This document shows, in pieces, positions 1-64,000 of a stretch of 64,000 nt of DNA. The position numbers and the translations under genes were made by a program. Position 1 is the first letter of the stretch. Every line of letters begins with the position of its first letter. Source of the stretch: a virus. The notes under the pieces are model-generated. The model saw only the letters and a list, made by a program, of their open reading frames with translations. It did no database searches and had not been told where the DNA came from. The stretch lies in the IMG/VR virus record IMGVR_UViG_3300037225_001468, positions 1 through 64,000 of that record; one strand, 5' to 3'.

Positions 1-270
1 AGTTCAAGCAGTTCTTCAAGTAGTAATACCAGTTCTTCAAGCAGTTCAAGCAGTTTAGGAACAAGTAAATCAAGTTCTTCAAGTAGTTCTAGCAATACTA
101 GTTCAAGCAGTTCTAGCAATACAAGTTCAAGCAGTTCTTCAAGTAGTAATACCAGTTCTTCAAGCAGTTCAAGCAGTTCAAGTAACTCAAGTTCTTCAAG
201 TAGCTCTTCTAGTAGTTCAAATTCAAGTATTTCACTTTCAAGTGTAAGCAGTCAATCGAGCTTAAGCTCT
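1..270 (+). repeat. Low-complexity Ser-coding tandem repeat region
   Basis: AGT/TCA/AGC/TCT codon runs; bases 1-55 are identical to 124-178. Confidence 0.9.
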
Positions 271-2292
271 GTAGAAGAAATAATGGTAGGTAATATTTCT
301 GTAGCAAATAGTCCTCTTAATGATTGGGCTTTTTTGACTTGCCCGGAGTTTCAATATAATACTATTTCTTTTCACGAGATAGACAATAATACTTATCTAT
401 ATTTTTTAAACTGGGGCATACTTATAGATACTGAAATAGATACATCAAAAAAAATAGTAGATGAATCTTTTTTAAGAGAATCTTTATATCCATATAGAGA
501 AAAATGTATAGGAATAGATCCTTTAACATATGATACTTATCCTCCTATATATAGGGCAGATAGTGTTGGAGGAGAAATTGCAGCAAATAAATCTGGGAGA
601 ATAATATGCACTGATGGAGGGGCTGTTTTTTTAGGAAAAGAGAACGAGATAATATATACTAAGAGAAGTTTATATTTTTCATATTATGATCATAAAAAGG
701 CTTGGATAGCTAAGGGATTAGAAACTCCTTCTTATGATTTTATGAAAAGCCTTACTTTCTCAATAAGTAAAGAATATCGTTTAGATCATATATTGATGTC
801 AACATATGGTGCAGATTACAGGTTAAATTTTATTGATTTAGTTCCATTGAAACATAGTAATATAAGAGATACAACATTTACTATAGATACTAGATATTCA
901 GAAGTTGGCTTGGTAGCTTTTTCTGATGCTTTAGGGTCTGATATTAGAGGATTTCCGATAAAGCCGTTATTAGAGTCTACATTTTTACAATGTGATAAAT
1001 TTCATAAATATAAACTTAAAAACAAGTATTCTTCTACGGTTTGTGATAATTTGGGAGTATTATATGTTTTTTATGAAGATCCTATACTTATTAATGGGAT
1101 AGAAGGAACTGGAACAAACGATAATTGTAATATATCATGTGCGATATCATATGATCATGGAGCTAATTGGATAGATTATAAGGGATTGATAAGATTATTA
1201 GGTAAAGAGGTAGTGTATGGGCCTCTTGCCGTATGTGATTTTAAGGGTAATAATATAATATATTTGTTTTTTATTCTAGCCAGTGAACAGGATAGTGCTT
1301 TGCTTTGTATGAAAGAAATACATATTTCAGATTTTAATACCAGAGATGCTTACATAGATTATGATCCATTATATCCTTATAGCTCTATTAATAGGTATAC
1401 TACTCAGGGAAAAAATATTAGAAATGCTGTTATGACTATAATAGATGGAGATTTTGGTCCTGATATGAGTATATATGGATATTATTATGGCTATGATAGA
1501 ACTAGAATGGGATATAGTCAAGAAGATTTCGCTAACGGTAATGTTGGAACTATACGAGAGTTAGTTCCAGGGAGAGGGGCTGTTCCGGGTCATGGAGGAT
1601 ATTCTGATAATGCTTTGGTTTTTTATAGATTGCGTTTTTCTGTTTACGAAGATAATCGAGGAGTTTTAAGATTGTTTTATGTTGAAACCTATCCCCAGTT
1701 GCTCTCTTTGTGCTCTATATCAATAAAGAGTAGTTGTGATAAAATTTTTTGGACTTCTGATGTTACGAGAGAACCTTTTGAAGGAGAGATTATTATATCT
1801 CAAATACAAGCAATATATAACAAATATACAGACGAAACAGCTATATTGTATGTTCTTACTGATATGAAAGATGTTCCTGGTGAGCAACCTAATCCTAACA
1901 GTTTTAGAGTTCCTAATCATTCTGGAAGAGTTCCTAATCATTCTGGATTATATATTCAAAAAATTAGTAATGATATATTTAATAATATATTTAATAATAT
2001 TTGGCTGTTTTTTAATTATGCTGTAAAAAGTCTTACTCTTTTTAGAATAGCAGGAGTTGATGTTACTATGGCATCATATGAATTGGCTTTTAGAAATCCA
2101 GGATTCGATCTTGGAAAAACTCTTAAATATAGTAAACCGGAGATACTTAATACTATACAGCCGGCCGGTTATTTTACTGATAGAGGTTTTTTAAAGATAT
2201 TTTTCTTTATTACAGATGAAGATAAGGAAAGGAGTGATATGTTTGAAATAACTCTTTTCTCGTCTGATTTCACTCCAAATATAGGAGACTAA
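1..2292 (+). CDS. 5'-truncated virion structural protein with poly-Ser tract and Asp-box (BNR) beta-propeller-like region
   Basis: Frame 1 is open from base 1 into the ATG at 283, so the ORF-track protein extends past the window edge. 71 of the first 90 codons are Ser. Asp-box AISYDHGANW. Confidence 0.7.
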   Translation, partial: SSSSSSSSNTSSSSSSSSLGTSKSSSSSSSSNTSSSSSSNTSSSSSSSSNTSSSSSSSSSSNSSSSSSSSSSSNSSISLSSVSSQSSLSSVEEIMVGNISVANSPLNDWAFLTCPEFQYNTISFHEIDNNTYLYFLNWGILIDTEIDTSKKIVDESFLRESLYPYREKCIGIDPLTYDTYPPIYRADSVGGEIAANKSGRIICTDGGAVFLGKENEIIYTKRSLYFSYYDHKKAWIAKGLETPSYDFMKSLTFSISKEYRLDHILMSTYGADYRLNFIDLVPLKHSNIRDTTFTIDTRYSEVGLVAFSDALGSDIRGFPIKPLLESTFLQCDKFHKYKLKNKYSSTVCDNLGVLYVFYEDPILINGIEGTGTNDNCNISCAISYDHGANWIDYKGLIRLLGKEVVYGPLAVCDFKGNNIIYLFFILASEQDSALLCMKEIHISDFNTRDAYIDYDPLYPYSSINRYTTQGKNIRNAVMTIIDGDFGPDMSIYGYYYGYDRTRMGYSQEDFANGNVGTIRELVPGRGAVPGHGGYSDNALVFYRLRFSVYEDNRGVLRLFYVETYPQLLSLCSISIKSSCDKIFWTSDVTREPFEGEIIISQIQAIYNKYTDETAILYVLTDMKDVPGEQPNPNSFRVPNHSGRVPNHSGLYIQKISNDIFNNIFNNIWLFFNYAVKSLTLFRIAGVDVTMASYELAFRNPGFDLGKTLKYSKPEILNTIQPAGYFTDRGFLKIFFFITDEDKERSDMFEITLFSSDFTPNIGD
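1906..1947 (+). repeat. Perfect 21-nt in-frame tandem duplication (RVPNHSG x2)
   Basis: agagttcctaatcattctgga at 1906-1926 and 1927-1947; a 12-nt duplication (IFNN x2) follows at 1975-1998. Confidence 0.9.
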
Positions 2293-2293
2293 A

Positions 2294-5200
2294 ATGGTAG
2301 AAACAACAACACCTGAGCCAGTTGATACTGATAGTTCTTTGACAGCAGTAGATAATGTTAGTGGTATAGTTAAAAATAAAAACACTGGACAAAATAATTA
2401 TAATTCTGGTGTGGTTTCTGCTAAATGTGTTATTAATGGTTTTTGTCCAATAAAATCTAAGTTTTTAGTTAATGAAAATCTTTTGTTTAATGCTGAAACT
2501 GTTAAATCTTTTTCTGATGGCGATATCGGAGGATTGGGGGTAATTAAGAATGTTTCAGGAATATATTTAAAAGAATATTATAATTATTTATCTACTTTTA
2601 TTGATGCTCCTTTTTCTGGCACAATTAATTCTCATTATCCCTTGCTTCCAGAAGAAGAAACTTTAGAAGATGTCTATTTTGATGAACAGACATTTATTGC
2701 TAAAACGAGTTTGTTTGGAGATCTTCCTTATAATACTTTAGAAGTAGATACGGCTCCCGGAAGAGCGGTTTGGATGTCTTATAGGGTATTAGAACCGTCT
2801 CAAAATAATTTTGTAGTTAGTGATCTTGATAGTAATGTATTACCTTCTTCTCAGAAGAGTGTGGGAGATGGTAAGGCTGTCTATTCTGGAGTTAATGCTG
2901 CCACTGTAGCTGGATCAAATAAAGGCATACATTGGGGAGCAGAAAAGAAAACATCTTTATTTCAGGGAGAAGATTTTTTTATATCATTTAGAAAACTTTC
3001 TGGTTCTGTAGATTTAACTAGCGTTGATATGGCTCCTTTTTCATATAATAGTTTACCAGATGCTTCTTTATTTCAGTCTATAGATGTTATTTATGAACCT
3101 GATACCAATAATACATTACCTGCCAATCAAGGAGTAGTTTCGTATAACAAAGTTATTAAAGATAATACCGAAGGGACACCTACATCTTCTTATGAAAAAG
3201 TTAAAGATTCAATGAAAGCTTTGAACTTAAATGATCAAGCTTATTATCTTATAGAATTTGATGTAAATGATAGCTTAGCTACTATTTTTATATTTATAAC
3301 CCAACGAGCTTATCCTACGTGTGTTTATGTTAAAGATGGAATCTCTTATAATTTAGGATCTTATAAGAATGTTAAAGGAAGCGCTTTAATACAATCTGAA
3401 AAATTTGTAGTTTCAGTAAGAAATCACTTGGGGTATTTATCTATAACTTTTAGTGGATATGATGATGATCCTTGGATAATTTCTTCTCCAACAGGAAATG
3501 CTAAAGCTGACATTAATTATTCTGGCAATAAAAAACAAACAGATGCTGTTTTGATAACGTCTTATAAATTAAGAATATGGGTTGGTAATATACCTTCTAG
3601 TTTTTGTTTTTCTCCACTGTCTTATTATGAACAAAAACAAATAATATTACCAGCTAAACCTAAAAGTCAAGTGAATAACACTCAACTGGTTGCTACCGAT
3701 ATAAACCAAAGTGGTCAGGAAACAGAACAGGACTTAAAATACGAATTACCTTATATGGGAATACAAAATTGTTATTGTTTATTATCTACAACAAGTGATG
3801 CTCTTGATGCTAATATCGTAGAGAAGAATCCACATTTAGCAAATTCTCCGTTATTTGGAAATGATCTTCAAGAAGCTTCTGAAGCAGAAATAAAATTGCC
3901 CGGCAATGAACAAATTACTCCTATTGCTCCAGGTCAGGTTTTAGCTTCTAATTCTTCTGATATTCAAAGTTCTGGTATGCTGTCTCCTATTACTTATTTT
4001 TTATCTTTGGGAAGATATATCAAAGCAGTAGCAACAGAAAACGGAGATGCCGATGATGTTGTTGATAGCGCTTTTAGTAATACTTCTACAAGGATAACAT
4101 TAATAGCTTTTAATGTTAAACCATCTAGTGATGGTCATACATTCTCTTTTAATTTATCCTGTGAATTAACTGCTGGAAGACATATATTTAAGGGGCAAAG
4201 ATTTTCAGATGGGAAAGATATAAAATTAGTTCTTAATGGATGTAAAACTCCTATACTTAACAATATAAGATTGGTAGCTATTCCTAAAACACAAACAGCA
4301 TGGCAGATTAATCCTGTAGATGTTTCTGCTTTGGTTATGAAATATAATGATACATGGAGCTCTAGTGATTTTCATTCTATAAGTCATACTGGAAATATAA
4401 CTTTTTTAATGAATAAAGGAATGAGTGGAGGTCTAGATTCTCTAGTGACTAAAATGGAAGGTCTTAAGAATAAAGCTTTTTATATAGAGTTTTGGGCAGG
4501 GTATAGTGGATGTAATTATTCTCAATTAGAACCTAAAAAGGCATATAAACTATTTACTGGTATATGTTATGGAGGAGTTTTAGACGAAGCTCCAGGACAA
4601 AGGACTATGACATGTAAAATATATGATTATACTAAGATCATGGAGGAGTCATATATATTTAATTCGCCATTTTATGATGGAATGAGAGATATGAATGTTA
4701 TTTATGATTTAACACAAATGGTTGGGTTTATGGATGCCGCCAGTCCACCAGGACCAGCATATTTGTGTAAAATACAAGCAAATAGCACTGGTAATCAATT
4801 TCAAGCTCAAACCCTAGATGGTAGGGGAAGTTTTTCTACGGTTTATGCTTTACCTAATTCTTATTCTAGATTAAAAGAGGCATATTATAAATTTCAAGAC
4901 GGAACTAGTTATTGGGAAAATATTCAAAAAATTACTAAAGTTGCTGGTAAGGTGGTTTTTTTTGATACATTTGGTATGTTTCATTATGAAAATTTACCAT
5001 ATGATAAATTTTTATTTACTAATGCTAATGAGAGCACTGTTACTTCTTTATGGAATTATACTAGATATCCTAATGGCTCTGGTCAATTAATTTTTGACGT
5101 TTTAACAAGGGAAAGAACCGTAGAAGATGTATATAATATTATACATCTTATGACAAGTACTCCAGATTATGAGTTAATAATATATGATAAAGTTAATTGG

Positions 5201-5509
5201 GAATCTCTTTATAATGTTGATTATTCTGGATTCCTTGGATATAAAAAGGTATATTTGCAACAAGATGGTATTTTTGGTAGTTTAGATACTTTGTCTAGTT
5301 TGGCTAAAAATTATTCTAAGTTCTTTATAGCTCCGGTGGTCTATAAGTTTCAGAGTTACGGTCTACCAATTAGATGTTTGGATATAGTTTCCGTTGATGG
5401 ACAAAAACTTATATTAACTAACGTTTCAACGGAAATAGACCCGTCTAAAAATCTTTGGTGGCAAAATTTAGAAGGTGAATGGTATGGATCGGAAGATGTG
5501 TTAGGATAA
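2294..5509 (+). CDS. Putative tail/baseplate hub-like structural protein
   Basis: 1071-aa ORF. The C-terminal third has hub-like patterns (LFTGICYG, CKIYDY, FFDTFGMFHY, DIVSVDG). Structural neighbourhood. Confidence 0.45.
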   Translation: MVETTTPEPVDTDSSLTAVDNVSGIVKNKNTGQNNYNSGVVSAKCVINGFCPIKSKFLVNENLLFNAETVKSFSDGDIGGLGVIKNVSGIYLKEYYNYLSTFIDAPFSGTINSHYPLLPEEETLEDVYFDEQTFIAKTSLFGDLPYNTLEVDTAPGRAVWMSYRVLEPSQNNFVVSDLDSNVLPSSQKSVGDGKAVYSGVNAATVAGSNKGIHWGAEKKTSLFQGEDFFISFRKLSGSVDLTSVDMAPFSYNSLPDASLFQSIDVIYEPDTNNTLPANQGVVSYNKVIKDNTEGTPTSSYEKVKDSMKALNLNDQAYYLIEFDVNDSLATIFIFITQRAYPTCVYVKDGISYNLGSYKNVKGSALIQSEKFVVSVRNHLGYLSITFSGYDDDPWIISSPTGNAKADINYSGNKKQTDAVLITSYKLRIWVGNIPSSFCFSPLSYYEQKQIILPAKPKSQVNNTQLVATDINQSGQETEQDLKYELPYMGIQNCYCLLSTTSDALDANIVEKNPHLANSPLFGNDLQEASEAEIKLPGNEQITPIAPGQVLASNSSDIQSSGMLSPITYFLSLGRYIKAVATENGDADDVVDSAFSNTSTRITLIAFNVKPSSDGHTFSFNLSCELTAGRHIFKGQRFSDGKDIKLVLNGCKTPILNNIRLVAIPKTQTAWQINPVDVSALVMKYNDTWSSSDFHSISHTGNITFLMNKGMSGGLDSLVTKMEGLKNKAFYIEFWAGYSGCNYSQLEPKKAYKLFTGICYGGVLDEAPGQRTMTCKIYDYTKIMEESYIFNSPFYDGMRDMNVIYDLTQMVGFMDAASPPGPAYLCKIQANSTGNQFQAQTLDGRGSFSTVYALPNSYSRLKEAYYKFQDGTSYWENIQKITKVAGKVVFFDTFGMFHYENLPYDKFLFTNANESTVTSLWNYTRYPNGSGQLIFDVLTRERTVEDVYNIIHLMTSTPDYELIIYDKVNWESLYNVDYSGFLGYKKVYLQQDGIFGSLDTLSSLAKNYSKFFIAPVVYKFQSYGLPIRCLDIVSVDGQKLILTNVSTEIDPSKNLWWQNLEGEWYGSEDVLG

Positions 5510-5530
5510 AATTTTTAAGGAGATAATAAA

Positions 5531-5749
5531 ATGGAAGAAACATCTAATTTCATGGAAAGAATTAGGTTATATGTAGATAAAAGGGTGAGAAATATTGTAG
5601 CGCAAAACCAGGATATTGATGCCGTGCAAAATACTACTATAAATGGCTATAGAAGTTTAGGAACTTTTCAATTAATGCAATATGGTGATACTTCTGTACA
5701 GCAGGGATATACTATCGGAAGTTCTTCTACTCCTATTGTTTCTAATTAA
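5531..5749 (+). CDS. Hypothetical small structural-module protein
   Basis: 72 aa, preceded by an AAGGAG Shine-Dalgarno sequence. Confidence 0.7.
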   Translation: MEETSNFMERIRLYVDKRVRNIVAQNQDIDAVQNTTINGYRSLGTFQLMQYGDTSVQQGYTIGSSSTPIVSN

Positions 5750-5762
5750 GGAAAAATGAAAA

Positions 5763-7385
5763 ATGGCAGGTTACACCTCTTACTTAAATTTAGCATTCTT
5801 TGATTTTGCTGATAGATTAGACTACGCTATTAATGTTCAAAGAGAAGTTGACCGTTTTACGGTTATTGATAAACAGCTTTATGGTTTATCTTCTGTATTT
5901 GGAAATGGAGTAATATCAGGTTGGGAAGTTTTTGATAATGGGTATAGTGAGACATCAGGTATATCTATAGGAATATCTTCTGGTCTAGGTTTAATACAAA
6001 ATATTGCTACTCAAACTTTTGCTTCTGAGTTTTTAGACTCTCTTATTCCGGAATCTATTATATATTTATATGCAAATATTATGGGATCGAGTATAACGGA
6101 TAGAAGAATTAATTTTATTTTATCTTCATCAGATACCTTAAATAGTCCATCTAACTTGTTATTGTCTAAGATAGTTACTTCTAGTAATGGTATAGTATCT
6201 ATAGATGATACGGTAAGAACTAATATAGGTTTTGAGGAATCTATTTTGACAGCAATAAATAATCATAGACACAGAGGTCTACCCTCAAAAATAGATTTAT
6301 TAACTGAAACAAAAAATTTATTATCCGGTTCTAGATTAGAAAGTTTTGATGCAAGTAAGATATCGTCTGGTATATTTAATGTTTATCAAATACCTGTTTT
6401 AGATCATAATAAATTAAATAATATTGGCTCTTTAACACATGCTCAAATAGATACTTTTGTTCAATCTTTAAGTAGTTCTAATCAGGGATTGTTCGGAGAG
6501 ATATCTGTTATAGATCAATTGCATCAAATCATGTTTCTAAAAGCAAAATACCCTACGGTTGATAAGTATTTTGATAATGAAATATCTATTATACCAGGTA
6601 TATCAAGTGATAGTCAAATAGATTTTTATAATAGTGCAGTTTTTATAGACAAGGGGGCTCGTAGTATAATAGGATTGCCAGTTAGCACTAATAATACATA
6701 TTTTTTTACTAGTAATTTTTCTTTGTCATCACCTATAAAAAAAATGATTTTAACTAGTCATAAGTCTATTCCGGTTAACTCTCAAATAATATTTGGGATT
6801 AATACTACTAACTCTGTAATATTTTCAGATTATCAGGTTATTGAAGAGGATAAGTTGCAGGATATTGTGGCTTTTGGAGATAATTTAAGAATAGGAATAA
6901 AATTTGTATATACTGGGGGGATTGATGTCTCTGATCCATATAATTTTACCTTTAAAGATTTTGTGGATTTTGGTTTTGTAAATTCCTCATTGTCTCCTTT
7001 ACATTTTCATTTCAGAATAAGATGGTATACGGATATGGCTATGAGTCATCTCTTTTATACTGCTTTTAGTTCTAATGATAAGCAGGAAGGCTGGTTGGTT
7101 AATGATACTCTTTCTGTTCCTCCAGAGGGATACCTAATAGAACCAGATGGTTCTATTGTTGTGACATATTTTCCTGATTTAAGTTTATTTCATCCATTTG
7201 TAGTGTATTACTTAAATATTGACGCCTGGGATGGAACTTCATTCTCTTCTGAAACGGTTGGATATACATTTATTACAGAAAGAGGAAGTTCTATATGTGA
7301 TCAGTATGGATATTTGCCTCAAGTTAAAAATTTTGCATGTATGTTTTCTTTAGAAAATGATGAAAAAGTTAAATTAAATTTGTGA
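5763..7385 (+). CDS. Putative tail fibre/baseplate protein (paralog of 7393-12975)
   Basis: N-terminal IDKQL...GNGVISGWEV, HRH and THAQID motifs are shared with the next ORF. Confidence 0.55.
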   Translation: MAGYTSYLNLAFFDFADRLDYAINVQREVDRFTVIDKQLYGLSSVFGNGVISGWEVFDNGYSETSGISIGISSGLGLIQNIATQTFASEFLDSLIPESIIYLYANIMGSSITDRRINFILSSSDTLNSPSNLLLSKIVTSSNGIVSIDDTVRTNIGFEESILTAINNHRHRGLPSKIDLLTETKNLLSGSRLESFDASKISSGIFNVYQIPVLDHNKLNNIGSLTHAQIDTFVQSLSSSNQGLFGEISVIDQLHQIMFLKAKYPTVDKYFDNEISIIPGISSDSQIDFYNSAVFIDKGARSIIGLPVSTNNTYFFTSNFSLSSPIKKMILTSHKSIPVNSQIIFGINTTNSVIFSDYQVIEEDKLQDIVAFGDNLRIGIKFVYTGGIDVSDPYNFTFKDFVDFGFVNSSLSPLHFHFRIRWYTDMAMSHLFYTAFSSNDKQEGWLVNDTLSVPPEGYLIEPDGSIVVTYFPDLSLFHPFVVYYLNIDAWDGTSFSSETVGYTFITERGSSICDQYGYLPQVKNFACMFSLENDEKVKLNL

Positions 7386-7392
7386 GATAATA

Positions 7393-10300
7393 ATGCCTAT
7401 TTTTACTAAAAACTATGGATTAACAGCATTTACAAATGGAGACGCTTACTCTGCGTCTTCTGACAGAAACAGAATGAGCATAATAGACAATCAATTGGCT
7501 TTTATCTCTGACATTGTAGGATATGGGGTTATTGATGGGTGGAATGTTATTGATGAATCAGGTTCTATTTCTGGTAATATATTATATTCTAATAGTGAAC
7601 ATATTATAAGAGTTTTACCAGGGTCGGGAATAATTAATAGATTTTATACTAGAACTTTCGGAGAACTAAATGCTACTATAAAAGATGGAGATACTGCATA
7701 TGTTTATATGCAAAAAAAAGATAATTATAATGCTTCTTTTAGTTGTTTTTCTGATATAAAAAGTATTATTTGTAGTAATATTTTGCCTCCATCTATTCCT
7801 TCAGGATTTTCCTGTAATGGATCTACTGAAAATTCTATTAAACTTGTTTGGAATAAAAATTCAGAAGTAGATTTTTCTTATTATCTACTAAAAAGAAGTG
7901 TTGATAATATTTCATTTGTTGATATTGCTTCACAAATAGACAGTTCATATGAAGATATTGGATTATCTCAAAACACTATTTATTATTATAAATTATATGC
8001 TGTAGATTATAGTGGGAATATTAGTTTGTCTACAACAACTCTTAGTATTTCAACTTCTTTAGATTTAATCAAACCAGAAAATCCTAATATAATATCTTCT
8101 TTTGCTGGAAATAATTTTGTTCAATTTTTATGGCAACAACCCCCTAAAGGTAATGTTGATCATTATCAGATAGACGTATATGAAATGAATGATCAAAAGC
8201 AACCTATTTTTTTATTGAACACTTTTAATACAATAGACTTACAATTTATAATTAAAAATCTTATTAATGGAAAATTGTATAGATTTATTATTTATTCTGT
8301 TAGTATAAATGGGATTTTATCAGAAGGTGATATAATTAACCTTTCACCACAAACAATATTAGGACCTGCTGAAATAGAGAATTTAATTGTTTCTGAATCC
8401 TTAAGTCTAACTAGTCTTAATAATATAGATTTAACGATAGGATGGGATCCTGGAATTGATCCTTATTTATCTTTAGCGGAAAAATTTGCTATAACTATAA
8501 TAGAAAATGGTAATATAGTTTCTGATATAATATATGTTTATAATGATTTTTCTAGTATTTTTAGTAAGGTAATTAGCACATATAAATATAATGGTCTTGT
8601 TCGAGCAATACTTCCTAAAACTTATTATATAATAAAGGTTCAAGCAGTAGATGCTAATGGTAATTTTAATAAAGGTATCGTAAATAGTATAACTACTTTA
8701 AATTATGTATCTCCATCGGCTCCTTCTAACATTATAGCAACACTTAAAGAGAATAATAAGCTTTTATTTACTTGGAAAAATAGTATAAACTTATTTGATC
8801 ATAATTTATTAACTATAAAAAAAATAAATAAAACAACTTTAGTAGAAATTGTATTAGTAAATAATGAAAATTTTGGGCAAAAAAATTCCTATTTAACTAA
8901 TGATATTATTGATATGAATAGCACTTATACTGTTGAGTTACAATCAGTTGATGAATATGGAAATAAAAGTGATATTGTTTCTTATTCTTTTGATACACTA
9001 CCGTTAGATGGGACCTTACCAGAAGTTCCAAAAAATCAATTCGCTTTTAGTGGAGATAAAAAAGTATTTTTATCTTGGGACACATTTGAATTGCCGTTGG
9101 CTAAATATTATAAAATATGGAGAGCATTATATGGAACTAGTTTGGAAATTAGTGATTTTTCTTTAATAGAAACGTTGCCGTCAACACAATCTTCATATGT
9201 TGATTATTCTGTTGTAAATGGTAATAGGTATTATTATTTTGTTACTACTGTAGATGAATATGGGAGAGAATGTTTAAATCCAGTTGATGATGGATTTATT
9301 TTATATTCTTTGATATTGGCATATCCTCATAAAGATATAACATTTGAAGATATTGAAAATGTTTCTCTTACTCCATCTGGAGATCCAAATGGAAATGATG
9401 TTTTGATATCTTGGACAGTTGATACTCTAAAATATGATGGATATGATGGTTTTGAGATTTATAGATCTATTGGTAATAAATATTCTTGGGAAAAAATAGG
9501 ACATACCGATAGGGATGTATCTAACTTTATAGATAGATCTATTCTTTTGATAAATAATACAACTTATTATTATATGGTTAGAAAATATAGAGATGAAGCA
9601 AGATTATCTTTATCTATTAATAGTGATTTATTTCCAATAGATTCTGTTCTTTTGGCTAAAATAATAGCTATTCCAAGTGGATTAATAATTACAGATTTAA
9701 GAGTTTCATTAAAAAACATTGGGTCTGTAGCAAATTCTTATTTAAACGAAAAAGTTAATAGTCATAATCATTTAAATACCTCTTTAGTAGATAAAAGGAT
9801 TAATTTAGAAGATAATATATATATTACCAATTGGTCTTCTGTTGATAATTTAACTTTTACAACAACAGATGTTTTTTCTGGTGCTTTATTGTATGTTGTA
9901 AGAATAAATGGAGAACTTTCTAATATATTTTACGAAATAGATTATGTAAATAAGAAAATAATATTTTCTTCTCCAGTTATAGATTCAAATATATCTCTGG
10001 AGTGCATTGGTTTATCGGAAATACAAAACTTATTGTCATCAGAAAAATTACAAGAGATAGCAGCCTCTTTATGTGACACTGGAAAATTAAACAAAAAAAC
10101 TATCCCTAAAATATCTCATAGTGGAAGAATATCTGAAGATATTATTCCTCTTCAACTATTATTGATGACTGAAGATGGATATAATTTTGATATATATCAA
10201 AATATTAAAAGTGGAACTTCTGAAAAGATAGGAACGGCTACAACTTTTTATGATATTTTAAATATAACAGGGAATACTTTTGCGGCTGTTACTAGTGTTG

Positions 10301-12975
10301 GTATACTAAAAAGTTTAGACGGAGGTTATTCTTGGGAAGTATCTTATTCTGCTAGTGGCCCCGTTTTTAAGTTATATTATTCTTCGTCTTCTAATAAATA
10401 TTTTGCCATCGGAGGAAAAGAGGTATATATTAGCTCTAATGGATTAAACTGGAGTAGAACTAGTGGTCTTGATGGGGTATCTATTGTCAGAGATATTGTG
10501 GGAGATAATGCTTCTAATGTTTACGTTAGTTCTGATTTAGGAGTTTATGTTTTAAGTAATAATTCTTTTGGAGATTTTTTAATATGGACAAAAACTTCAT
10601 TACAGAGTGAGATGTCTTCAGATTGTTATGGATTATGGTATGATAATACAAACAATGAGGTAGTAGTTAGCACGGAAATAGGTTTGTATTATACTAAAGA
10701 TGTAGGGTTAACTTGGACATTGATATATGATTTTCCTTCACAAAGTCCGGTCTGGTTTTTTTCTGTATGTGGTAGTCATGTTTTTGCCTTAACAGATTCT
10801 TCTGTTTGGAGAAAGGAAATATCTGAAACTTATTTTTCTATGATATCTCAGATAGACGGTAACCTATCTAGAAAAATGGTAATTTTTAATGATAGCGGAA
10901 ATAATAAAATTATAGTAGTTTCTGATATTGGTTTATTTATATCTAACAGTAATGATGATATATTTATTTCTAATTATGTAAATATGGAAAAACAGACATT
11001 AGAAATAAATAGTTCTACATCAGAAATAGATGTAACATCTTTGAACGTTTTAGGGAATTATATATATGTTGGAAGTGATAAGAAATTATTTAGATCAAGT
11101 GTTCTACATAACTTTTCTAAGATATATGAAAATTCTTTTGGTGTAACTCCAATTATATATGTTGATAATAGCCCTCAGCATATAGGATCATATTATAATA
11201 CCGTAAATAATACTGTTTGTTTTGATTGGAGAATTGATGATAATTCTAAAATAACTATAGCTAATCAGTATAAAATATTTAGAGCTAAGAATAAGGGATG
11301 GATATCTCAAAATTTTGAATCTAAAATAACTATACATATAAATGGAACAGAAGTTATTGTAGATAGTCCTTTAGGTAGTGCTGCTTTTACTTCGTTGTCT
11401 AATGTTTCTTTTGGAGATTTATCTGAAACTAATTCTAATTATGATAGAACCTCTTTGTATATACAGGATTACAATTCAGAATTAACCCTGTTAACCAGTT
11501 CGGTATCCAATCAGGATTATTCTGTAGATATAGTAAATAATTTGTGTTATTTATATTATAGAGTATATTCTCAGGTAATTAAAAATATAAAATATTTTTC
11601 GGAAATAGTAATAAATGGATATAATTATTCTATAGTAGATTTTGAAAGAATATTAGATTCACTAATAGAACAAGAGCTAATAGATTATGAGTTGATTCCG
11701 GAGATACCTTCATTATTACCTTTTTTGCCAATTGACAATTCTTTAAAATATTTAGATGTGTCTTCTGGAATTCTTGTTTGGGATGAAAATTTTGATAAAT
11801 ATGACAATATAACTATAGATATAAATAGTTCTTTTATTAGAAATTCTGGTGTATTTACTCATAAAGATATTGATGATAATATAGAAATAAAAGATTCTGG
11901 TTTGCCATATTCTCTTGCTGAAGTTAATCAGACAAATTTAGTTAAGATGGGAATGTTTTTAGAAAAGAATTGGCCAAGTGAACAAAATCAGGTTGATATA
12001 TGTAATATACCAGTGAAGAGCACAATTCAATCTTCTTATTTTATACCAAGAGATAAAAGCTGGTATGATGTTTTAAATTCGACGGTTGACTATAATAAAG
12101 AATATTACTGTAAGGTATCTGGTCTTACTGTTTTGTATCCAACTTCTGTTTGTTATGATTTTGTTTTAGGAAAGGTTTTGGTTGGATCTGTTACAGGACT
12201 ATTAAGCATTGATATTAAAAATCTAAATATATCTGTAATAAATTTTAATGGAACATATGAAAACGAGTTTGTAAGAGACATAATTTATTATGGATATGTT
12301 TATATTGTAACAGAATATGCTATATATTATTCTACAGATTTATCTTCTTGGGATAGAATGGATCTAACTGGATTAAAAGGAAAATTTAACAAATTAACAG
12401 TATTTAATAATAATTATATATTATCAACAGATGATGGCATATACTATAGAGGAGCATATGATTTCTTGTGGAAAAATGTATCTACATTAAATAATGTTAG
12501 TGTTTTATATAGTCCAGATTTAATTTATGCTATAAATGATAATATTTTATACACTAGTAATAATGGTTTAGTTTGGAAAAATGGTGGAGATTTTGGATCT
12601 ATACAGGTTAATAATATAACAAAATATCAGTCTAATATGGCAATAGCAACAAATAGTGGTGTAAGATATGATAATTCTACTTTCTTTGGAAGTAATGCTC
12701 AAGTTTCTCTTATAGATGTGTTGAATGATATAAATCTTTCATCTTATTTAAAAGTTAATGATGTCGTTAGTGATGGAAATAATTTATTCGCTTTTTCTTC
12801 TAACGGTAAATATTATACGATAAATAATTTAGGATTTACAGAATTGGATTCGTATCTTCCTTCGATACAAAGGGCTTTATTGGTAGAAAAAGATATTTGG
12901 ATGTTTGGGTATAATTTATTAAGAATTAGCAGTTTAGATTATCCGATAATATTAGGTACTGGATCTATTTTTTAA
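7393..12975 (+). CDS. Large tail fibre/adhesin-like protein with FN3 repeats and Asp-box beta-propellers
   Basis: FN3 patterns (LVWNKN..YYLLKRS, YYYKLYAVDYSGN, YYYFVTTVDEYG). Asp-boxes KSLDGGYSW, SSNGLNW, TKDVGLTW, STDLSSW, SNNGLVW. Confidence 0.7.
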   Translation: MPIFTKNYGLTAFTNGDAYSASSDRNRMSIIDNQLAFISDIVGYGVIDGWNVIDESGSISGNILYSNSEHIIRVLPGSGIINRFYTRTFGELNATIKDGDTAYVYMQKKDNYNASFSCFSDIKSIICSNILPPSIPSGFSCNGSTENSIKLVWNKNSEVDFSYYLLKRSVDNISFVDIASQIDSSYEDIGLSQNTIYYYKLYAVDYSGNISLSTTTLSISTSLDLIKPENPNIISSFAGNNFVQFLWQQPPKGNVDHYQIDVYEMNDQKQPIFLLNTFNTIDLQFIIKNLINGKLYRFIIYSVSINGILSEGDIINLSPQTILGPAEIENLIVSESLSLTSLNNIDLTIGWDPGIDPYLSLAEKFAITIIENGNIVSDIIYVYNDFSSIFSKVISTYKYNGLVRAILPKTYYIIKVQAVDANGNFNKGIVNSITTLNYVSPSAPSNIIATLKENNKLLFTWKNSINLFDHNLLTIKKINKTTLVEIVLVNNENFGQKNSYLTNDIIDMNSTYTVELQSVDEYGNKSDIVSYSFDTLPLDGTLPEVPKNQFAFSGDKKVFLSWDTFELPLAKYYKIWRALYGTSLEISDFSLIETLPSTQSSYVDYSVVNGNRYYYFVTTVDEYGRECLNPVDDGFILYSLILAYPHKDITFEDIENVSLTPSGDPNGNDVLISWTVDTLKYDGYDGFEIYRSIGNKYSWEKIGHTDRDVSNFIDRSILLINNTTYYYMVRKYRDEARLSLSINSDLFPIDSVLLAKIIAIPSGLIITDLRVSLKNIGSVANSYLNEKVNSHNHLNTSLVDKRINLEDNIYITNWSSVDNLTFTTTDVFSGALLYVVRINGELSNIFYEIDYVNKKIIFSSPVIDSNISLECIGLSEIQNLLSSEKLQEIAASLCDTGKLNKKTIPKISHSGRISEDIIPLQLLLMTEDGYNFDIYQNIKSGTSEKIGTATTFYDILNITGNTFAAVTSVGILKSLDGGYSWEVSYSASGPVFKLYYSSSSNKYFAIGGKEVYISSNGLNWSRTSGLDGVSIVRDIVGDNASNVYVSSDLGVYVLSNNSFGDFLIWTKTSLQSEMSSDCYGLWYDNTNNEVVVSTEIGLYYTKDVGLTWTLIYDFPSQSPVWFFSVCGSHVFALTDSSVWRKEISETYFSMISQIDGNLSRKMVIFNDSGNNKIIVVSDIGLFISNSNDDIFISNYVNMEKQTLEINSSTSEIDVTSLNVLGNYIYVGSDKKLFRSSVLHNFSKIYENSFGVTPIIYVDNSPQHIGSYYNTVNNTVCFDWRIDDNSKITIANQYKIFRAKNKGWISQNFESKITIHINGTEVIVDSPLGSAAFTSLSNVSFGDLSETNSNYDRTSLYIQDYNSELTLLTSSVSNQDYSVDIVNNLCYLYYRVYSQVIKNIKYFSEIVINGYNYSIVDFERILDSLIEQELIDYELIPEIPSLLPFLPIDNSLKYLDVSSGILVWDENFDKYDNITIDINSSFIRNSGVFTHKDIDDNIEIKDSGLPYSLAEVNQTNLVKMGMFLEKNWPSEQNQVDICNIPVKSTIQSSYFIPRDKSWYDVLNSTVDYNKEYYCKVSGLTVLYPTSVCYDFVLGKVLVGSVTGLLSIDIKNLNISVINFNGTYENEFVRDIIYYGYVYIVTEYAIYYSTDLSSWDRMDLTGLKGKFNKLTVFNNNYILSTDDGIYYRGAYDFLWKNVSTLNNVSVLYSPDLIYAINDNILYTSNNGLVWKNGGDFGSIQVNNITKYQSNMAIATNSGVRYDNSTFFGSNAQVSLIDVLNDINLSSYLKVNDVVSDGNNLFAFSSNGKYYTINNLGFTELDSYLPSIQRALLVEKDIWMFGYNLLRISSLDYPIILGTGSIF

Positions 12976-12976
12976 A

Positions 12977-14380
12977 ATGGTTATATCTTCAAAGAAATTT
13001 GTTACAGATTATGCTTCAAGAAATATACTTTCTGATATTATAACTATTAATGATATTAATCCTTCGTATGAGAATTATGATTTAGGATCTAATAAAACCA
13101 TACTTAATGTTAGATTTAAGTTTAATAGAGGAGACATTTTATCTTCTGGGTCTAATAGGGATATAGTTATTTTAAGAGCATATAATTCGTCTAATACTTT
13201 ATCTTATAGTGTATATTATAGAGTAGATACAAATACTATTTATTATGATGACGGTGTGGCTCATGGGACTGTATGCTCTAATGGATGGAATGTTATAGAA
13301 ATTCAAAATAATTCTTCTGGTAACGATATTTTTTGGTTAAATGATATTGTTATATTTACTGCTGCAAGTTCAAATTTAAATATTAGGTATATCAAATATG
13401 GAGCGATATCTATATCTTCAAATATATCTAATTCTTATTATTTAGATGAATTAGTTTTTAGTAATTCTAAGATAGGAATGATTCCTTTTCTTCCTAATGC
13501 GATTTTTGCTGTGCCAAAAATATCTCAAAATTTTTCTGTATATAACACTTATATTCCTACGAAAGCTTCTGTTTATTTAAAACCTGTATGTAATGATGTG
13601 TCTAAGGCTTTTAATGTTGATATCATTAATGGAGATTTTATTAGTGGAGGGGCAAGTATTGATGCTTTAAATTTTTATAATATATCTGAAGTAAATGATA
13701 GCTTTTTGATTCCTAGTGATAATGATACAAATTTTTCTTCTGACAGTAAAGGGTTTTTACAGATAATTACTGAATTTAATACAGTAGATTATCCAACTAT
13801 AAATTATCCTATACAAAGTTCTATAACGGGATCTTATAATGTTTGGATTAGATGTCAATGTTTTACTGGAAGTTTTAGTGCTGATATCTATATAGATGGA
13901 ATTTTAGAAAATACAATACAAAATTATACCTTAAGTGGTGTTTCTTGGAATTGGTTTTCTTCTGTTATAAATATTCCAGATAAAGATGTTCATACTTTGG
14001 GTATAAGATTACATTCAAAGGGATCATCTTTAAATAAGATAGTTTTAAGTAAGAACTTTTTTATTCCAGTATCTTCTGGCCCGAAAATAACAAAAACTCC
14101 TTTTCAAACAATATTTGGGCAATTATATACTGTTGGAAATGATGGTCTTCCAAATTTGCCTCTTTTTATATATGATTATAAAAATACATTATTAGATATA
14201 AAGCAAGATGATTGGTATAATTTTAGTTTAGAGTTTTTAAAAAGTTATGGAGAAATAAATTTTGATTCTAAATATGCTTTTGTGTTATTTAGTGTAGGTG
14301 GAGAAAATAATAGATATATACTGTGGGAAACTGCCTTAAGTAATGAATATATCTGTGAAACTTCTGCTATTAAGTATTAA
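12977..14380 (+). CDS. Structural protein with lectin/CBM-like beta-sandwich domains
   Basis: GWNVIEI...YYLDELVFS; GSYNVWIR...WNW...HTLGIR...LNKIVLS resemble jelly-roll carbohydrate-binding modules. Confidence 0.45.
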   Translation: MVISSKKFVTDYASRNILSDIITINDINPSYENYDLGSNKTILNVRFKFNRGDILSSGSNRDIVILRAYNSSNTLSYSVYYRVDTNTIYYDDGVAHGTVCSNGWNVIEIQNNSSGNDIFWLNDIVIFTAASSNLNIRYIKYGAISISSNISNSYYLDELVFSNSKIGMIPFLPNAIFAVPKISQNFSVYNTYIPTKASVYLKPVCNDVSKAFNVDIINGDFISGGASIDALNFYNISEVNDSFLIPSDNDTNFSSDSKGFLQIITEFNTVDYPTINYPIQSSITGSYNVWIRCQCFTGSFSADIYIDGILENTIQNYTLSGVSWNWFSSVINIPDKDVHTLGIRLHSKGSSLNKIVLSKNFFIPVSSGPKITKTPFQTIFGQLYTVGNDGLPNLPLFIYDYKNTLLDIKQDDWYNFSLEFLKSYGEINFDSKYAFVLFSVGGENNRYILWETALSNEYICETSAIKY

Positions 14381-14390
14381 GGAAAAGTGA

Positions 14391-17300
14391 ATGTCAATAG
14401 CTTATGCTTTTTTTACGTTAAATGGTTTAAAGATTTATTCCTTAAAAGAATGGGAAGATATTCAGTTAATTCCATTAAGCACAGATATAGAAACTTATAA
14501 TCTTTTTTTTTATAACGCATATTATAAAAAATTAAATAATAATGATAATAATATTTGGCACATATATTCTAATAATTTATATTTCTATAACGTTTATTAT
14601 AAAAAATTAGGAGATATTAGCAATATTTGGCATGAGAGTGAAACTGGTCATTCTTTAATAATATCTAGTTCGTATAACTCTTTTGATGAATATGGTGATA
14701 GGATAGTTATTCCTCCATCCTCTACAGAATCTTTAGTTGTCAATAACTTTATACCTTCTGTTTTAACTCTTAATAATACCAAAGTAGTTAATGATGAATA
14801 TGGAAAAGAAGATATAGTTCTTGATTTTCCAGATAGAGTAGTTAATATTGTTGTAGATAACAGTGGAAGTATGACATGGAACGATGAGTCAGGATTGAGA
14901 TATGATTTGATAAAAAGATTTATTGAAAGAGTGTCGGGGTATAAAAATTTAGGTAATGACAAAAATATTTGGCATACATATTCTAATAATCTTCTTTTTT
15001 ATGATGTTTTTTATAAAAAACTAGGTAACGATATCTCTGGTAAATATCCTGGAAGTGTAGAATATAATATCATAAAATATGGAGGAAAATATATTTCAGT
15101 TTTATTATCGGCAACAACATCTGATAATAATCCTCTTAATCCAGCAACTAATATTCAAAAAATATATGAACAAGATGATTTTATTGATGATGCTAGTGAT
15201 TTTTATGGTGTTAGAATTTTAAGAAGAAAAGATATGTTTTCTGCTTCTCCGATAGATGGAGAAATAATATTTGATGGTATTATTAATAAATTATCACAAA
15301 CATGTTTAATTGAAAATCAAACTTATTATTATTCGTTGTATACTTATGATAAAAATTATCATTTTAGTAATCCTACTAGAATATCTGTTGTTCCTAGAAA
15401 GAATTTAATCCCAAAAGGAGTTAAAACTTTTTATTCAGAAGTTCTAAAGGGTAGCGGGATAATAACAGATAATAATGTTGTTTCTTCATGGCATTTCGGA
15501 GAAGGAAATGGAGATATTGTTTATGATTTTACTGGATATGGAGATTTAGTATCTCAAAATTATAGTTCAGTTAGAACTCAATGGTTAAATAAATATGAAG
15601 TTCCTGTAGGAAATTCCGGAATTAGATATGACTCTATCCCTTCTTTAACTATTATTCAGGATAAAACAATACCTTATAAAGCTCCTTTCACTTTTATGGC
15701 ATGGTTTTATCCTTTTGATAATTCATTAACAAATCAGGTTATAGCCAGTAATGATAATGGAGTAAATTATGATTGGTATGTATCTTTGTCTGCTGGTAAT
15801 ATAAATTTTCATACTAATAACGGATCTAATATAGTATCTTCTATAGGATATATTTCCCAAAAAGAATGGCATCATTTAGCGATAACTGTAGCCTCTAACG
15901 GAAATACTAATATATATATAGATGGAGTTTTAAGCAATACTGGAACATCAGCATTGTCATCTTTCTCTTTAATGTCTTATCCTTCTTATGGTAATAATTT
16001 CAGAACAAGTATAGGTAGTGGGTTCTTGGGAAGTTTATCTTTTAAGGGATATATAACTGAAGTTAGTATTCATAATATAGAAAGAGATGTTTCGTATGTA
16101 TTAAAATATTCTAAACCATCTTTAGTTTCAGATAGAGATAATGGTGATAGACTAATAGTTCTAAAGTATTCAATTCCAAATTCTTTTGATTATGTTGGAG
16201 GCAAGGTAAGAATCGTTGAAAAATATTCTGAGGTACCATCTAATGAAGAAGATGGAGAGGTTATATATGATGGAGATGCTTTGTCTGGTGATTTTTATAA
16301 AACATATAAAGAAGAATTAATTTTAGATAAAACTTATAATTTTAGAATTTTTTCCCAGAACTCAATAGGAAATTATAGTCATATAAGCGACTCTGTTAAT
16401 CTGACAGTTAATATTCCTAATTTATCAGATGAGGCTAGACAAAATTTATTTCCTATAAGTGAAGAAATATATTTTCCTCATGATTTAACTATAAAAGAAG
16501 GTAACGGAAAAAATTATTTAAAATGGAAAATTCATAATTTAAATGATTTATCAAAAAGAATTTTAATATATTTTTCTACTGAATCATTTCCGTCTATAGA
16601 AGATAATAATTTCTCTGGCACTTTAGTTTTTGATGGTGACATTGATGACACAGGATTTGTTCATAGAGACTTACAAAATAATCAAATATATTATTATACT
16701 ATTTTTTCAATAGATAGATATCTTAGGGTATCTGATTCTTTTAGAATTTCTGGAACTCCTCAATCTTCTTTTGATGATACTGGTATCCCTTTAGTGAAAA
16801 TAAATAATTTATCTTATGAGATAAAAGATGAAAATACTGTTAATATATTTTGGGATAAACTTCCTAATATAAGAATAGTAAATGCTTATTTTGATCAAGA
16901 TATTGTTTTGTTAGCAAAACTTACAGATGAATTTGGAAATTTAATAATTAAAGACGTTAATGTAAAATTAGAAAATAATATAGAATCCGTTATAGATTTA
17001 CAGTCTGCTGAAGATGTTTTTATAGGAGAAAATTCTTTTGTTCCTCCAAACTCTCAAGATATATATAATTTTGTAATGTCTAATATGGATAGTGGTATTT
17101 CTAATGGAACATTAAAGTTAAAATTAACATCTGCTAATAATGAGTTTTTATTAAAGAACTTTAAAGAAATTATTATTAATACTAAAATAAAATTATTTAT
17201 TCCTGATACTAGTAGTATATTAGATTCTAATGGTAATTATACTAATAATCTTTTTGAATATACTTCTTCTGAAATTAAAATTGTTTTAACTAATCCTTTT

Positions 17301-20300
17301 AATCTTGAAATAACAAATAGAGATAATAGATATATAAACGTAGTGTGTAAAAATTCTATATCAGCTTTAGATAATAATGTATCAACGGAAGTAAAAAAAT
17401 ATAGTGGAGCATATGTTGGATCTTCTCAAGGGTTTACCGTAAGGTGCTTGATGACATATAGAGGGAGCCCTCTTATTGGTGTTAGTAGCATATTAACTTC
17501 TGCTTATACAGCTAATAAAAACCTATGTGATTCTTCCTTGCCAGAAAGGGGAGATATAAGTTCTTTTTATAATAATCTTACTGGCTTTTCGGATACAGGA
17601 TCAGTGCAATCTGAGATATTAGATGTTAATGGAAATCCTACCGGAGAATTTGAGACGGTAACTTATTCTGATATATTATTGAATGTTCCCTCTACTGCTC
17701 AAAATATATTATTATATATCAAGTCGAGTTTTGGAGGAATGTGTTTTGTTAAAAAAATGTTTTTAGTTTTTGATAGTCCTTTAAAAATTGACATGTCTGT
17801 TAAAGTCCCTCTCTCTGATGGAATGAGTATTTCTGAACAGTTTGCAAACGTTTATATATTGGATCCTAATTATCCAGAAGATATCAGCAAAAGAAGTTAC
17901 CCTCCGGATAATACCATAGTAAAATGGGAACTTACAAAATTAAGAAGTGTTTTTCCAGACAGATTGATATATTCTACTAATAACGTTCCGATTGTAGATG
18001 GTATATATTCTTATACAAATAGTGGAGTTACAAGTGGAGTTTTTATCGGACCTATTTCTGGGGTTACTACGTATGATACAGAATCTAATATTGATAGTAT
18101 ATACGAAAGCGACTCATTAAAGGCTACTGTTTTATATAATGGAATTTCTGCCACAGATTATCAAGTTATAAGAATATTACCTCAATCAGTTTTAGGACAT
18201 GCATCTGCCTCGTCTAGTTTTTTAATGGAATTTGAAGATATCAATAACAATCTATATACTGATGGACAATCTTATATTAAAATGATTATAAGCCATGACG
18301 CTAATACTTCAAACACAAAATATTCTTCTTGTTTTAGAAACTGTATGAATGATAAGGGCAAGACTATTTATGAATTGGTACCTGGTCAGTTGGTTTTTAT
18401 AAATACGAACGAACCGGAAATAGAAATAATATGGGGGAATGTAATAGAAGACATAGATACCTATACTGGGCAAAAGACAATTGATATAACTAATGCCACT
18501 ATAGGATTAGGGTCGGCATATGTTGAATTGTCTTCTGGAATTAACACTCCAGTATATTTTAGAATAAATAAAAATTATCAAAATCAACATTCTACAGGTT
18601 TTATAGAAAAGTCTACAGAATGTAAGTGTATAGGAAATGGGCAATTTATAAACTATTATAATGAAATTAATGTTTATGGGTCTATTACTTCTATTTTTAA
18701 TGGGAGTAGCATAGCTCTGACCGGCGGTGGAGATATGACAAATGGTTTTCCTCCAACAATAATAATTCCACAGGAGCCCGTTTTGATAAAAGTTGTTGAT
18801 AGAAAATCAGGAAATATATCTGTTAAAAGTTTAGTCGTAGATGGAGTTTCTGATAACAAAATAATATTAGATATTTCTTTTGCCGGGCAACCTGTTCCTA
18901 ATGGAACTCCTATTAATTTACAGATTGTTAATAATTTTGAAGAAGCTATATCTTTAGTCAATAGTATTATATATACTACAAATGATATTATATCAGATAT
19001 TGACCCGATAAACATTAGAAGTTACGCTGTAGTGGACATAGAACCTATTCCTACTAATGTCGTTTTTGATTCCAATCTTTATATTACAGTTAATTATGAT
19101 AATTTGGGAAATATATCCAGGTCTAATGTTTTATGTATAAGATTTGTTTATGATGCAGAATACTCAATAAATCAATCTTCTACGGTTTTTAGTTCATCTG
19201 TTAATTCTTATGATATTTCTACAAATTCTTGGACCAGTGTTTCTAGTCTAAAATATGAAAGAGGATATCATTGTGTTCAAGGAGTTAATAACAGGGTCTA
19301 TTCTATAGGTGGTATAAATAATAAAAGTATAGTTAATTATGTTGAAGAATATAATCCTATAACTAATGTCTGGACGGAAAAATCTAGTATGCCTACATCT
19401 AGGATGGGAGCTTTGTCTGTTGTTGTTGGTAATTATATATATGTATTTGGGGGCATAGTCTATGATAGCATTAATAATAGAGTATCAGTTTGCAATAAGA
19501 CTGAAAGGTATAATACTATAACTAATGAATGGATATCTTTAGAGGATATGCCTTCTATATATTTAGATACTGTTGACCCAGTTGTGTATGGAAATGCATA
19601 TGGAGCTATAGTTTATAATTCTGGGGTTATTTATATATTAAGCGGCATTAGAGACATATCATATGATGGATTAACTGTTGTTAATAACGATAAAGTTTTG
19701 TCTTATACGGTAGCTACAGATAGTTGGTCTTATTCTGATACCATATTAGATACAGAGGTAGAAAACTATGGAAGAATAGGTCCTTGGTATACTTTTGTGA
19801 GTGGAAATATTTTTATTGGAGGAGGAGCATTACAGGGGTTAGATCAAAGTTTGACTTATCCAACAAGTATTTATAAATATGATATATCAACATTTTCTTT
19901 TGATGGAGCAGAAAATGTTTTTTCTAATATTCCCATCTCGTCATATAGGACCGGAATTTCTGCTATAACTACTCCTAATATATTTTATTTAGCTGGAGGG
20001 AGTAATAGTAGTTCTCAAAATATTAGTAGGTTTGAGTCTGTTAATGTAAATTCTGTTTCGCTATTGTCATCATTTACGACCAAACTTAGTAGTATGGTCT
20101 CTGGTAAAAATGGTTTAGGTTTAGGTTTATACTCTTTACTTGGAAAAGATTATATTTTGGAAGTTGGAGGGGTTGAAAGCGGCAGGGGTAATAATTTTCT
20201 TAAGATATACAACTTAATAAGACCTAACTCTTTAGAATTAAATGGGAAACAGCACATTGAAGTAGAGATACAACTGTTAGATGAAGAGAACAATTATCCT

Positions 20301-22070
20301 TCTTCTAATATAGATGTTGAGGTAAAGGGATATGTTCAGTTTTATTTTGCTAATAATTTATCTTTATCTAATATACAGGAAGACACTTTACACTCTCAGG
20401 TTTTATTTGATTCTAATAGAGTTACTACTATAAACGGAAGAGGAATAGTCACATTAAAACCTAGAGCAGATGATATAATTAAAAACATTATGTCTAATTT
20501 ATCTTTTGAAGAGGATAAGAAAAATTTAAGATATAAAATTATTATTCAATCTATTATATATGATAATATTTATTTTGGTAGGAATTTTATCCATATAGTT
20601 TCATTATTTGAAAATATATATAGTTATGGAGATAATGTATGTATAGATTCAAGCACTAATATAAATATTAAATCATTAAATAATTCTTTAGAAGATAATT
20701 CTAAATTTAGTTTAATATCTAATGTTTTATATCAAGAAAAATCTTCTTCTTTAGATTGTATAATATCAAGAGGTCATATTATTGAAATAGAAAATCTTAC
20801 AGAGCATGGGTCGGTTAGTGCTTCTGAGGGAATGTTATTAATTGATAGTGTTAAAGAAGAGGATCCTATAGGAGGATCTCCTTTGTCGGATTCTTTATTT
20901 GATGCTTCTAATGCTCTTTCTCTTGTTTCTTATGATAATATAAAGAAAAATATAGTATCATTTGTTGATAGCGAACCTAATTCTTCTGTGAATTCTCTTG
21001 ATTATATTATTTCCTATATTAATGGGATTGCGGGATATACGAAGGTCCCTGTTATCTGTTCTAATATGTCTGTAATTTCTCCATCTATACAACCTATACT
21101 TGAGAATGGTACCACAAATGTTTTTCTAAACAGAATAACAAAAGAGACAGGTGGACAATCTTTTACTGTTGTATCCAGTTCTTTTATTAATGATGCCATT
21201 GATTTATTGATAGGAAATATGCGTGGAACTTTAGGATACGGTTCTGCTATATATGTTGTTGACCTTTCTGAAATATCTGAAATAAATTGTGTAACAGTAT
21301 TTTTTAATTTATATTCAAACACTAATGGAAAATGGAATATTTCTGTAAGTGATGATAATTATACCTATTCTTCTGTAACGGATAAATTTAGTCCTAATTA
21401 TACAGCTTATTTCGATAAAATATTTGGTAGATATATTAAGTTTAACATGGAACTTTTTAGTGAGTTAAGTTCGTCAAACGAAGAAATTTTAGTTCCTGGA
21501 TCTCCGTCAATAACAGGAATATCTATATCTTACACACCGGAAAAGGTTGATTATTTATATATTAACAAGAAAAATATAGGATCAGAAGTTCAGCAGGTTG
21601 TTATTTCTACTAATTCTGATAATAGTTCTTATGGAGTTAATAGCATTAGAGTAGGGACTTCTACATATGACTCTCATAATTGGAGAGATTTCGATACTAT
21701 TTCTAAACCTTCAAAAAAAGAAAGTGGAAAAATTATTATTCCTGTAAGATACGGGACAGCAAGCGGAAACATAATAGAGCAATTAGTTTTTGTTGATGGA
21801 TTTATGTATAAAACTTTATATGGAGGGTGGGACCAGGAATCTATAGTTAATATATATGATAAAAATAATGTTCTCATAAATTATAGTGAATATAAAACAT
21901 ATCCAAGGGAGGGTATAGTTATTTTTAACGCAAAAAGATCGGACAATTGTAGAGTAGAAATTGTAAATCCAAAAGATTTAAGAATTGGACTAAAAATAAT
22001 TAATAAAACTACAAATCAATTCACCTATATTGATGGAGTAGGATATTTAAATAACACAAATCAATTTTAA
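14391..22070 (+). CDS. Giant virion protein: split vWA + LamG/ConA + FN3-like + Kelch repeats
   Basis: VVDNSGSM (MIDAS); WHFGEGNG, FTFMAW, EWHHLAIT, IYIDG (LamG); VYSIGG..VEEYNPITNVW, IYVFGG (Kelch); C-terminal GGSPL/FVDSEPN/ETGG vWA half. Confidence 0.75.
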   Translation: MSIAYAFFTLNGLKIYSLKEWEDIQLIPLSTDIETYNLFFYNAYYKKLNNNDNNIWHIYSNNLYFYNVYYKKLGDISNIWHESETGHSLIISSSYNSFDEYGDRIVIPPSSTESLVVNNFIPSVLTLNNTKVVNDEYGKEDIVLDFPDRVVNIVVDNSGSMTWNDESGLRYDLIKRFIERVSGYKNLGNDKNIWHTYSNNLLFYDVFYKKLGNDISGKYPGSVEYNIIKYGGKYISVLLSATTSDNNPLNPATNIQKIYEQDDFIDDASDFYGVRILRRKDMFSASPIDGEIIFDGIINKLSQTCLIENQTYYYSLYTYDKNYHFSNPTRISVVPRKNLIPKGVKTFYSEVLKGSGIITDNNVVSSWHFGEGNGDIVYDFTGYGDLVSQNYSSVRTQWLNKYEVPVGNSGIRYDSIPSLTIIQDKTIPYKAPFTFMAWFYPFDNSLTNQVIASNDNGVNYDWYVSLSAGNINFHTNNGSNIVSSIGYISQKEWHHLAITVASNGNTNIYIDGVLSNTGTSALSSFSLMSYPSYGNNFRTSIGSGFLGSLSFKGYITEVSIHNIERDVSYVLKYSKPSLVSDRDNGDRLIVLKYSIPNSFDYVGGKVRIVEKYSEVPSNEEDGEVIYDGDALSGDFYKTYKEELILDKTYNFRIFSQNSIGNYSHISDSVNLTVNIPNLSDEARQNLFPISEEIYFPHDLTIKEGNGKNYLKWKIHNLNDLSKRILIYFSTESFPSIEDNNFSGTLVFDGDIDDTGFVHRDLQNNQIYYYTIFSIDRYLRVSDSFRISGTPQSSFDDTGIPLVKINNLSYEIKDENTVNIFWDKLPNIRIVNAYFDQDIVLLAKLTDEFGNLIIKDVNVKLENNIESVIDLQSAEDVFIGENSFVPPNSQDIYNFVMSNMDSGISNGTLKLKLTSANNEFLLKNFKEIIINTKIKLFIPDTSSILDSNGNYTNNLFEYTSSEIKIVLTNPFNLEITNRDNRYINVVCKNSISALDNNVSTEVKKYSGAYVGSSQGFTVRCLMTYRGSPLIGVSSILTSAYTANKNLCDSSLPERGDISSFYNNLTGFSDTGSVQSEILDVNGNPTGEFETVTYSDILLNVPSTAQNILLYIKSSFGGMCFVKKMFLVFDSPLKIDMSVKVPLSDGMSISEQFANVYILDPNYPEDISKRSYPPDNTIVKWELTKLRSVFPDRLIYSTNNVPIVDGIYSYTNSGVTSGVFIGPISGVTTYDTESNIDSIYESDSLKATVLYNGISATDYQVIRILPQSVLGHASASSSFLMEFEDINNNLYTDGQSYIKMIISHDANTSNTKYSSCFRNCMNDKGKTIYELVPGQLVFINTNEPEIEIIWGNVIEDIDTYTGQKTIDITNATIGLGSAYVELSSGINTPVYFRINKNYQNQHSTGFIEKSTECKCIGNGQFINYYNEINVYGSITSIFNGSSIALTGGGDMTNGFPPTIIIPQEPVLIKVVDRKSGNISVKSLVVDGVSDNKIILDISFAGQPVPNGTPINLQIVNNFEEAISLVNSIIYTTNDIISDIDPINIRSYAVVDIEPIPTNVVFDSNLYITVNYDNLGNISRSNVLCIRFVYDAEYSINQSSTVFSSSVNSYDISTNSWTSVSSLKYERGYHCVQGVNNRVYSIGGINNKSIVNYVEEYNPITNVWTEKSSMPTSRMGALSVVVGNYIYVFGGIVYDSINNRVSVCNKTERYNTITNEWISLEDMPSIYLDTVDPVVYGNAYGAIVYNSGVIYILSGIRDISYDGLTVVNNDKVLSYTVATDSWSYSDTILDTEVENYGRIGPWYTFVSGNIFIGGGALQGLDQSLTYPTSIYKYDISTFSFDGAENVFSNIPISSYRTGISAITTPNIFYLAGGSNSSSQNISRFESVNVNSVSLLSSFTTKLSSMVSGKNGLGLGLYSLLGKDYILEVGGVESGRGNNFLKIYNLIRPNSLELNGKQHIEVEIQLLDEENNYPSSNIDVEVKGYVQFYFANNLSLSNIQEDTLHSQVLFDSNRVTTINGRGIVTLKPRADDIIKNIMSNLSFEEDKKNLRYKIIIQSIIYDNIYFGRNFIHIVSLFENIYSYGDNVCIDSSTNINIKSLNNSLEDNSKFSLISNVLYQEKSSSLDCIISRGHIIEIENLTEHGSVSASEGMLLIDSVKEEDPIGGSPLSDSLFDASNALSLVSYDNIKKNIVSFVDSEPNSSVNSLDYIISYINGIAGYTKVPVICSNMSVISPSIQPILENGTTNVFLNRITKETGGQSFTVVSSSFINDAIDLLIGNMRGTLGYGSAIYVVDLSEISEINCVTVFFNLYSNTNGKWNISVSDDNYTYSSVTDKFSPNYTAYFDKIFGRYIKFNMELFSELSSSNEEILVPGSPSITGISISYTPEKVDYLYINKKNIGSEVQQVVISTNSDNSSYGVNSIRVGTSTYDSHNWRDFDTISKPSKKESGKIIIPVRYGTASGNIIEQLVFVDGFMYKTLYGGWDQESIVNIYDKNNVLINYSEYKTYPREGIVIFNAKRSDNCRVEIVNPKDLRIGLKIINKTTNQFTYIDGVGYLNNTNQF
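14499..15037 (+). repeat. Dispersed ~25-aa coding repeat NIWHxYSNNLxFYxVxYKKL
   Basis: Tandem copies at about 14499-14635 and another copy at about 14940-15037. Confidence 0.8.
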
Positions 22071-22099
22071 CACAGTGGAAGACGTATAGGTATAATGAA

Positions 22100-22912
22100 A
22101 TGATGGAAAAAACTCATTTATTTGAAAAATTATATGTTTTTCAGGGTAATCAAATTCCCTATGGGGAGTTAGATTTAATTGTTTTGTCTCATAATGGAAT
22201 AGAAACTACTAAAAAGTTTTTAGATCATTTTTATAAATTTACAGACAATAAATTTTGTAGGCTAATTTGGATAGACAATGGATCATCAGATGGATCGGTG
22301 GAATTTTTAAAAGATTTTTTTGCGCAAAAATTAAAAAATTATGTATTACATTTTTCTAAAGAAAATTTAGGAGTTATTGGAGGAAGAAATTTAGGATATA
22401 ATATTTCTCAAATGATAAATGGTAGAGGGGAACTATTTCCTTATTTAATGTTTCTCGATAATGATCAATATGTAGAAGAAGGATGGCTAGAGCATCATTT
22501 GTCGGTATTAAATAAAGGGTATGATATGATTGGGGTGGAGGCGTGGAAGTTGAGCGATGCTTTTTTGCCTATATTAAAAATACCAAACATAAATTATGAT
22601 TTTTCTTATGTTGGATGTGGAGGTATGTTAATTCGTAGAGAAGTGACTAATAGAATAGGTATATTTGACGAACAATTTAATCCGGCGTATTTCGAGGACC
22701 CCGATTTTAATTTTCGATCTCATGATGCTGGTTTTAAGATAGGATGGAACTGTAAGGCAAAAATAATTCATTTTCCTCATCAGACATTAGGAAAAATGGA
22801 TCAAACAAATAAACATAAAAAACTAATGGACAGTTATACAAAGTTTATAAATAAATGGAAACACAGAAAACCTACAATTTTAAAGCAAAAAGATTTGCCA
22901 GAATTTCATTGA
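22100..22912 (+). CDS. Glycosyltransferase family 2
   Basis: IDNGSSDGS, ENLG..GGRNLG, FLDND, GIFDEQF..YFEDPDF. Confidence 0.9.
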   Translation: MMEKTHLFEKLYVFQGNQIPYGELDLIVLSHNGIETTKKFLDHFYKFTDNKFCRLIWIDNGSSDGSVEFLKDFFAQKLKNYVLHFSKENLGVIGGRNLGYNISQMINGRGELFPYLMFLDNDQYVEEGWLEHHLSVLNKGYDMIGVEAWKLSDAFLPILKIPNINYDFSYVGCGGMLIRREVTNRIGIFDEQFNPAYFEDPDFNFRSHDAGFKIGWNCKAKIIHFPHQTLGKMDQTNKHKKLMDSYTKFINKWKHRKPTILKQKDLPEFH

Positions 22913-22924
22913 AAGAAAAGAATA

Positions 22925-23029
22925 ATGAATATGATATATGCTAATACTATACCTAAGTATAAAGATGTTTTATTTAATAATTGTGATAATGTTAAAATTT
23001 TAGCAAAAATAATTTATGATAAAATATAA
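22925..23029 (+). CDS. Possible 34-aa small ORF between the glycosyltransferases
   Basis: ATG AAT ATG ... ATA TAA fills the intergenic gap; no recognisable motif. Confidence 0.3.
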   Translation: MNMIYANTIPKYKDVLFNNCDNVKILAKIIYDKI

Positions 23030-23064
23030 TTTAGTAATAATTAATTTGATAAGAGTAAATAAAA

Positions 23065-24183
23065 ATGCACATAGCTATATGCTGTAATCATTCTTGGCCA
23101 TTAATCGGAGGCTCTGAGCAAATCGTTAGACAGGTGGCAGAAAGATTAAAAATAAGATATAGTCACGAAAAGGTTACTGTTTATAGTAAATCATTTATCG
23201 GACAGGAAGCGGTTCATAATGGGGTGACGTATAAATCTGTAGATATTTTTCCGGCAAAATTTATTTCTCAACTTATAGATGATCAGGTAGATGAACTTTT
23301 GGTTTATAGTGATTTTTTTTGTCATTGGAATGCTATATTAAGTGCCATAGACGATATTCCTTTTAAAGTATCAATAGCTTTGGTCGGGATGAACTATATG
23401 AGGAAAAATATTTCAGTATTAAATGTTTTTAAGCAAAAAATAGATAAAATTAAAATTATTACTCATTCAGATAAATACATAGATTATTTAACTTGTAAAT
23501 ATTATAATATACCTGTTTCTGTTATTCCAAATGGTGTAGATGTAAATGAGTTTATAGAAAATAAAGATATTAATTTTAGAGAAAAATATAATATAAAAGA
23601 AAAGAAAATTATTCTTTGTGTTTCTAATTTTTTTCCAGGAAAAGGACAAATAGAAACTATTCCAGCATTAGAAGAACTTTGTAGAAATGAAAAAGATTTT
23701 GTTGTTGTTTATATTTGTAGCACTATAAATTTTCCGTTAGGAAAGATTTTAAGACAAAAATGTGAATTACTTTTGAAACAAAAAAATATACCACACAAGA
23801 TTTTATTAGACATTCCAAGAGAATATACAATTCAAGCATTCTTATACTCAGATGTGTTTTTCTTTCCTTCGCAAAAAGAAGTTGCTCCTTTAGTTATTTT
23901 AGAAGCAAGTGCATCAGGACTACCTTGGGTGTCATTTAATGTGGGTAATATATCTGAGTTGTCAGGCGGAATTGTAGTGAAAAATTCGCAGAAAGATATA
24001 GAGAATAATATAATAATAGGAATTGAAGAAAATAAAGAAATGTGTAAAAATTTGAAAAAAATATTAAATAATAGTGATTTAAGGAACAAATTGTCAAAAG
24101 ATGGAAGAAATATGGTTTTAGAAAAATTTGATATAGACGTTGTATCAAAACAGTATAATGATTTATTTTGTAGAGGTTTTTAA
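23065..24183 (+). CDS. Glycosyltransferase family 4 (GT-B)
   Basis: PLIGGSE, VIPNGVD, KGQ, DVFFFPS.KE.APLVILEASASGLP. Confidence 0.9.
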   Translation: MHIAICCNHSWPLIGGSEQIVRQVAERLKIRYSHEKVTVYSKSFIGQEAVHNGVTYKSVDIFPAKFISQLIDDQVDELLVYSDFFCHWNAILSAIDDIPFKVSIALVGMNYMRKNISVLNVFKQKIDKIKIITHSDKYIDYLTCKYYNIPVSVIPNGVDVNEFIENKDINFREKYNIKEKKIILCVSNFFPGKGQIETIPALEELCRNEKDFVVVYICSTINFPLGKILRQKCELLLKQKNIPHKILLDIPREYTIQAFLYSDVFFFPSQKEVAPLVILEASASGLPWVSFNVGNISELSGGIVVKNSQKDIENNIIIGIEENKEMCKNLKKILNNSDLRNKLSKDGRNMVLEKFDIDVVSKQYNDLFCRGF

Positions 24184-24196
24184 TAAGGTATTTTTT

Positions 24197-25393
24197 ATGG
24201 AAAAAAATAAAAAAGCTATTAATGTTTGGACGAATGAAGAGTTATCTCTTTTATATCTGTTAAGGCAAGAAGGTGTTCCATATAAGATCATAGCTGTTGA
24301 ATTAAAAAAAAGTATAAATGCTTGCGAAAAGAAGTATCAATCAACCATTTGGAAAGATATGCCTTTTTATGATCCTATTAAAAATAGAATAAATGAAGAT
24401 TTTAAAAAAGCATATTTAGAAAAAATAACTAAAGCAAACGATAAGAGGTTAGACTCGGAAAAGTTTAAAACAGAAATAATAGCAGATAAAATAGCAACTG
24501 CTGTTTATGCTTTGCCTAATATCTCAAGGGAAGTATATAAATTAAATTCTAAAAGTATAAAAAGTAGTTCAACAGAAGATGTTGGATTGTTGTTTAGTGA
24601 TACACACATTGGACATCATCATACGTTAGAGGAGACCGGTGGTATTAGTGAATATAATGAACAGATCTTTTATAATAGAATAGACATATTAAAGAAAGCT
24701 CTTATTGATATAGTAGATTTACATTCTCATTTATATAAACTTCCTAATTTACATATTTTTTCTTTGGGAGATGTTGTTGCCGGAATGAATTCTGTAGGAA
24801 ATTGGTCTCCTATATATATAAATATGCCTATCTATGATCAGATGGTAGCAGGATTTGAAGCTATATCTAATATGATATATTATTGGCTTGGAAAATTTGA
24901 TACTATAAATTTTTATGGGTGTTATGGAAATCATGGAAGAGGTAGTATTAAAGGTGTAGAAAAAGAATATGTTAATTGGGATTATATTTGTTATAAGTTT
25001 TTAGAAGCGAGATTTAAAGATAATCCAAGAGTTATATTTGATGTTCCAAAAACTTGGTGGATAATGAAAACTATCAGGAATCATAAGTTTTTAATGGTTC
25101 ATGGAGATGATATAAAAGGGGGGTCTATTGTTGGTTTAAGAAATTTTGAACAAAAAATGATAGGAGTTATTAAAGATATTCCTGATTATACACTTGCTGC
25201 TCATTTTCACCATGCCGCAGAAATGACTACCAATCATGGAAGACTTATTTTAAATAGTTCATTTATGGGACCTGATATCTATTCTCTAAAAGATCTTCAA
25301 AATAGCGCTAAGCCAGAACAGAAAATTTTTGGCATACATGATAAGAGAGGTATTACTTGGACATACAATCTGGATTTGAGTAAAGAAAGATAA
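24197..25393 (+). CDS. HTH-fused calcineurin-like metallophosphoesterase
   Basis: N-terminal WTNEEL..L...IAVELKKS..AC..K (Myb/HTH-like); SDTHIG, LGDVV, GNHGR, VHGD, AHFH. Start moved to ATG 24197 to avoid overlap. Confidence 0.8.
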   Translation: MEKNKKAINVWTNEELSLLYLLRQEGVPYKIIAVELKKSINACEKKYQSTIWKDMPFYDPIKNRINEDFKKAYLEKITKANDKRLDSEKFKTEIIADKIATAVYALPNISREVYKLNSKSIKSSSTEDVGLLFSDTHIGHHHTLEETGGISEYNEQIFYNRIDILKKALIDIVDLHSHLYKLPNLHIFSLGDVVAGMNSVGNWSPIYINMPIYDQMVAGFEAISNMIYYWLGKFDTINFYGCYGNHGRGSIKGVEKEYVNWDYICYKFLEARFKDNPRVIFDVPKTWWIMKTIRNHKFLMVHGDDIKGGSIVGLRNFEQKMIGVIKDIPDYTLAAHFHHAAEMTTNHGRLILNSSFMGPDIYSLKDLQNSAKPEQKIFGIHDKRGITWTYNLDLSKER

Positions 25394-25452
25394 AACAAGG
25401 AATTTTTGTTAAAGAATACAATATACTTATATAGTTTTTTTGTTAAAAAAGG

Positions 25453-25941
25453 TTGATAATGATAGATATTCCTAATTGGATAAAAGTTTATATTAAGAAT
25501 TATGTTTGTCCTCAATGTTCAAGTAACATGAGAACGGAAAACGTTTCAGGTATTGGTATTAGATATAGTAGCAAACATAAAAATAAGACAGTTTTATTTT
25601 TTGAATATGTATGTGATAAATGTAATAATCATATTTTTGTTGAATTAGATTTTATGACTATTAAAGATTTTGTAAATAAAATGAGGAATGAAAAAACTGA
25701 TATAGATTCAAATTTAGTAAGGAGGGATACAGATGTATCTACTATAGATAAAAAAGAAAATAAAAGTAGAATATCTATAGAAGAAATTAAACAAATGAAA
25801 GAAGTTTTAGACAAAAGTGTTTATTGGGATGATATATTAATTAATGTAGGATTAACTCAAGAGGAGATAGATAAATATAAAGAGGATGGTATAAAAGAGT
25901 GTAACGATATAAGAAAAGAGAATAAGAATAAAAATGTATAA
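25453..25941 (+). CDS. Zinc-ribbon hypothetical protein
   Basis: CPQC ... CDKC. Confidence 0.6.
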   Translation: MIMIDIPNWIKVYIKNYVCPQCSSNMRTENVSGIGIRYSSKHKNKTVLFFEYVCDKCNNHIFVELDFMTIKDFVNKMRNEKTDIDSNLVRRDTDVSTIDKKENKSRISIEEIKQMKEVLDKSVYWDDILINVGLTQEEIDKYKEDGIKECNDIRKENKNKNV

Positions 25942-26986
25942 AATAAGTCATTTTAAATTAGCTAAGGATATTATAAAATCTGCTTGTTTGTCAAGCAGGT
26001 GTCATTTTTCAGATATTATTATAGAAACTGATGAAAATGGTTTTGTTGGTTTAAAAGATGGTAAGATTTTCTTTGGAAATCCTATAAAGATGCCTATGTC
26101 TGTATATAATATTGTATTTGTTTATTTTAATAATTTTGAAGAAATAAGTGGAGTAAAGTTGTTCTCTTCAGAAAAACAAAAGCAAGAGGTTTATTTAACT
26201 ATATTTAATTTTTTAAGAAGTTTATCTTATTTTTCAATAGATAATTTTGTTTATTATGATACTATTGTGTCAAGAATATATCAATATCCTTTGATATGGA
26301 TATTAATGAAAGATATAATAGAACCTGTTTATAATATTTCTATTAATAATACTAAAGTAATATTAAATAGTAATCCATTAATGGATGTTTCACATTTTAA
26401 CAAGTGTGATGTAGAGGAGGGAGAAGACTTTATCTTTCTTAATGGAGATATATCTTATGAACCTTGTAAACTTGCTTATTTATTAAATTCAGTGTTGGAA
26501 GCTCACGGTTTAGACGCAAATAAAGTTATAAAAAATATTTTAGATTCTGAATTAAAAAATAAACTTATAGGTTTATTAAAGTTAGCTTTTAAAGAAGAAA
26601 ATTTTATTAATGATTTTATTACAACGATATCTTCTTCTGTAGAAATAGATAATAAGATGGAAAGTATGATTTATAATTTTAAGGGAAATAAGACCGCTCA
26701 ATATGAGACAAGAGAATCTACTCAGTCTGGAAATTCTACTGGCTCTTGGTGGTATTTAGGATTAATAGAAAAAATGTTAGAACCAGTTCGCGGTGATGAT
26801 TGGACCGTATATCATAATTTAGAACCTTTCAGAAAAGAATTATGGGACAAAATAGAAAAAGCCAGAAAAAAAGTAGGTCGTGAAGGTTTGAATTATGAAG
26901 CTCTTTTGAGAATACAATCTGGAGAAAATTCTAAAGATAATGTTAAACTTATAGAAAAAATGTTAGGATCTGATAGGGTTTGGTGA
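25934..26986 (+). CDS. Hypothetical protein
   Basis: 350-aa ORF overlapping the upstream stop. Confidence 0.7.
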   Translation: MYKISHFKLAKDIIKSACLSSRCHFSDIIIETDENGFVGLKDGKIFFGNPIKMPMSVYNIVFVYFNNFEEISGVKLFSSEKQKQEVYLTIFNFLRSLSYFSIDNFVYYDTIVSRIYQYPLIWILMKDIIEPVYNISINNTKVILNSNPLMDVSHFNKCDVEEGEDFIFLNGDISYEPCKLAYLLNSVLEAHGLDANKVIKNILDSELKNKLIGLLKLAFKEENFINDFITTISSSVEIDNKMESMIYNFKGNKTAQYETRESTQSGNSTGSWWYLGLIEKMLEPVRGDDWTVYHNLEPFRKELWDKIEKARKKVGREGLNYEALLRIQSGENSKDNVKLIEKMLGSDRVW

Positions 26987-27002
26987 ATAAAAGGATATAA
27001 TA

Positions 27003-27194
27003 ATGAAGAATGAAGATATTATTAGGGAAATTAAAGACGTAATGGCAAAGCTTCAGGGGACTAGTAATCTTTTATTAGATGGAAAAATTATTGTTTCTTA
27101 TAATAGATTATTTGGTATAAATCAAAAATTAGCATATTTACTTAAAAGTATGGTAGAGAGTGAAAATGAAAATATTAAAAACAAAGATATTTGA
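27003..27194 (+). CDS. Hypothetical protein
   Basis: 63 aa, AAGGA SD. Confidence 0.6.
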   Translation: MKNEDIIREIKDVMAKLQGTSNLLLDGKIIVSYNRLFGINQKLAYLLKSMVESENENIKNKDI

Positions 27195-27375
27195 AAAAAT
27201 GGCTTATCCTTCATACGATGATCAGCCGGGATATGTGGATAGGGATGTTTCTGGCGAAGGAGCGTCAATATATATAGACCAGACAGAAATGTCAGATGAA
27301 GAACAAGTAAAAAATAATTGGAAAAAGAAAAAGAAGCAAGAAAAAATAGAAAAAATACCTAAAGGTAGTATTTGA
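27160..27375 (+). CDS. Hypothetical protein
   Basis: 71 aa; likely start ATG 27166; coupled to the next gene. Confidence 0.55.
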   Translation: MKMKILKTKIFEKMAYPSYDDQPGYVDRDVSGEGASIYIDQTEMSDEEQVKNNWKKKKKQEKIEKIPKGSI

Positions 27376-28880
27376 TGACAGATAAGATAAAATTAGTCGT
27401 AACAAACACAGCAACATATATTCAGGGAAAGTTAGAATCTTTAATTTATAAAGATTTAAAGAAATTAATTGGATATAGACCTGAAGATGCTATTTTTAGA
27501 ATGCGTCGTTCTAATAAACACTGGGATGGGATTGTTAGCACATTATGTTATAATAAAGCTTTTTGTCATTGTGCTATAAAAAAAGATGGAACTCATTTTC
27601 CTACTGGATTATTTAATAGGGTTAAAGATTTTTTAATTAGTAAAAATATAGAGTTTGAAGTATTTGATAATAGAGAACAAATAGAAAAAACTTTAAGTTT
27701 AACAATGTCAAAAGAAGGAGAGATAAGAGATTATCAGCAGCAGACGATAAAAGATGCCGTAAAAAGACAAAGAGGCATTATTAAAATGGCGACTGGGGGA
27801 GGTAAGACATATTGTGGGGCTGGAATTATAGCAGAATTAGGCATATCTCCGTTTATATTTTACGTGCCTTCAATAGATCTATTAAAACAAACCAGATCAG
27901 AATTATCTAAATTTTTATTACAAAACGGAAGCAGTTTGAAGGTAGGAGCAATCGGGGGTGGGGAATTTGATATTCAGAATATTAATGTAATGACAACTCA
28001 AACGGCAGTTAAGGCTTGTGGAGCGGAGTATGTAAAATATGACGATGAAGAAAGCGTTGATGACAAAGAAGTTTTGGTAGAAAAAAGAAAAGATATTTTA
28101 GATTTAATATGTTCGGCAAAAGGGATAATCATTGATGAATGTCAACATTGTGCTTCAGAAACTGTTCAAATTATTTCTGATTATTCTATTAATGCTAGAT
28201 ATAGATGGGGGGTATCTGCTACTCCTTACAGGGACCACGGAGATGATATATTAATAGATGCTTGTTTTGGTAGGGTTATTTCTGAAGTTAATGCTTCTTA
28301 TTTAATAAATAAGGGGTATCTGATTAAGCCTGAAATTTTTATAGTTCCAATAAAAGAAGGGATGCCATCGAACTTGAACGGATATCAATCTTATTATAAA
28401 TCTGGAATAGTAGAAAATATAAATAGAAATAAAACTATAGCTAGTATAACTAAAAAATTATATGAACAGGGAAGAAATATTTTAATTCTTTGTAAGCACA
28501 TAGAACATGGTAAAATGTTAAATACGATGATAGAAAATAGTGTATTTTTACACGGAGCTACTTCTGGAGAAGAAAGATTGAGACATTTAGAAAAAATGCG
28601 CAAAAGAGAAGAGAGAATAACAATAGCTAGTATTATTTTTGATGAAGGAATAGACTGTAGAGCATTAGATACTTTAATTTTGAGTGGTAGTGGAAAATCT
28701 TCTACTCGTGCATTACAGAGGATAGGAAGAGTTTTAAGACCGTATGAAATTGATGGATATAAAAAGAAAGATGCTATAGTTATTGATTTTGAAGATCATT
28801 GTAAGTATCTATTACAACATTCTAAAAAGAGAATAAAGATATATAAAACAGAACCAAATTTTAGTATAAAGTATATTTGA
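27372..28880 (+). CDS. SF2 DExD/H helicase (UvsW/ResIII-like)
   Basis: RDYQ Q-motif, MATGGGKT, IIDECQH, SAT, QRIGRVLR. Confidence 0.9.
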   Translation: MMTDKIKLVVTNTATYIQGKLESLIYKDLKKLIGYRPEDAIFRMRRSNKHWDGIVSTLCYNKAFCHCAIKKDGTHFPTGLFNRVKDFLISKNIEFEVFDNREQIEKTLSLTMSKEGEIRDYQQQTIKDAVKRQRGIIKMATGGGKTYCGAGIIAELGISPFIFYVPSIDLLKQTRSELSKFLLQNGSSLKVGAIGGGEFDIQNINVMTTQTAVKACGAEYVKYDDEESVDDKEVLVEKRKDILDLICSAKGIIIDECQHCASETVQIISDYSINARYRWGVSATPYRDHGDDILIDACFGRVISEVNASYLINKGYLIKPEIFIVPIKEGMPSNLNGYQSYYKSGIVENINRNKTIASITKKLYEQGRNILILCKHIEHGKMLNTMIENSVFLHGATSGEERLRHLEKMRKREERITIASIIFDEGIDCRALDTLILSGSGKSSTRALQRIGRVLRPYEIDGYKKKDAIVIDFEDHCKYLLQHSKKRIKIYKTEPNFSIKYI

Positions 28881-28938
28881 CACTTAGAAAACTAAAGTTA
28901 TTTTTATTCAATGATCAAACTTTCATAAGTAGAATACA

Positions 28939-30051
28939 ATGAAAAAAATATATTGTCCAGAAGAAATAGATTTTGTGTCAGGAGAGTGTTCTAACTCTTT
29001 TGAGTCTTTGTTATCTTTTTGTTGTGAAAAAGTAAAAAAGATAACAAATCCTTATGTCGGGAATAAGAGAAAAATACTTTTTAATATAGTAAAAACCATA
29101 GAAGATGAAGGTATTAAATATGACTCGATTTTAGATTTGTTTGGAGGAAGTGCTTGTGTTTCTATGGTTATGAAAATGCTTGGAAAACGTGTAATATATA
29201 ATGATTTATTGAAAAGTTCTTATTATTATGGTCTTTCATTTATAGAAAATAATCAATACTATTTAAATAAGAAAGAAATAGAATATTTGTTAAACGAATC
29301 AGATAATATAGGTTTATTTGTTGAGAAAAATTATTTAGACAGATTTACTATAAACGAGGCCCGCTTTTTAGATAGTTATCGTGAAAATGTATTGTATTTA
29401 AAAGAATTATATGAGGATAAAGACTTGTGGGATATAAAAACACAACAGATAAAAGAAGCATTAGCATTTTCTAGTCTTCAGCTTTATGTTATGGATAAAT
29501 GTTTTGTTGGAGGAAGACTAAATAGAGGACAGATTTTAGCAGAAATGAAACATAGAATTTCTCATAAAAGAAATAATGGTTCAGAAATGTCTTTTAAGAA
29601 TATAAAATATAAAACTTTTATTGTGAAAGATAACGCTAAAGAGAATAAGGCATATAATATGGATGCTTTAGATCTATTAAGTAATAAAAATATAGATACT
29701 GATGTTGATTTAGCATATATTGATCCTCCTTATGGAAATGAAATGAGTGATTATTGTGATATGTATAGTTTTTTTGAAAATTATTTAAATAATCGTGTTG
29801 TTGTTTTGTCAGATAAAGATAAGTTTTCTAAATCTAAAGGATATGAAAAAAACTTTGTTGAATTGTTAAGGAGCTTAGAACATATTCCAGTTTGGGTAAT
29901 AAGTTATAATGATTCAAGTTGGTCTGGTATAAAAGAAATAAAAAATATAATTTATAATTTTAGGAAAAATGTAAAAGAGAAAGAAATGGTATATAATTAT
30001 AAATATAGAAAGATTGGTAATGGAAAAGAATACTTAATTATTGCTAAATGA
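28939..30051 (+). CDS. D12-class DNA adenine methyltransferase
   Basis: PYVGNKRK, LDLFGGSACVS, YND, YIDPPY, ISYN. Confidence 0.85.
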   Translation: MKKIYCPEEIDFVSGECSNSFESLLSFCCEKVKKITNPYVGNKRKILFNIVKTIEDEGIKYDSILDLFGGSACVSMVMKMLGKRVIYNDLLKSSYYYGLSFIENNQYYLNKKEIEYLLNESDNIGLFVEKNYLDRFTINEARFLDSYRENVLYLKELYEDKDLWDIKTQQIKEALAFSSLQLYVMDKCFVGGRLNRGQILAEMKHRISHKRNNGSEMSFKNIKYKTFIVKDNAKENKAYNMDALDLLSNKNIDTDVDLAYIDPPYGNEMSDYCDMYSFFENYLNNRVVVLSDKDKFSKSKGYEKNFVELLRSLEHIPVWVISYNDSSWSGIKEIKNIIYNFRKNVKEKEMVYNYKYRKIGNGKEYLIIAK

Positions 30052-30069
30052 ATAAAAAAGGAAAAAAAT

Positions 30070-30945
30070 ATGGAATTAGATGTTAAGTCTTTAATAGTTG
30101 ATGCTATTAAAGAGATATCTTCAATCAGTCAAGTAGAAAACACAAAAAAAGACAATCAGGAAAAAAGAAAGATAAAAAAACATATAGAAATAAAATCTTT
30201 ATTTAAAGATGGAGATTCTGTTGAGTTGTCTAACGAGTTTGATGCTTCTCCTATTGTTTATAAAAATATAAAGAAATCTTCTTGGGAAATTAAGAGTGAA
30301 AATATTTCAGAATGGACTAATAGGGATTTTTCTATATATATGTATAAACAATATCGAGATAGATACGGTATTGGGTGGGATTTTAATCACTATAGCGTTA
30401 TAACTTATCTAGATGGAGTTAAAGAGGAGATAAGACAGACTCTTGGATTTTGTGACAATATAGTATTTAAGGATTATATTGATTATTTTTTTATGAAATG
30501 GTTAGATATTTATAAGATACAAAAAGGTGTAAAGTTTTGGTTGAGATCTTTAAAAAATTCTGATCCAATAAATGATTTTTGTTCAAAATATGATTATAAT
30601 AGAAGTATAAAAAATAGAGAACAAGTATCTGTAAATAAAGAGGTAATTGAAAATAAAGATATTGAAACTTATTATTTATTAGGAATAGAAAGTCTAATTC
30701 TTAAATTTGGTATAATAAATGCTATAAATTATTTAATAATAAATAAAAATATTTCTAAAGAAAAAGCTCTAGATAAAATGGCATTTTATTTAGTTAAGCT
30801 ATATAATAATAAGCAAATTGATAAGGTTATTGAGATAACAAATAAAAGCGGGCCTTATGTAGACAAGTGTGTTTTTAGAGATTATAAAGAGATTTTTTTG
30901 GCAATTAAGGAAAAAGGTTTTAACTTTTTAGGAGAAACAAAGTAA
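30070..30945 (+). CDS. Hypothetical protein
   Basis: 291-aa ORF with AAGGA SD. Confidence 0.7.
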   Translation: MELDVKSLIVDAIKEISSISQVENTKKDNQEKRKIKKHIEIKSLFKDGDSVELSNEFDASPIVYKNIKKSSWEIKSENISEWTNRDFSIYMYKQYRDRYGIGWDFNHYSVITYLDGVKEEIRQTLGFCDNIVFKDYIDYFFMKWLDIYKIQKGVKFWLRSLKNSDPINDFCSKYDYNRSIKNREQVSVNKEVIENKDIETYYLLGIESLILKFGIINAINYLIINKNISKEKALDKMAFYLVKLYNNKQIDKVIEITNKSGPYVDKCVFRDYKEIFLAIKEKGFNFLGETK

Positions 30946-31539
30946 ATGGAAAGCAATCATAGAGTTAATTGGCAAATTACTCATTCTAAAATAATGGTTA
31001 TTTCTGCCGAAGGGAGCAATTTGGGAGTTATGACTAAAGACCAGGCTATTAGTGAAGCGAAAAAACAAGGTCTTGATTTAGTTCAATTTTCTGGAGAGAA
31101 AAGTGATATTCCGGTTTGTAAAATGGTAGATTATGGCAAAATTAAATATCAAGAATCTAAAAAACAAAAGAAATCTCATATATTTTCAAATGATATAAAA
31201 GAAATGCGTATTGGATGTAATATTTCTCAACATGATTTAGAAATAAAAAATAGAAAAGTTATTGAATTTTTAAAAAATAAACATAAGGTAAATTATGTAT
31301 TATTTTTAAGAGCAAATGTTAATGGAAATAGAATATTTACTCATAAGGTTAACACTCCAGTAGAAGCTTCGGAAATGATGAGAAAAATGCTCGATACTTT
31401 TTCTGAAGTAGCAGAATGGTCTCCCATAAAACAATCTGGTGGTCCAGAGTTTTCAAAATGGTCTGTATCTACAACTTTAACGCCTAAGCATATAGTCCAT
31501 AAGGATAAAAACAGAGAAGAACAAGTCGTAGTTAAATAA
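30946..31539 (+). CDS. infC: Translation initiation factor IF-3
   Basis: RVNWQI, G.NLGVM...AI..A...GLDLV, PVCKMVDYGKIKY, KEMRIG.NI..HDL..K. Confidence 0.9.
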   Translation: MESNHRVNWQITHSKIMVISAEGSNLGVMTKDQAISEAKKQGLDLVQFSGEKSDIPVCKMVDYGKIKYQESKKQKKSHIFSNDIKEMRIGCNISQHDLEIKNRKVIEFLKNKHKVNYVLFLRANVNGNRIFTHKVNTPVEASEMMRKMLDTFSEVAEWSPIKQSGGPEFSKWSVSTTLTPKHIVHKDKNREEQVVVK

Positions 31540-31554
31540 TTTTGGAGAAAAAAA

Positions 31555-33216
31555 ATGACAGAAGAAACATTGACGCCACAAAAAGAACACGAAAAAGCAT
31601 TAAAGCAAATGGGAACAGTTTCTTTTACTAGTGATTTGCTTTCACTTCTAAGAAGTAGAGCTCCACTTATCTATTTAACATGTAATGAAGAAAAGAGAAT
31701 GAAAATATACTTTAAACACTTGGCCGCCTCTGAGGGTTATAAGATATATATATGGGATTGTTTTCTTGGATTATTAGATTTGATGAGTGAAAAGAAGAGC
31801 AAGGGGATAACAGACGATCTGACTCAACCAACTGTTGTGCTTGATAAAATTATAGAACAAGCTCAACAGGATGAAGATAACGCTAAATCATTAAAGAGTG
31901 AAGGTATTAGAGGGACTATTTATATTCTTTTAGATTTTCATCGCTTTATGGAAGAAGCTGTTCCTGATTTGGAGAGAAGATTAAAAACATTTTCTAATAT
32001 TGAGTCTATGACTCATATTATTATGACTGGCCCATATTTGGTTACAACTCCAACGTTGGAAGATTCTATTTCTGTTTTAGATTTTCCTTATCCAAATAGT
32101 GATGAAATAAGTTGTGCATTAAATTCATTGGTTTCTGCCATAAAAAAGCAAGGAAAACTTCCTAATTTAGAAAAAGAGACAGAAGAGCATAAAGATGAGA
32201 TTATAAAGGCAGCAAATGGTTTAACTTTAAATGAAGCTCAGATGGCTTTTTCCAAATCTGTAGTTATGAATAAAACTTTTAGTATACCAGTTATCTTAAA
32301 AGAAAAACAACAAATCATAAGGAAGAAAGGCATATTAGAATTCTTTGAACCTAAAGTGTCTATGAAAGACATTGGAGGATTAAAGCATTTAGTAAATTGG
32401 TTAGAAAGAAGAAAACTATCTTTTCATTCTGATGCTAAAAAGTATGGATTGCCTTCTTTAAGAGGAATTATGCTCCTTGGTGGAGCGGGAACGGGAAAAA
32501 GTTTAACCTGTAAGGCTATAGCTGGTTTGTATCAACTACCATTGTTGAGATTAGATTTTGGAAAATTATTTGGATCACTAGTAGGACAGTCGGAAGCTAC
32601 AGTTAGAGATATGATACGTCTAGCTGAAAATATTTCACCTGCCGTTCTATGGATTGACGAGATCGAAAAAGGTCTTTCTGGATCAAGATCAAGCGGGCAA
32701 ACGGATGGGGGAACAACTAGTAGGGTTGTATCTACATTTTTAACTTGGTTACAGGAAAAAGAAGCTCCAGTTTTTGTTGTATGCACAGCAAATGATTATT
32801 CTACAATTCCTCCTGAATTTATGCGAGCAGGTCGTCTCGATGAAGTTTTTTTCGTCGATTTACCTACAAAGACTGAACGTAAAGATATATATAAAGTTTT
32901 ATTTAAAAAACACAATAGAGATCCGTTAAAGTTTGACATAGATTCTCTTGCTTCTGTTACTGAGAACTATAGTGGAGCAGAAATTGAAAAATCTATAGTT
33001 TCAGCTTTGTTTGAGGGATTTAGTGATAATAAAAGAGAAATTACAACAAAAGATGTCTCTATGGCAGTAAAATCTTTTAAGCCTTTATATGATATTAGAC
33101 AGGAAGAATTTGATGAAATGAGGGATTGGGCAAAGGGTAGATGTGTTATGGCAAATTCTGACGAAGAAGATGTATCAGCAACGAAGGAAAAGGAATATAA
33201 GAATTTAGATTTATGA
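31555..33216 (+). CDS. Ycf46/SpoVK-type AAA+ ATPase
   Basis: DIGGL..L..WL..R, GGAGTGKS, LPLLRLDFGKLFGSLVGQSE, WIDEIEK, PPEFMRAGRLDEVFFVDLP. Confidence 0.9.
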   Translation: MTEETLTPQKEHEKALKQMGTVSFTSDLLSLLRSRAPLIYLTCNEEKRMKIYFKHLAASEGYKIYIWDCFLGLLDLMSEKKSKGITDDLTQPTVVLDKIIEQAQQDEDNAKSLKSEGIRGTIYILLDFHRFMEEAVPDLERRLKTFSNIESMTHIIMTGPYLVTTPTLEDSISVLDFPYPNSDEISCALNSLVSAIKKQGKLPNLEKETEEHKDEIIKAANGLTLNEAQMAFSKSVVMNKTFSIPVILKEKQQIIRKKGILEFFEPKVSMKDIGGLKHLVNWLERRKLSFHSDAKKYGLPSLRGIMLLGGAGTGKSLTCKAIAGLYQLPLLRLDFGKLFGSLVGQSEATVRDMIRLAENISPAVLWIDEIEKGLSGSRSSGQTDGGTTSRVVSTFLTWLQEKEAPVFVVCTANDYSTIPPEFMRAGRLDEVFFVDLPTKTERKDIYKVLFKKHNRDPLKFDIDSLASVTENYSGAEIEKSIVSALFEGFSDNKREITTKDVSMAVKSFKPLYDIRQEEFDEMRDWAKGRCVMANSDEEDVSATKEKEYKNLDL

Positions 33217-34019
33217 AAAATATAACTTTATTAAAAAATAAATTTGAGAAAGAGAATGCTCAAAAATACTGTAATGTTTCTGATGTAAATAAGTGTCCAG
33301 ACCCTAAAAAAGAATGCACTTGTGCAATAGCAGCAGAGACAAAAGCATATTTACATACTATTATACCTGAGCCTTTTTATAAATATTCTATTAATGATTT
33401 TGATGGAAGATCAAAAGATGATAGTGAAGAACTTATTGACGCAAGAATAGCTTTGGCTGCTAAGAAAAAAGTTATAGAATATTGTTGGGAAAGTGTTTCT
33501 ATAGAAAATATTGGCAGTATTAGTTCAATAGAGTTAGATAAAAAATCTATTATTTGTAAAAGAAAAGATGAATGTTCTAATGTTGTTATACATGCTGGAT
33601 TTTCTTCTGGTGATGATATCCGTAAGGGGATATTTTGTCCAAGAGGGAAAACCCTCATAGCTTCTATTATTATGAAAGAAGCCATAAACAGCAGGACAAG
33701 GGGAGGAATATATTCTTCTCAAACATTTGATTGGATAGAATTTCCCATATTAGAAAATATGATTAAAAATAAAGAGGACATATCTGTTTCAGACATAAGA
33801 TCTGCTGATTGGCTTGTTGTAGATGATATTCCTTATAGTAAATATTATGCCAAAAATCTTTTAGATCCTTTTTTCCTTGAAAGGTTAAGTGATGGGCTCC
33901 CTTCTATATTTGTTTTTAAATTTGATGTAAAAAAAATAATAGAAGAAGATATTCTTGGGGTTGCTATATCTAAAGTTATACATGATCCTAAAACATTTTT
34001 TATTAAGTTGTCAAGTTAA
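33213..34019 (+). CDS. DnaC/IstB-like helicase loader (degenerate Walker A)
   Basis: N-terminal Cys cluster, IP..FY...I.DF, RGKTLIAS, WLVVDDI; directly upstream of dnaB. Confidence 0.55.
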   Translation: MKNITLLKNKFEKENAQKYCNVSDVNKCPDPKKECTCAIAAETKAYLHTIIPEPFYKYSINDFDGRSKDDSEELIDARIALAAKKKVIEYCWESVSIENIGSISSIELDKKSIICKRKDECSNVVIHAGFSSGDDIRKGIFCPRGKTLIASIIMKEAINSRTRGGIYSSQTFDWIEFPILENMIKNKEDISVSDIRSADWLVVDDIPYSKYYAKNLLDPFFLERLSDGLPSIFVFKFDVKKIIEEDILGVAISKVIHDPKTFFIKLSS

Positions 34020-34020
34020 T

Positions 34021-35532
34021 ATGATTGATAGAAAACAAAAAATTAGTATTGAAAAAGAATTTATTAGTTTATTATTAAAATATAAAGATTTAGTTTCTGA
34101 ATGGAGAGAGACTGGCCCTGATAGGATTTTTTTTGATAATAATCATAAATACATATTAGAAGCGATTATAGAATCTTTTAATAACGATGTTCTTTTAACA
34201 AGAAAAACATTTGAAAGTTTTTTAGAGAAAAGAATATCCGTTAAAAGTGATATAGTTGCTCAAGGATATTTATATTTATCAACTAATTCTATTCCTGTTA
34301 AAAGAGATGATTTTCCAAATCTTAAAGATAAAATAACAGAAGCTTTTTTGTCAAAAAAAGCAATATCAGCTATAGAAGAATTTAGAGATATTTTTTCTAA
34401 AAAGGGAGCCGGCGTAGCTACTAAAAGTCTTTTAGAAAAATTAAAAAATTTAGTAGATGACACAAAAGAAACAAAACAGATATACTATGAATCAATAACT
34501 GATTATTCTGAAGAATATTACGAAAAACTTGTTGAAAAAAGAAATAGAGGGGCAGATGTTGACGTAATAAGATCTCATATTAAGGAAATAGATGAAGCTA
34601 TGGTTGTTGGTTTCGCTCCTGGAACATTAACTTTATTTTGTGGAGACGTTGGAGGATTCAAATCGGCCCAGATGTTAAATGTCGGATCAAATATTTGGCA
34701 GTTTTCTAAAAAGAATGTATTGTTTGTTCCCCTTGAAATGCCAAGGGAAAAAATGTTTCAAAAATTTGTTTCAAGATTTTTGAAGATACCATTTGATAGA
34801 ATAGAACATCCAACTCTTCTTACGGAAGATGAATTAAAAAAAATAGGAACTATAGGTAAATCTATTTTAGATATAGATATTAAAAATAATTCAAAGTTTT
34901 TTATAATGGAGGCTCCTGATCAAATTAAAGTATCAGTTATAAGGAGAGAAATAGAAAAACATATTGATATCTTTAAGCCTAATGTTGTTATAATAGATTA
35001 TATTGCCAATTTAGTGCCTGATGGTAATGATAGAAATGATCTAGAAATAGGATATATGTTAAAGGCTTTGAGGACAATGGGGAAACCTGGAGGAATGACT
35101 CATGATGGATTCGCTATTGTTTCTGGAGCTCAAATAGGAAGAGAAGCATTAAAAAGGATAAGAAGAAGCGCGGCTAATAAAATGGCTTTTTATTCTGAAG
35201 ATTTAAGGGGATCTCATGAATATTCTGCTGATGCTGATAATATTTTTGCACAAATGGAAGATCCTCAACAACCTCAAAGTCGGTTAAATATATATGTCAT
35301 TAAGGCTAGATATGGAAAGAAGATTTTCAATAACGGATCAATTAAAGCATCTTTAGAAGTAAAACCTGAAATAAGTTTAATTCAAAGTGTTAATGATTCT
35401 TTTTATAAAGTTAAGCATGAAGAGATAATGAACAAAATAAATAGTTCTAATGATTTGAATTTTGAAGAAAATAAGACTACAGAAAAATCTATTACTAATG
35501 ATGTTGAACTTGATAAAATACTAGGACTGTAA
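34021..35532 (+). CDS. dnaB: DnaB-like replicative helicase
   Basis: GDVGGFKS, VPLEM, IIDYI, AQ..R, DAD, KARYG. Start moved to ATG 34021. Confidence 0.85.
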   Translation: MIDRKQKISIEKEFISLLLKYKDLVSEWRETGPDRIFFDNNHKYILEAIIESFNNDVLLTRKTFESFLEKRISVKSDIVAQGYLYLSTNSIPVKRDDFPNLKDKITEAFLSKKAISAIEEFRDIFSKKGAGVATKSLLEKLKNLVDDTKETKQIYYESITDYSEEYYEKLVEKRNRGADVDVIRSHIKEIDEAMVVGFAPGTLTLFCGDVGGFKSAQMLNVGSNIWQFSKKNVLFVPLEMPREKMFQKFVSRFLKIPFDRIEHPTLLTEDELKKIGTIGKSILDIDIKNNSKFFIMEAPDQIKVSVIRREIEKHIDIFKPNVVIIDYIANLVPDGNDRNDLEIGYMLKALRTMGKPGGMTHDGFAIVSGAQIGREALKRIRRSAANKMAFYSEDLRGSHEYSADADNIFAQMEDPQQPQSRLNIYVIKARYGKKIFNNGSIKASLEVKPEISLIQSVNDSFYKVKHEEIMNKINSSNDLNFEENKTTEKSITNDVELDKILGL

Positions 35533-36200
35533 TGGCGGAAAAAATTAGTAAATTTGTTGTTGATACTATTTGTTCAAAATATTCTATTGAAGATTTTCTG
35601 TCTTCTATTGGTATAGAATTAAAATATAAATATGAAGACAAACTAATATATATATGTCCTTTACATAAAGATAGTAAACCTTCTTTTGTTGTATATACGA
35701 GTGGGGAGTTCCAAACTTATTATTGCTTTGGATGTCAATCTACTGGAAATATAATTTCATTATACTCTAAAGTAAAAAATATATCTTTTACGGAAACAAT
35801 AAATCAATTAGGTGGATATAATGTTTCTAATAAAGATGAAATAAATTTTATAGTTGATTATCTTAAAAAAAAAGAAGAAAATAGTAAAGACAAAAAAGAT
35901 AATGAAGATATATTTTCTAATATATCGTTAAACATAAGTAGAGTATGTTATGATTTTTTAATAAGAGTCAATTTTGATATAGAAGAACAAAATATTTTAG
36001 AAAAATTATATAAAAAAATAGATAATTATATTTTATTGGAGAACATAAAAGGTTTATTAGAATTATATTTTATTATTATTGGAGAAAATAAATATGATAA
36101 AAATATTTTAATGGAAAGAGAAAAGATATACGAAGACAGAAAGAATAAAATAGATACAGAATATGATGAAGTTTATAAAGAACTGGGTATAACATTATGA
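35532..36200 (+). CDS. Stand-alone primase CHC2 zinc-binding domain protein
   Basis: CPLHKDSKPSF.V...YYCFGC...GNII, followed by a helical region with no TOPRIM motif. Confidence 0.85.
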   Translation: MAEKISKFVVDTICSKYSIEDFLSSIGIELKYKYEDKLIYICPLHKDSKPSFVVYTSGEFQTYYCFGCQSTGNIISLYSKVKNISFTETINQLGGYNVSNKDEINFIVDYLKKKEENSKDKKDNEDIFSNISLNISRVCYDFLIRVNFDIEEQNILEKLYKKIDNYILLENIKGLLELYFIIIGENKYDKNILMEREKIYEDRKNKIDTEYDEVYKELGITL

Positions 36201-37069
36201 ATGATAAAAATGATTTCATAGATAAAATTATATGTGAAGACAATTTATCTGTTTTAAAAAGAATGCCTGATTCTTTTGTTGATCTTATATTCACTTCTCC
36301 TGTTTATAACGTAAATATAAAATATTTAAGTCATGATGATTGTATGCCGTATGATGTTTATCTTAATTGGCTTAAAGATAGGTTTATTGAGTGTAAGAGA
36401 GTATTAAAGCCAGGTGGAAGATTGGCTATTAATATTGACGCTATGACAAATAGACAATCAGATAAAGAAAAAGAATATGTTAGACCTATTTATGCTGATT
36501 TGGTAAACATGATGAAAAGTAAGGAAATAGATCTTAACTTTAGAACTGAAATATGTTGGTATAAACAGAATGCGGTAGGAAAAAAGACTGGGTGGGGTAG
36601 TTTTTGTTCTTCTAGCAACCCAGTTATACGACGAAATCATGAATATATTTTAGTTTGGTCAAAAGATCAATGGAAATTAGAGGGAGATAGTGAACAATCG
36701 GATATGACATTTGAAGAGTTTAATGAATATACTTTTTCTACATGGTTTATTCAGCCAGAAACAAGGAAATTGGGAGGTCATCCAGTCCCATTTCCATGCG
36801 AATTAGCAAAAAGAGTTATTAAACTATTTACTTATAGAGACAATATAGTTATGGATATTTTCTCTGGATCAGGGACAACCTGTTATGTAGCTAAACAATT
36901 TAATAGAAAATATATTGGAATAGATATTGATAAGCAGTATTGTGAGTTTGCTAATAATAGAATAAAACAGTTTGAAGACGATATAATGAGTGAAGAAAAA
37001 TATATTATTAGATCTGAAAGATTAAAAAAAAGTAAAATATTAGATAAAGAAATGGAAAATTTGTTATGA
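36197..37069 (+). CDS. N4-C/N6-A DNA methyltransferase (beta class)
   Basis: DLIFTSPVYN, RVLKPGG, HEYI, HPVPFP.EL, DIFSGSGTT, IGIDI. Confidence 0.9.
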   Translation: MNDKNDFIDKIICEDNLSVLKRMPDSFVDLIFTSPVYNVNIKYLSHDDCMPYDVYLNWLKDRFIECKRVLKPGGRLAINIDAMTNRQSDKEKEYVRPIYADLVNMMKSKEIDLNFRTEICWYKQNAVGKKTGWGSFCSSSNPVIRRNHEYILVWSKDQWKLEGDSEQSDMTFEEFNEYTFSTWFIQPETRKLGGHPVPFPCELAKRVIKLFTYRDNIVMDIFSGSGTTCYVAKQFNRKYIGIDIDKQYCEFANNRIKQFEDDIMSEEKYIIRSERLKKSKILDKEMENLL

Positions 37070-37485
37070 TCCTTCCAGATAATGATTTAGTTTTTGAAAT
37101 AGAGTTTGATGACATAACTATGTTAGAGTCAGAAGGAAACTTTTTTGAAGTTGAAAAAATAATGGAAAAAGAAATGTTTGGAGGAAAAGAGTGGATGATA
37201 GAAACTAATGTTATGATAAATAACCCTTATGGATCATCAGAAATGAACTTACATTTTTTTTCTAATAAAGATGTTTTTATAATGAGTTTTGCTACAACAT
37301 CTAAAGAGGATGTTTTTTATAATCCAGATATAAGGTGTGTTTCTATGTGGGCTCAAGAAAATGGATGGAATATACCACAACCGAGTCCAGATTTAATTGG
37401 AGATAATTTAAATTTTTGGAAACATTTTTGGGAAACAGGTCTTATTAATTCTAAATATTTAGATAAAAAATATGGAAAGAAATAA
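37066..37485 (+). CDS. Hypothetical protein
   Basis: 139 aa, ATGA-coupled to the upstream gene. Confidence 0.7.
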   Translation: MILPDNDLVFEIEFDDITMLESEGNFFEVEKIMEKEMFGGKEWMIETNVMINNPYGSSEMNLHFFSNKDVFIMSFATTSKEDVFYNPDIRCVSMWAQENGWNIPQPSPDLIGDNLNFWKHFWETGLINSKYLDKKYGKK

Positions 37486-37709
37486 TGTTTCGAACATGTA
37501 AATATTGTTATATAAAAGAAAAAATGATTTTTGATAATTCTTTGCTTGAGTATGAAAACTTATTTGGATTTTTGTGTAAAAATTGTGGTATGTTTAATGA
37601 ACCAGTTGCGGATTTGCCTATAGTAGAATATAATAAGAAAGTTAAAGAGAGATTTTTAGAAACAATAAGAGAAAAAATGAGGAGAAAATTTAATGCCAAT
37701 AAATTCTGA
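37485..37709 (+). CDS. Small zinc-finger protein
   Basis: CKYC ... CKNC. Confidence 0.6.
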   Translation: MFRTCKYCYIKEKMIFDNSLLEYENLFGFLCKNCGMFNEPVADLPIVEYNKKVKERFLETIREKMRRKFNANKF

Positions 37710-38220
37710 TAAGTCGAAAATTACTTTAGATTTTGAGTATGAAAACGAAAAAATAAAATACTTAGTGAAATATCATCATACTGATGATTTCGGTCCCACT
37801 GTCTCTTTGTCTGAAGAAGGAACTAATTCTGTTAGTTTTCCTGCTGAAATGTTTTCTGAGATAACTGACTTTTTAAGAGAACAAAAACACTTGCGATATC
37901 CTAAAATAGAAGTAAGGCAAAAAGAAACAGTAGAAAAAACTTTACCAATTCCGGAAATACAAATAGAAGAAGATGATAAGAAAATAGACATGATAAACGA
38001 AGATAGCAAGGGAGAAATTAAGGAATTTGAAAGTTTTGATATTGAGACTAAAACAGTCAAAGAGCAAGAAGAAATAAACACGCAAGTTAAAAAACAACCT
38101 ATTAATATTGAAGCAAAAGAAGTAGATTCTAAAGAATTTATAGAAGAACGAAGAAATGCTGCTGAAAAAGCTAAATTATCTCAAAAAAAGATTAAGAGAT
38201 TAGATAATATAGAGGAATAA
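37693..38220 (+). CDS. Hypothetical protein with charged C-terminal half
   Basis: 175 aa, GGAG SD. Confidence 0.7.
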   Translation: MPINSDKSKITLDFEYENEKIKYLVKYHHTDDFGPTVSLSEEGTNSVSFPAEMFSEITDFLREQKHLRYPKIEVRQKETVEKTLPIPEIQIEEDDKKIDMINEDSKGEIKEFESFDIETKTVKEQEEINTQVKKQPINIEAKEVDSKEFIEERRNAAEKAKLSQKKIKRLDNIEE

Positions 38221-38223
38221 AAA

Positions 38224-38466
38224 ATGGAATATCCCTGTAAGCTAGTTCCGGTATTAAAAGTTTTATCAACTCCAAAAGGACTTTTTGAGCCTTTATGTAA
38301 TAGTTGTAAAACTAAAGATTGCACTAATCCGGTGGAGGAAAGAGAGATTAGTATATTAGGAGTAAATAAAAAGTTTAGAATGTATATGCGTGGAGATGAC
38401 CCATGTTTTGTAATTCAATGTAATGAAGGATATACTACAGATGATAATGAAGAAGATGACATTTGA
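38224..38466 (+). CDS. Cys-rich hypothetical protein
   Basis: CNSC...C, C..QC. Confidence 0.6.
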   Translation: MEYPCKLVPVLKVLSTPKGLFEPLCNSCKTKDCTNPVEEREISILGVNKKFRMYMRGDDPCFVIQCNEGYTTDDNEEDDI

Positions 38467-39250
38467 TGAATATCAACAAATAAATAACGATATAAATGCT
38501 AAATACAAACAAAATGCTCAATTATTAAAAGATAATATTGAGAAGATAAGTAAACGCAAAGATACTAAAACAATAGTTTATCCTGAATTAAAAGAAGCAT
38601 TTGACTTTGTTGATTCTGTTTTTCCTAAATCTAATGTTAAAGAAGTTAAAGTTCTTGTTTGTGATAGAAAATTTCTTGAAGATTTAGGATATAAGGGGAT
38701 TGGCGGATTTTTTGAAAGAGTTATGAAGACTGTTGTTATACCTGATAATTTAAATTTCTCTTCTAATAAAAAAACAGATAAAAAAACAGATATAAAAATA
38801 TGTGCTAAATTAACTACTGATGAAGTCCTCGTTCATGAACTTTTTCATTATGTTTCTGATACATTTAATAAAAAGATTAGTTCTATAGAAATGGAAGAAG
38901 AATTTGCTTATGGAAATTCTATAGCATATTTAAAGAAAAAAGGTTATTCTGAAGAACAAATTATAAATGATAAATTTATGCCGTTTTTATATAATTCTAT
39001 TGATAAAAATAAAATAGTTAAAAAAGTTTTAATAGATAAAGATTATGATATTAAAGAGTTTTCTACTAAATCTACCAAATATCAAAAAGATATTATAAAC
39101 AAATATAAAAAACAAATAATTGAAGAAACAAAAAAAGAAGCATTCAAAAAGGGTCAAGAAATAATAGAAATATATAAACCTTTTACTACTCAAGAAATAA
39201 AAATAGAAGACGGTTCAAAAAGATTTGATTTAATTGATTTTGGAGATTAA
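38423..39250 (+). CDS. HExxH zincin-like protein
   Basis: VLVHELFHY followed by EEEFAY; true start may be ATG 38456. Confidence 0.6.
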   Translation: MKDILQMIMKKMTFDEYQQINNDINAKYKQNAQLLKDNIEKISKRKDTKTIVYPELKEAFDFVDSVFPKSNVKEVKVLVCDRKFLEDLGYKGIGGFFERVMKTVVIPDNLNFSSNKKTDKKTDIKICAKLTTDEVLVHELFHYVSDTFNKKISSIEMEEEFAYGNSIAYLKKKGYSEEQIINDKFMPFLYNSIDKNKIVKKVLIDKDYDIKEFSTKSTKYQKDIINKYKKQIIEETKKEAFKKGQEIIEIYKPFTTQEIKIEDGSKRFDLIDFGD

Positions 39251-39252
39251 AA

Positions 39253-39531
39253 ATGCCAATATATCAATATAAAGGTAAAATAAATGGTAAAATATATGAG
39301 ATATCTCGTTCTATCTCTGAACGAGAAAAAGAATATATTGCTGAAGATGAAGAAGTGTGTGAATTTATTCCTTGGTATTTAGTAGAGAAAATAAAGTCTA
39401 ATCTTGGTATTATTGATAAAAATGCTGAGGCTTGGGAAAAAGATGCTGAGTATGTAAAGAAGTGTGCTCCAAAATATGTAAAGTATAGAGATGGACATCG
39501 GGAAAAATTTGACCCAACAAGACATTGTTGA
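39253..39531 (+). CDS. FmdB-like small protein lacking most Zn-binding Cys
   Basis: MPIYQY....GKIYE..RSISE resembles the FmdB N-terminus MPxYEYxCxxCG. Confidence 0.45.
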   Translation: MPIYQYKGKINGKIYEISRSISEREKEYIAEDEEVCEFIPWYLVEKIKSNLGIIDKNAEAWEKDAEYVKKCAPKYVKYRDGHREKFDPTRHC

Positions 39532-39629
39532 AGAAAAATAAAAAGGCTGGCTGTGACTGAAGTGTCTCAAATTAGAGACCGGATTGATTTTGATGTTTTT
39601 AGAGAGAATATGTTAAAATTAGGAGATTC

Positions 39630-39980
39630 TTGTTGAGATATATTAGGCAACAAGTTGTAACTACTACAATATCTAATGAAGAACTTACTTCAAAAGATAT
39701 TATTTTATCTCTATGTAAAAAAATACAAGAGTCAAGTGTAGATGTCTCTATAGAATATAGAGATAAAAAAACTGATAGTGTAAAATCATACGCTAAAGCA
39801 AGAGTCACATCTGTTAAAGACAATTCTCTTAGCATAAGAGCATTTTTTGGTAAGAGTAATATAACTATTGAAGATATTGATTTTGAAAGTATTATCACTT
39901 TGAAACTGGTGACAGCAAAACATAATATAGTGTCTGGTAACCAAGAAATGTCTAAGTTTGACTTTCTTGATATTGAGTAA
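39630..39980 (+). CDS. Hypothetical protein
   Basis: AGGAG SD before TTG; 116 aa. Confidence 0.7.
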   Translation: MLRYIRQQVVTTTISNEELTSKDIILSLCKKIQESSVDVSIEYRDKKTDSVKSYAKARVTSVKDNSLSIRAFFGKSNITIEDIDFESIITLKLVTAKHNIVSGNQEMSKFDFLDIE

Positions 39981-39987
39981 AAAATAT

Positions 39988-41400
39988 ATGAAGTTTAATA
40001 ATTGTGATTTTGTGCATACACATAGTCATACGGACTTCTCGCAATTTGACGGAATGTGTAATGTTAAAGAGTTTGCCCTAAAAGCAAGAGAGATGGGTTT
40101 TCCTGCTTTAGCGATTACTGATCATGGAAATATAGGTGGATGGATTAAGTTTATTAAAGAATGTTCTGCTACTAAAGATAAAAAAGATAATCCTATTCCT
40201 TTTAAGCCTATTAAACCCATTTTAGGCTGTGAATTTTATTTATGTCGTCATAGAGAGTATAAAAATAAAGAATTACAGCCAGATGGAAGAAAGGGTAATC
40301 GTCATTTAATTTTACACGCTAAGAACTGGAAGGGATATCAAAATCTTTGTTCATTATCTCAAGAGTCTTGGGTTGATGGATTTTATTCTAATCCAAGAAT
40401 AGATTTAGAGCTTCTTGAAAAATATCATGAAGGACTAATTTGTCAAACAGCATGTCTGTCAAGTATAGTTAATGCTAATCTTTTGGCTGGAAGATATGAT
40501 AAGGCAAAAAGAATATGTTCTATATTTAAGGATATGTTTAAGGAAGATCTGTTTTTAGAAGTTCAATATCATGGAATAGATTCTGAAAGAATAATAATTC
40601 CAGATATAATAAAACTTTCTAAAGAATTGAACCTATTAATGGTTTGCTCGAACGATTCTCACTATTTGGAAAAATCTCATGCCAAGTCTCATGAAGTATT
40701 ACTTTGTATGTCTTCGTCAAGATGCCTTAGTGATCCAAAGCATTTAAGTTTTCCGTATGATGAGTTTTATATGAAGAGTGCAGATGAAATGGGGAAAATG
40801 TTTGGAGATATTCCTCAATGTATTTATAACACTATTGCTTTGGCTGAGAGAATTAATTCTGATGATATAAATAAAAACCTATTTGGAGGCATGAGACTTC
40901 CCGATATTGATATCCCAAAAGAATTTGAAACAAATGTTAAATTTGAAGGGCAATACAATTATATTGTAAAATTAGCCCAAGACGGAATGAAAGCAAAAGG
41001 ATGGGATAAAAGTCAAAAACATATTGATCAATTAAATAAAGAACTAAATGATATTAGAGTTGCTTGGGAAAATAATGGTTATGACTTTGCTACTTATTTT
41101 CTTATAGAATATACTATTATCAATGAAGCAAAAAAGAGAGGGATATTAACGGGTCCGGGTCGTGGAAGTGGATTTGCTAGTGTTTTATTACACTGTTTGG
41201 GAATAGCTTATGGGTGCGATCCGATAAATTATGATTTAATTTGGGAAAGGTTCCTAGGTTTCGATCACAAAAAATTCATAAAAGAGTCTGACTTTGGATT
41301 TAAGGATGAGTCGTATGATATTGGTAATATACAAGATACTACAGAAGAAGAAAACGAAGAAATAAATCAGGTTCTTGAGGGAGATGAAGAAGAATTATGA
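39988..41400 (+). CDS. dnaE: DNA polymerase III alpha, N-terminal fragment (PHP domain + start of palm)
   Basis: HTHSHTDFSQFDG, ITDHG, GCEFY, SNDSHY, GPGRGS, DP..YDLIWERFL, then an acidic tail and a stop. Confidence 0.9.
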   Translation: MKFNNCDFVHTHSHTDFSQFDGMCNVKEFALKAREMGFPALAITDHGNIGGWIKFIKECSATKDKKDNPIPFKPIKPILGCEFYLCRHREYKNKELQPDGRKGNRHLILHAKNWKGYQNLCSLSQESWVDGFYSNPRIDLELLEKYHEGLICQTACLSSIVNANLLAGRYDKAKRICSIFKDMFKEDLFLEVQYHGIDSERIIIPDIIKLSKELNLLMVCSNDSHYLEKSHAKSHEVLLCMSSSRCLSDPKHLSFPYDEFYMKSADEMGKMFGDIPQCIYNTIALAERINSDDINKNLFGGMRLPDIDIPKEFETNVKFEGQYNYIVKLAQDGMKAKGWDKSQKHIDQLNKELNDIRVAWENNGYDFATYFLIEYTIINEAKKRGILTGPGRGSGFASVLLHCLGIAYGCDPINYDLIWERFLGFDHKKFIKESDFGFKDESYDIGNIQDTTEEENEEINQVLEGDEEEL

Positions 41401-41416
41401 AAACAGGAAATATTTA

Positions 41417-41995
41417 ATGGACAATAGTGGAACACAAACTGGAACGCCCTATGATATCAAAAAGAGTAGAATGATATATTTAAGTGGGGACGTAAACGAA
41501 GAACAGTCTAAATCTGTTATTAAGGATATTTTAGAACTTGAAGTTTCCAATCCTCAATCTGATATTGTTTTGTATATAGATTCTCCCGGGGGTTATGTAG
41601 ACAGTTTTATAGCCATGCACGATTTTATGAAATTGTGCAGATGTGATATAGCTACCGTGTGTATGGGTAGGGCGATGAGTTGCGGTATGCTTTTGTTGAT
41701 TAGCGGGACCAAAGGAAAAAGGTTTATAACTCCTAACTCAAGAGTTTTAGTTCATGCTATATCTTCATGGAGTGGTGGTAATGTTCACCAGTTAGATAAT
41801 GATATAAAAGAAACAAAAAGACTACAGGAACTATTAGAAGGACTGATAAAAAGATATACTAATATGTCTTCTAAAAAAATAAAAGAATTGATGTCTAAGG
41901 ATTCATATTTAGATGCTAATTCCGCATTGAATTTTGGAATTGTTGATCATATAATATACAAGTCTTCTGATCTGCATTCTCACATAAGGGTATAA
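41417..41995 (+). CDS. clpP: ATP-dependent Clp protease proteolytic subunit
   Basis: IYLSGDV, YIDSPGG, G.AMSCG (Ser), VLVH (His), KDSYLDA..AL.FGIVD (Asp). Start moved to ATG 41417. Confidence 0.92.
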   Translation: MDNSGTQTGTPYDIKKSRMIYLSGDVNEEQSKSVIKDILELEVSNPQSDIVLYIDSPGGYVDSFIAMHDFMKLCRCDIATVCMGRAMSCGMLLLISGTKGKRFITPNSRVLVHAISSWSGGNVHQLDNDIKETKRLQELLEGLIKRYTNMSSKKIKELMSKDSYLDANSALNFGIVDHIIYKSSDLHSHIRV

Positions 41996-41996
41996 T

Positions 41997-43976
41997 GTGG
42001 CAAAAAGTGATATAGAAATTAGAAACGAGTTATTATCTTTTGTAAAAATTAAGGATAGTAATGAGTTAAAAAAAATAGAACAGGAATTAGATATTCTGTC
42101 TATTACTGAAGGTTTGGATGAAAAAAGTAATCTTGAATCCTTTTACAATATTTGGGATAAAAGAAAAGGTCAAATTGGTAACGAAAATAAAATTAACAGT
42201 TGGCTTGCTTATCATTTAGGTTTAACGTTAGCTAAACCTAATGGGGAATTTTTGCCATTAAGAAGAGCTTTTGCTAGAGCAGGTTTTCCTGATATAGATA
42301 GTGATTTTGATTATTTTCATCGTCAAGAAATTTATGATTTTATTATAGAAAAATTTGGCAGAGAATATGTTGGTAATATTGGAACTTATAATGGATTAAA
42401 ATTAAAAGCCACTATTAGAAGATTAGGAAAAGCTTTAGATGTTGCTGGTTCTTTTTTTAAGGGATCTAAAGCTAATAAAACCGACAATGAAGAAAAGGTG
42501 ACAGAAATAGTAAAGTCATTACCTCCTCAAAGGGGAGCGGTTCTTAAAGTTAAAGATGAAGATGGTAATGATAGGGCTATAAAGACTGTTGAGGATGCCT
42601 ATAAATATTGTGGTGATTTTAGAAATTATATAGATAAATATCCTGGTATTAGAGAACACGCTAAGAAAATTGAGGGTTTAACATCTAATGTAGGATGTCA
42701 TGCTTCTGGGATTTTAATATCTAATGTCCCACTAAAACAGATAGCTCCATTAAAAAATATTAAAAAAGGATTAGTCACTCAGTTTCCTTATGAAGATTTA
42801 GAAAGCATCGGATTGATAAAATTTGATATTCTTGCCTTAAGCTCTTTGACTGTTATTCAAAAAACTATAGAAATGGTAAAACAAAATTATGGCATAACTA
42901 TTGATATTGCCAATTTGCCTCTTGATGATGAAAAAACATTTGAACTTTATAGAAGTGGAAATTTGGTTGGAGTGTTTCAGTGTGAAAACGGGGGAATGCA
43001 AAACACAATTCAAGAAATTGAGGCAAGCTGTTTTGATGATATTATGGCAGCGATTGCTTTGTATCGTCCTGGTCCAATGATATCTATTCCCGAGTATTGT
43101 GCAAGAAAGAAGGGGATAAATGAAGTAAATTATTTTCATCCATCAATAGAAAAATATGTAAAACCTTATTTAGAGAAAACATATGGTCTTATTGTATATC
43201 AAGAGCAAGTTATGCAGATATGTAATTCTCTTGCTGATTTTAGTATAACAGAAGGCTATGTTATGATTAAGGGTGTAGGTAAAAAGAAAGATTATTTAAT
43301 ACAAAAGTTTAAGAAGAGATTTTTAGAAGGAACAGCTAAGAAGGGTGTATTAAATTCTGTTTCTGAAGAATATTGGGATAAGTATATAACTCCATTTTCC
43401 AGCTACGGTTTTAATAAGTCACATTCCTGTTCTTACGGTTTATTGTCTTACTATAGTGCTTTTTTGAAGGCTAATTATACAGAAGAGTTTATGGTGTCAT
43501 TTTTGAATGTTGAAAATTATAGAAAAAAACACGACAAAATAGCAGTTTTAGAAAAAGACTTAAAGAGATTTGATATTTATCTTCATCCAAGAAACATTAA
43601 CACTTGTGGAGTTGATTACAAAATAATAAAGAAAAAAGATACTTTATCGGGTGTTGTTAGATCTGAGATAATGCCTTCTGTTATGTGTAAGGGTATGGGT
43701 CTAGATGCCGCTCAAGAGTTAGAAAAAAATGCTCCATATGAAGGATTAAGAGATATAGCTTTTAAGACTAATTCTAAATTATTTGATAATAGAGCCATGA
43801 CCTGTTTAATAGAAGCTGGATTTTTTGATAATGAGTTTAAGGAATATAAAAAAGCTAATAAGGGTGTAAAAAAAGAAGAATTTCAAGAAATAATTCTTAA
43901 AAAATTTACTTCACTAAGAGAAGATTCTAAGGCTTCTAAAAAATTAGGATTAGGAACTGAATCGCTTTTTGATTAA
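41997..43976 (+). CDS. dnaE: DNA polymerase III alpha, C-terminal fragment (catalytic palm, thumb, fingers, HhH)
   Basis: PDIDSDF, HASG, KFDILAL, GVFQ, ALYRPGP, TYG.IVYQEQ.M, YGFNKSH; GTG start. Confidence 0.92.
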   Translation: MAKSDIEIRNELLSFVKIKDSNELKKIEQELDILSITEGLDEKSNLESFYNIWDKRKGQIGNENKINSWLAYHLGLTLAKPNGEFLPLRRAFARAGFPDIDSDFDYFHRQEIYDFIIEKFGREYVGNIGTYNGLKLKATIRRLGKALDVAGSFFKGSKANKTDNEEKVTEIVKSLPPQRGAVLKVKDEDGNDRAIKTVEDAYKYCGDFRNYIDKYPGIREHAKKIEGLTSNVGCHASGILISNVPLKQIAPLKNIKKGLVTQFPYEDLESIGLIKFDILALSSLTVIQKTIEMVKQNYGITIDIANLPLDDEKTFELYRSGNLVGVFQCENGGMQNTIQEIEASCFDDIMAAIALYRPGPMISIPEYCARKKGINEVNYFHPSIEKYVKPYLEKTYGLIVYQEQVMQICNSLADFSITEGYVMIKGVGKKKDYLIQKFKKRFLEGTAKKGVLNSVSEEYWDKYITPFSSYGFNKSHSCSYGLLSYYSAFLKANYTEEFMVSFLNVENYRKKHDKIAVLEKDLKRFDIYLHPRNINTCGVDYKIIKKKDTLSGVVRSEIMPSVMCKGMGLDAAQELEKNAPYEGLRDIAFKTNSKLFDNRAMTCLIEAGFFDNEFKEYKKANKGVKKEEFQEIILKKFTSLREDSKASKKLGLGTESLFD

Positions 43977-43988
43977 AAGGAGAAATAA

Positions 43989-44294
43989 ATGGCAGATGAG
44001 ATTAAGAGTAGTATTTCTGAAAGAAATACTAAAGTGATTAAAGGGATAGAGAGAACATTAAATACTGGCAAGTATGAGAGTATTAGAATATCTGTTTCTT
44101 TTGAAGAAGAAATTGTTTGGACCACTCTTGATGAAAGACAAAAAAAAATAGATGCTATATCTAAGCATGTTATTAATGATTTTCAGAAGACTAAAAGTGA
44201 AGTTTGTCAGTCTTTAGGATTAGAAGAGAAAAAAGCTTTTGGAAACAACAAAGAAGATACTGTTGTAGATAATGGTATTTTTGATAAACTATAA
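43989..44294 (+). CDS. Hypothetical phage protein
   Basis: RTLNTGKYESIRI pattern; AAGGAG SD. Confidence 0.7.
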   Translation: MADEIKSSISERNTKVIKGIERTLNTGKYESIRISVSFEEEIVWTTLDERQKKIDAISKHVINDFQKTKSEVCQSLGLEEKKAFGNNKEDTVVDNGIFDKL

Positions 44295-44309
44295 AGAAAA
44301 GGAAATATT

Positions 44310-45503
44310 ATGCCAGAAATAGATGAAATAATGGACATATTTGGTATCCCCAAAAAAAGTAATGATCCTGGATCGGAAACTGAAGAGGCTACGGATAATG
44401 ATGAAGTGTATGATACTCTAGGAAAACAGGGAGATACTGTTCCATTTGAAGAAAAGGTTAAAGATGTTAAAGAAGTTATACAAAAAGCTGTAGCTGAACT
44501 TGGAATACCATCTTCAGTCAAGAAAGAAGATAAATCTGTTTCTAATGAAGAAACTATTAAGGTGTCAGTAGAAGAAGTAAAGTCAAAAAGCTGTGAGGAA
44601 GATATTCTTGATATATCTAATGAGATAATTAAAGAAGATATTAAAAAAGAAGAAGATAAAAGAATTGATGTCATGTTAAATAAACCGGCAATTCCTTTTA
44701 TGGTTTCTGAGACAAAAGAAGAATTACCAGCAGGTGTTGAAAACAAAAAAGAAACATATGTTATTGTAAATCTTCAGGATTGGAATTTAGAGTCTCCATC
44801 GCCTAAATATGATAAATTTTATGCGGAAAAAAAGAATATTCTTAAAACCATATTAAAGGGTGGAAAATTGCCTTTTGATGATTATGAGAAAGATCTAATT
44901 GACTGTAAGGTTGATGTCTCTATACCTATTTTTGATACTGCTGAAATACATAGAAAAATGCAAGAAGTTCAGGGGTGGAGAGACAGGATAAAAGAAATAC
45001 AGATGAATTGCTCTAAACAATATTTTAAGTGGGAAACGGCCTTACAGCTTCTTGAGGGCTTATTATCCAAAGTTGAATATACTAAACCATCGGCAGGCAG
45101 GGACGGTATTATTTATGAACATTTGGCTGATATGAAGTTTTATTTTGATGATTTAAAAAACATACACAGGTCTGCTGAAATAGTATCTAAACACATGGAT
45201 AATGCTTTTGATTGTCTGTCTAGACAAGCAACTATAGCTATGCCTAATAGGAACATAGAAAGATCTAATACCACTTGGGGAAATGTAAATAAAGATGAAG
45301 CGTTTTCTGAAAAAAAAGATATATTGACAAAAGAAATATTTCCCATAGCTAAAAAAGAAGAAGTAAATATACCAGAAAAACTAAAAGATTTTGATATTTT
45401 AGGAGAATTAGGAGATGGAGCAATTAAACCTGTAGTTAAAGAGAAAAAAATAGATTTAGATAATGGGGCAAAGCAAATATCTTGGGAATCCTTAATGAAA
45501 TAA
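44310..45503 (+). CDS. Hypothetical protein, acidic N-terminus and helical core
   Basis: 397 aa with SD; located in the recombination cluster. Confidence 0.7.
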   Translation: MPEIDEIMDIFGIPKKSNDPGSETEEATDNDEVYDTLGKQGDTVPFEEKVKDVKEVIQKAVAELGIPSSVKKEDKSVSNEETIKVSVEEVKSKSCEEDILDISNEIIKEDIKKEEDKRIDVMLNKPAIPFMVSETKEELPAGVENKKETYVIVNLQDWNLESPSPKYDKFYAEKKNILKTILKGGKLPFDDYEKDLIDCKVDVSIPIFDTAEIHRKMQEVQGWRDRIKEIQMNCSKQYFKWETALQLLEGLLSKVEYTKPSAGRDGIIYEHLADMKFYFDDLKNIHRSAEIVSKHMDNAFDCLSRQATIAMPNRNIERSNTTWGNVNKDEAFSEKKDILTKEIFPIAKKEEVNIPEKLKDFDILGELGDGAIKPVVKEKKIDLDNGAKQISWESLMK

Positions 45504-45515
45504 TGGAGGATAAGC

Positions 45516-46187
45516 ATGAATTTTTGGGACAATATAAGTAAAGGTATAGACAAGAATAAGCCGAGATACATGAAACTTGTTAGTGGCCATAAATATAAGA
45601 TTAGGCCATTAGGGATACCATATGAAATTAAAAAATATCTATTAAAGCATAATGAACAGTGGAGATCTGCTATATGTTTAGACGTAGAAACATGTCCAGT
45701 GGCTAATAAACATAACATTTTGCCCAAAGACAAATGTGTTATGAATGTTATTAATAGGGAAAGTGGTCAGATAGAAATACTTGAAAATTATCCAAATGTT
45801 TTTTACGAGATGGCTAATTTTTACAATAAAACAGGTAAAAATCCCGGAGGAACAGATGGAGCTCATTTTGAATTGTCTGTATCTGGGTCTGGTTCATCTA
45901 CAAAATATACTATGAAGTTTTTAGGGCCACACATCCTTTCAGAAGAAGATATAGCGTTAGTTAAGAAAAATGGACTGTATGATCTTAAAAAAATATATAG
46001 AGCTACTGATCCGAATAAAATAGAACAGGTTTTATTTGGAGAAAATGGATATAAAAATGATGAAAAAGAAGTTAATGTTATTACTGGAACAAATAAGCAT
46101 TTTAGTGATGAAGATGTCGATAATAGTATAAGTAAAGCATATCAAAAAGAGAAAGTCACAACGACATTACTTGATCTTGATTTTTAA
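45516..46187 (+). CDS. Putative gp32-like single-stranded DNA-binding protein
   Basis: KL..G...IRP.G, C...CP, NVINR, G.G..TKY, acidic-hydrophobic tail LDLDF; adjacent to recA. Confidence 0.6.
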   Translation: MNFWDNISKGIDKNKPRYMKLVSGHKYKIRPLGIPYEIKKYLLKHNEQWRSAICLDVETCPVANKHNILPKDKCVMNVINRESGQIEILENYPNVFYEMANFYNKTGKNPGGTDGAHFELSVSGSGSSTKYTMKFLGPHILSEEDIALVKKNGLYDLKKIYRATDPNKIEQVLFGENGYKNDEKEVNVITGTNKHFSDEDVDNSISKAYQKEKVTTTLLDLDF

Positions 46188-46205
46188 TATCAAAAAGGAG
46201 ATTTT

Positions 46206-47423
46206 ATGACAAAAGATAAGAAAAAAGAACCTAAAAAAGATATAGTTTTAGAGAACTTAAAGGGGTTTGTTCGTCTTGGAGCTTCTTCTGAGATATCGGG
46301 AAATGTTCCTACAGGGCATTTTGATTTAGACTTTGTTATTCATCATGGAACGTTGCCTTCTAATGTAGACCTGTCAACATTAAAAGATTATGATCCTTCT
46401 AAGTCTCTTGGTTTGCCATTAGGTAAATTGGTAGAGATATTTGGAGAGGAAGGTGGAGGAAAATCATCTCTTGCTTATAGGATAGTAGGATATGCTCAGA
46501 AAATGGGTTTTAAGTGTGCGTGGATTGATACAGAACATAGTTTTTCTGATAGTCTATCTTACATAAATGGTGCAAGAAAAGAAGATATTTATTATGCTAA
46601 CATGTCAAATTCTGAGAATGTTGATACCGTTTTTTTTGCGGAAGATGTTTTTGATGCTATTGTTAATTTAATAAAGAGTGAGGTTAAAGTTATAGTTCTG
46701 GATTCAGTTGCTAATCTTGTCCCTCAAGCTAGATTTGAAAAAGAAGCAGGACAAGCCACTGTAGGTATTGTTGCTAAATTGATGTCTGAAAACTTAGGAA
46801 AAATAGTTAATTATGCTGCTAAATATGGAGCATTGGTAATATTCATAAATCAGTTGAGAGAAAAGATTGGTGTATTTTTTGGATCTCCTGAAACTACTCC
46901 TGGTGGTCGAAGTTTGAAACATAATGCTTCCGTGAGATTACAGGTATCAAAAAAGAACAGTAAAGAAGCCGACATTTTCAGAGAAGATGAAGGTGGAAAA
47001 CAGGTTCTTATTGGGCGAAAGGCCAGGATTAATGTTAAAAAGAATAGATTTGCTAAGCCATTTTTTGAAGGAATAGAAGTTCCAATTTATTATGAACCAT
47101 ATTTTCCTGATATTGAAGAAATGATGTTTGATACAGGTAGGCAGTTAAAAATTATTAGTGTTTATAAGGGAGTGTTTAAGTGGGAAGGAGTGGAAGAAGA
47201 AGGACGTAAATCTTTTGTTAAAAAATTAAAAGAAGAAAAATTACAAAATAAATTATTTTTTGATTTACAAAAACAAGCTTTAGAAGATGGTTTGTTTTTA
47301 GCTCCAGAACTTTCTCAGTGGGCCGAAGAAAATTATAATCCAGAAGATATACAAGAGGCAGCAAAGCAGATAGATGAAGGAGTAAATAATGAGAAACCAA
47401 CAGATGAGGGACAAACTGAATGA
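46206..47423 (+). CDS. recA: RecA/UvsX recombinase
   Basis: GLPLGKLVEIFGEEGGGKS, IDTEH, LDSVA, FINQLREKIG.FFGSPETTPGG.SLK, VKKNR. Confidence 0.95.
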   Translation: MTKDKKKEPKKDIVLENLKGFVRLGASSEISGNVPTGHFDLDFVIHHGTLPSNVDLSTLKDYDPSKSLGLPLGKLVEIFGEEGGGKSSLAYRIVGYAQKMGFKCAWIDTEHSFSDSLSYINGARKEDIYYANMSNSENVDTVFFAEDVFDAIVNLIKSEVKVIVLDSVANLVPQARFEKEAGQATVGIVAKLMSENLGKIVNYAAKYGALVIFINQLREKIGVFFGSPETTPGGRSLKHNASVRLQVSKKNSKEADIFREDEGGKQVLIGRKARINVKKNRFAKPFFEGIEVPIYYEPYFPDIEEMMFDTGRQLKIISVYKGVFKWEGVEEEGRKSFVKKLKEEKLQNKLFFDLQKQALEDGLFLAPELSQWAEENYNPEDIQEAAKQIDEGVNNEKPTDEGQTE

Positions 47424-48168
47424 TGCTGAAAGGGTGAAAATAGTTGAAAATGCTAAATTAGAAATAAAAAATCATAAAGATGTTGTAGAATATCTGAAAT
47501 CTAATAAAAGACATTTTACTGATGAAGGTATAGATTTTATAGTAAAAGAGTTTTCTGTAGGATATATGCCAGAAGGCGTATATAATTTATATGGAGATTT
47601 TCACGAATTTTCTGGAAGAATAATTTTACCCATATATGATCAGTATAATGAATTGATCGCATTATCTTCAAGAGATTGGAGAGAAAATGCTTATATGAAG
47701 TTTTTTCATGAGAGTTTTCCTAAAACTCGTTATTTATATGGATTAAATGTAGCAAAAGAAAGTATCATAAAAAACAAAAGAGCTATTTTGGTAGAAGGTG
47801 AATTTGATGTTCAATATCTACATTATAGAGGAATTAAAGAAACAGCAGGCATTATGAGTAGTAATTTACATCTATATCAAATATCTTTATTGTGTAGGTA
47901 TTGTAAAGATATATATATAGTTTTTGATGGAGATAATTCTGGCAAAAAGTCTAAAGATAAAATTGTAAATAAAAGTATTTCTATGAAGATGTTTTCTATG
48001 TATGATATCAATATTATTCCTGTTATATTGCCAGACAAAATGGATCCTGATGATTTTGTTTTTAACAATGGAGTAAAAGAGTTTAATAATTTATTAGAAA
48101 AATCGAAGAAAGATTTTGACGAGGGTTCGGACGAAAGAATTAAAGAAGAAATATTATATAAGGTGTAA
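47389..48168 (+). CDS. dnaG: DnaG primase catalytic core (TOPRIM) without zinc finger
   Basis: EYL..R, VGYMP, GRIILPI, YLYGLN, LVEGEFDV, FDGD.SG, DPDD. Confidence 0.88.
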   Translation: MRNQQMRDKLNDAERVKIVENAKLEIKNHKDVVEYLKSNKRHFTDEGIDFIVKEFSVGYMPEGVYNLYGDFHEFSGRIILPIYDQYNELIALSSRDWRENAYMKFFHESFPKTRYLYGLNVAKESIIKNKRAILVEGEFDVQYLHYRGIKETAGIMSSNLHLYQISLLCRYCKDIYIVFDGDNSGKKSKDKIVNKSISMKMFSMYDINIIPVILPDKMDPDDFVFNNGVKEFNNLLEKSKKDFDEGSDERIKEEILYKV

Positions 48169-48171
48169 AAA

Positions 48172-49185
48172 ATGTCAAATGATTCTAGTATTTTTTTAGT
48201 GTCTCCTGAAATAAGTTCTGTAATGGGCGTTATGGATGCTCACTTGAAATGGAAAAGTGCGAACGGAAAACCCAGGGGATATGAGACATATCATCCTAGT
48301 GCGTTTGGGGCATGTTTAAGAAATATGCAGTATTTTAGATATGTAGAAAAGGGATATATTCAAATATCTGTTGAGGAGTTTGATAGTAAGACAATAAGGA
48401 TATTTGACACAGGTCATACCATGCACTCTCGTTGGGCTTCTTATTCTGAAGATATAGGGATATTAAGAGGATATTGGATATGCACAAATCCAATGTGCAG
48501 AATAATAGATGATGAAGGAAAATTAATAAAAAATATATCTAATGATATAATAAGTTCGCAAACAGAAAAGCCAAGAATGTATGGTAAAAAAGACCCATTA
48601 GGATGTTTTAAACCGGAAAAATGTATTTGTGGAAATAATGTTTTTGAATATAGAGAAATTGATGTTAGTAGTAAAGAGCTTAACTTTTACGGTCATGCTG
48701 ATATGGTTTGGGATTTTTCTAAGTTTAATCCTGAAAAATACAACGGATTTAAGAAGGGTTTTAATATGGAATTGCTTCCAAAAAATCCAGTTGTTGTTGA
48801 CATGAAAACGATAAATGATTATGGATATAAAAAAGTGTTACAATCAGGACCAGATCTAAAATATAAAATTCAACTAACTATATATGCCAATTTGTTACCT
48901 GTGGAATATGGACTACTTATTTATGAAAATAAAAATTCATCAGAGGTTGCTCCCTATAAGATAGACAAATCAACAGATAATATTTTTGCGCAAATAAAAA
49001 AACAAGCAATTTCTATGAATGAAATGGTTCCGTTAAAATTATTACCTCCTCCGAGGCCATTAGATCAAGATGATATTGAGTGTAGAAAATGTCCTTTTGC
49101 TCAAGTTTGTCATAAATCTAAGATTTGGTCTGATAAAGATTTAGTTCAAAAGAGAAAGAGCTTTTATGGCAATTTAATGAAATAA
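48172..49185 (+). CDS. Cas4-like PD-(D/E)XK exonuclease with Fe-S cysteines
   Basis: HPS...C.R, G..MH, GHAD, DMKT, QLTIY, CRKCPFAQVC. Confidence 0.8.
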   Translation: MSNDSSIFLVSPEISSVMGVMDAHLKWKSANGKPRGYETYHPSAFGACLRNMQYFRYVEKGYIQISVEEFDSKTIRIFDTGHTMHSRWASYSEDIGILRGYWICTNPMCRIIDDEGKLIKNISNDIISSQTEKPRMYGKKDPLGCFKPEKCICGNNVFEYREIDVSSKELNFYGHADMVWDFSKFNPEKYNGFKKGFNMELLPKNPVVVDMKTINDYGYKKVLQSGPDLKYKIQLTIYANLLPVEYGLLIYENKNSSEVAPYKIDKSTDNIFAQIKKQAISMNEMVPLKLLPPPRPLDQDDIECRKCPFAQVCHKSKIWSDKDLVQKRKSFYGNLMK

Positions 49186-49251
49186 AATTATTATGTCGAT
49201 ATAATTGATGTATATATTTTGAGATTATTTTTGTAAAACAAGGAGAAAAAC

Positions 49252-49602
49252 ATGACAAACTCAAAAGAAAACGTGAACGGAAATGTAAAAACACCTTTTA
49301 GTAATTCTAGTGATCCGGCTTTTCTTGCTGTTAAAGGTAATTTTGAAAACAAGGATGACGCCAAGGCTTATGTAAAAGATTTAGCTAAAGCTGTTTTTGT
49401 TGTATTTCAAAAGCTTAATACAGCAAAACTTCGTTGTATTGGTGCAGCATCACTGAATAATGCGATTAAGGCTACGATTATTGCTTCTGGAGAAGCAAAG
49501 AAAAAGAGTTTGAATTTTGCTATAGTTCCATCATTTACTACTGTTCAATTTGATGGAGGAGAAGATAGAACTGCTGTAGTATTAGAAGTCGTTAAGATTT
49601 GA
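49252..49602 (+). CDS. spoVS: SpoVS-family (Alba-like) protein
   Basis: LAKAV, LRCIGAASLNNAIKA.IIA.G, PSFTTV...GEDRTAV. Confidence 0.8.
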   Translation: MTNSKENVNGNVKTPFSNSSDPAFLAVKGNFENKDDAKAYVKDLAKAVFVVFQKLNTAKLRCIGAASLNNAIKATIIASGEAKKKSLNFAIVPSFTTVQFDGGEDRTAVVLEVVKI

Positions 49603-49613
49603 TTTTGCACAAA

Positions 49614-49648
49614 AAATAGTAAGTCAGAAATGATTTGCTATTTGTTTT
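49614..49648 (+). terminator. 13-bp stem / GAAA tetraloop hairpin followed by GTTTT
   Basis: aaatagtaagtca-GAAA-tgatttgctattt pairs fully, with two G-U pairs; lies just after the spoVS stop. Confidence 0.6.
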
Positions 49649-49659
49649 AATGAGGATAA

Positions 49660-50262
49660 ATGTTGATGTTAAATCAAAAAAAAATAGCAGACATAATAGA
49701 AACGAAGCAGTCTATTCCATTAGATAATGAGATGGAAATAGAAGATGTCATTGTAGCCATAAGCGGTTTAGATAAAAAATTAAATTTTCTTGCCAAATTA
49801 AAAAAGAATAGGGTAGAAAAAATAGATGAAGAAATAGAAAAGTTTGAAGAAAGAAAAAAATTATTAAAGCAAGTTATAGAAGATACTCTTAAAAAGTTTA
49901 ACTATAAATCTTTGAATTTTCCGGGAATTGGTAGAGTGATTATGAAAAATCCACAATCTAAGTGGACAATAATAAATGAAGAAGAACTTCTTAAGGTATT
50001 AAAATCTGAACTTGGAAGCGATTATGATAAAATAGTTCAAACTAAGCTTTCGATTATAAAAAAGGAACTTACTGCCTTATTAGATGAATGGGAGAAAACT
50101 AATAAAGTTCCAGCATGTGTAGATAAGGAAATAGGAAATACTATTGTAAATATATCTTACGGAGACCAGATTGAAGAAAAATCTGAAAAAATGGAAGAGA
50201 TAAATGAAAATAGAAAGGACACAGAAGTAAGTAAAGAGAACTTTGATGGAATAGATTTTTAA
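49660..50262 (+). CDS. Gam/Gp157-like host-nuclease inhibitor
   Basis: Coiled coil, then KSLNFPGIGRV, W.I.NEEELL, IIKKEL. Confidence 0.5.
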   Translation: MLMLNQKKIADIIETKQSIPLDNEMEIEDVIVAISGLDKKLNFLAKLKKNRVEKIDEEIEKFEERKKLLKQVIEDTLKKFNYKSLNFPGIGRVIMKNPQSKWTIINEEELLKVLKSELGSDYDKIVQTKLSIIKKELTALLDEWEKTNKVPACVDKEIGNTIVNISYGDQIEEKSEKMEEINENRKDTEVSKENFDGIDF

Positions 50263-50270
50263 GGATATCT

Positions 50271-51041
50271 ATGAAAAAGATAAAAAGAGTTACTGAAGAT
50301 AATAGAGTTAAAATAGCAAATCAAAAATTAAAATCTTTATATAAAAAGATACCTAATACAAATGGTTGTTTAGAAAATCTTAGTAAATGTTGTTCGTATT
50401 GTTGCCAGATACAAAACCCTCAGGTTTTATATTGCGAATTTCTAAATTCTTGGTATAACATTATTACTACGTGGGAGACTGAAGATGTTATTAGATTATT
50501 TGAAAGAGCATTAAGAAATTATTTATCAAACAACATTACTAAAGGTTGTATTTTTTGGGATGAAAATACAAGGTTGTGTAAACAACATAAAACAAGACCG
50601 TATTCTTGTATGATGTATGGAATAACACCTGATGAAGAATTTGCTCCTAGATATGAAAGATTGAAAGCTTTATATAAAGATAGGACTGATGTGTGTTTTA
50701 GAGAACAATGTAATTTAGTTAAAACAGAACATAATAAAAAAGTAAATATTAAGGATACAGGTCACTGGTGGAGATGTTTGAACGAAATAGAACAGGGTTT
50801 AGGAGTAAAGAAAAAAGAGATTAATGATGGACCGGGAGGTTCTTATAGAACATATCATGACCATTTGTTAATTCAGTTGCTTCCTGAAAATATTCTTGAA
50901 CAATTAACTCAAGTTAGATTAGATGGAGATATAATAAGTAAAGAAATGGCAATAAGAAATCTGGTTGATCAGTTGAAACAAAATATAGAAAAAGGCTTTA
51001 AGGGAGATAGAGTAAGTGGCAACGAAGAAACAAAGAGTTAA
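50271..51041 (+). CDS. YkgJ/CxxCxxCC-family Fe-S or Zn protein
   Basis: C....CCSYCC, CIFWD....CKQH.TRPYSCMMYG. Confidence 0.75.
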   Translation: MKKIKRVTEDNRVKIANQKLKSLYKKIPNTNGCLENLSKCCSYCCQIQNPQVLYCEFLNSWYNIITTWETEDVIRLFERALRNYLSNNITKGCIFWDENTRLCKQHKTRPYSCMMYGITPDEEFAPRYERLKALYKDRTDVCFREQCNLVKTEHNKKVNIKDTGHWWRCLNEIEQGLGVKKKEINDGPGGSYRTYHDHLLIQLLPENILEQLTQVRLDGDIISKEMAIRNLVDQLKQNIEKGFKGDRVSGNEETKS

Positions 51042-51375
51042 GATTTTAGATACTAAATATACTAAAAAATCTAATTTAGTAGAATGGTTAGTTGAGTTGG
51101 AAAATAAAGATCAATTGGTTTTAGCGTTACCTGGAGATGATATAGGGCCATCTATAGGTATTAAGGGACATATGACCACTGAACAAATAAAAGAGCTTTG
51201 TGAAAAAATAAAGGGTAAAGAAGTTAATTTGATTATAGAGGGAGATCAAAAAGAAATACCGAAACTTAAAGATATGACTAATGATCAAATTCAAAAACTC
51301 AGTGATGAAATGGATAAGTTTCCTTTTCATGAGGTTATCAGTGAGATCAATAAATCAGAGAAAGATGAAAAGTGA
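51016..51375 (+). CDS. Hypothetical protein
   Basis: 119 aa, GTG start after GGAG. Confidence 0.65.
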   Translation: MATKKQRVKILDTKYTKKSNLVEWLVELENKDQLVLALPGDDIGPSIGIKGHMTTEQIKELCEKIKGKEVNLIIEGDQKEIPKLKDMTNDQIQKLSDEMDKFPFHEVISEINKSEKDEK

Positions 51376-51680
51376 AAATCTATTTTTTTGGTAGCAATCA
51401 ATGTAAGAATTGTATTAAACAGTTGAGAAGTATAAAAAAAGAGCATATAATACTTCCAGTTAACGGATTGTTTTTGTATGTAGATGCTTTTGATATGGAT
51501 AACGAAAACATTTGTAATGAGCATAATATTGATGAAATACCTCATACTAAAGTTTATGATGATAATGAAGTATTAGTTTTTGATAAAATAGGATTATTTG
51601 ATCCAAAAAGACTTTGGGATAAAATATATCCTGACGAAAATAAAAGAAAAATCGCAATAGAAAAATCTAAAAGGATGTGA
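51372..51680 (+). CDS. Thioredoxin/glutaredoxin-like protein
   Basis: CKNC, YVDA, NIDEIPH (cis-Pro loop). Confidence 0.65.
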   Translation: MKIYFFGSNQCKNCIKQLRSIKKEHIILPVNGLFLYVDAFDMDNENICNEHNIDEIPHTKVYDDNEVLVFDKIGLFDPKRLWDKIYPDENKRKIAIEKSKRM

Positions 51681-51685
51681 TATAA

Positions 51686-53605
51686 ATGGAAGAGTTAAAT
51701 GAACAACAAAAGATTGTCATAGAGCATCTTGATGGTCCTTGTTTGGTTATAGCATCTCCGGGAAGTGGAAAAACTAAGACTATAGTTGAAAGAACTATTA
51801 AACTTATAGAAAAAGGGATAAGTTCTCATAATATACTTTGTATAACTTTTACCAATAAAGCTGCGAAAGAGATGAAAGATAGAATATGTAAAAGATTAAG
51901 AATAACAAAAGCTGATTTTTTTATTGGAACATTTCATTCATTATGCGCGAATATAATAAGAACATATGGTAGTAAAATAGGTTATACAGATAAATTATCT
52001 ATAATGGATGAAAGTGACCAGGTTCATTTAATAGAAAAGATTATTAGACAAAAAGGCAAGAGTAAAAAAGATGATAATATTGATGTTGAAAAAATAATAA
52101 ATATATTAAATCATAGCAGAGAAAGATTGGAAACTGAAGAAGAGATTTTATCTAACTTTAAGGATGTGTTATTTGAAGAGATAGCAAAAGAATATCTTAA
52201 ACAAATTAAAGAAAATAATTTAATAGACTTTAGTGGATTATTGTATGAAGCTGTAAATTTGTTAAAAAATCATAATGATGTATTACAGAAATTACAATCT
52301 CTTTTCTTATACATACAGGTAGATGAAGTTCAGGATACAAATTATACTCAATTTGCTTTAGTAAATCTCTTGGAAGGAGAAAAGGCTAATATAATGATGG
52401 TGGGAGATCTGGATCAAAGTATCTATAAATTTCGTGGGGCAAGATATCAGAATATTTTAGATTTTCTAAAACTACATCCTAATTGTAAAAAGATAACACT
52501 TGGAAAAAATTATCGTTCAACTCCTCAGATAGTTGCTTGTGCAGACAAGCTAATAAAGCACAATAAATCTCATATGGCAGAGTTTTTTGAAACTGACAAT
52601 CCTGATGGAGAAGAGGTTTCTTGTAATAAACATTTTGATGCCACATATGAAGCTCAATCTGTTGCGAAAAAAATAAAGTATTATATAAACGAATTGGGAT
52701 GGGATTATTCTGATATCGCAATACTTTATAGGTTAAATAGGTTATCACTAGAGCTTCAATCTGCTTTTTCTGTTGAAGGTATTCCTTTCACGGTTATTGG
52801 AGGATTTAACTTCTTTGACAGAAAAGAAGTTAAAGACACTTTATCTATGTTAAAATTTGCTTCTAATGATAAAGATACTGTAGCATTTAGTAGAATAGCA
52901 GGTCTATTTAAGGGTATGGGAGATGTGAATATTGGCTCTATAGAAAATCTTTCAAAATCTAATGGTATTAGTTTATTAGATGTATGTAAGAGAATAGATG
53001 AGTTTTCTAATAAAGTGGCAGTAAAAAATGCTGCTAAAAAGATTTATGAAGCTTTTGGCATAGATTTTTCTTCTATGAATTCTGGTGATTGTATGGCTTA
53101 TTTGGTAAACAAGTTAGACTATCTAAACTATTTACAATTACATGAAAAGCAAGAAGGAGAGGCAATTGAGAGAACGGACAATGTTAACGAGTTAATAGTA
53201 AATGCTACAGAGTTCAGTAAAAAGAATAATAAAATTGAAGCATATTTACAGAATATCTCTTTAATTACAGCAAGTGATAAAGAGGGAAATGAAAACTCTG
53301 TATTACTAATGACAGGACACGCTTCAAAAGGTCTTGAATTTCCGATAGTATTTGTTGTTGGAATTGAACAGGGAATACTTCCTCATGATTGGCCTATTAT
53401 GGAAGCAGATACAAAAGAGAAAAAAGAGGAAGCACTTGAAGAAGAGAGAAGGATTTTATATGTCTCTCAAACGAGATGTAAAAAACACTTAAATCTATCG
53501 TATTGTCAAAACAGGAAGTTTAGAGGTAAAAACGGTGCTTTTATGTATAAAAAAGCTTTTCCAAGTCAGTTTCTTAAAGAATGTGGTTTTGAAATTAAGG
53601 AGTGA
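51686..53605 (+). CDS. uvrD: UvrD/PcrA SF1 helicase
   Basis: ASPGSGKT, TFTNKAA, VDEVQDTN, VGDLDQSIY.FRGA, NYRS, HASKGLEF, EERR..YV..TR. Confidence 0.95.
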   Translation: MEELNEQQKIVIEHLDGPCLVIASPGSGKTKTIVERTIKLIEKGISSHNILCITFTNKAAKEMKDRICKRLRITKADFFIGTFHSLCANIIRTYGSKIGYTDKLSIMDESDQVHLIEKIIRQKGKSKKDDNIDVEKIINILNHSRERLETEEEILSNFKDVLFEEIAKEYLKQIKENNLIDFSGLLYEAVNLLKNHNDVLQKLQSLFLYIQVDEVQDTNYTQFALVNLLEGEKANIMMVGDLDQSIYKFRGARYQNILDFLKLHPNCKKITLGKNYRSTPQIVACADKLIKHNKSHMAEFFETDNPDGEEVSCNKHFDATYEAQSVAKKIKYYINELGWDYSDIAILYRLNRLSLELQSAFSVEGIPFTVIGGFNFFDRKEVKDTLSMLKFASNDKDTVAFSRIAGLFKGMGDVNIGSIENLSKSNGISLLDVCKRIDEFSNKVAVKNAAKKIYEAFGIDFSSMNSGDCMAYLVNKLDYLNYLQLHEKQEGEAIERTDNVNELIVNATEFSKKNNKIEAYLQNISLITASDKEGNENSVLLMTGHASKGLEFPIVFVVGIEQGILPHDWPIMEADTKEKKEEALEEERRILYVSQTRCKKHLNLSYCQNRKFRGKNGAFMYKKAFPSQFLKECGFEIKE

Positions 53606-54021
53606 AGAAAATGGAAGAAAACAAACCTGATGATCAGAAAATCATGATGAAATATAAAGCTTTTATGCACTGTTTCCCAGCATTGATGAGTTTGCCAGGT
53701 GCTGAAAAAAAGTTTAAAACTATATGTTTGTATTTTCAAGATCAAGAAATAGAGGGTCCAGCTTATAGTGAGAGTTTTGCTATTACCAAAGACGATGCCT
53801 GGAAGTTGGTATTAGATGTTTTAAGGGGGTTATGTGATATGGGAGAGCCTTTGGCTGAAAAATTTATGAGTGATTATTTCAAAGAAAAACAAGAAGAAAG
53901 AAAAAAAAAGACTAACATTAAAAAGAAAAGAAAGAAAAAGAAAGATTTTCCAAAAAACGATCAGGGATATCCAGAGAACAATGAAACTGAAGATGGAGGA
54001 GAGGACATAAGAACGGATTAA
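53602..54021 (+). CDS. Hypothetical protein with Lys-rich tract
   Basis: 139 aa; KKKRKKKK. Confidence 0.65.
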   Translation: MKKMEENKPDDQKIMMKYKAFMHCFPALMSLPGAEKKFKTICLYFQDQEIEGPAYSESFAITKDDAWKLVLDVLRGLCDMGEPLAEKFMSDYFKEKQEERKKKTNIKKKRKKKKDFPKNDQGYPENNETEDGGEDIRTD

Positions 54022-54026
54022 ATGTT

Positions 54027-54455
54027 ATGAATACGATAGAATGTCTTCATGTTTGTATTCCTTCTCCTAAAGATTATATAACTATATCTGAAAATAGTAA
54101 TAGAATAAATATAAATGAGATAGAAAAGATATCTATTGATATGGGAAGGAGAAATGTTGAACTTGTATTTTGGCTTTCTACAACTGTTGTGATGCTTATT
54201 CCGGTTTTTTATAAGGGAGCAATAGAGACAAGTCCAATAGAGTGTAATGTTTCTGGAAAATTCTATAATACAAAAACTAATACAATTATATCTTTTCCTT
54301 GCGAAATAATTTTGGTAGCTTATAATTCACAGAGACATGCGTATATGGTAAAATGTAAAATAGATATATCTCCTATCATTAAAGAAGTAAAACTTCAAGA
54401 TTTTAAAAATCTTAAAAAAGAAGATAGTCAGTTCAAATTTATCGAGGTTGAATAA
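54027..54455 (+). CDS. Hypothetical protein
   Basis: 142-aa ORF coupled to the next gene. Confidence 0.65.
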   Translation: MNTIECLHVCIPSPKDYITISENSNRININEIEKISIDMGRRNVELVFWLSTTVVMLIPVFYKGAIETSPIECNVSGKFYNTKTNTIISFPCEIILVAYNSQRHAYMVKCKIDISPIIKEVKLQDFKNLKKEDSQFKFIEVE

Positions 54456-55204
54456 TGAGAATAAAAGACTTACAAGATAAATATAAAGGGAAGATGGGAT
54501 TTGTTGTAGGTTCTGGTCCATCTTTACACTTTCAGGATGTTTCAAAAATGATGAATTATCCTGTTATTTGTGTAAATTCATCTATATTAAAATTTGCGCA
54601 AAAAAATAAAGATTTGTATTTTTTGGCAGATGATTGGTCTGTGAAAACTTGGAGCTACTTTTATGAATTGTCAAACATAAATTGTATAAACTTATTGTAT
54701 AAAGAAAAATTAGAAAAATATTCAAAACATTTAGATGAAAACAAAATTATTTGGTTTAACCATAAAACTTGGTATAATGTAGAAAAGAGAGAATATCCTA
54801 AAGATGGGTTATTTCTAACTAAAGATGTTGAACTTCCAATAATAGGAGCGAGAACTGCTGTGGGGTCAGCAATTCATTTTGCATATATTATGGGATATGA
54901 TCCAATTGTTGTGACGGGAATAGACTGTTCGTATCGAGATGGTAAAAAATATTACTGGCAGTATAATAATGAACCACAAGTTTATTTAATGGAAAATAAA
55001 AATAGTAAAATTATTTGTAATAGTATAAATAATCAAGATGTTCATACTTTAGAGTTTATTAAATATTTTATTCAATTATCAGAACAAACTAAAAAGCAAA
55101 ATATAAATATTATAGATGTTTCTGGTGGTGTTTTGAAGTGCTTTAATAAGATGAAATATGATGAAGTTTTTGAAAGATATGGAGAAAAAAATGAAAAGTG
55201 TTAA
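54455..55204 (+). CDS. DUF115/Maf-type (MptE-like fold) putative nonulosonic acid transferase
   Basis: VVGSGPSL, ICVNS, ADD, T...SAIHFAYIMGYDPIVVTGIDC. Confidence 0.7.
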   Translation: MRIKDLQDKYKGKMGFVVGSGPSLHFQDVSKMMNYPVICVNSSILKFAQKNKDLYFLADDWSVKTWSYFYELSNINCINLLYKEKLEKYSKHLDENKIIWFNHKTWYNVEKREYPKDGLFLTKDVELPIIGARTAVGSAIHFAYIMGYDPIVVTGIDCSYRDGKKYYWQYNNEPQVYLMENKNSKIICNSINNQDVHTLEFIKYFIQLSEQTKKQNINIIDVSGGVLKCFNKMKYDEVFERYGEKNEKC

Positions 55205-55574
55205 ATGTATTATTTGCGAAAAAGAATTAGAAAAAGATGTTACTCTTGGTGATGTAAAACCAACAGATATAATTGAACCTATTTATGATGGATTATCTTG
55301 TCGTTCTTATGGAAACTATGGAAGTCAAGTTTATGACCCTATGGCTGATGGACAATTTTTGTTATTTTATATTTGTGATGATTGTATGGTTAAAAAGGGA
55401 GATTTGGTGACATATGTTAGATATATTAAAAAATCTATAAATTTAGATGAAAAAACTTTTTCTCAAAAAATAAAAGAAGATCAAGAAAATGAGAAAAAAT
55501 ATAAAAAAAGTGATTTATCAAAAAAATTTGACGATATGAACAGGTCTTTAAGAAAAAATATATCAAGGAGATAA
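55191..55574 (+). CDS. Zinc-finger hypothetical protein
   Basis: CIIC, GNYGS..YDP, ICDDC; start ATG 55191 after GGAG. Confidence 0.65.
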   Translation: MKSVKCIICEKELEKDVTLGDVKPTDIIEPIYDGLSCRSYGNYGSQVYDPMADGQFLLFYICDDCMVKKGDLVTYVRYIKKSINLDEKTFSQKIKEDQENEKKYKKSDLSKKFDDMNRSLRKNISRR

Positions 55575-55577
55575 GGG

Positions 55578-56312
55578 ATGCTCGATGGAAAAAAGATACT
55601 CGCAATCATTTTGGCTCGAAAAAATAGTGTCGGCCTTCCGGGTAAAAATTATAGAAAACTATGTGGTAAACCTCTTTTTATATGGTCGGTTATCGCTGCT
55701 ATAAATAGTAAATATGTAGATGCTGTTGTAGTGTCGAGTTGTTGCACTGTAGTTAAAAAGGATTTTTTTAATTATGTAAATAATTTGTATGGAAATAATA
55801 AAGTAATTGAGTTTATAGATAGAGATGAGAAGCTAAATGGTCCTCAAGTTAAAAATGAACCTGTGATGATAGATGCTTATGATAAAATGGTAAAGATAAA
55901 TAGTTTTTATGCTGATATTATTGTATCTTTACAGCCAACTTCTCCAGTTAGAACAAATAATTTAATAGATCAATGTTTGGAAAAATACAAGTTAGATAAA
56001 GCTGATAGTTTGGTGACGGTATCTAAAAATTATCCTTTTATATTTCATCAACACGATGAAAGGGCTACTTGTCCAAATATGTATTTCACAGACAGACCTA
56101 TGAGACAAGAAATTAGAGATTGGCAATTTGCTCTAATAGATAATGGTAATGTTTATATAACAAAGAAAGATATATTATTAAACCATAATAATAGGTTAGG
56201 AGGACGCATAACAACTTATGTGACAGATAAATATCAGAGTTTACAGATAGATGATCTTGAAGATTTTAATCTAATAGAAAAAATGGCTGAGATATATCAA
56301 GAAATTATTTAA
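55578..56312 (+). CDS. neuA: Acylneuraminate cytidylyltransferase (CMP-nonulosonate synthetase)
   Basis: IILAR..S.GLPGKN...L.GKPL, LQPTSP.R, NGNVY, S.QIDD..DF. Confidence 0.9.
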   Translation: MLDGKKILAIILARKNSVGLPGKNYRKLCGKPLFIWSVIAAINSKYVDAVVVSSCCTVVKKDFFNYVNNLYGNNKVIEFIDRDEKLNGPQVKNEPVMIDAYDKMVKINSFYADIIVSLQPTSPVRTNNLIDQCLEKYKLDKADSLVTVSKNYPFIFHQHDERATCPNMYFTDRPMRQEIRDWQFALIDNGNVYITKKDILLNHNNRLGGRITTYVTDKYQSLQIDDLEDFNLIEKMAEIYQEII

Positions 56313-56320
56313 TTATTTTT

Positions 56321-56809
56321 ATGCGCAATAAATATAAAACAGAAAGTGAAGAATTGTTTAACTACTTACAAGAAGTTTTGCCGGGGGACTGGAAGGTAAT
56401 AGAAAATAGTTCTAATAAAATAAGTAGCGTCTTAACTGAAGCGGGAGTGAATATTCCGCATAGTAAAATGGGAGGTAGTTATGCTATTTATTTTTATGAT
56501 TTTGCTTATTTTGTTTTAGGGAAATATGATAGATTTCAGGTTTTTATTGTAAGAGATAAAGAGAGAAGTGAAAACAAATATAAGTATAATCTTTTTATCT
56601 TATATTATGACGAATTAGATCCGATTTTTACTCATAAATCAAAAGACTATAAAGAATGTGTGGATTTTTTATTTGTATTTTCTATTAGGGCAAGAACATT
56701 TTTTGGTGAAATACTGAAAAATTCGCATAAAAAGGATATGAATGAAATAATAAACTCGCCAAATGAAAAAGCAGAAAGAAACTTTTCGTTTTTAGAGATT
56801 AAGGAATAA
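56321..56809 (+). CDS. Hypothetical protein
   Basis: 162 aa; its 3' end overlaps the convergent neuB by 11 nt. Confidence 0.6.
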   Translation: MRNKYKTESEELFNYLQEVLPGDWKVIENSSNKISSVLTEAGVNIPHSKMGGSYAIYFYDFAYFVLGKYDRFQVFIVRDKERSENKYKYNLFILYYDELDPIFTHKSKDYKECVDFLFVFSIRARTFFGEILKNSHKKDMNEIINSPNEKAERNFSFLEIKE

Positions 56810-57644
56810 CTCTTAGTTTCTTTCTATTTTTTATTTCTCCTTCAGTTAAATCTATGTTTTTATATTGAAGTGCTTTGTGTGTTGCTTTTAGATCTCTTAC
56901 AAGTTTATACAAACCATCTCTTTCTAGAGAAGCACTGTGATCATTTCCTTTAGCCGTTCGATCTAATGTAAAGTGTCGTTCAAACCAAGAGCAGCCTAAA
57001 GTGTAAGCAGCTATATCGACTGCTATACCAAGATTATGTCCGCTAAAGCCTTTAGTAAAAGAATTAGGTATTTGTGATATTTCTAAAAGAAACAAATCTT
57101 CAAATTTAACAGGATAGTCTGATGTTGTCCAATATAAAACTATTCTTTTTCTAAAATCATAAAGAAAGCCATAAAGTTTATTTAACTCTTCTTTAGTTGA
57201 CATTCCTAATGAAATATGTATATCTCCATTATATTTATTTAATAGAGTTTTTATTAGATCGTAGTTGTTATTACAGGCAGAAGGAACTTTAATATAATCA
57301 GGATTTAATGAAATTATTTCTTCTGCTGAGGGTATATCCCAAACCGAACAAGAGTATTTTATTCCTATTTCATCACAATATTTTTTTAGTTCTTTATGAG
57401 TTTCTATATTAAACTCTAAAAACTTACGATGTTGAAGGTAGGTTTCGCCAAAAGAGTGCATTGGACAGGAGTGAGGCTGATTTTGAATTTCTTTTGGAAC
57501 ACAAATTTCAGGAACTCTTTTTTGAAACTTTACATAGTCGGCATTACATAATTTTGCCATTTTAATAAGTTCTTTTGCTGTTTCCGGATTGCCTTGATGA
57601 TTTGCGCATAGTTCAGCGATGGTTTTTGGACTTTTATATTCCAT
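56799..57644 (-). CDS. neuB: N-acetylneuraminate/nonulosonate(-9-P) synthase, short form without SAF domain
   Basis: IAEL..NHQG, VKFQKR, IKVPSA, ISLGMS, GFSGH, ERHFTLDR...G.DH.ASLE. Likely start at 57644 (ORF track gives 57683). Confidence 0.92.
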   Translation of the reverse strand: MEYKSPKTIAELCANHQGNPETAKELIKMAKLCNADYVKFQKRVPEICVPKEIQNQPHSCPMHSFGETYLQHRKFLEFNIETHKELKKYCDEIGIKYSCSVWDIPSAEEIISLNPDYIKVPSACNNNYDLIKTLLNKYNGDIHISLGMSTKEELNKLYGFLYDFRKRIVLYWTTSDYPVKFEDLFLLEISQIPNSFTKGFSGHNLGIAVDIAAYTLGCSWFERHFTLDRTAKGNDHSASLERDGLYKLVRDLKATHKALQYKNIDLTEGEIKNRKKLRVIP

Positions 57645-57912
57645 TTTTTTGCTTTCTGAAAAATTGAGGATATAATATTTCATCGGCAGAAAAGTGGCGA
57701 AAAGGTAAATAGAATATGTGGAGCAGTAAGATTTTGTTCTAATGGATTACCATCATTGGTAAAATGTATGTTTGAAAACCTTTTAGACGCACATAGAATG
57801 GCAGAAAAAGATTATGAAAAAAATATAAAGGTAGGTAATATTAAAGTCGATAAAAACTTTTATAACTCGTTAATAGTAAAAGATAGCATATACATGTGAA
57901 TAGGAGAAAAAT

Positions 57913-58650
57913 ATGGAAATAATATATGATAATGCTGATGATGCTCACTATGTCTACTTTGATAATATATCGGTATATGTGATATATCATCCTAAAATAG
58001 ATAATAAACAGATTGATAAATGGGTGGTATATAGGGAGCAATACGATGCTGGTCATTTAGTCTATAATAAAAATAAACAAGTAAAGTTAATTGTTTCAAT
58101 GTGGGGCGATGAGTTTTGGGAAACATTACCACTTAATATACAATATTTCTTTAATACAATAAAAGAAGCAACAAATATAGCAAGTAGAGATTATTGTGAA
58201 AATATAGAAACTGGAATATACAAAAATAAACAAGATTATTATGTTCCTTTTGCGCAAAAAATAAAAGATGAAAAAATTCATAAAATATTAGATATGATGA
58301 AGTATTTAGATATGACTAGTGTAGAGATGGGTGCTAAAAAAGAATGGTTTCCCAGAAATGCGGTAGCAGATGATGCGAACTTGTGTCTTGGTGTGTGTTT
58401 CAATACAACATGTCCAAAAAAAATACATTTAACGTGTTATTATGTGACATGGGATAAGACGAGTAAATCTTATCATGACAAACTAGAAAGTATATCATTA
58501 TTTAATATAACAGAAGACATTAAGGATGGCATAATAGATCATCTAAAAGAAAAATGTATAAAATTCGCACAAAAGAAAGCATTAGAGAAAATAACGAAAG
58601 AAGAACTTAATAACAATAATCTCTCATATTGCCTTAAGGAACAAAAATGA
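57913..58650 (+). CDS. Hypothetical protein
   Basis: 245 aa, AGGAG SD. Confidence 0.7.
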   Translation: MEIIYDNADDAHYVYFDNISVYVIYHPKIDNKQIDKWVVYREQYDAGHLVYNKNKQVKLIVSMWGDEFWETLPLNIQYFFNTIKEATNIASRDYCENIETGIYKNKQDYYVPFAQKIKDEKIHKILDMMKYLDMTSVEMGAKKEWFPRNAVADDANLCLGVCFNTTCPKKIHLTCYYVTWDKTSKSYHDKLESISLFNITEDIKDGIIDHLKEKCIKFAQKKALEKITKEELNNNNLSYCLKEQK

Positions 58651-59162
58651 TAAAAGTTTTGATAGTTGATGTAGATGGCGTATTGAGCGATGGAAAGTAT
58701 TATATCTCATCGTCCGGCGAAGTGATGAAGTCTTTTTACACAAGAGATTTTGATGCTTTAAGAAGGATACAAGAACTTGGGGTTATTGTTGTTATTTTAA
58801 GCCAAGCTAAAGATGATTGTATGTGGCAAAAGTTTTGGCAACTTAATTTAGAGAGTAAAAAGAAAATGTATGTTTTTAGTGAGGTAAAAAATAAATTAGA
58901 AAAAGTTGAAAATATTCTTGAAAATTGGGACCTAAAATGGGAGAATGTTGCGTATGTTGGTGATGCCGAAAACGATTTAGAATGTATGAAAAAAGCATTT
59001 TTGTCATTTTGTCCTAATGATGCTATAGAGAAAGTTAAAGAGGAAGCTAATTTAATATCTAATAAAGATGGTGGGTGTGGTGTAGTGTATGATATATTTT
59101 GTAGAACATGCGATGAGAATTATGGTGCCTTTTGTGATTATGGAGATATGACAAATGATTAA
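58647..59162 (+). CDS. kdsC: KdsC/YrbI-family HAD phosphatase (KDO8P/KDN9P-type)
   Basis: DVDGVLSDG, K.F..RD, AYVGD..NDL, P.DA, GG.G.V. Confidence 0.88.
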   Translation: MIKVLIVDVDGVLSDGKYYISSSGEVMKSFYTRDFDALRRIQELGVIVVILSQAKDDCMWQKFWQLNLESKKKMYVFSEVKNKLEKVENILENWDLKWENVAYVGDAENDLECMKKAFLSFCPNDAIEKVKEEANLISNKDGGCGVVYDIFCRTCDENYGAFCDYGDMTND

Positions 59163-59673
59163 ATTGAGAGATTGGCAGAAGGTTGTTCTTGATGAAATAG
59201 ATAAACATGATGAAATAGTTGATTCTGAACTTTATTCTTCTATGTCTGATTTAGAAATAAATAATAGAACAAGTATAAAGGTTAAGTTTCCTAAAGGTGC
59301 AGGTCATACTTTTTTAACAGCATATTTAGCAAGTCAAAAATATAATACTTTATTTATTTATTCTGATACAGATCATCTAAAAGAAATTCAACACTATAAA
59401 GAAGACATTCGTTCTAGCAGAAGTAAGGAAGAGATGAGTTCTGCTATTAAAGAGGTTGTAAATGATGGTTTATCTTTGTATGAAATATATTATGCTGTAA
59501 ATCATGCTAATATGGTTAATCCCACAGAGAAACCAATAGTCACATTAGCTTCTGTGAAGGCGAAAATATCAGGAAAAGATATCATTGTAATTGATAAGAC
59601 TTCTTCGTTGCCTACTATTGTAGAAAGTTTTATTTTCAATGTAGCAACAGGAACTATTGTTCTTTTAGGTTAA
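59155..59673 (+). CDS. Hypothetical protein, possibly degenerate P-loop NTPase
   Basis: LRDWQ, FPKGAGHT (Walker A-like, K>H), IIVID. Confidence 0.4.
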   Translation: MIKLRDWQKVVLDEIDKHDEIVDSELYSSMSDLEINNRTSIKVKFPKGAGHTFLTAYLASQKYNTLFIYSDTDHLKEIQHYKEDIRSSRSKEEMSSAIKEVVNDGLSLYEIYYAVNHANMVNPTEKPIVTLASVKAKISGKDIIVIDKTSSLPTIVESFIFNVATGTIVLLG

Positions 59674-59687
59674 ATAGAGAAACAAAA

Positions 59688-59936
59688 ATGACTAATGATG
59701 AATTTGAAAAAGATTGGAGAAGTTATTCTATTGAATGTGATGATGGAGTAATAATTTGTTTGAAGGATAAGATGATGATTTGTTGGGGAACTGTTGAGGA
59801 CGGATTATTTTTTGATACTGGAGGAGAACAGGGGAGTCCCGCCTACCTCCTTAAAGTTGAAGGTAATGATCTTTTTCAAAAAGATAATGATGAAAAATGG
59901 GAAAAACTTGGCAAACTAGTGAAAACCAGCATATAA
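59688..59936 (+). CDS. Hypothetical protein
   Basis: 82-aa ORF. Confidence 0.6.
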   Translation: MTNDEFEKDWRSYSIECDDGVIICLKDKMMICWGTVEDGLFFDTGGEQGSPAYLLKVEGNDLFQKDNDEKWEKLGKLVKTSI

Positions 59937-59939
59937 TAT

Positions 59940-59991
59940 ACAAAATGCTATTTAAGGAAAGAGAGGTGGCAAATTTCAGAATTCACCGTTG
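59940..59991 (+). repeat. Left copy of 52-bp imperfect direct repeat flanking the homing endonuclease
   Basis: 45/52 ungapped identity to 60866-60917. Confidence 0.9.
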
Positions 59992-60033
59992 GTCGCGCGA
60001 AATATTTAATGATTTAGTAAATAAAAGAAGGAC

Positions 60034-60062
60034 TTGTCATGTAGTTGAAGTATAAGTAGAAT
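60034..60062 (+). promoter_or_regulatory. Sigma70-type promoter for the homing endonuclease
   Basis: TTGTCA (60034-39), 17 nt, TAGAAT (60057-62); the ATG at 60069 falls at the expected +1. Confidence 0.55.
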
Positions 60063-60881
60063 ATGAATATGAAAAAGTTTAATAAAAGTAAAAAGTGGCT
60101 AGAAAAAGAATATTGTATTAAAAGAAATAAACTTGAGGATATCGCTGAAAAAATAGGAGTAGATAGAACAACTATTTTTAATTGGACAAAAACATTTGGT
60201 CTTAAAAGACAAAAAATAGTTCCAGAAGTGGCAAATAGTAGAAAATATTCTGTAAATGAAGAATACTTTAATAAAATAGATACTGAAGAAAAAGCTTATT
60301 GGTTAGGATTTATTGCGGCAGATGGATGTGTTCAGTGTAGAAAAAGTAAAACTCTTCTTTCTGTAGAATTAGCAAAAAAGGATGAAGATCACTTGATAAA
60401 ACTAAAAAACGCTATAGAATATACCGGTCCTCTTCATCAGAGAAAGGCAAAAAACGGCAAGGGATCAAGCTGTTGCTTACAGGTATCAAGTATGAAAATG
60501 GTTCCTGATTTAATGAGACACGGAATAGTTGAAAGAAAATCTAAAATCTTACAACCTCCCTTTATGATAAATAAAGAGTTTTATAGACATTGGATTAGGG
60601 GATTTTTTGATGGAGATGGGTCCATAAGTTTATGTAAAGATGGTAGAATTAAAGGTGAATTCTTTTCAGGGTCAAAAAATATTATTGAGTTTATAGTTAA
60701 AGAATTTTTCCCGTTAAATATTTTTTTGACATTAGATATTTATACGTCAAAAAATTGTCTTGGATTTCATAAAAGTTTTTCTGGAAAATATAGAATAAAT
60801 CAACTACATAAGACAATGTATGATAATGCAACTGTTTATTTAGATAGAAAAAAGAAAATATTTGAACAAAATGTTATTTAA
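60063..60881 (+). mobile_element. Free-standing double-motif LAGLIDADG homing endonuclease with N-terminal HTH
   Basis: IAEKIGVDRTTI..W (HTH); AYWLGFIAADG and HWIRGFFDGDG; YL.RK near the end. Confidence 0.9.
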
Positions 60882-60917
60882 TGAAAGAGAGGTGGACAAT
60901 TAGTGAATTCACCGTTG
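60866..60917 (+). repeat. Right copy of 52-bp imperfect direct repeat
   Basis: Covers the endonuclease stop, the SD GAGGTG and the first codons of the DUF1257 gene. Confidence 0.9.
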
Positions 60918-61300
60918 TAAATATAGAGTTAGACGACCAGGAGTGTCTTGTAAAATCTCTTGAAGAAATGGGATATAAGCCAGAAATTCATGAAGAGGCA
61001 AAAAACCTTTACGGATATCATGGAGATAAAAGAGTGCAAAAGGCTCATGTTATTGTTCCAAGATCACAAGTAGGTTCAGCCTCTAATGATGTTGGTTTTG
61101 AAAAAAATAATAATGGCAAGTTTACTATGCACCTTTCAGAATATGATCGTCATGTTTTTAAGACAGATAAATTAAAGCAATTATATGCCAAGCATAGAGT
61201 AAATCAGTTTGTGAAAAAAAATGCCGGTAAGTATTCTCATAAAACTACCAAAGTAGATAAAGATGGAACTATTAGAATTCGTTTAACTAGATTTGGATAA
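60881..61300 (+). CDS. DUF1257 (Ycf35-like) protein; probable true start ATT at 60899
   Basis: SEFTVV.IE..D...L.K.L.EMG, LYGYHGD.R, ASNDVGF, L.Q.YA, DGTIRI. Confidence 0.75.
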   Translation: MKERWTISEFTVVNIELDDQECLVKSLEEMGYKPEIHEEAKNLYGYHGDKRVQKAHVIVPRSQVGSASNDVGFEKNNNGKFTMHLSEYDRHVFKTDKLKQLYAKHRVNQFVKKNAGKYSHKTTKVDKDGTIRIRLTRFG

Positions 61301-61308
61301 GGATAAAT

Positions 61309-61914
61309 ATGCCAAAAACAAAAGATCAAAAAAGAAATACATTAAAAAGGGCAAAAGACTTTCAAAAAAGGCACTATTTTAATGAACTAAAAAATAGTAT
61401 TTTAACTTTTAATAATCCTATTTTATCTCAGGTGTCACAAGATGTGGCAAAAGAAGATAATTTAGATTTTATTGAAAAAATGAAAAAGGTATTATTTGTT
61501 AGTGAGAAAGGGGTGGGTTTAGCTGCTCCGCAGATAGGTGTATTAAAGAAAGTTATTGTTTTAGACCCGAAAAAAGAAAATAAAATTAAAGTAATGATAA
61601 ATCCAAGAATAACAGAAATATCTCAAGAGACCAATAATGTTTCTGAAGGATGTTTATCTTATCCTGATATTTATGTTCCAGTTGATAGAGCGAATAAAAT
61701 TAAAGTAGAATATTTTACTACTTTATTTGAGAAGAAAGAAGAAGAGTTTATTGGGTTTGAAGCAAGAATAATTCAGCATGAAGTTGATCACTTGATAGGG
61801 GTTTGCTTGGTAGGGGAAGTGTGGAAAGAAAGTAAAGAAAAAGGTTTGCCAGTAGAAGAAATAATTAGAATAAGAAAAGAAGAAATAGAAAAAGCCGAAT
61901 TAAGTATGAAATAA
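61309..61914 (+). CDS. def: Peptide deformylase
   Basis: GVGLAAPQIG, INP, EGCLS, QHEVDHL.G. Confidence 0.95.
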   Translation: MPKTKDQKRNTLKRAKDFQKRHYFNELKNSILTFNNPILSQVSQDVAKEDNLDFIEKMKKVLFVSEKGVGLAAPQIGVLKKVIVLDPKKENKIKVMINPRITEISQETNNVSEGCLSYPDIYVPVDRANKIKVEYFTTLFEKKEEEFIGFEARIIQHEVDHLIGVCLVGEVWKESKEKGLPVEEIIRIRKEEIEKAELSMK

Positions 61915-61925
61915 GGAGAAAAAAG

Positions 61926-62117
61926 ATGAAGAAACAAGTGTTTATTAGTGTTCATGGATTATCTAAAAGCTTTGAGAGAGATGTTGCGTTTGATTTTGTT
62001 CGTGGTATTTTAGATTTAGAAGAAAAATATGAAGTATATTTTAATATAAGTTTTCCAGAGATGTCTAAACAAGAAATTTATGATATGGCAGATGAAATGC
62101 CTATTGATATCTATTAG
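61926..62117 (+). CDS. Hypothetical protein
   Basis: 63 aa, AAGGAG SD. Confidence 0.65.
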   Translation: MKKQVFISVHGLSKSFERDVAFDFVRGILDLEEKYEVYFNISFPEMSKQEIYDMADEMPIDIY

Positions 62118-62132
62118 CAAAAGGAGAAGAAA

Positions 62133-62456
62133 ATGAAGAAACAAATGTTATTAAAAGGAAATTATATACATCAAGATGAAGATTTTTTAACGCAAACAAA
62201 TATTGTGACGCAAGTTCAGATAGAAGATGAAGAAGGTATGTGTTTAGTGAATACTAAAGCAATTGGCGAGATAGGTTTTAGTCCTAATTGGAGCTCTGAG
62301 AGTTTGCGCGGATATCATCAAAGTTCTGGTGTTCCAGATGGAATGACATTATCTATGGATAATGCTAAGAAAATGTGGAGTTGTCGGCTTCCTGAGAATG
62401 GAGCAATTTTCTTTTTTGAAACTAAACAAGAAAGAGATGATTTTATCGGAGAATAA
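62133..62456 (+). CDS. Hypothetical protein
   Basis: 107 aa, AAGGAG SD. Confidence 0.65.
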   Translation: MKKQMLLKGNYIHQDEDFLTQTNIVTQVQIEDEEGMCLVNTKAIGEIGFSPNWSSESLRGYHQSSGVPDGMTLSMDNAKKMWSCRLPENGAIFFFETKQERDDFIGE

Positions 62457-62461
62457 AAGGT

Positions 62462-63133
62462 ATGGTAGAACTTCCTAAAACACCATTAGATCTATATAAT
62501 TTATTTCTTGCGCAAAAAAATAAATTATATGATTATTCTTGGCTCTATGAAACTATCCGGCCACACTGTAAGTTTAAGAAAATACCAGGTCTTCAGCATT
62601 GTGGACCAAGAAGAATAATTCAAGTTCCATCTGAATTTACTAAGTTTTTATTGTGGATGAATGATAAAAAAATAAAGAGTTATTTAGAAATAGGTATATC
62701 TACAGGTGGTTCTTTTTTTACGACAGACGCTTATTTAAGAAATGTAAATGAAGAATATCAGTATTCTTATGGTCTTGATATAAGAGAAAAATGCGGAGGC
62801 TATATTGAATATAATTCAAAGTTTTCTACCTGTCAATTCGTAAAAGGAACAAGCCAAGAAGTAAAACATATAGATTTCTTTTTTGATTTATGTTTTATTG
62901 ATGCTAATCATACGGAAAAATGTTCTTTAGAAGATTTTGATATCGTTAAAGAAAGATGTAAATATGTTGCTTTTCATGATATTGTTTTAGATATTGATGA
63001 AAAGTATTTTGGTAAAAGAAAAAGTTCGACTGTGTTTAAGACTTGGAATAAATTAAAAGAAAAGTATAATTTTGTTGAGTTTATTGATAAAAGTTTGCCA
63101 GAAACTTGTGGTATCGGTATAATAGAGATGTGA
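62462..63133 (+). CDS. Class I SAM methyltransferase (Methyltransf_24-like)
   Basis: YLEIG...GGS, DLCFIDANHT, AFHDI, GIGII. Confidence 0.8.
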   Translation: MVELPKTPLDLYNLFLAQKNKLYDYSWLYETIRPHCKFKKIPGLQHCGPRRIIQVPSEFTKFLLWMNDKKIKSYLEIGISTGGSFFTTDAYLRNVNEEYQYSYGLDIREKCGGYIEYNSKFSTCQFVKGTSQEVKHIDFFFDLCFIDANHTEKCSLEDFDIVKERCKYVAFHDIVLDIDEKYFGKRKSSTVFKTWNKLKEKYNFVEFIDKSLPETCGIGIIEM

Positions 63134-63144
63134 AAGGAATAAAA

Positions 63145-63468
63145 ATGACCATATTTACTGAAGGAAAAGAAGTGTCAGAACCTAAAGTGGGAGAGTATTT
63201 AATTGAAGCAGAGCATAGACATTGTAATAGTATATGTGTTCAGGTTACGGAAGTAAATGGAAAAAACTTTAAGGGCAAATTGCTTGATATTTATGATCCT
63301 CATTTTGAACAATACGTGACAATAGGAAAAACCTATAGCTTTAATAGGTGGAAAGATGGAGATAATATTTGGCATGTTCCAGATAAAGAACTAAATAGGG
63401 GTTGTGGTCCGTCTCAGCTTTTATTATATTCATGGCCAGAAGGCTATTCTTTTGATTTGGATTGTTGA
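63145..63468 (+). CDS. Hypothetical protein
   Basis: Start ATG 63145 after AAGGA. Confidence 0.6.
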   Translation: MTIFTEGKEVSEPKVGEYLIEAEHRHCNSICVQVTEVNGKNFKGKLLDIYDPHFEQYVTIGKTYSFNRWKDGDNIWHVPDKELNRGCGPSQLLLYSWPEGYSFDLDC

Positions 63469-63761
63469 GAATACATTTTATGGATAAGATCTCTGATTGC
63501 GTAATAGCGTGGTATGTTTCTTCTGAGAGGTTTCGTTTTTCTTATAGTAAAGATGAGTGGACAGAATTAGTATATAATATGTTAGTGGAGAATAAAACTA
63601 TTCAAGAACTTTGGGATTGTCTTAAACTGGAGGCCAAGGCTACGCAGAAAGATTTAGATGAGATAGATATAAATAATAATCCTAAAGATTTGTTTGTAAA
63701 AGCATATGGTTTATCACTTGATGTTTATCTTAAAGAAGGAATATCTCTATGTCACAAATAA
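63462..63761 (+). CDS. Hypothetical protein
   Basis: 99-aa ORF. Confidence 0.55.
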   Translation: MLRIHFMDKISDCVIAWYVSSERFRFSYSKDEWTELVYNMLVENKTIQELWDCLKLEAKATQKDLDEIDINNNPKDLFVKAYGLSLDVYLKEGISLCHK

Positions 63762-64000
63762 CTGGATTATATCGAGATATTGTTAGTGGTAAAAGTTATT
63801 TTGTTTTTGCTACGGCAAGACATACAGAAACAGGTGAAGATTTGGTTGCATACAAGGACGAATATGAACAATATTATGTTCAACCTAAAAAAATATTTAA
63901 TGAAGATATTTGCTATAATGGAAAGTGGAGTAAAAGATTTGAATTATTTAAGATAGTCAGAGAAGGACATATTTCTTTCAAAGATATGATGGCTGATTAA
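63749..64000 (+). CDS. DUF1653-family protein
   Basis: G.YR...GK.Y.V...A.HTETGE.LV.Y, YV.P...F, RF. Confidence 0.7.
   Translation: MSQITGLYRDIVSGKSYFVFATARHTETGEDLVAYKDEYEQYYVQPKKIFNEDICYNGKWSKRFELFKIVREGHISFKDMMAD

Follow-up and report, generated by a model that had tools for sequence, protein, structure and literature searches.

Genes divided into two pieces are described in several phages. In Aeromonas phage Aeh1, the genes-in-pieces NrdA-a and NrdA-b (Crona et al. 2010, PMC3045599; Friedrich et al. 2007, as cited in PMC2988022) encode an essential replication-related enzyme that is interrupted close to the active site by another gene; function depends on the new tails at the C- and N-termini, and neither RNA nor protein splicing is involved. 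The intervening gene there encodes the homing endonuclease responsible for the break, and the tails stem from that insertion. A replicative DNA polymerase is likewise encoded by two genes in the T4-related Aeromonas phages 25 and 44RR, in which gp43A and gp43B co-purify and are active, and the intervening sequence varies among relatives (Edgell et al. 2010, PMC2988022). Group 2.2 jumbo phages possess a split minimal Pol III alpha, whose NTP-binding and Mg/DNA-binding parts are separated (Iyer et al. 2021, PMC7824862). Finally, three DnaE loci in phage-like environmental DNA are fractured genes in two pieces with a gene between them, namely a free-standing homing endonuclease, and their split inteins possess every splicing residue (Dassa et al. 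2009, PMC2677866); the cyanobacterial DnaE is also made in two pieces, with a split intein.

The locus considered here lies in the window, i.e. the whole stretch of 64,000 nucleotides that was analysed (positions 1 to 64,000 of IMG/VR record IMGVR_UViG_3300037225_001468). The source is a huge uncultured phage, represented by a 117-kb record that is a metagenomic fragment (23% complete). A bacterial-type DnaE is encoded there by two ORFs, with a clpP-family gene in the gap between them:

39,988 to 41,400, + strand: dnaE-N gene, ORF of 470 aa from an ATG
40,015 to 40,572, + strand: PHP domain (PF02811), aa 10–195
41,158 to 41,169, + strand: GRGS loop, canonical NTP-binding motif, aa 391–394, aligned to its counterpart in Taq Pol III alpha
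41,245 to 41,256, + strand: ERFL, aa 420–423, last canonical motif ahead of the break
41,257 to 41,301, + strand: proximal tail GFDHKKFIKESDFGF, aa 424–438 (first 15 tail residues), putative vestigial catalytic-Asp strand
41,302 to 41,397, + strand: acidic distal tail, aa 439–470, outside the predicted interface
41,417 to 41,995, + strand: clpP-family serine protease gene, ORF of 192 aa
41,678 to 41,680, 41,753 to 41,755 and 41,900 to 41,902, + strand: clpP triad Ser88, His113 and Asp162, read directly
41,997 to 43,976, + strand: dnaE-C gene, ORF of 659 aa with a GTG start
41,997 to 42,173, + strand: helical part of the leader, aa 1–59
42,174 to 42,239, + strand: degenerate second GS loop and helix GNENKINSWLAYHLGLTLAKP, aa 60–81
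42,288 to 42,308, + strand: PDIDSDF with two catalytic aspartates, aa 98–104, aligned to Taq PDIDTDF
42,825 to 42,827, + strand: D277 in KFD, third catalytic Asp position, aligned to Taq KMD
42,846 to 43,346, + strand: finger domain (PF17657, 3.3e-51), aa 284–450
43,581 to 43,832, + strand: helix-hairpin-helix (HhH) domain, aa 529–612, a weak match (PF14579, 1.6e-4, 22.2 bits, below the cut-off of 25.6)

On sequence grounds, this split DnaE probably belongs with the phage genes-in-pieces, the gene being contiguous in relatives and here consisting of two ORFs with foreign DNA between them. It differs from Aeh1 NrdA in that the cut falls in an apparently older, duplication-like insertion, the cargo is variable and non-endonuclease, and the split is clade-wide instead of belonging to one phage. 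The gp43A/gp43B pair is of family B rather than C, is cut at another site and occurs in few phages only. The group 2.2 modules are without PHP, lie in distant genes and coexist with a family B polymerase, whereas the present enzyme has the full PHP–palm–thumb–fingers–HhH series, its halves are adjacent or nearly so and it is the sole DnaE copy of five complete relatives, in four of which no family A or B polymerase was found. A minimal split of the group 2.2 type was accordingly rejected (PHP, fingers and HhH present; halves adjoining or almost so; family B profile PF00136 in 0/5 records), as was a split-intein fractured gene (no Hint blocks, a tail starting with Gly, no endonuclease in the gap).

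All positions that a first-pass annotation had assigned to the three genes, to ERFL and to PD agree with the ORFs and with direct reading. Both halves match DnaE profiles, and the break lies between ERFL and PDxD as proposed. The N-half matches the PHP profile (5.7e-45), PF07733 positions 2–100 and positions 3–390 of 1151 of NCBIfam model NF005298, and carries palm helices besides the PHP domain. The C-half matches PF07733 positions 69–260, PF17657 and, weakly, HHH_6, the latter in a region whose alignment to Taq extends to residue 945; the half as a whole was aligned to Taq 425–945 and E. coli 363–890. Its NCBIfam matches end at about position 883–897 of models of 1146–1170, short of the OB-fold and tau-binding C-terminal region, and Pfam gave no match to the OB fold PF01336. 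No variation was seen among 19 N-halves at H12, H14, D21, H46, H106, C156, D223 and H225, and almost none at E82, a set which we take to be the PHP metal-binding residues; GRGS (19/19) and R421, F422 and L423 of ERFL are invariant as well. In the C-halves, P98, D99, D101, D103 and F104, together with K275, F276 and D277, are invariant in 17/17; D99, D101 and D277 presumably fill the catalytic aspartate roles, with D277 as the third. The order of domains and motifs is identical to that of single-chain DnaE (Taq 2HPI/3E0D, E. coli 2HNH/5FKU, M. tuberculosis 7PU7). Judged by these features (PHP, GRGS palm, aspartates, fingers and HhH), the two genes together appear to encode a DnaE-type polymerase, which departs from the single-chain enzymes in being two chains rather than one polypeptide, in its extra insertion of approximately 120 aa and in having no OB-fold/tau-binding region.

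As the record is an incomplete metagenomic fragment, the arrangement might be an artefact of misassembly, or a broken gene heading for loss. Contigs from four other runs match positions 40,900–42,500 with 0 differences, joints or loose ends, and they bridge the N/clpP junction (X4, 40,969–41,800; X6, 41,327–41,519; X8, 41,364–41,514; X5, to 41,446). No contig from these four runs bridges the clpP/C junction by at least 31 letters; this junction is nevertheless supported, because the identical N/clpP/C order is found in independent contigs. Decay is hardly compatible with the strong conservation of both dnaE halves. The artefact or decay reading is thus already largely refuted, and we give it a vanishingly small probability.

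ERFL and PDxD are separated by a clade-specific insertion, and it is here, immediately ahead of the catalytic aspartates, that the break lies. The tail after ERFL measures 47 aa, with Gly as its first residue, and the leader before PD 97 residues; the first-pass annotation had given about 48 and 90 aa and had described the tail as unrelated, whereas the first 15 tail residues and leader residues approximately 60–97 align to canonical DnaE. Indeed, a canonical DnaE segment of about 50 residues is covered by both halves (N aa 366–444 corresponding to Taq 398–474, C aa 63–611 to Taq 425–945), and the overlap is also seen in their profile ranges in Pfam and NCBIfam. In the N-half, the true GRGS loop is accompanied by a seemingly vestigial Asp strand; in the C-half, the true PDIDSDF is preceded by a seemingly vestigial loop and helix. 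The proximal tail was aligned by phmmer with the NPER..PDIDTDF stretch of Taq; within it, F425 and D435 never vary among the 19 N-halves, and F436 and G437 hardly do. The degenerate loop aligned to Taq 425–445, no longer has the Arg of GRGS or its first Gly-Ser, and retains invariant G61, N64, N67, S68, A71, T77 and P81 in 17 C-halves, in which the helical leader is also conserved (E30 invariant, L46 and F49 nearly so). With PDxD removed, 12 of 13 leaders align in register to the bacterial GRGSGAGS..AY..GIT...P (z 2.8–8.2), and in 31 of the 78 pairings of a leader with a reference the observed score was higher than that of every one of 300 shuffles. The duplicate copies were not detected directly: hhalign of the N alignment against the C alignment returned a spurious match only, 0/14 within-protein copy comparisons beat shuffles, and 0/8 leaders alone matched PF07733. 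The most likely origin of the insertion is an internal duplication of the active-site palm segment; on a tree with little resolution in its deep part, the order of events would be insertion, then fission, then deletion.

The split is widespread. A search for relatives of the N-half retained 2564 proteins at E ≤ 1e-10 among 7999 scored, and the best 120 stand-alone ones measure 430–489 aa, with one exception of 732 aa that has a LAGLIDADG domain; over 100 stand-alone proteins in this size range share 51–65% identity with dnaE-N, and the relatives lie on contigs of up to 502 kb. Among related viral loci, 24/28 are split at the identical point, so the break is not peculiar to one phage. Five complete relatives (G001–G005; 460–548 kb, 98–100% complete) each contain just two PF07733 matches, one for the N part and one for the C part, and no family A or B polymerase was found in G001–G004 and G000. 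The split enzyme, as the sole DnaE copy of these five relatives, is predicted to be essential, and both halves appear to be under purifying selection throughout the clade. In single-ORF relatives (L025, L026, L032 and L033 among the single-ORF loci), the gap from ERFL to PDxD is of 7 aa (n = 1), 16–18 aa (n = 7), 52–57 aa (n = 2) or 117–127 aa (n = 12), so that the inserts seem to form a graded series. The model of one such protein, P0128 (pLDDT 91.9, pTM 0.86), resembles Pol III alpha structures (TM 0.67–0.73). Its residues 431–450, where split forms are cut, are the model's least confident stretch (pLDDT 62–76), a linker to which the distal tail of dnaE-N corresponds, and are followed by three helices (444–456, 462–477 and 486–497); the insert is modelled as helical and not as a Hint fold.

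Could the halves be joined after transcription or translation into a canonical single chain, by an intron, a split intein or another ligation, as had been thought conceivable? The near-canonical spacing (16–18 aa) of some single-ORF relatives is in keeping with joining, as is another lineage of approximately 125–165-kb phages and prophages (L078, L084 and L085), whose DnaE is likewise interrupted between the ERFL equivalent and PDIDID. That interruption is, however, an RNA-spliced group I intron with a LAGLIDADG ORF (RF00028, 58.5 bits), whereas the 64-kb window has no Rfam match and no detectable intron. Neither dnaE half has a Hint or intein domain in Pfam, as the first-pass annotation had stated; this negative is meaningful because inteins are readily detected in relatives. 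The tail begins with Gly, and the joined forms are ordinary single-ORF genes of other lineages. Moreover, tail and leader are conserved as protein and would therefore be translated and retained. Joining thus appears extremely improbable.

A polymerase gated by ClpP had also been proposed, in which the co-transcribed protease, at least in its sub-clade, would trim or degrade the tails and so control assembly or activity. The genes are tightly packed (16 nt between dnaE-N and clpP, 1 nt from the clpP stop to the GTG of dnaE-C), no terminator-like site was found between them, the N/clpP/C order is kept in at least 10 contigs over approximately 40–50% protein divergence, and the tail in the window is without the C-terminal GGVDRY motif of most relatives. 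The product matches PF00574 (1.6e-47) and has the Ser/His/Asp triad; its NCBIfam scores are below cut-off (159 bits versus 249 for NF001368, 131.5 versus 308.6 for TIGR00493), its matches begin at model position 25–30 and thus leave out the N-terminal axial region, and it scores 65.7 bits with a ClpP-related head-maturation protease model. Ser88 and His113 are invariant in 24 ClpP relatives, but Asp162 is Asn in L023, P0266 and P0268. Against gating, the GGVDRY end is kept in five distinct tails of clpP-bearing loci and lost in three including the window, which gives no consistent link; 50/60 non-redundant loci with a ClpP at least 45% identical do not adjoin a dnaE half (10/60 do), and other related clpP genes sit among glycosyltransferase or vWA genes. 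No ClpX/ClpA-type unfoldase match (PF07724) was found in the 117-kb record, itself 23% complete. PF00574 is absent from the five complete relatives although their dnaE is split, and the gap, from 0 to approximately 3 kb, is elsewhere empty or filled with varied cargo: D12 (Dam) methylases at six loci, methylases of the N6/N4 and SAM kinds, a dCMP deaminase, many small ORFs and, in L023, which is the sister of the window in the tree (97/93), again ClpP. Of the 54 gap ORFs scanned, 14 have a Pfam match, and none of the 54 is a homing endonuclease. Synteny therefore upholds the split but not the ClpP link, an outcome that the first-pass annotation had foreseen as telling against ClpP alone; gating is very unlikely, and clpP appears to be the cargo of one sub-clade among many unrelated genes.

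These results lead us to favour, with good confidence, a non-covalent two-chain DnaE with a composite active site, clpP being cargo. The heterodimeric C-family polymerase first suggested from the letters fits a DnaE that is split clade-wide, under selection and the sole copy in five complete relatives, with the conserved part of the tail and the leader located in the predicted interface. In three runs (N 1–470 with C 1–525), the predicted complex scored 0.85, against 0.00 for the best control; this mark was reached by 116/157 solved complexes and 2/215 mismatched pairs, counts that are rough because our own alignments were used. Contact agreement was at least 86% and partner pLDDT at least 84. 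The predicted interface (N 386–397 and 420–438; C 37–66 and 86–105) takes in the GRGS loop, the proximal tail and residues 97–105 around PDIDSDF, with D435/F436 of N contacting K65 of C. Since structures of single-chain DnaE have been solved, this outcome may reflect likeness to them.

It might also be that the C-chain is a polymerase by itself, using its degenerate loop GxxNxINS, with the N-chain docking as a PHP proofreading subunit outside the active site. The C-half might bind nucleotide alone, since N64, N67 and S68 of its second loop/helix copy are invariant, and minimal Pol III alpha modules are described for other jumbo phages (Iyer et al. 2021, PMC7824862). Yet it is the C copy that lacks the Arg and first Gly-Ser, GRGS never varies in the N-halves, these also keep palm helices beyond the PHP domain, and N residues 386–397 belong to the predicted interface; we regard the C-chain acting alone as unlikely.

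With a two-chain enzyme, the replicative DnaE would consist of two separately made polypeptides held together non-covalently. The N-chain would bring the PHP domain and the loop, GRGS, that binds the nucleotide, while thumb, fingers, HhH domain and catalytic aspartates would come from the C-chain. As the cut would fall in a clade-specific insertion derived from an internal palm duplication around the active site, each chain would bear a degenerate copy of the other's intact part, and these vestigial pieces and the helical leader are predicted to pack together as a clasp. The intergenic space would then have come to tolerate the arrival of accessory genes, where clpP would be inherited by a sub-clade and co-transcribed with the halves without being needed for the polymerase.

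Within that sub-clade, there is a slim chance that the protease is functionally tied to the polymerase, for instance by removing unassembled or excess chains via their exposed acidic tails, a link kept in view because the arrangement stays intact in these contigs despite their divergence; if true, a ClpP protease would set the stoichiometry of a split replicase. In any case, a split bacterial-type DnaE is not one phage's oddity, since related phages in very large number share it.

The polymerase locus of the window consists of three consecutive genes on one strand:

39988–41400, same strand as clpP and dnaE-C: dnaE-N, 470 aa
41417–41995, same strand as both dnaE halves: clpP, 192 aa
41997–43976, same strand as dnaE-N and clpP: dnaE-C, 659 aa, with a GTG start 1 base past the clpP stop

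ORF and Pfam analyses confirmed every coordinate of the split DnaE described in the first-pass annotation. The dnaE-N product contains a PHP domain (5.7e-45) and positions 2–100 of the Pol III alpha palm model, the dnaE-C product contains positions 69–260 of this model together with the finger domain (3.3e-51) and, weakly matched, an HhH domain, and the protein between them is a Clp protease (1.6e-47). As the annotation had also reported, neither half displays an intein domain (Pfam). Likewise, no Rfam match at gathering score, hence no intron match, was obtained within the window, and these two results speak against the idea that the two products might be ligated. No terminator-like sites were found in the window (GC approx. 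29%), and its 35 promoter-like sites represent no excess over chance (28.8 +/- 5.8 expected).

The assembly at 40900–42500 is sound, misassembly having been checked against contigs from four other sequencing runs, which match this segment fully (0 differences, joints or loose ends) and bridge the N/clpP junction. No contig of these same four runs bridges the clpP/C junction by at least 31 letters, and this junction is accepted because independent contigs show the same gene order. The runs containing the segment are labelled peat, freshwater and pond metagenomes (the four aligned runs are all peat), with no RNA run among the 19 listed, and marine sets are also among the sources of the clade relatives. 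The viral record itself (117,741 bp, the window being its first 64 kb) is estimated to be 23% complete, and is therefore a fragment of a phage of about half a megabase.

This split is shared across a large clade. In a protein search limited to proteins of similar length, 2564 of the 7999 scored proteins were related to the N-half at E<=1e-10; the best 120 of these 2564, located on contigs of up to 502 kb, are 51–99% identical and 430–489 aa long, with a single exception of 732 aa that carries a LAGLIDADG domain. Among viral contigs, the close clade comprises 32 loci, of which 28 were examined, the four excluded being L011 and L036, truncated at the end of their contigs, and L022 and L027, which have match coordinates and scores identical to those of L021 and L026, respectively. 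The break point proved to be conserved, as DnaE is split at the same point in 24 of these 28 loci and is a single ORF in four. L001 (MT835501), a bacterial-type intact DnaE, was kept solely as a reference sequence. In each of five complete relatives (98–100% complete, 460–548 kb), the palm model has exactly two matches, one per half, and neither family A nor family B polymerases were detected in the four that were searched (G001–G004). Therefore, the two-gene enzyme is the only recognisable replicase of these complete relatives, and it must work.

The distance between the ERFL and PDxD motifs is 7 residues in canonical DnaE (L001 and the protein P0172). Single-ORF members of the phage clade fall into a short class of 16–18 residues (seven proteins, plus loci L032 and L033), a middle class of 52–57 residues (two proteins) and a long class of 117–127 residues (12 proteins, plus loci L025 and L026); split forms are equivalent to the long class with a cut in the middle of the insert. 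Past ERFL, the N protein has the conserved stretch GFDxKxFIKExDFGF, after which its tail is acidic. The C protein starts with a leader of approximately 60 helical residues, followed by GxxNxINSWxAYxLGxTxxxPxGxF and RRAFARAGF, before reaching PDIDSDF. On Taq Pol III alpha, the canonical single-chain reference, phmmer aligned N residues 366–444 to 398–474, placing ESDFGF of the tail on the catalytic-Asp strand, and C residues 63–611 to 425–945, placing NSWLAYHLGLT of the leader on the helix after GRGS. Of 13 leaders taken without the PDxD motif, 12 still aligned in register with the loop and helix of bacterial DnaE. Each chain thus holds an intact and a degenerate copy of an approximately 50-residue element, as would be expected had a segment been duplicated internally and then undergone complementary decay and fission. 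The second copy is visible only by comparison with canonical DnaE. Indeed, hhalign of the N-half against the C-half alignment gave only a spurious match (probability 0.25%), PF07733 was found in none of eight leaders searched alone (Pfam), and Smith–Waterman comparison of copy 1 with copy 2 rose above shuffles in none of 14 proteins or pairs (the L035 leader being mis-cut). As copy-against-copy comparison shows nothing, the duplication is an event that we infer.

In a 56-row tree rooted on bacterial DnaE, the first phage branch is made up of single-ORF forms bearing the insertion, single-ORF forms with the long insert are interspersed with split ones, and those of the 16–18-aa class nest deep within split lineages. 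At least eight changes between the split and single-ORF states are needed, and the monophyly of all split forms, a group named after the tree was seen, is rejected (p-AU 2e-77); fission, re-fusion, deletion or recombination has therefore occurred repeatedly at the junction. The order of events was not resolvable in a 30-row tree.

The predicted structure of a single-ORF relative, P0128 (pLDDT 91.9, pTM 0.86), resembles those of Pol III alpha (TM 0.67–0.73). Its confidence is lowest at residues 431–450 (pLDDT 62–76), precisely at the cut site of the split forms; next come three helices, and after them a short helix and strand that run into the aspartates. When the N chain of the window was predicted in complex with C-chain residues 1–525, the score was 0.85 in three runs versus 0.00 for the best control, with a contact agreement of at least 86% and a partner pLDDT of at least 84. 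Of 157 solved complexes, 116 scored this high, as did 2 of 215 mismatches; these counts are only rough because our own alignments were supplied. The predicted interface involves the GRGS loop (386–397) and ERFL with the proximal tail (420–438) on the N side, and the leader (37–66, 71–79) and aspartate motif (86–105) on the C side; N residues D435 and F436 would contact K65 in the vestigial loop of the C chain, and the distal acidic tail lies outside. Because single-chain DnaE structures are solved, this pass may come from likeness to them. Taken with the clade-wide split and the sole replicase of the complete relatives, the predicted interface leaves the heterodimeric two-chain DnaE, as first proposed in the annotation, well supported.

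Most split N-halves (L007–L038) have an acidic stretch and, as their last residues, (D/E)DxGGVDRY, an end that the N tail of the window does not have. It terminates 21 ORFs, including an unrelated 110-aa cargo ORF of one locus (L010:7566–7898); no DNA repeat was found behind this second GGVDRY-ending ORF of L010, so the motif looks like a portable C-terminal docking peptide. Many small ORFs near dnaE, gap cargo included, end with R-F-(D/E)-I-L-D-(L/I)-stop (33 ORFs in L007, L008, L010 and L013, and also the window ORF ending at 39250); their variation at synonymous sites marks this as a peptide motif rather than a DNA element. C-halves end with a short conserved motif (43965–43976 in the window; SLFD, DLFS or DLFG, for example) in which a Phe close to the end (F658) is invariant; this motif might bind a clamp or another partner. 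Further in-frame insertions, many of them containing intein or LAGLIDADG domains, were observed in N-halves (L021, L024, L030, L034, L175) and C-halves (L008, L013, L023, L028, L030, L033, L038), at N residues ~81, ~223 and ~390 and C residues ~246 and ~476; intein-bearing N-halves of 830–920 aa number about 30.

The two halves lie anywhere from a few bases (L012, L024, L028, L031) to approximately 3 kb apart. The gap contains D12 adenine methylases in six loci, as well as N6/N4 methylases, a SAM methylase, a dCMP deaminase, a zinc-finger protein and numerous small ORFs of unknown type; Pfam matched 14 of the 54 gap ORFs scanned, none of them an endonuclease. ClpP occupies the gap in L023, the sister of the window (97/93), and is absent from the five complete relatives. 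Close relatives of this ClpP were retrieved from viral contigs with a 24-row alignment, and none with a single protein or a two-row alignment. Among 60 non-redundant loci encoding a ClpP with at least 45% identity to that of the window, a dnaE half adjoins clpP at ten, all within the 19 closest (one being a 434-kb contig with an intein in the N gene and a second small cargo gene before clpP); at the remaining loci the neighbours are glycosyltransferase, vWA or unknown genes. At loci with clpP, five distinct N-tail sequences retain the GGVDRY end and three, including that of the window, have lost it. No ClpX-type ATPase was detected in the 117-kb record, itself 23% complete. Ser88 and His113 of the window's ClpP are kept in all 24 aligned relatives, and Asn replaces the catalytic Asp (KNSY for KDSY), with Ser and His kept, in L023:6456–7100, P0266 and P0268; the protein falls under the NCBIfam ClpP cut-offs and is without the first 25–30 model positions. 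ClpP is cargo. With gap contents absent or varied, most ClpP loci not adjoining dnaE, no ClpX-type ATPase in the 117-kb record and a mixed GGVDRY state, a dedicated protease–polymerase link, and thereby the proposed gating of the polymerase by ClpP, is thus unsupported, although such a link may, with low probability, exist in the window's sub-clade. ClpP itself is of ordinary interest.

Elsewhere in the window, the DnaG primase likewise appears, from its domains, to be carried by two genes 11 kb apart, one encoding a 222-aa protein with only a CHC2 zinc ribbon (35532–36197; 3.2e-16) and the other a 259-aa protein comprising the catalytic core of DnaG and its Toprim domain (47389–48165); the same core gene follows recA in locus L002. 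Homologues of translation initiation factor IF-3 (30946–31536; IF3_N 6.2e-24) and peptide deformylase (61309–61911; 7.2e-42), a classical AAA ATPase of 553 aa (31555–33213) and a 272-aa ORF with LAGLIDADG endonuclease domains (60063–60881; 7.7e-10) are also present. Two giant ORFs, of 1860 aa with an fn3 domain (7393–12975) and of 2559 aa with laminin-G-like and Kelch repeats (14391–22070), probably have structural or adhesion roles.

In textbook accounts, C-family polymerases are single-chain enzymes. The closest precedents for the split are non-spliced genes-in-pieces of phages: NrdA-a/NrdA-b of Aeh1, in which the new tails are essential (PMC3045599), and the split phage polymerases gp43A/gp43B (PMC2988022). 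Iyer et al. present a minimal Pol III alpha of other jumbo phages with separate NTP-binding and Mg-binding parts; that module is without PHP, its genes are distant and a family B polymerase is found alongside (PMC7824862). DnaE fractured by split inteins with endonucleases is reported by Dassa et al. (PMC2677866). In a more distant phage/prophage lineage (L078:6386–7656, also L084 and L085), the same site instead carries a group I intron (RF00028, 58.5 bits) with a LAGLIDADG ORF, exactly between the ERFL-equivalent and PDIDID of DnaE, so this conserved site attracts interruptions. Another phage DnaE (L003:5995–10801, 30% identical) is split at a different place, into a 333-aa PHP protein and, after two small ORFs, a 990-aa protein with a complete palm. 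In the literature outside subscription journals, we found no account of a full-length, intein-free, overlapping DnaE split between ERFL and PDxD in huge phages.

A large natural clade relies for its replication, without splicing, on a DnaE interrupted a few residues ahead of the catalytic aspartates. Should the composite site be confirmed, it would allow the cooperation between the nucleotide-binding loop of Pol III alpha and its metal-binding strand to be studied in a natural system, would provide a split point for engineering that needs no intein, and would be a clear case of gene fission via duplication and complementary degeneration. The space between the two genes, in turn, shows how accessory genes of huge phages come to settle within an essential operon.
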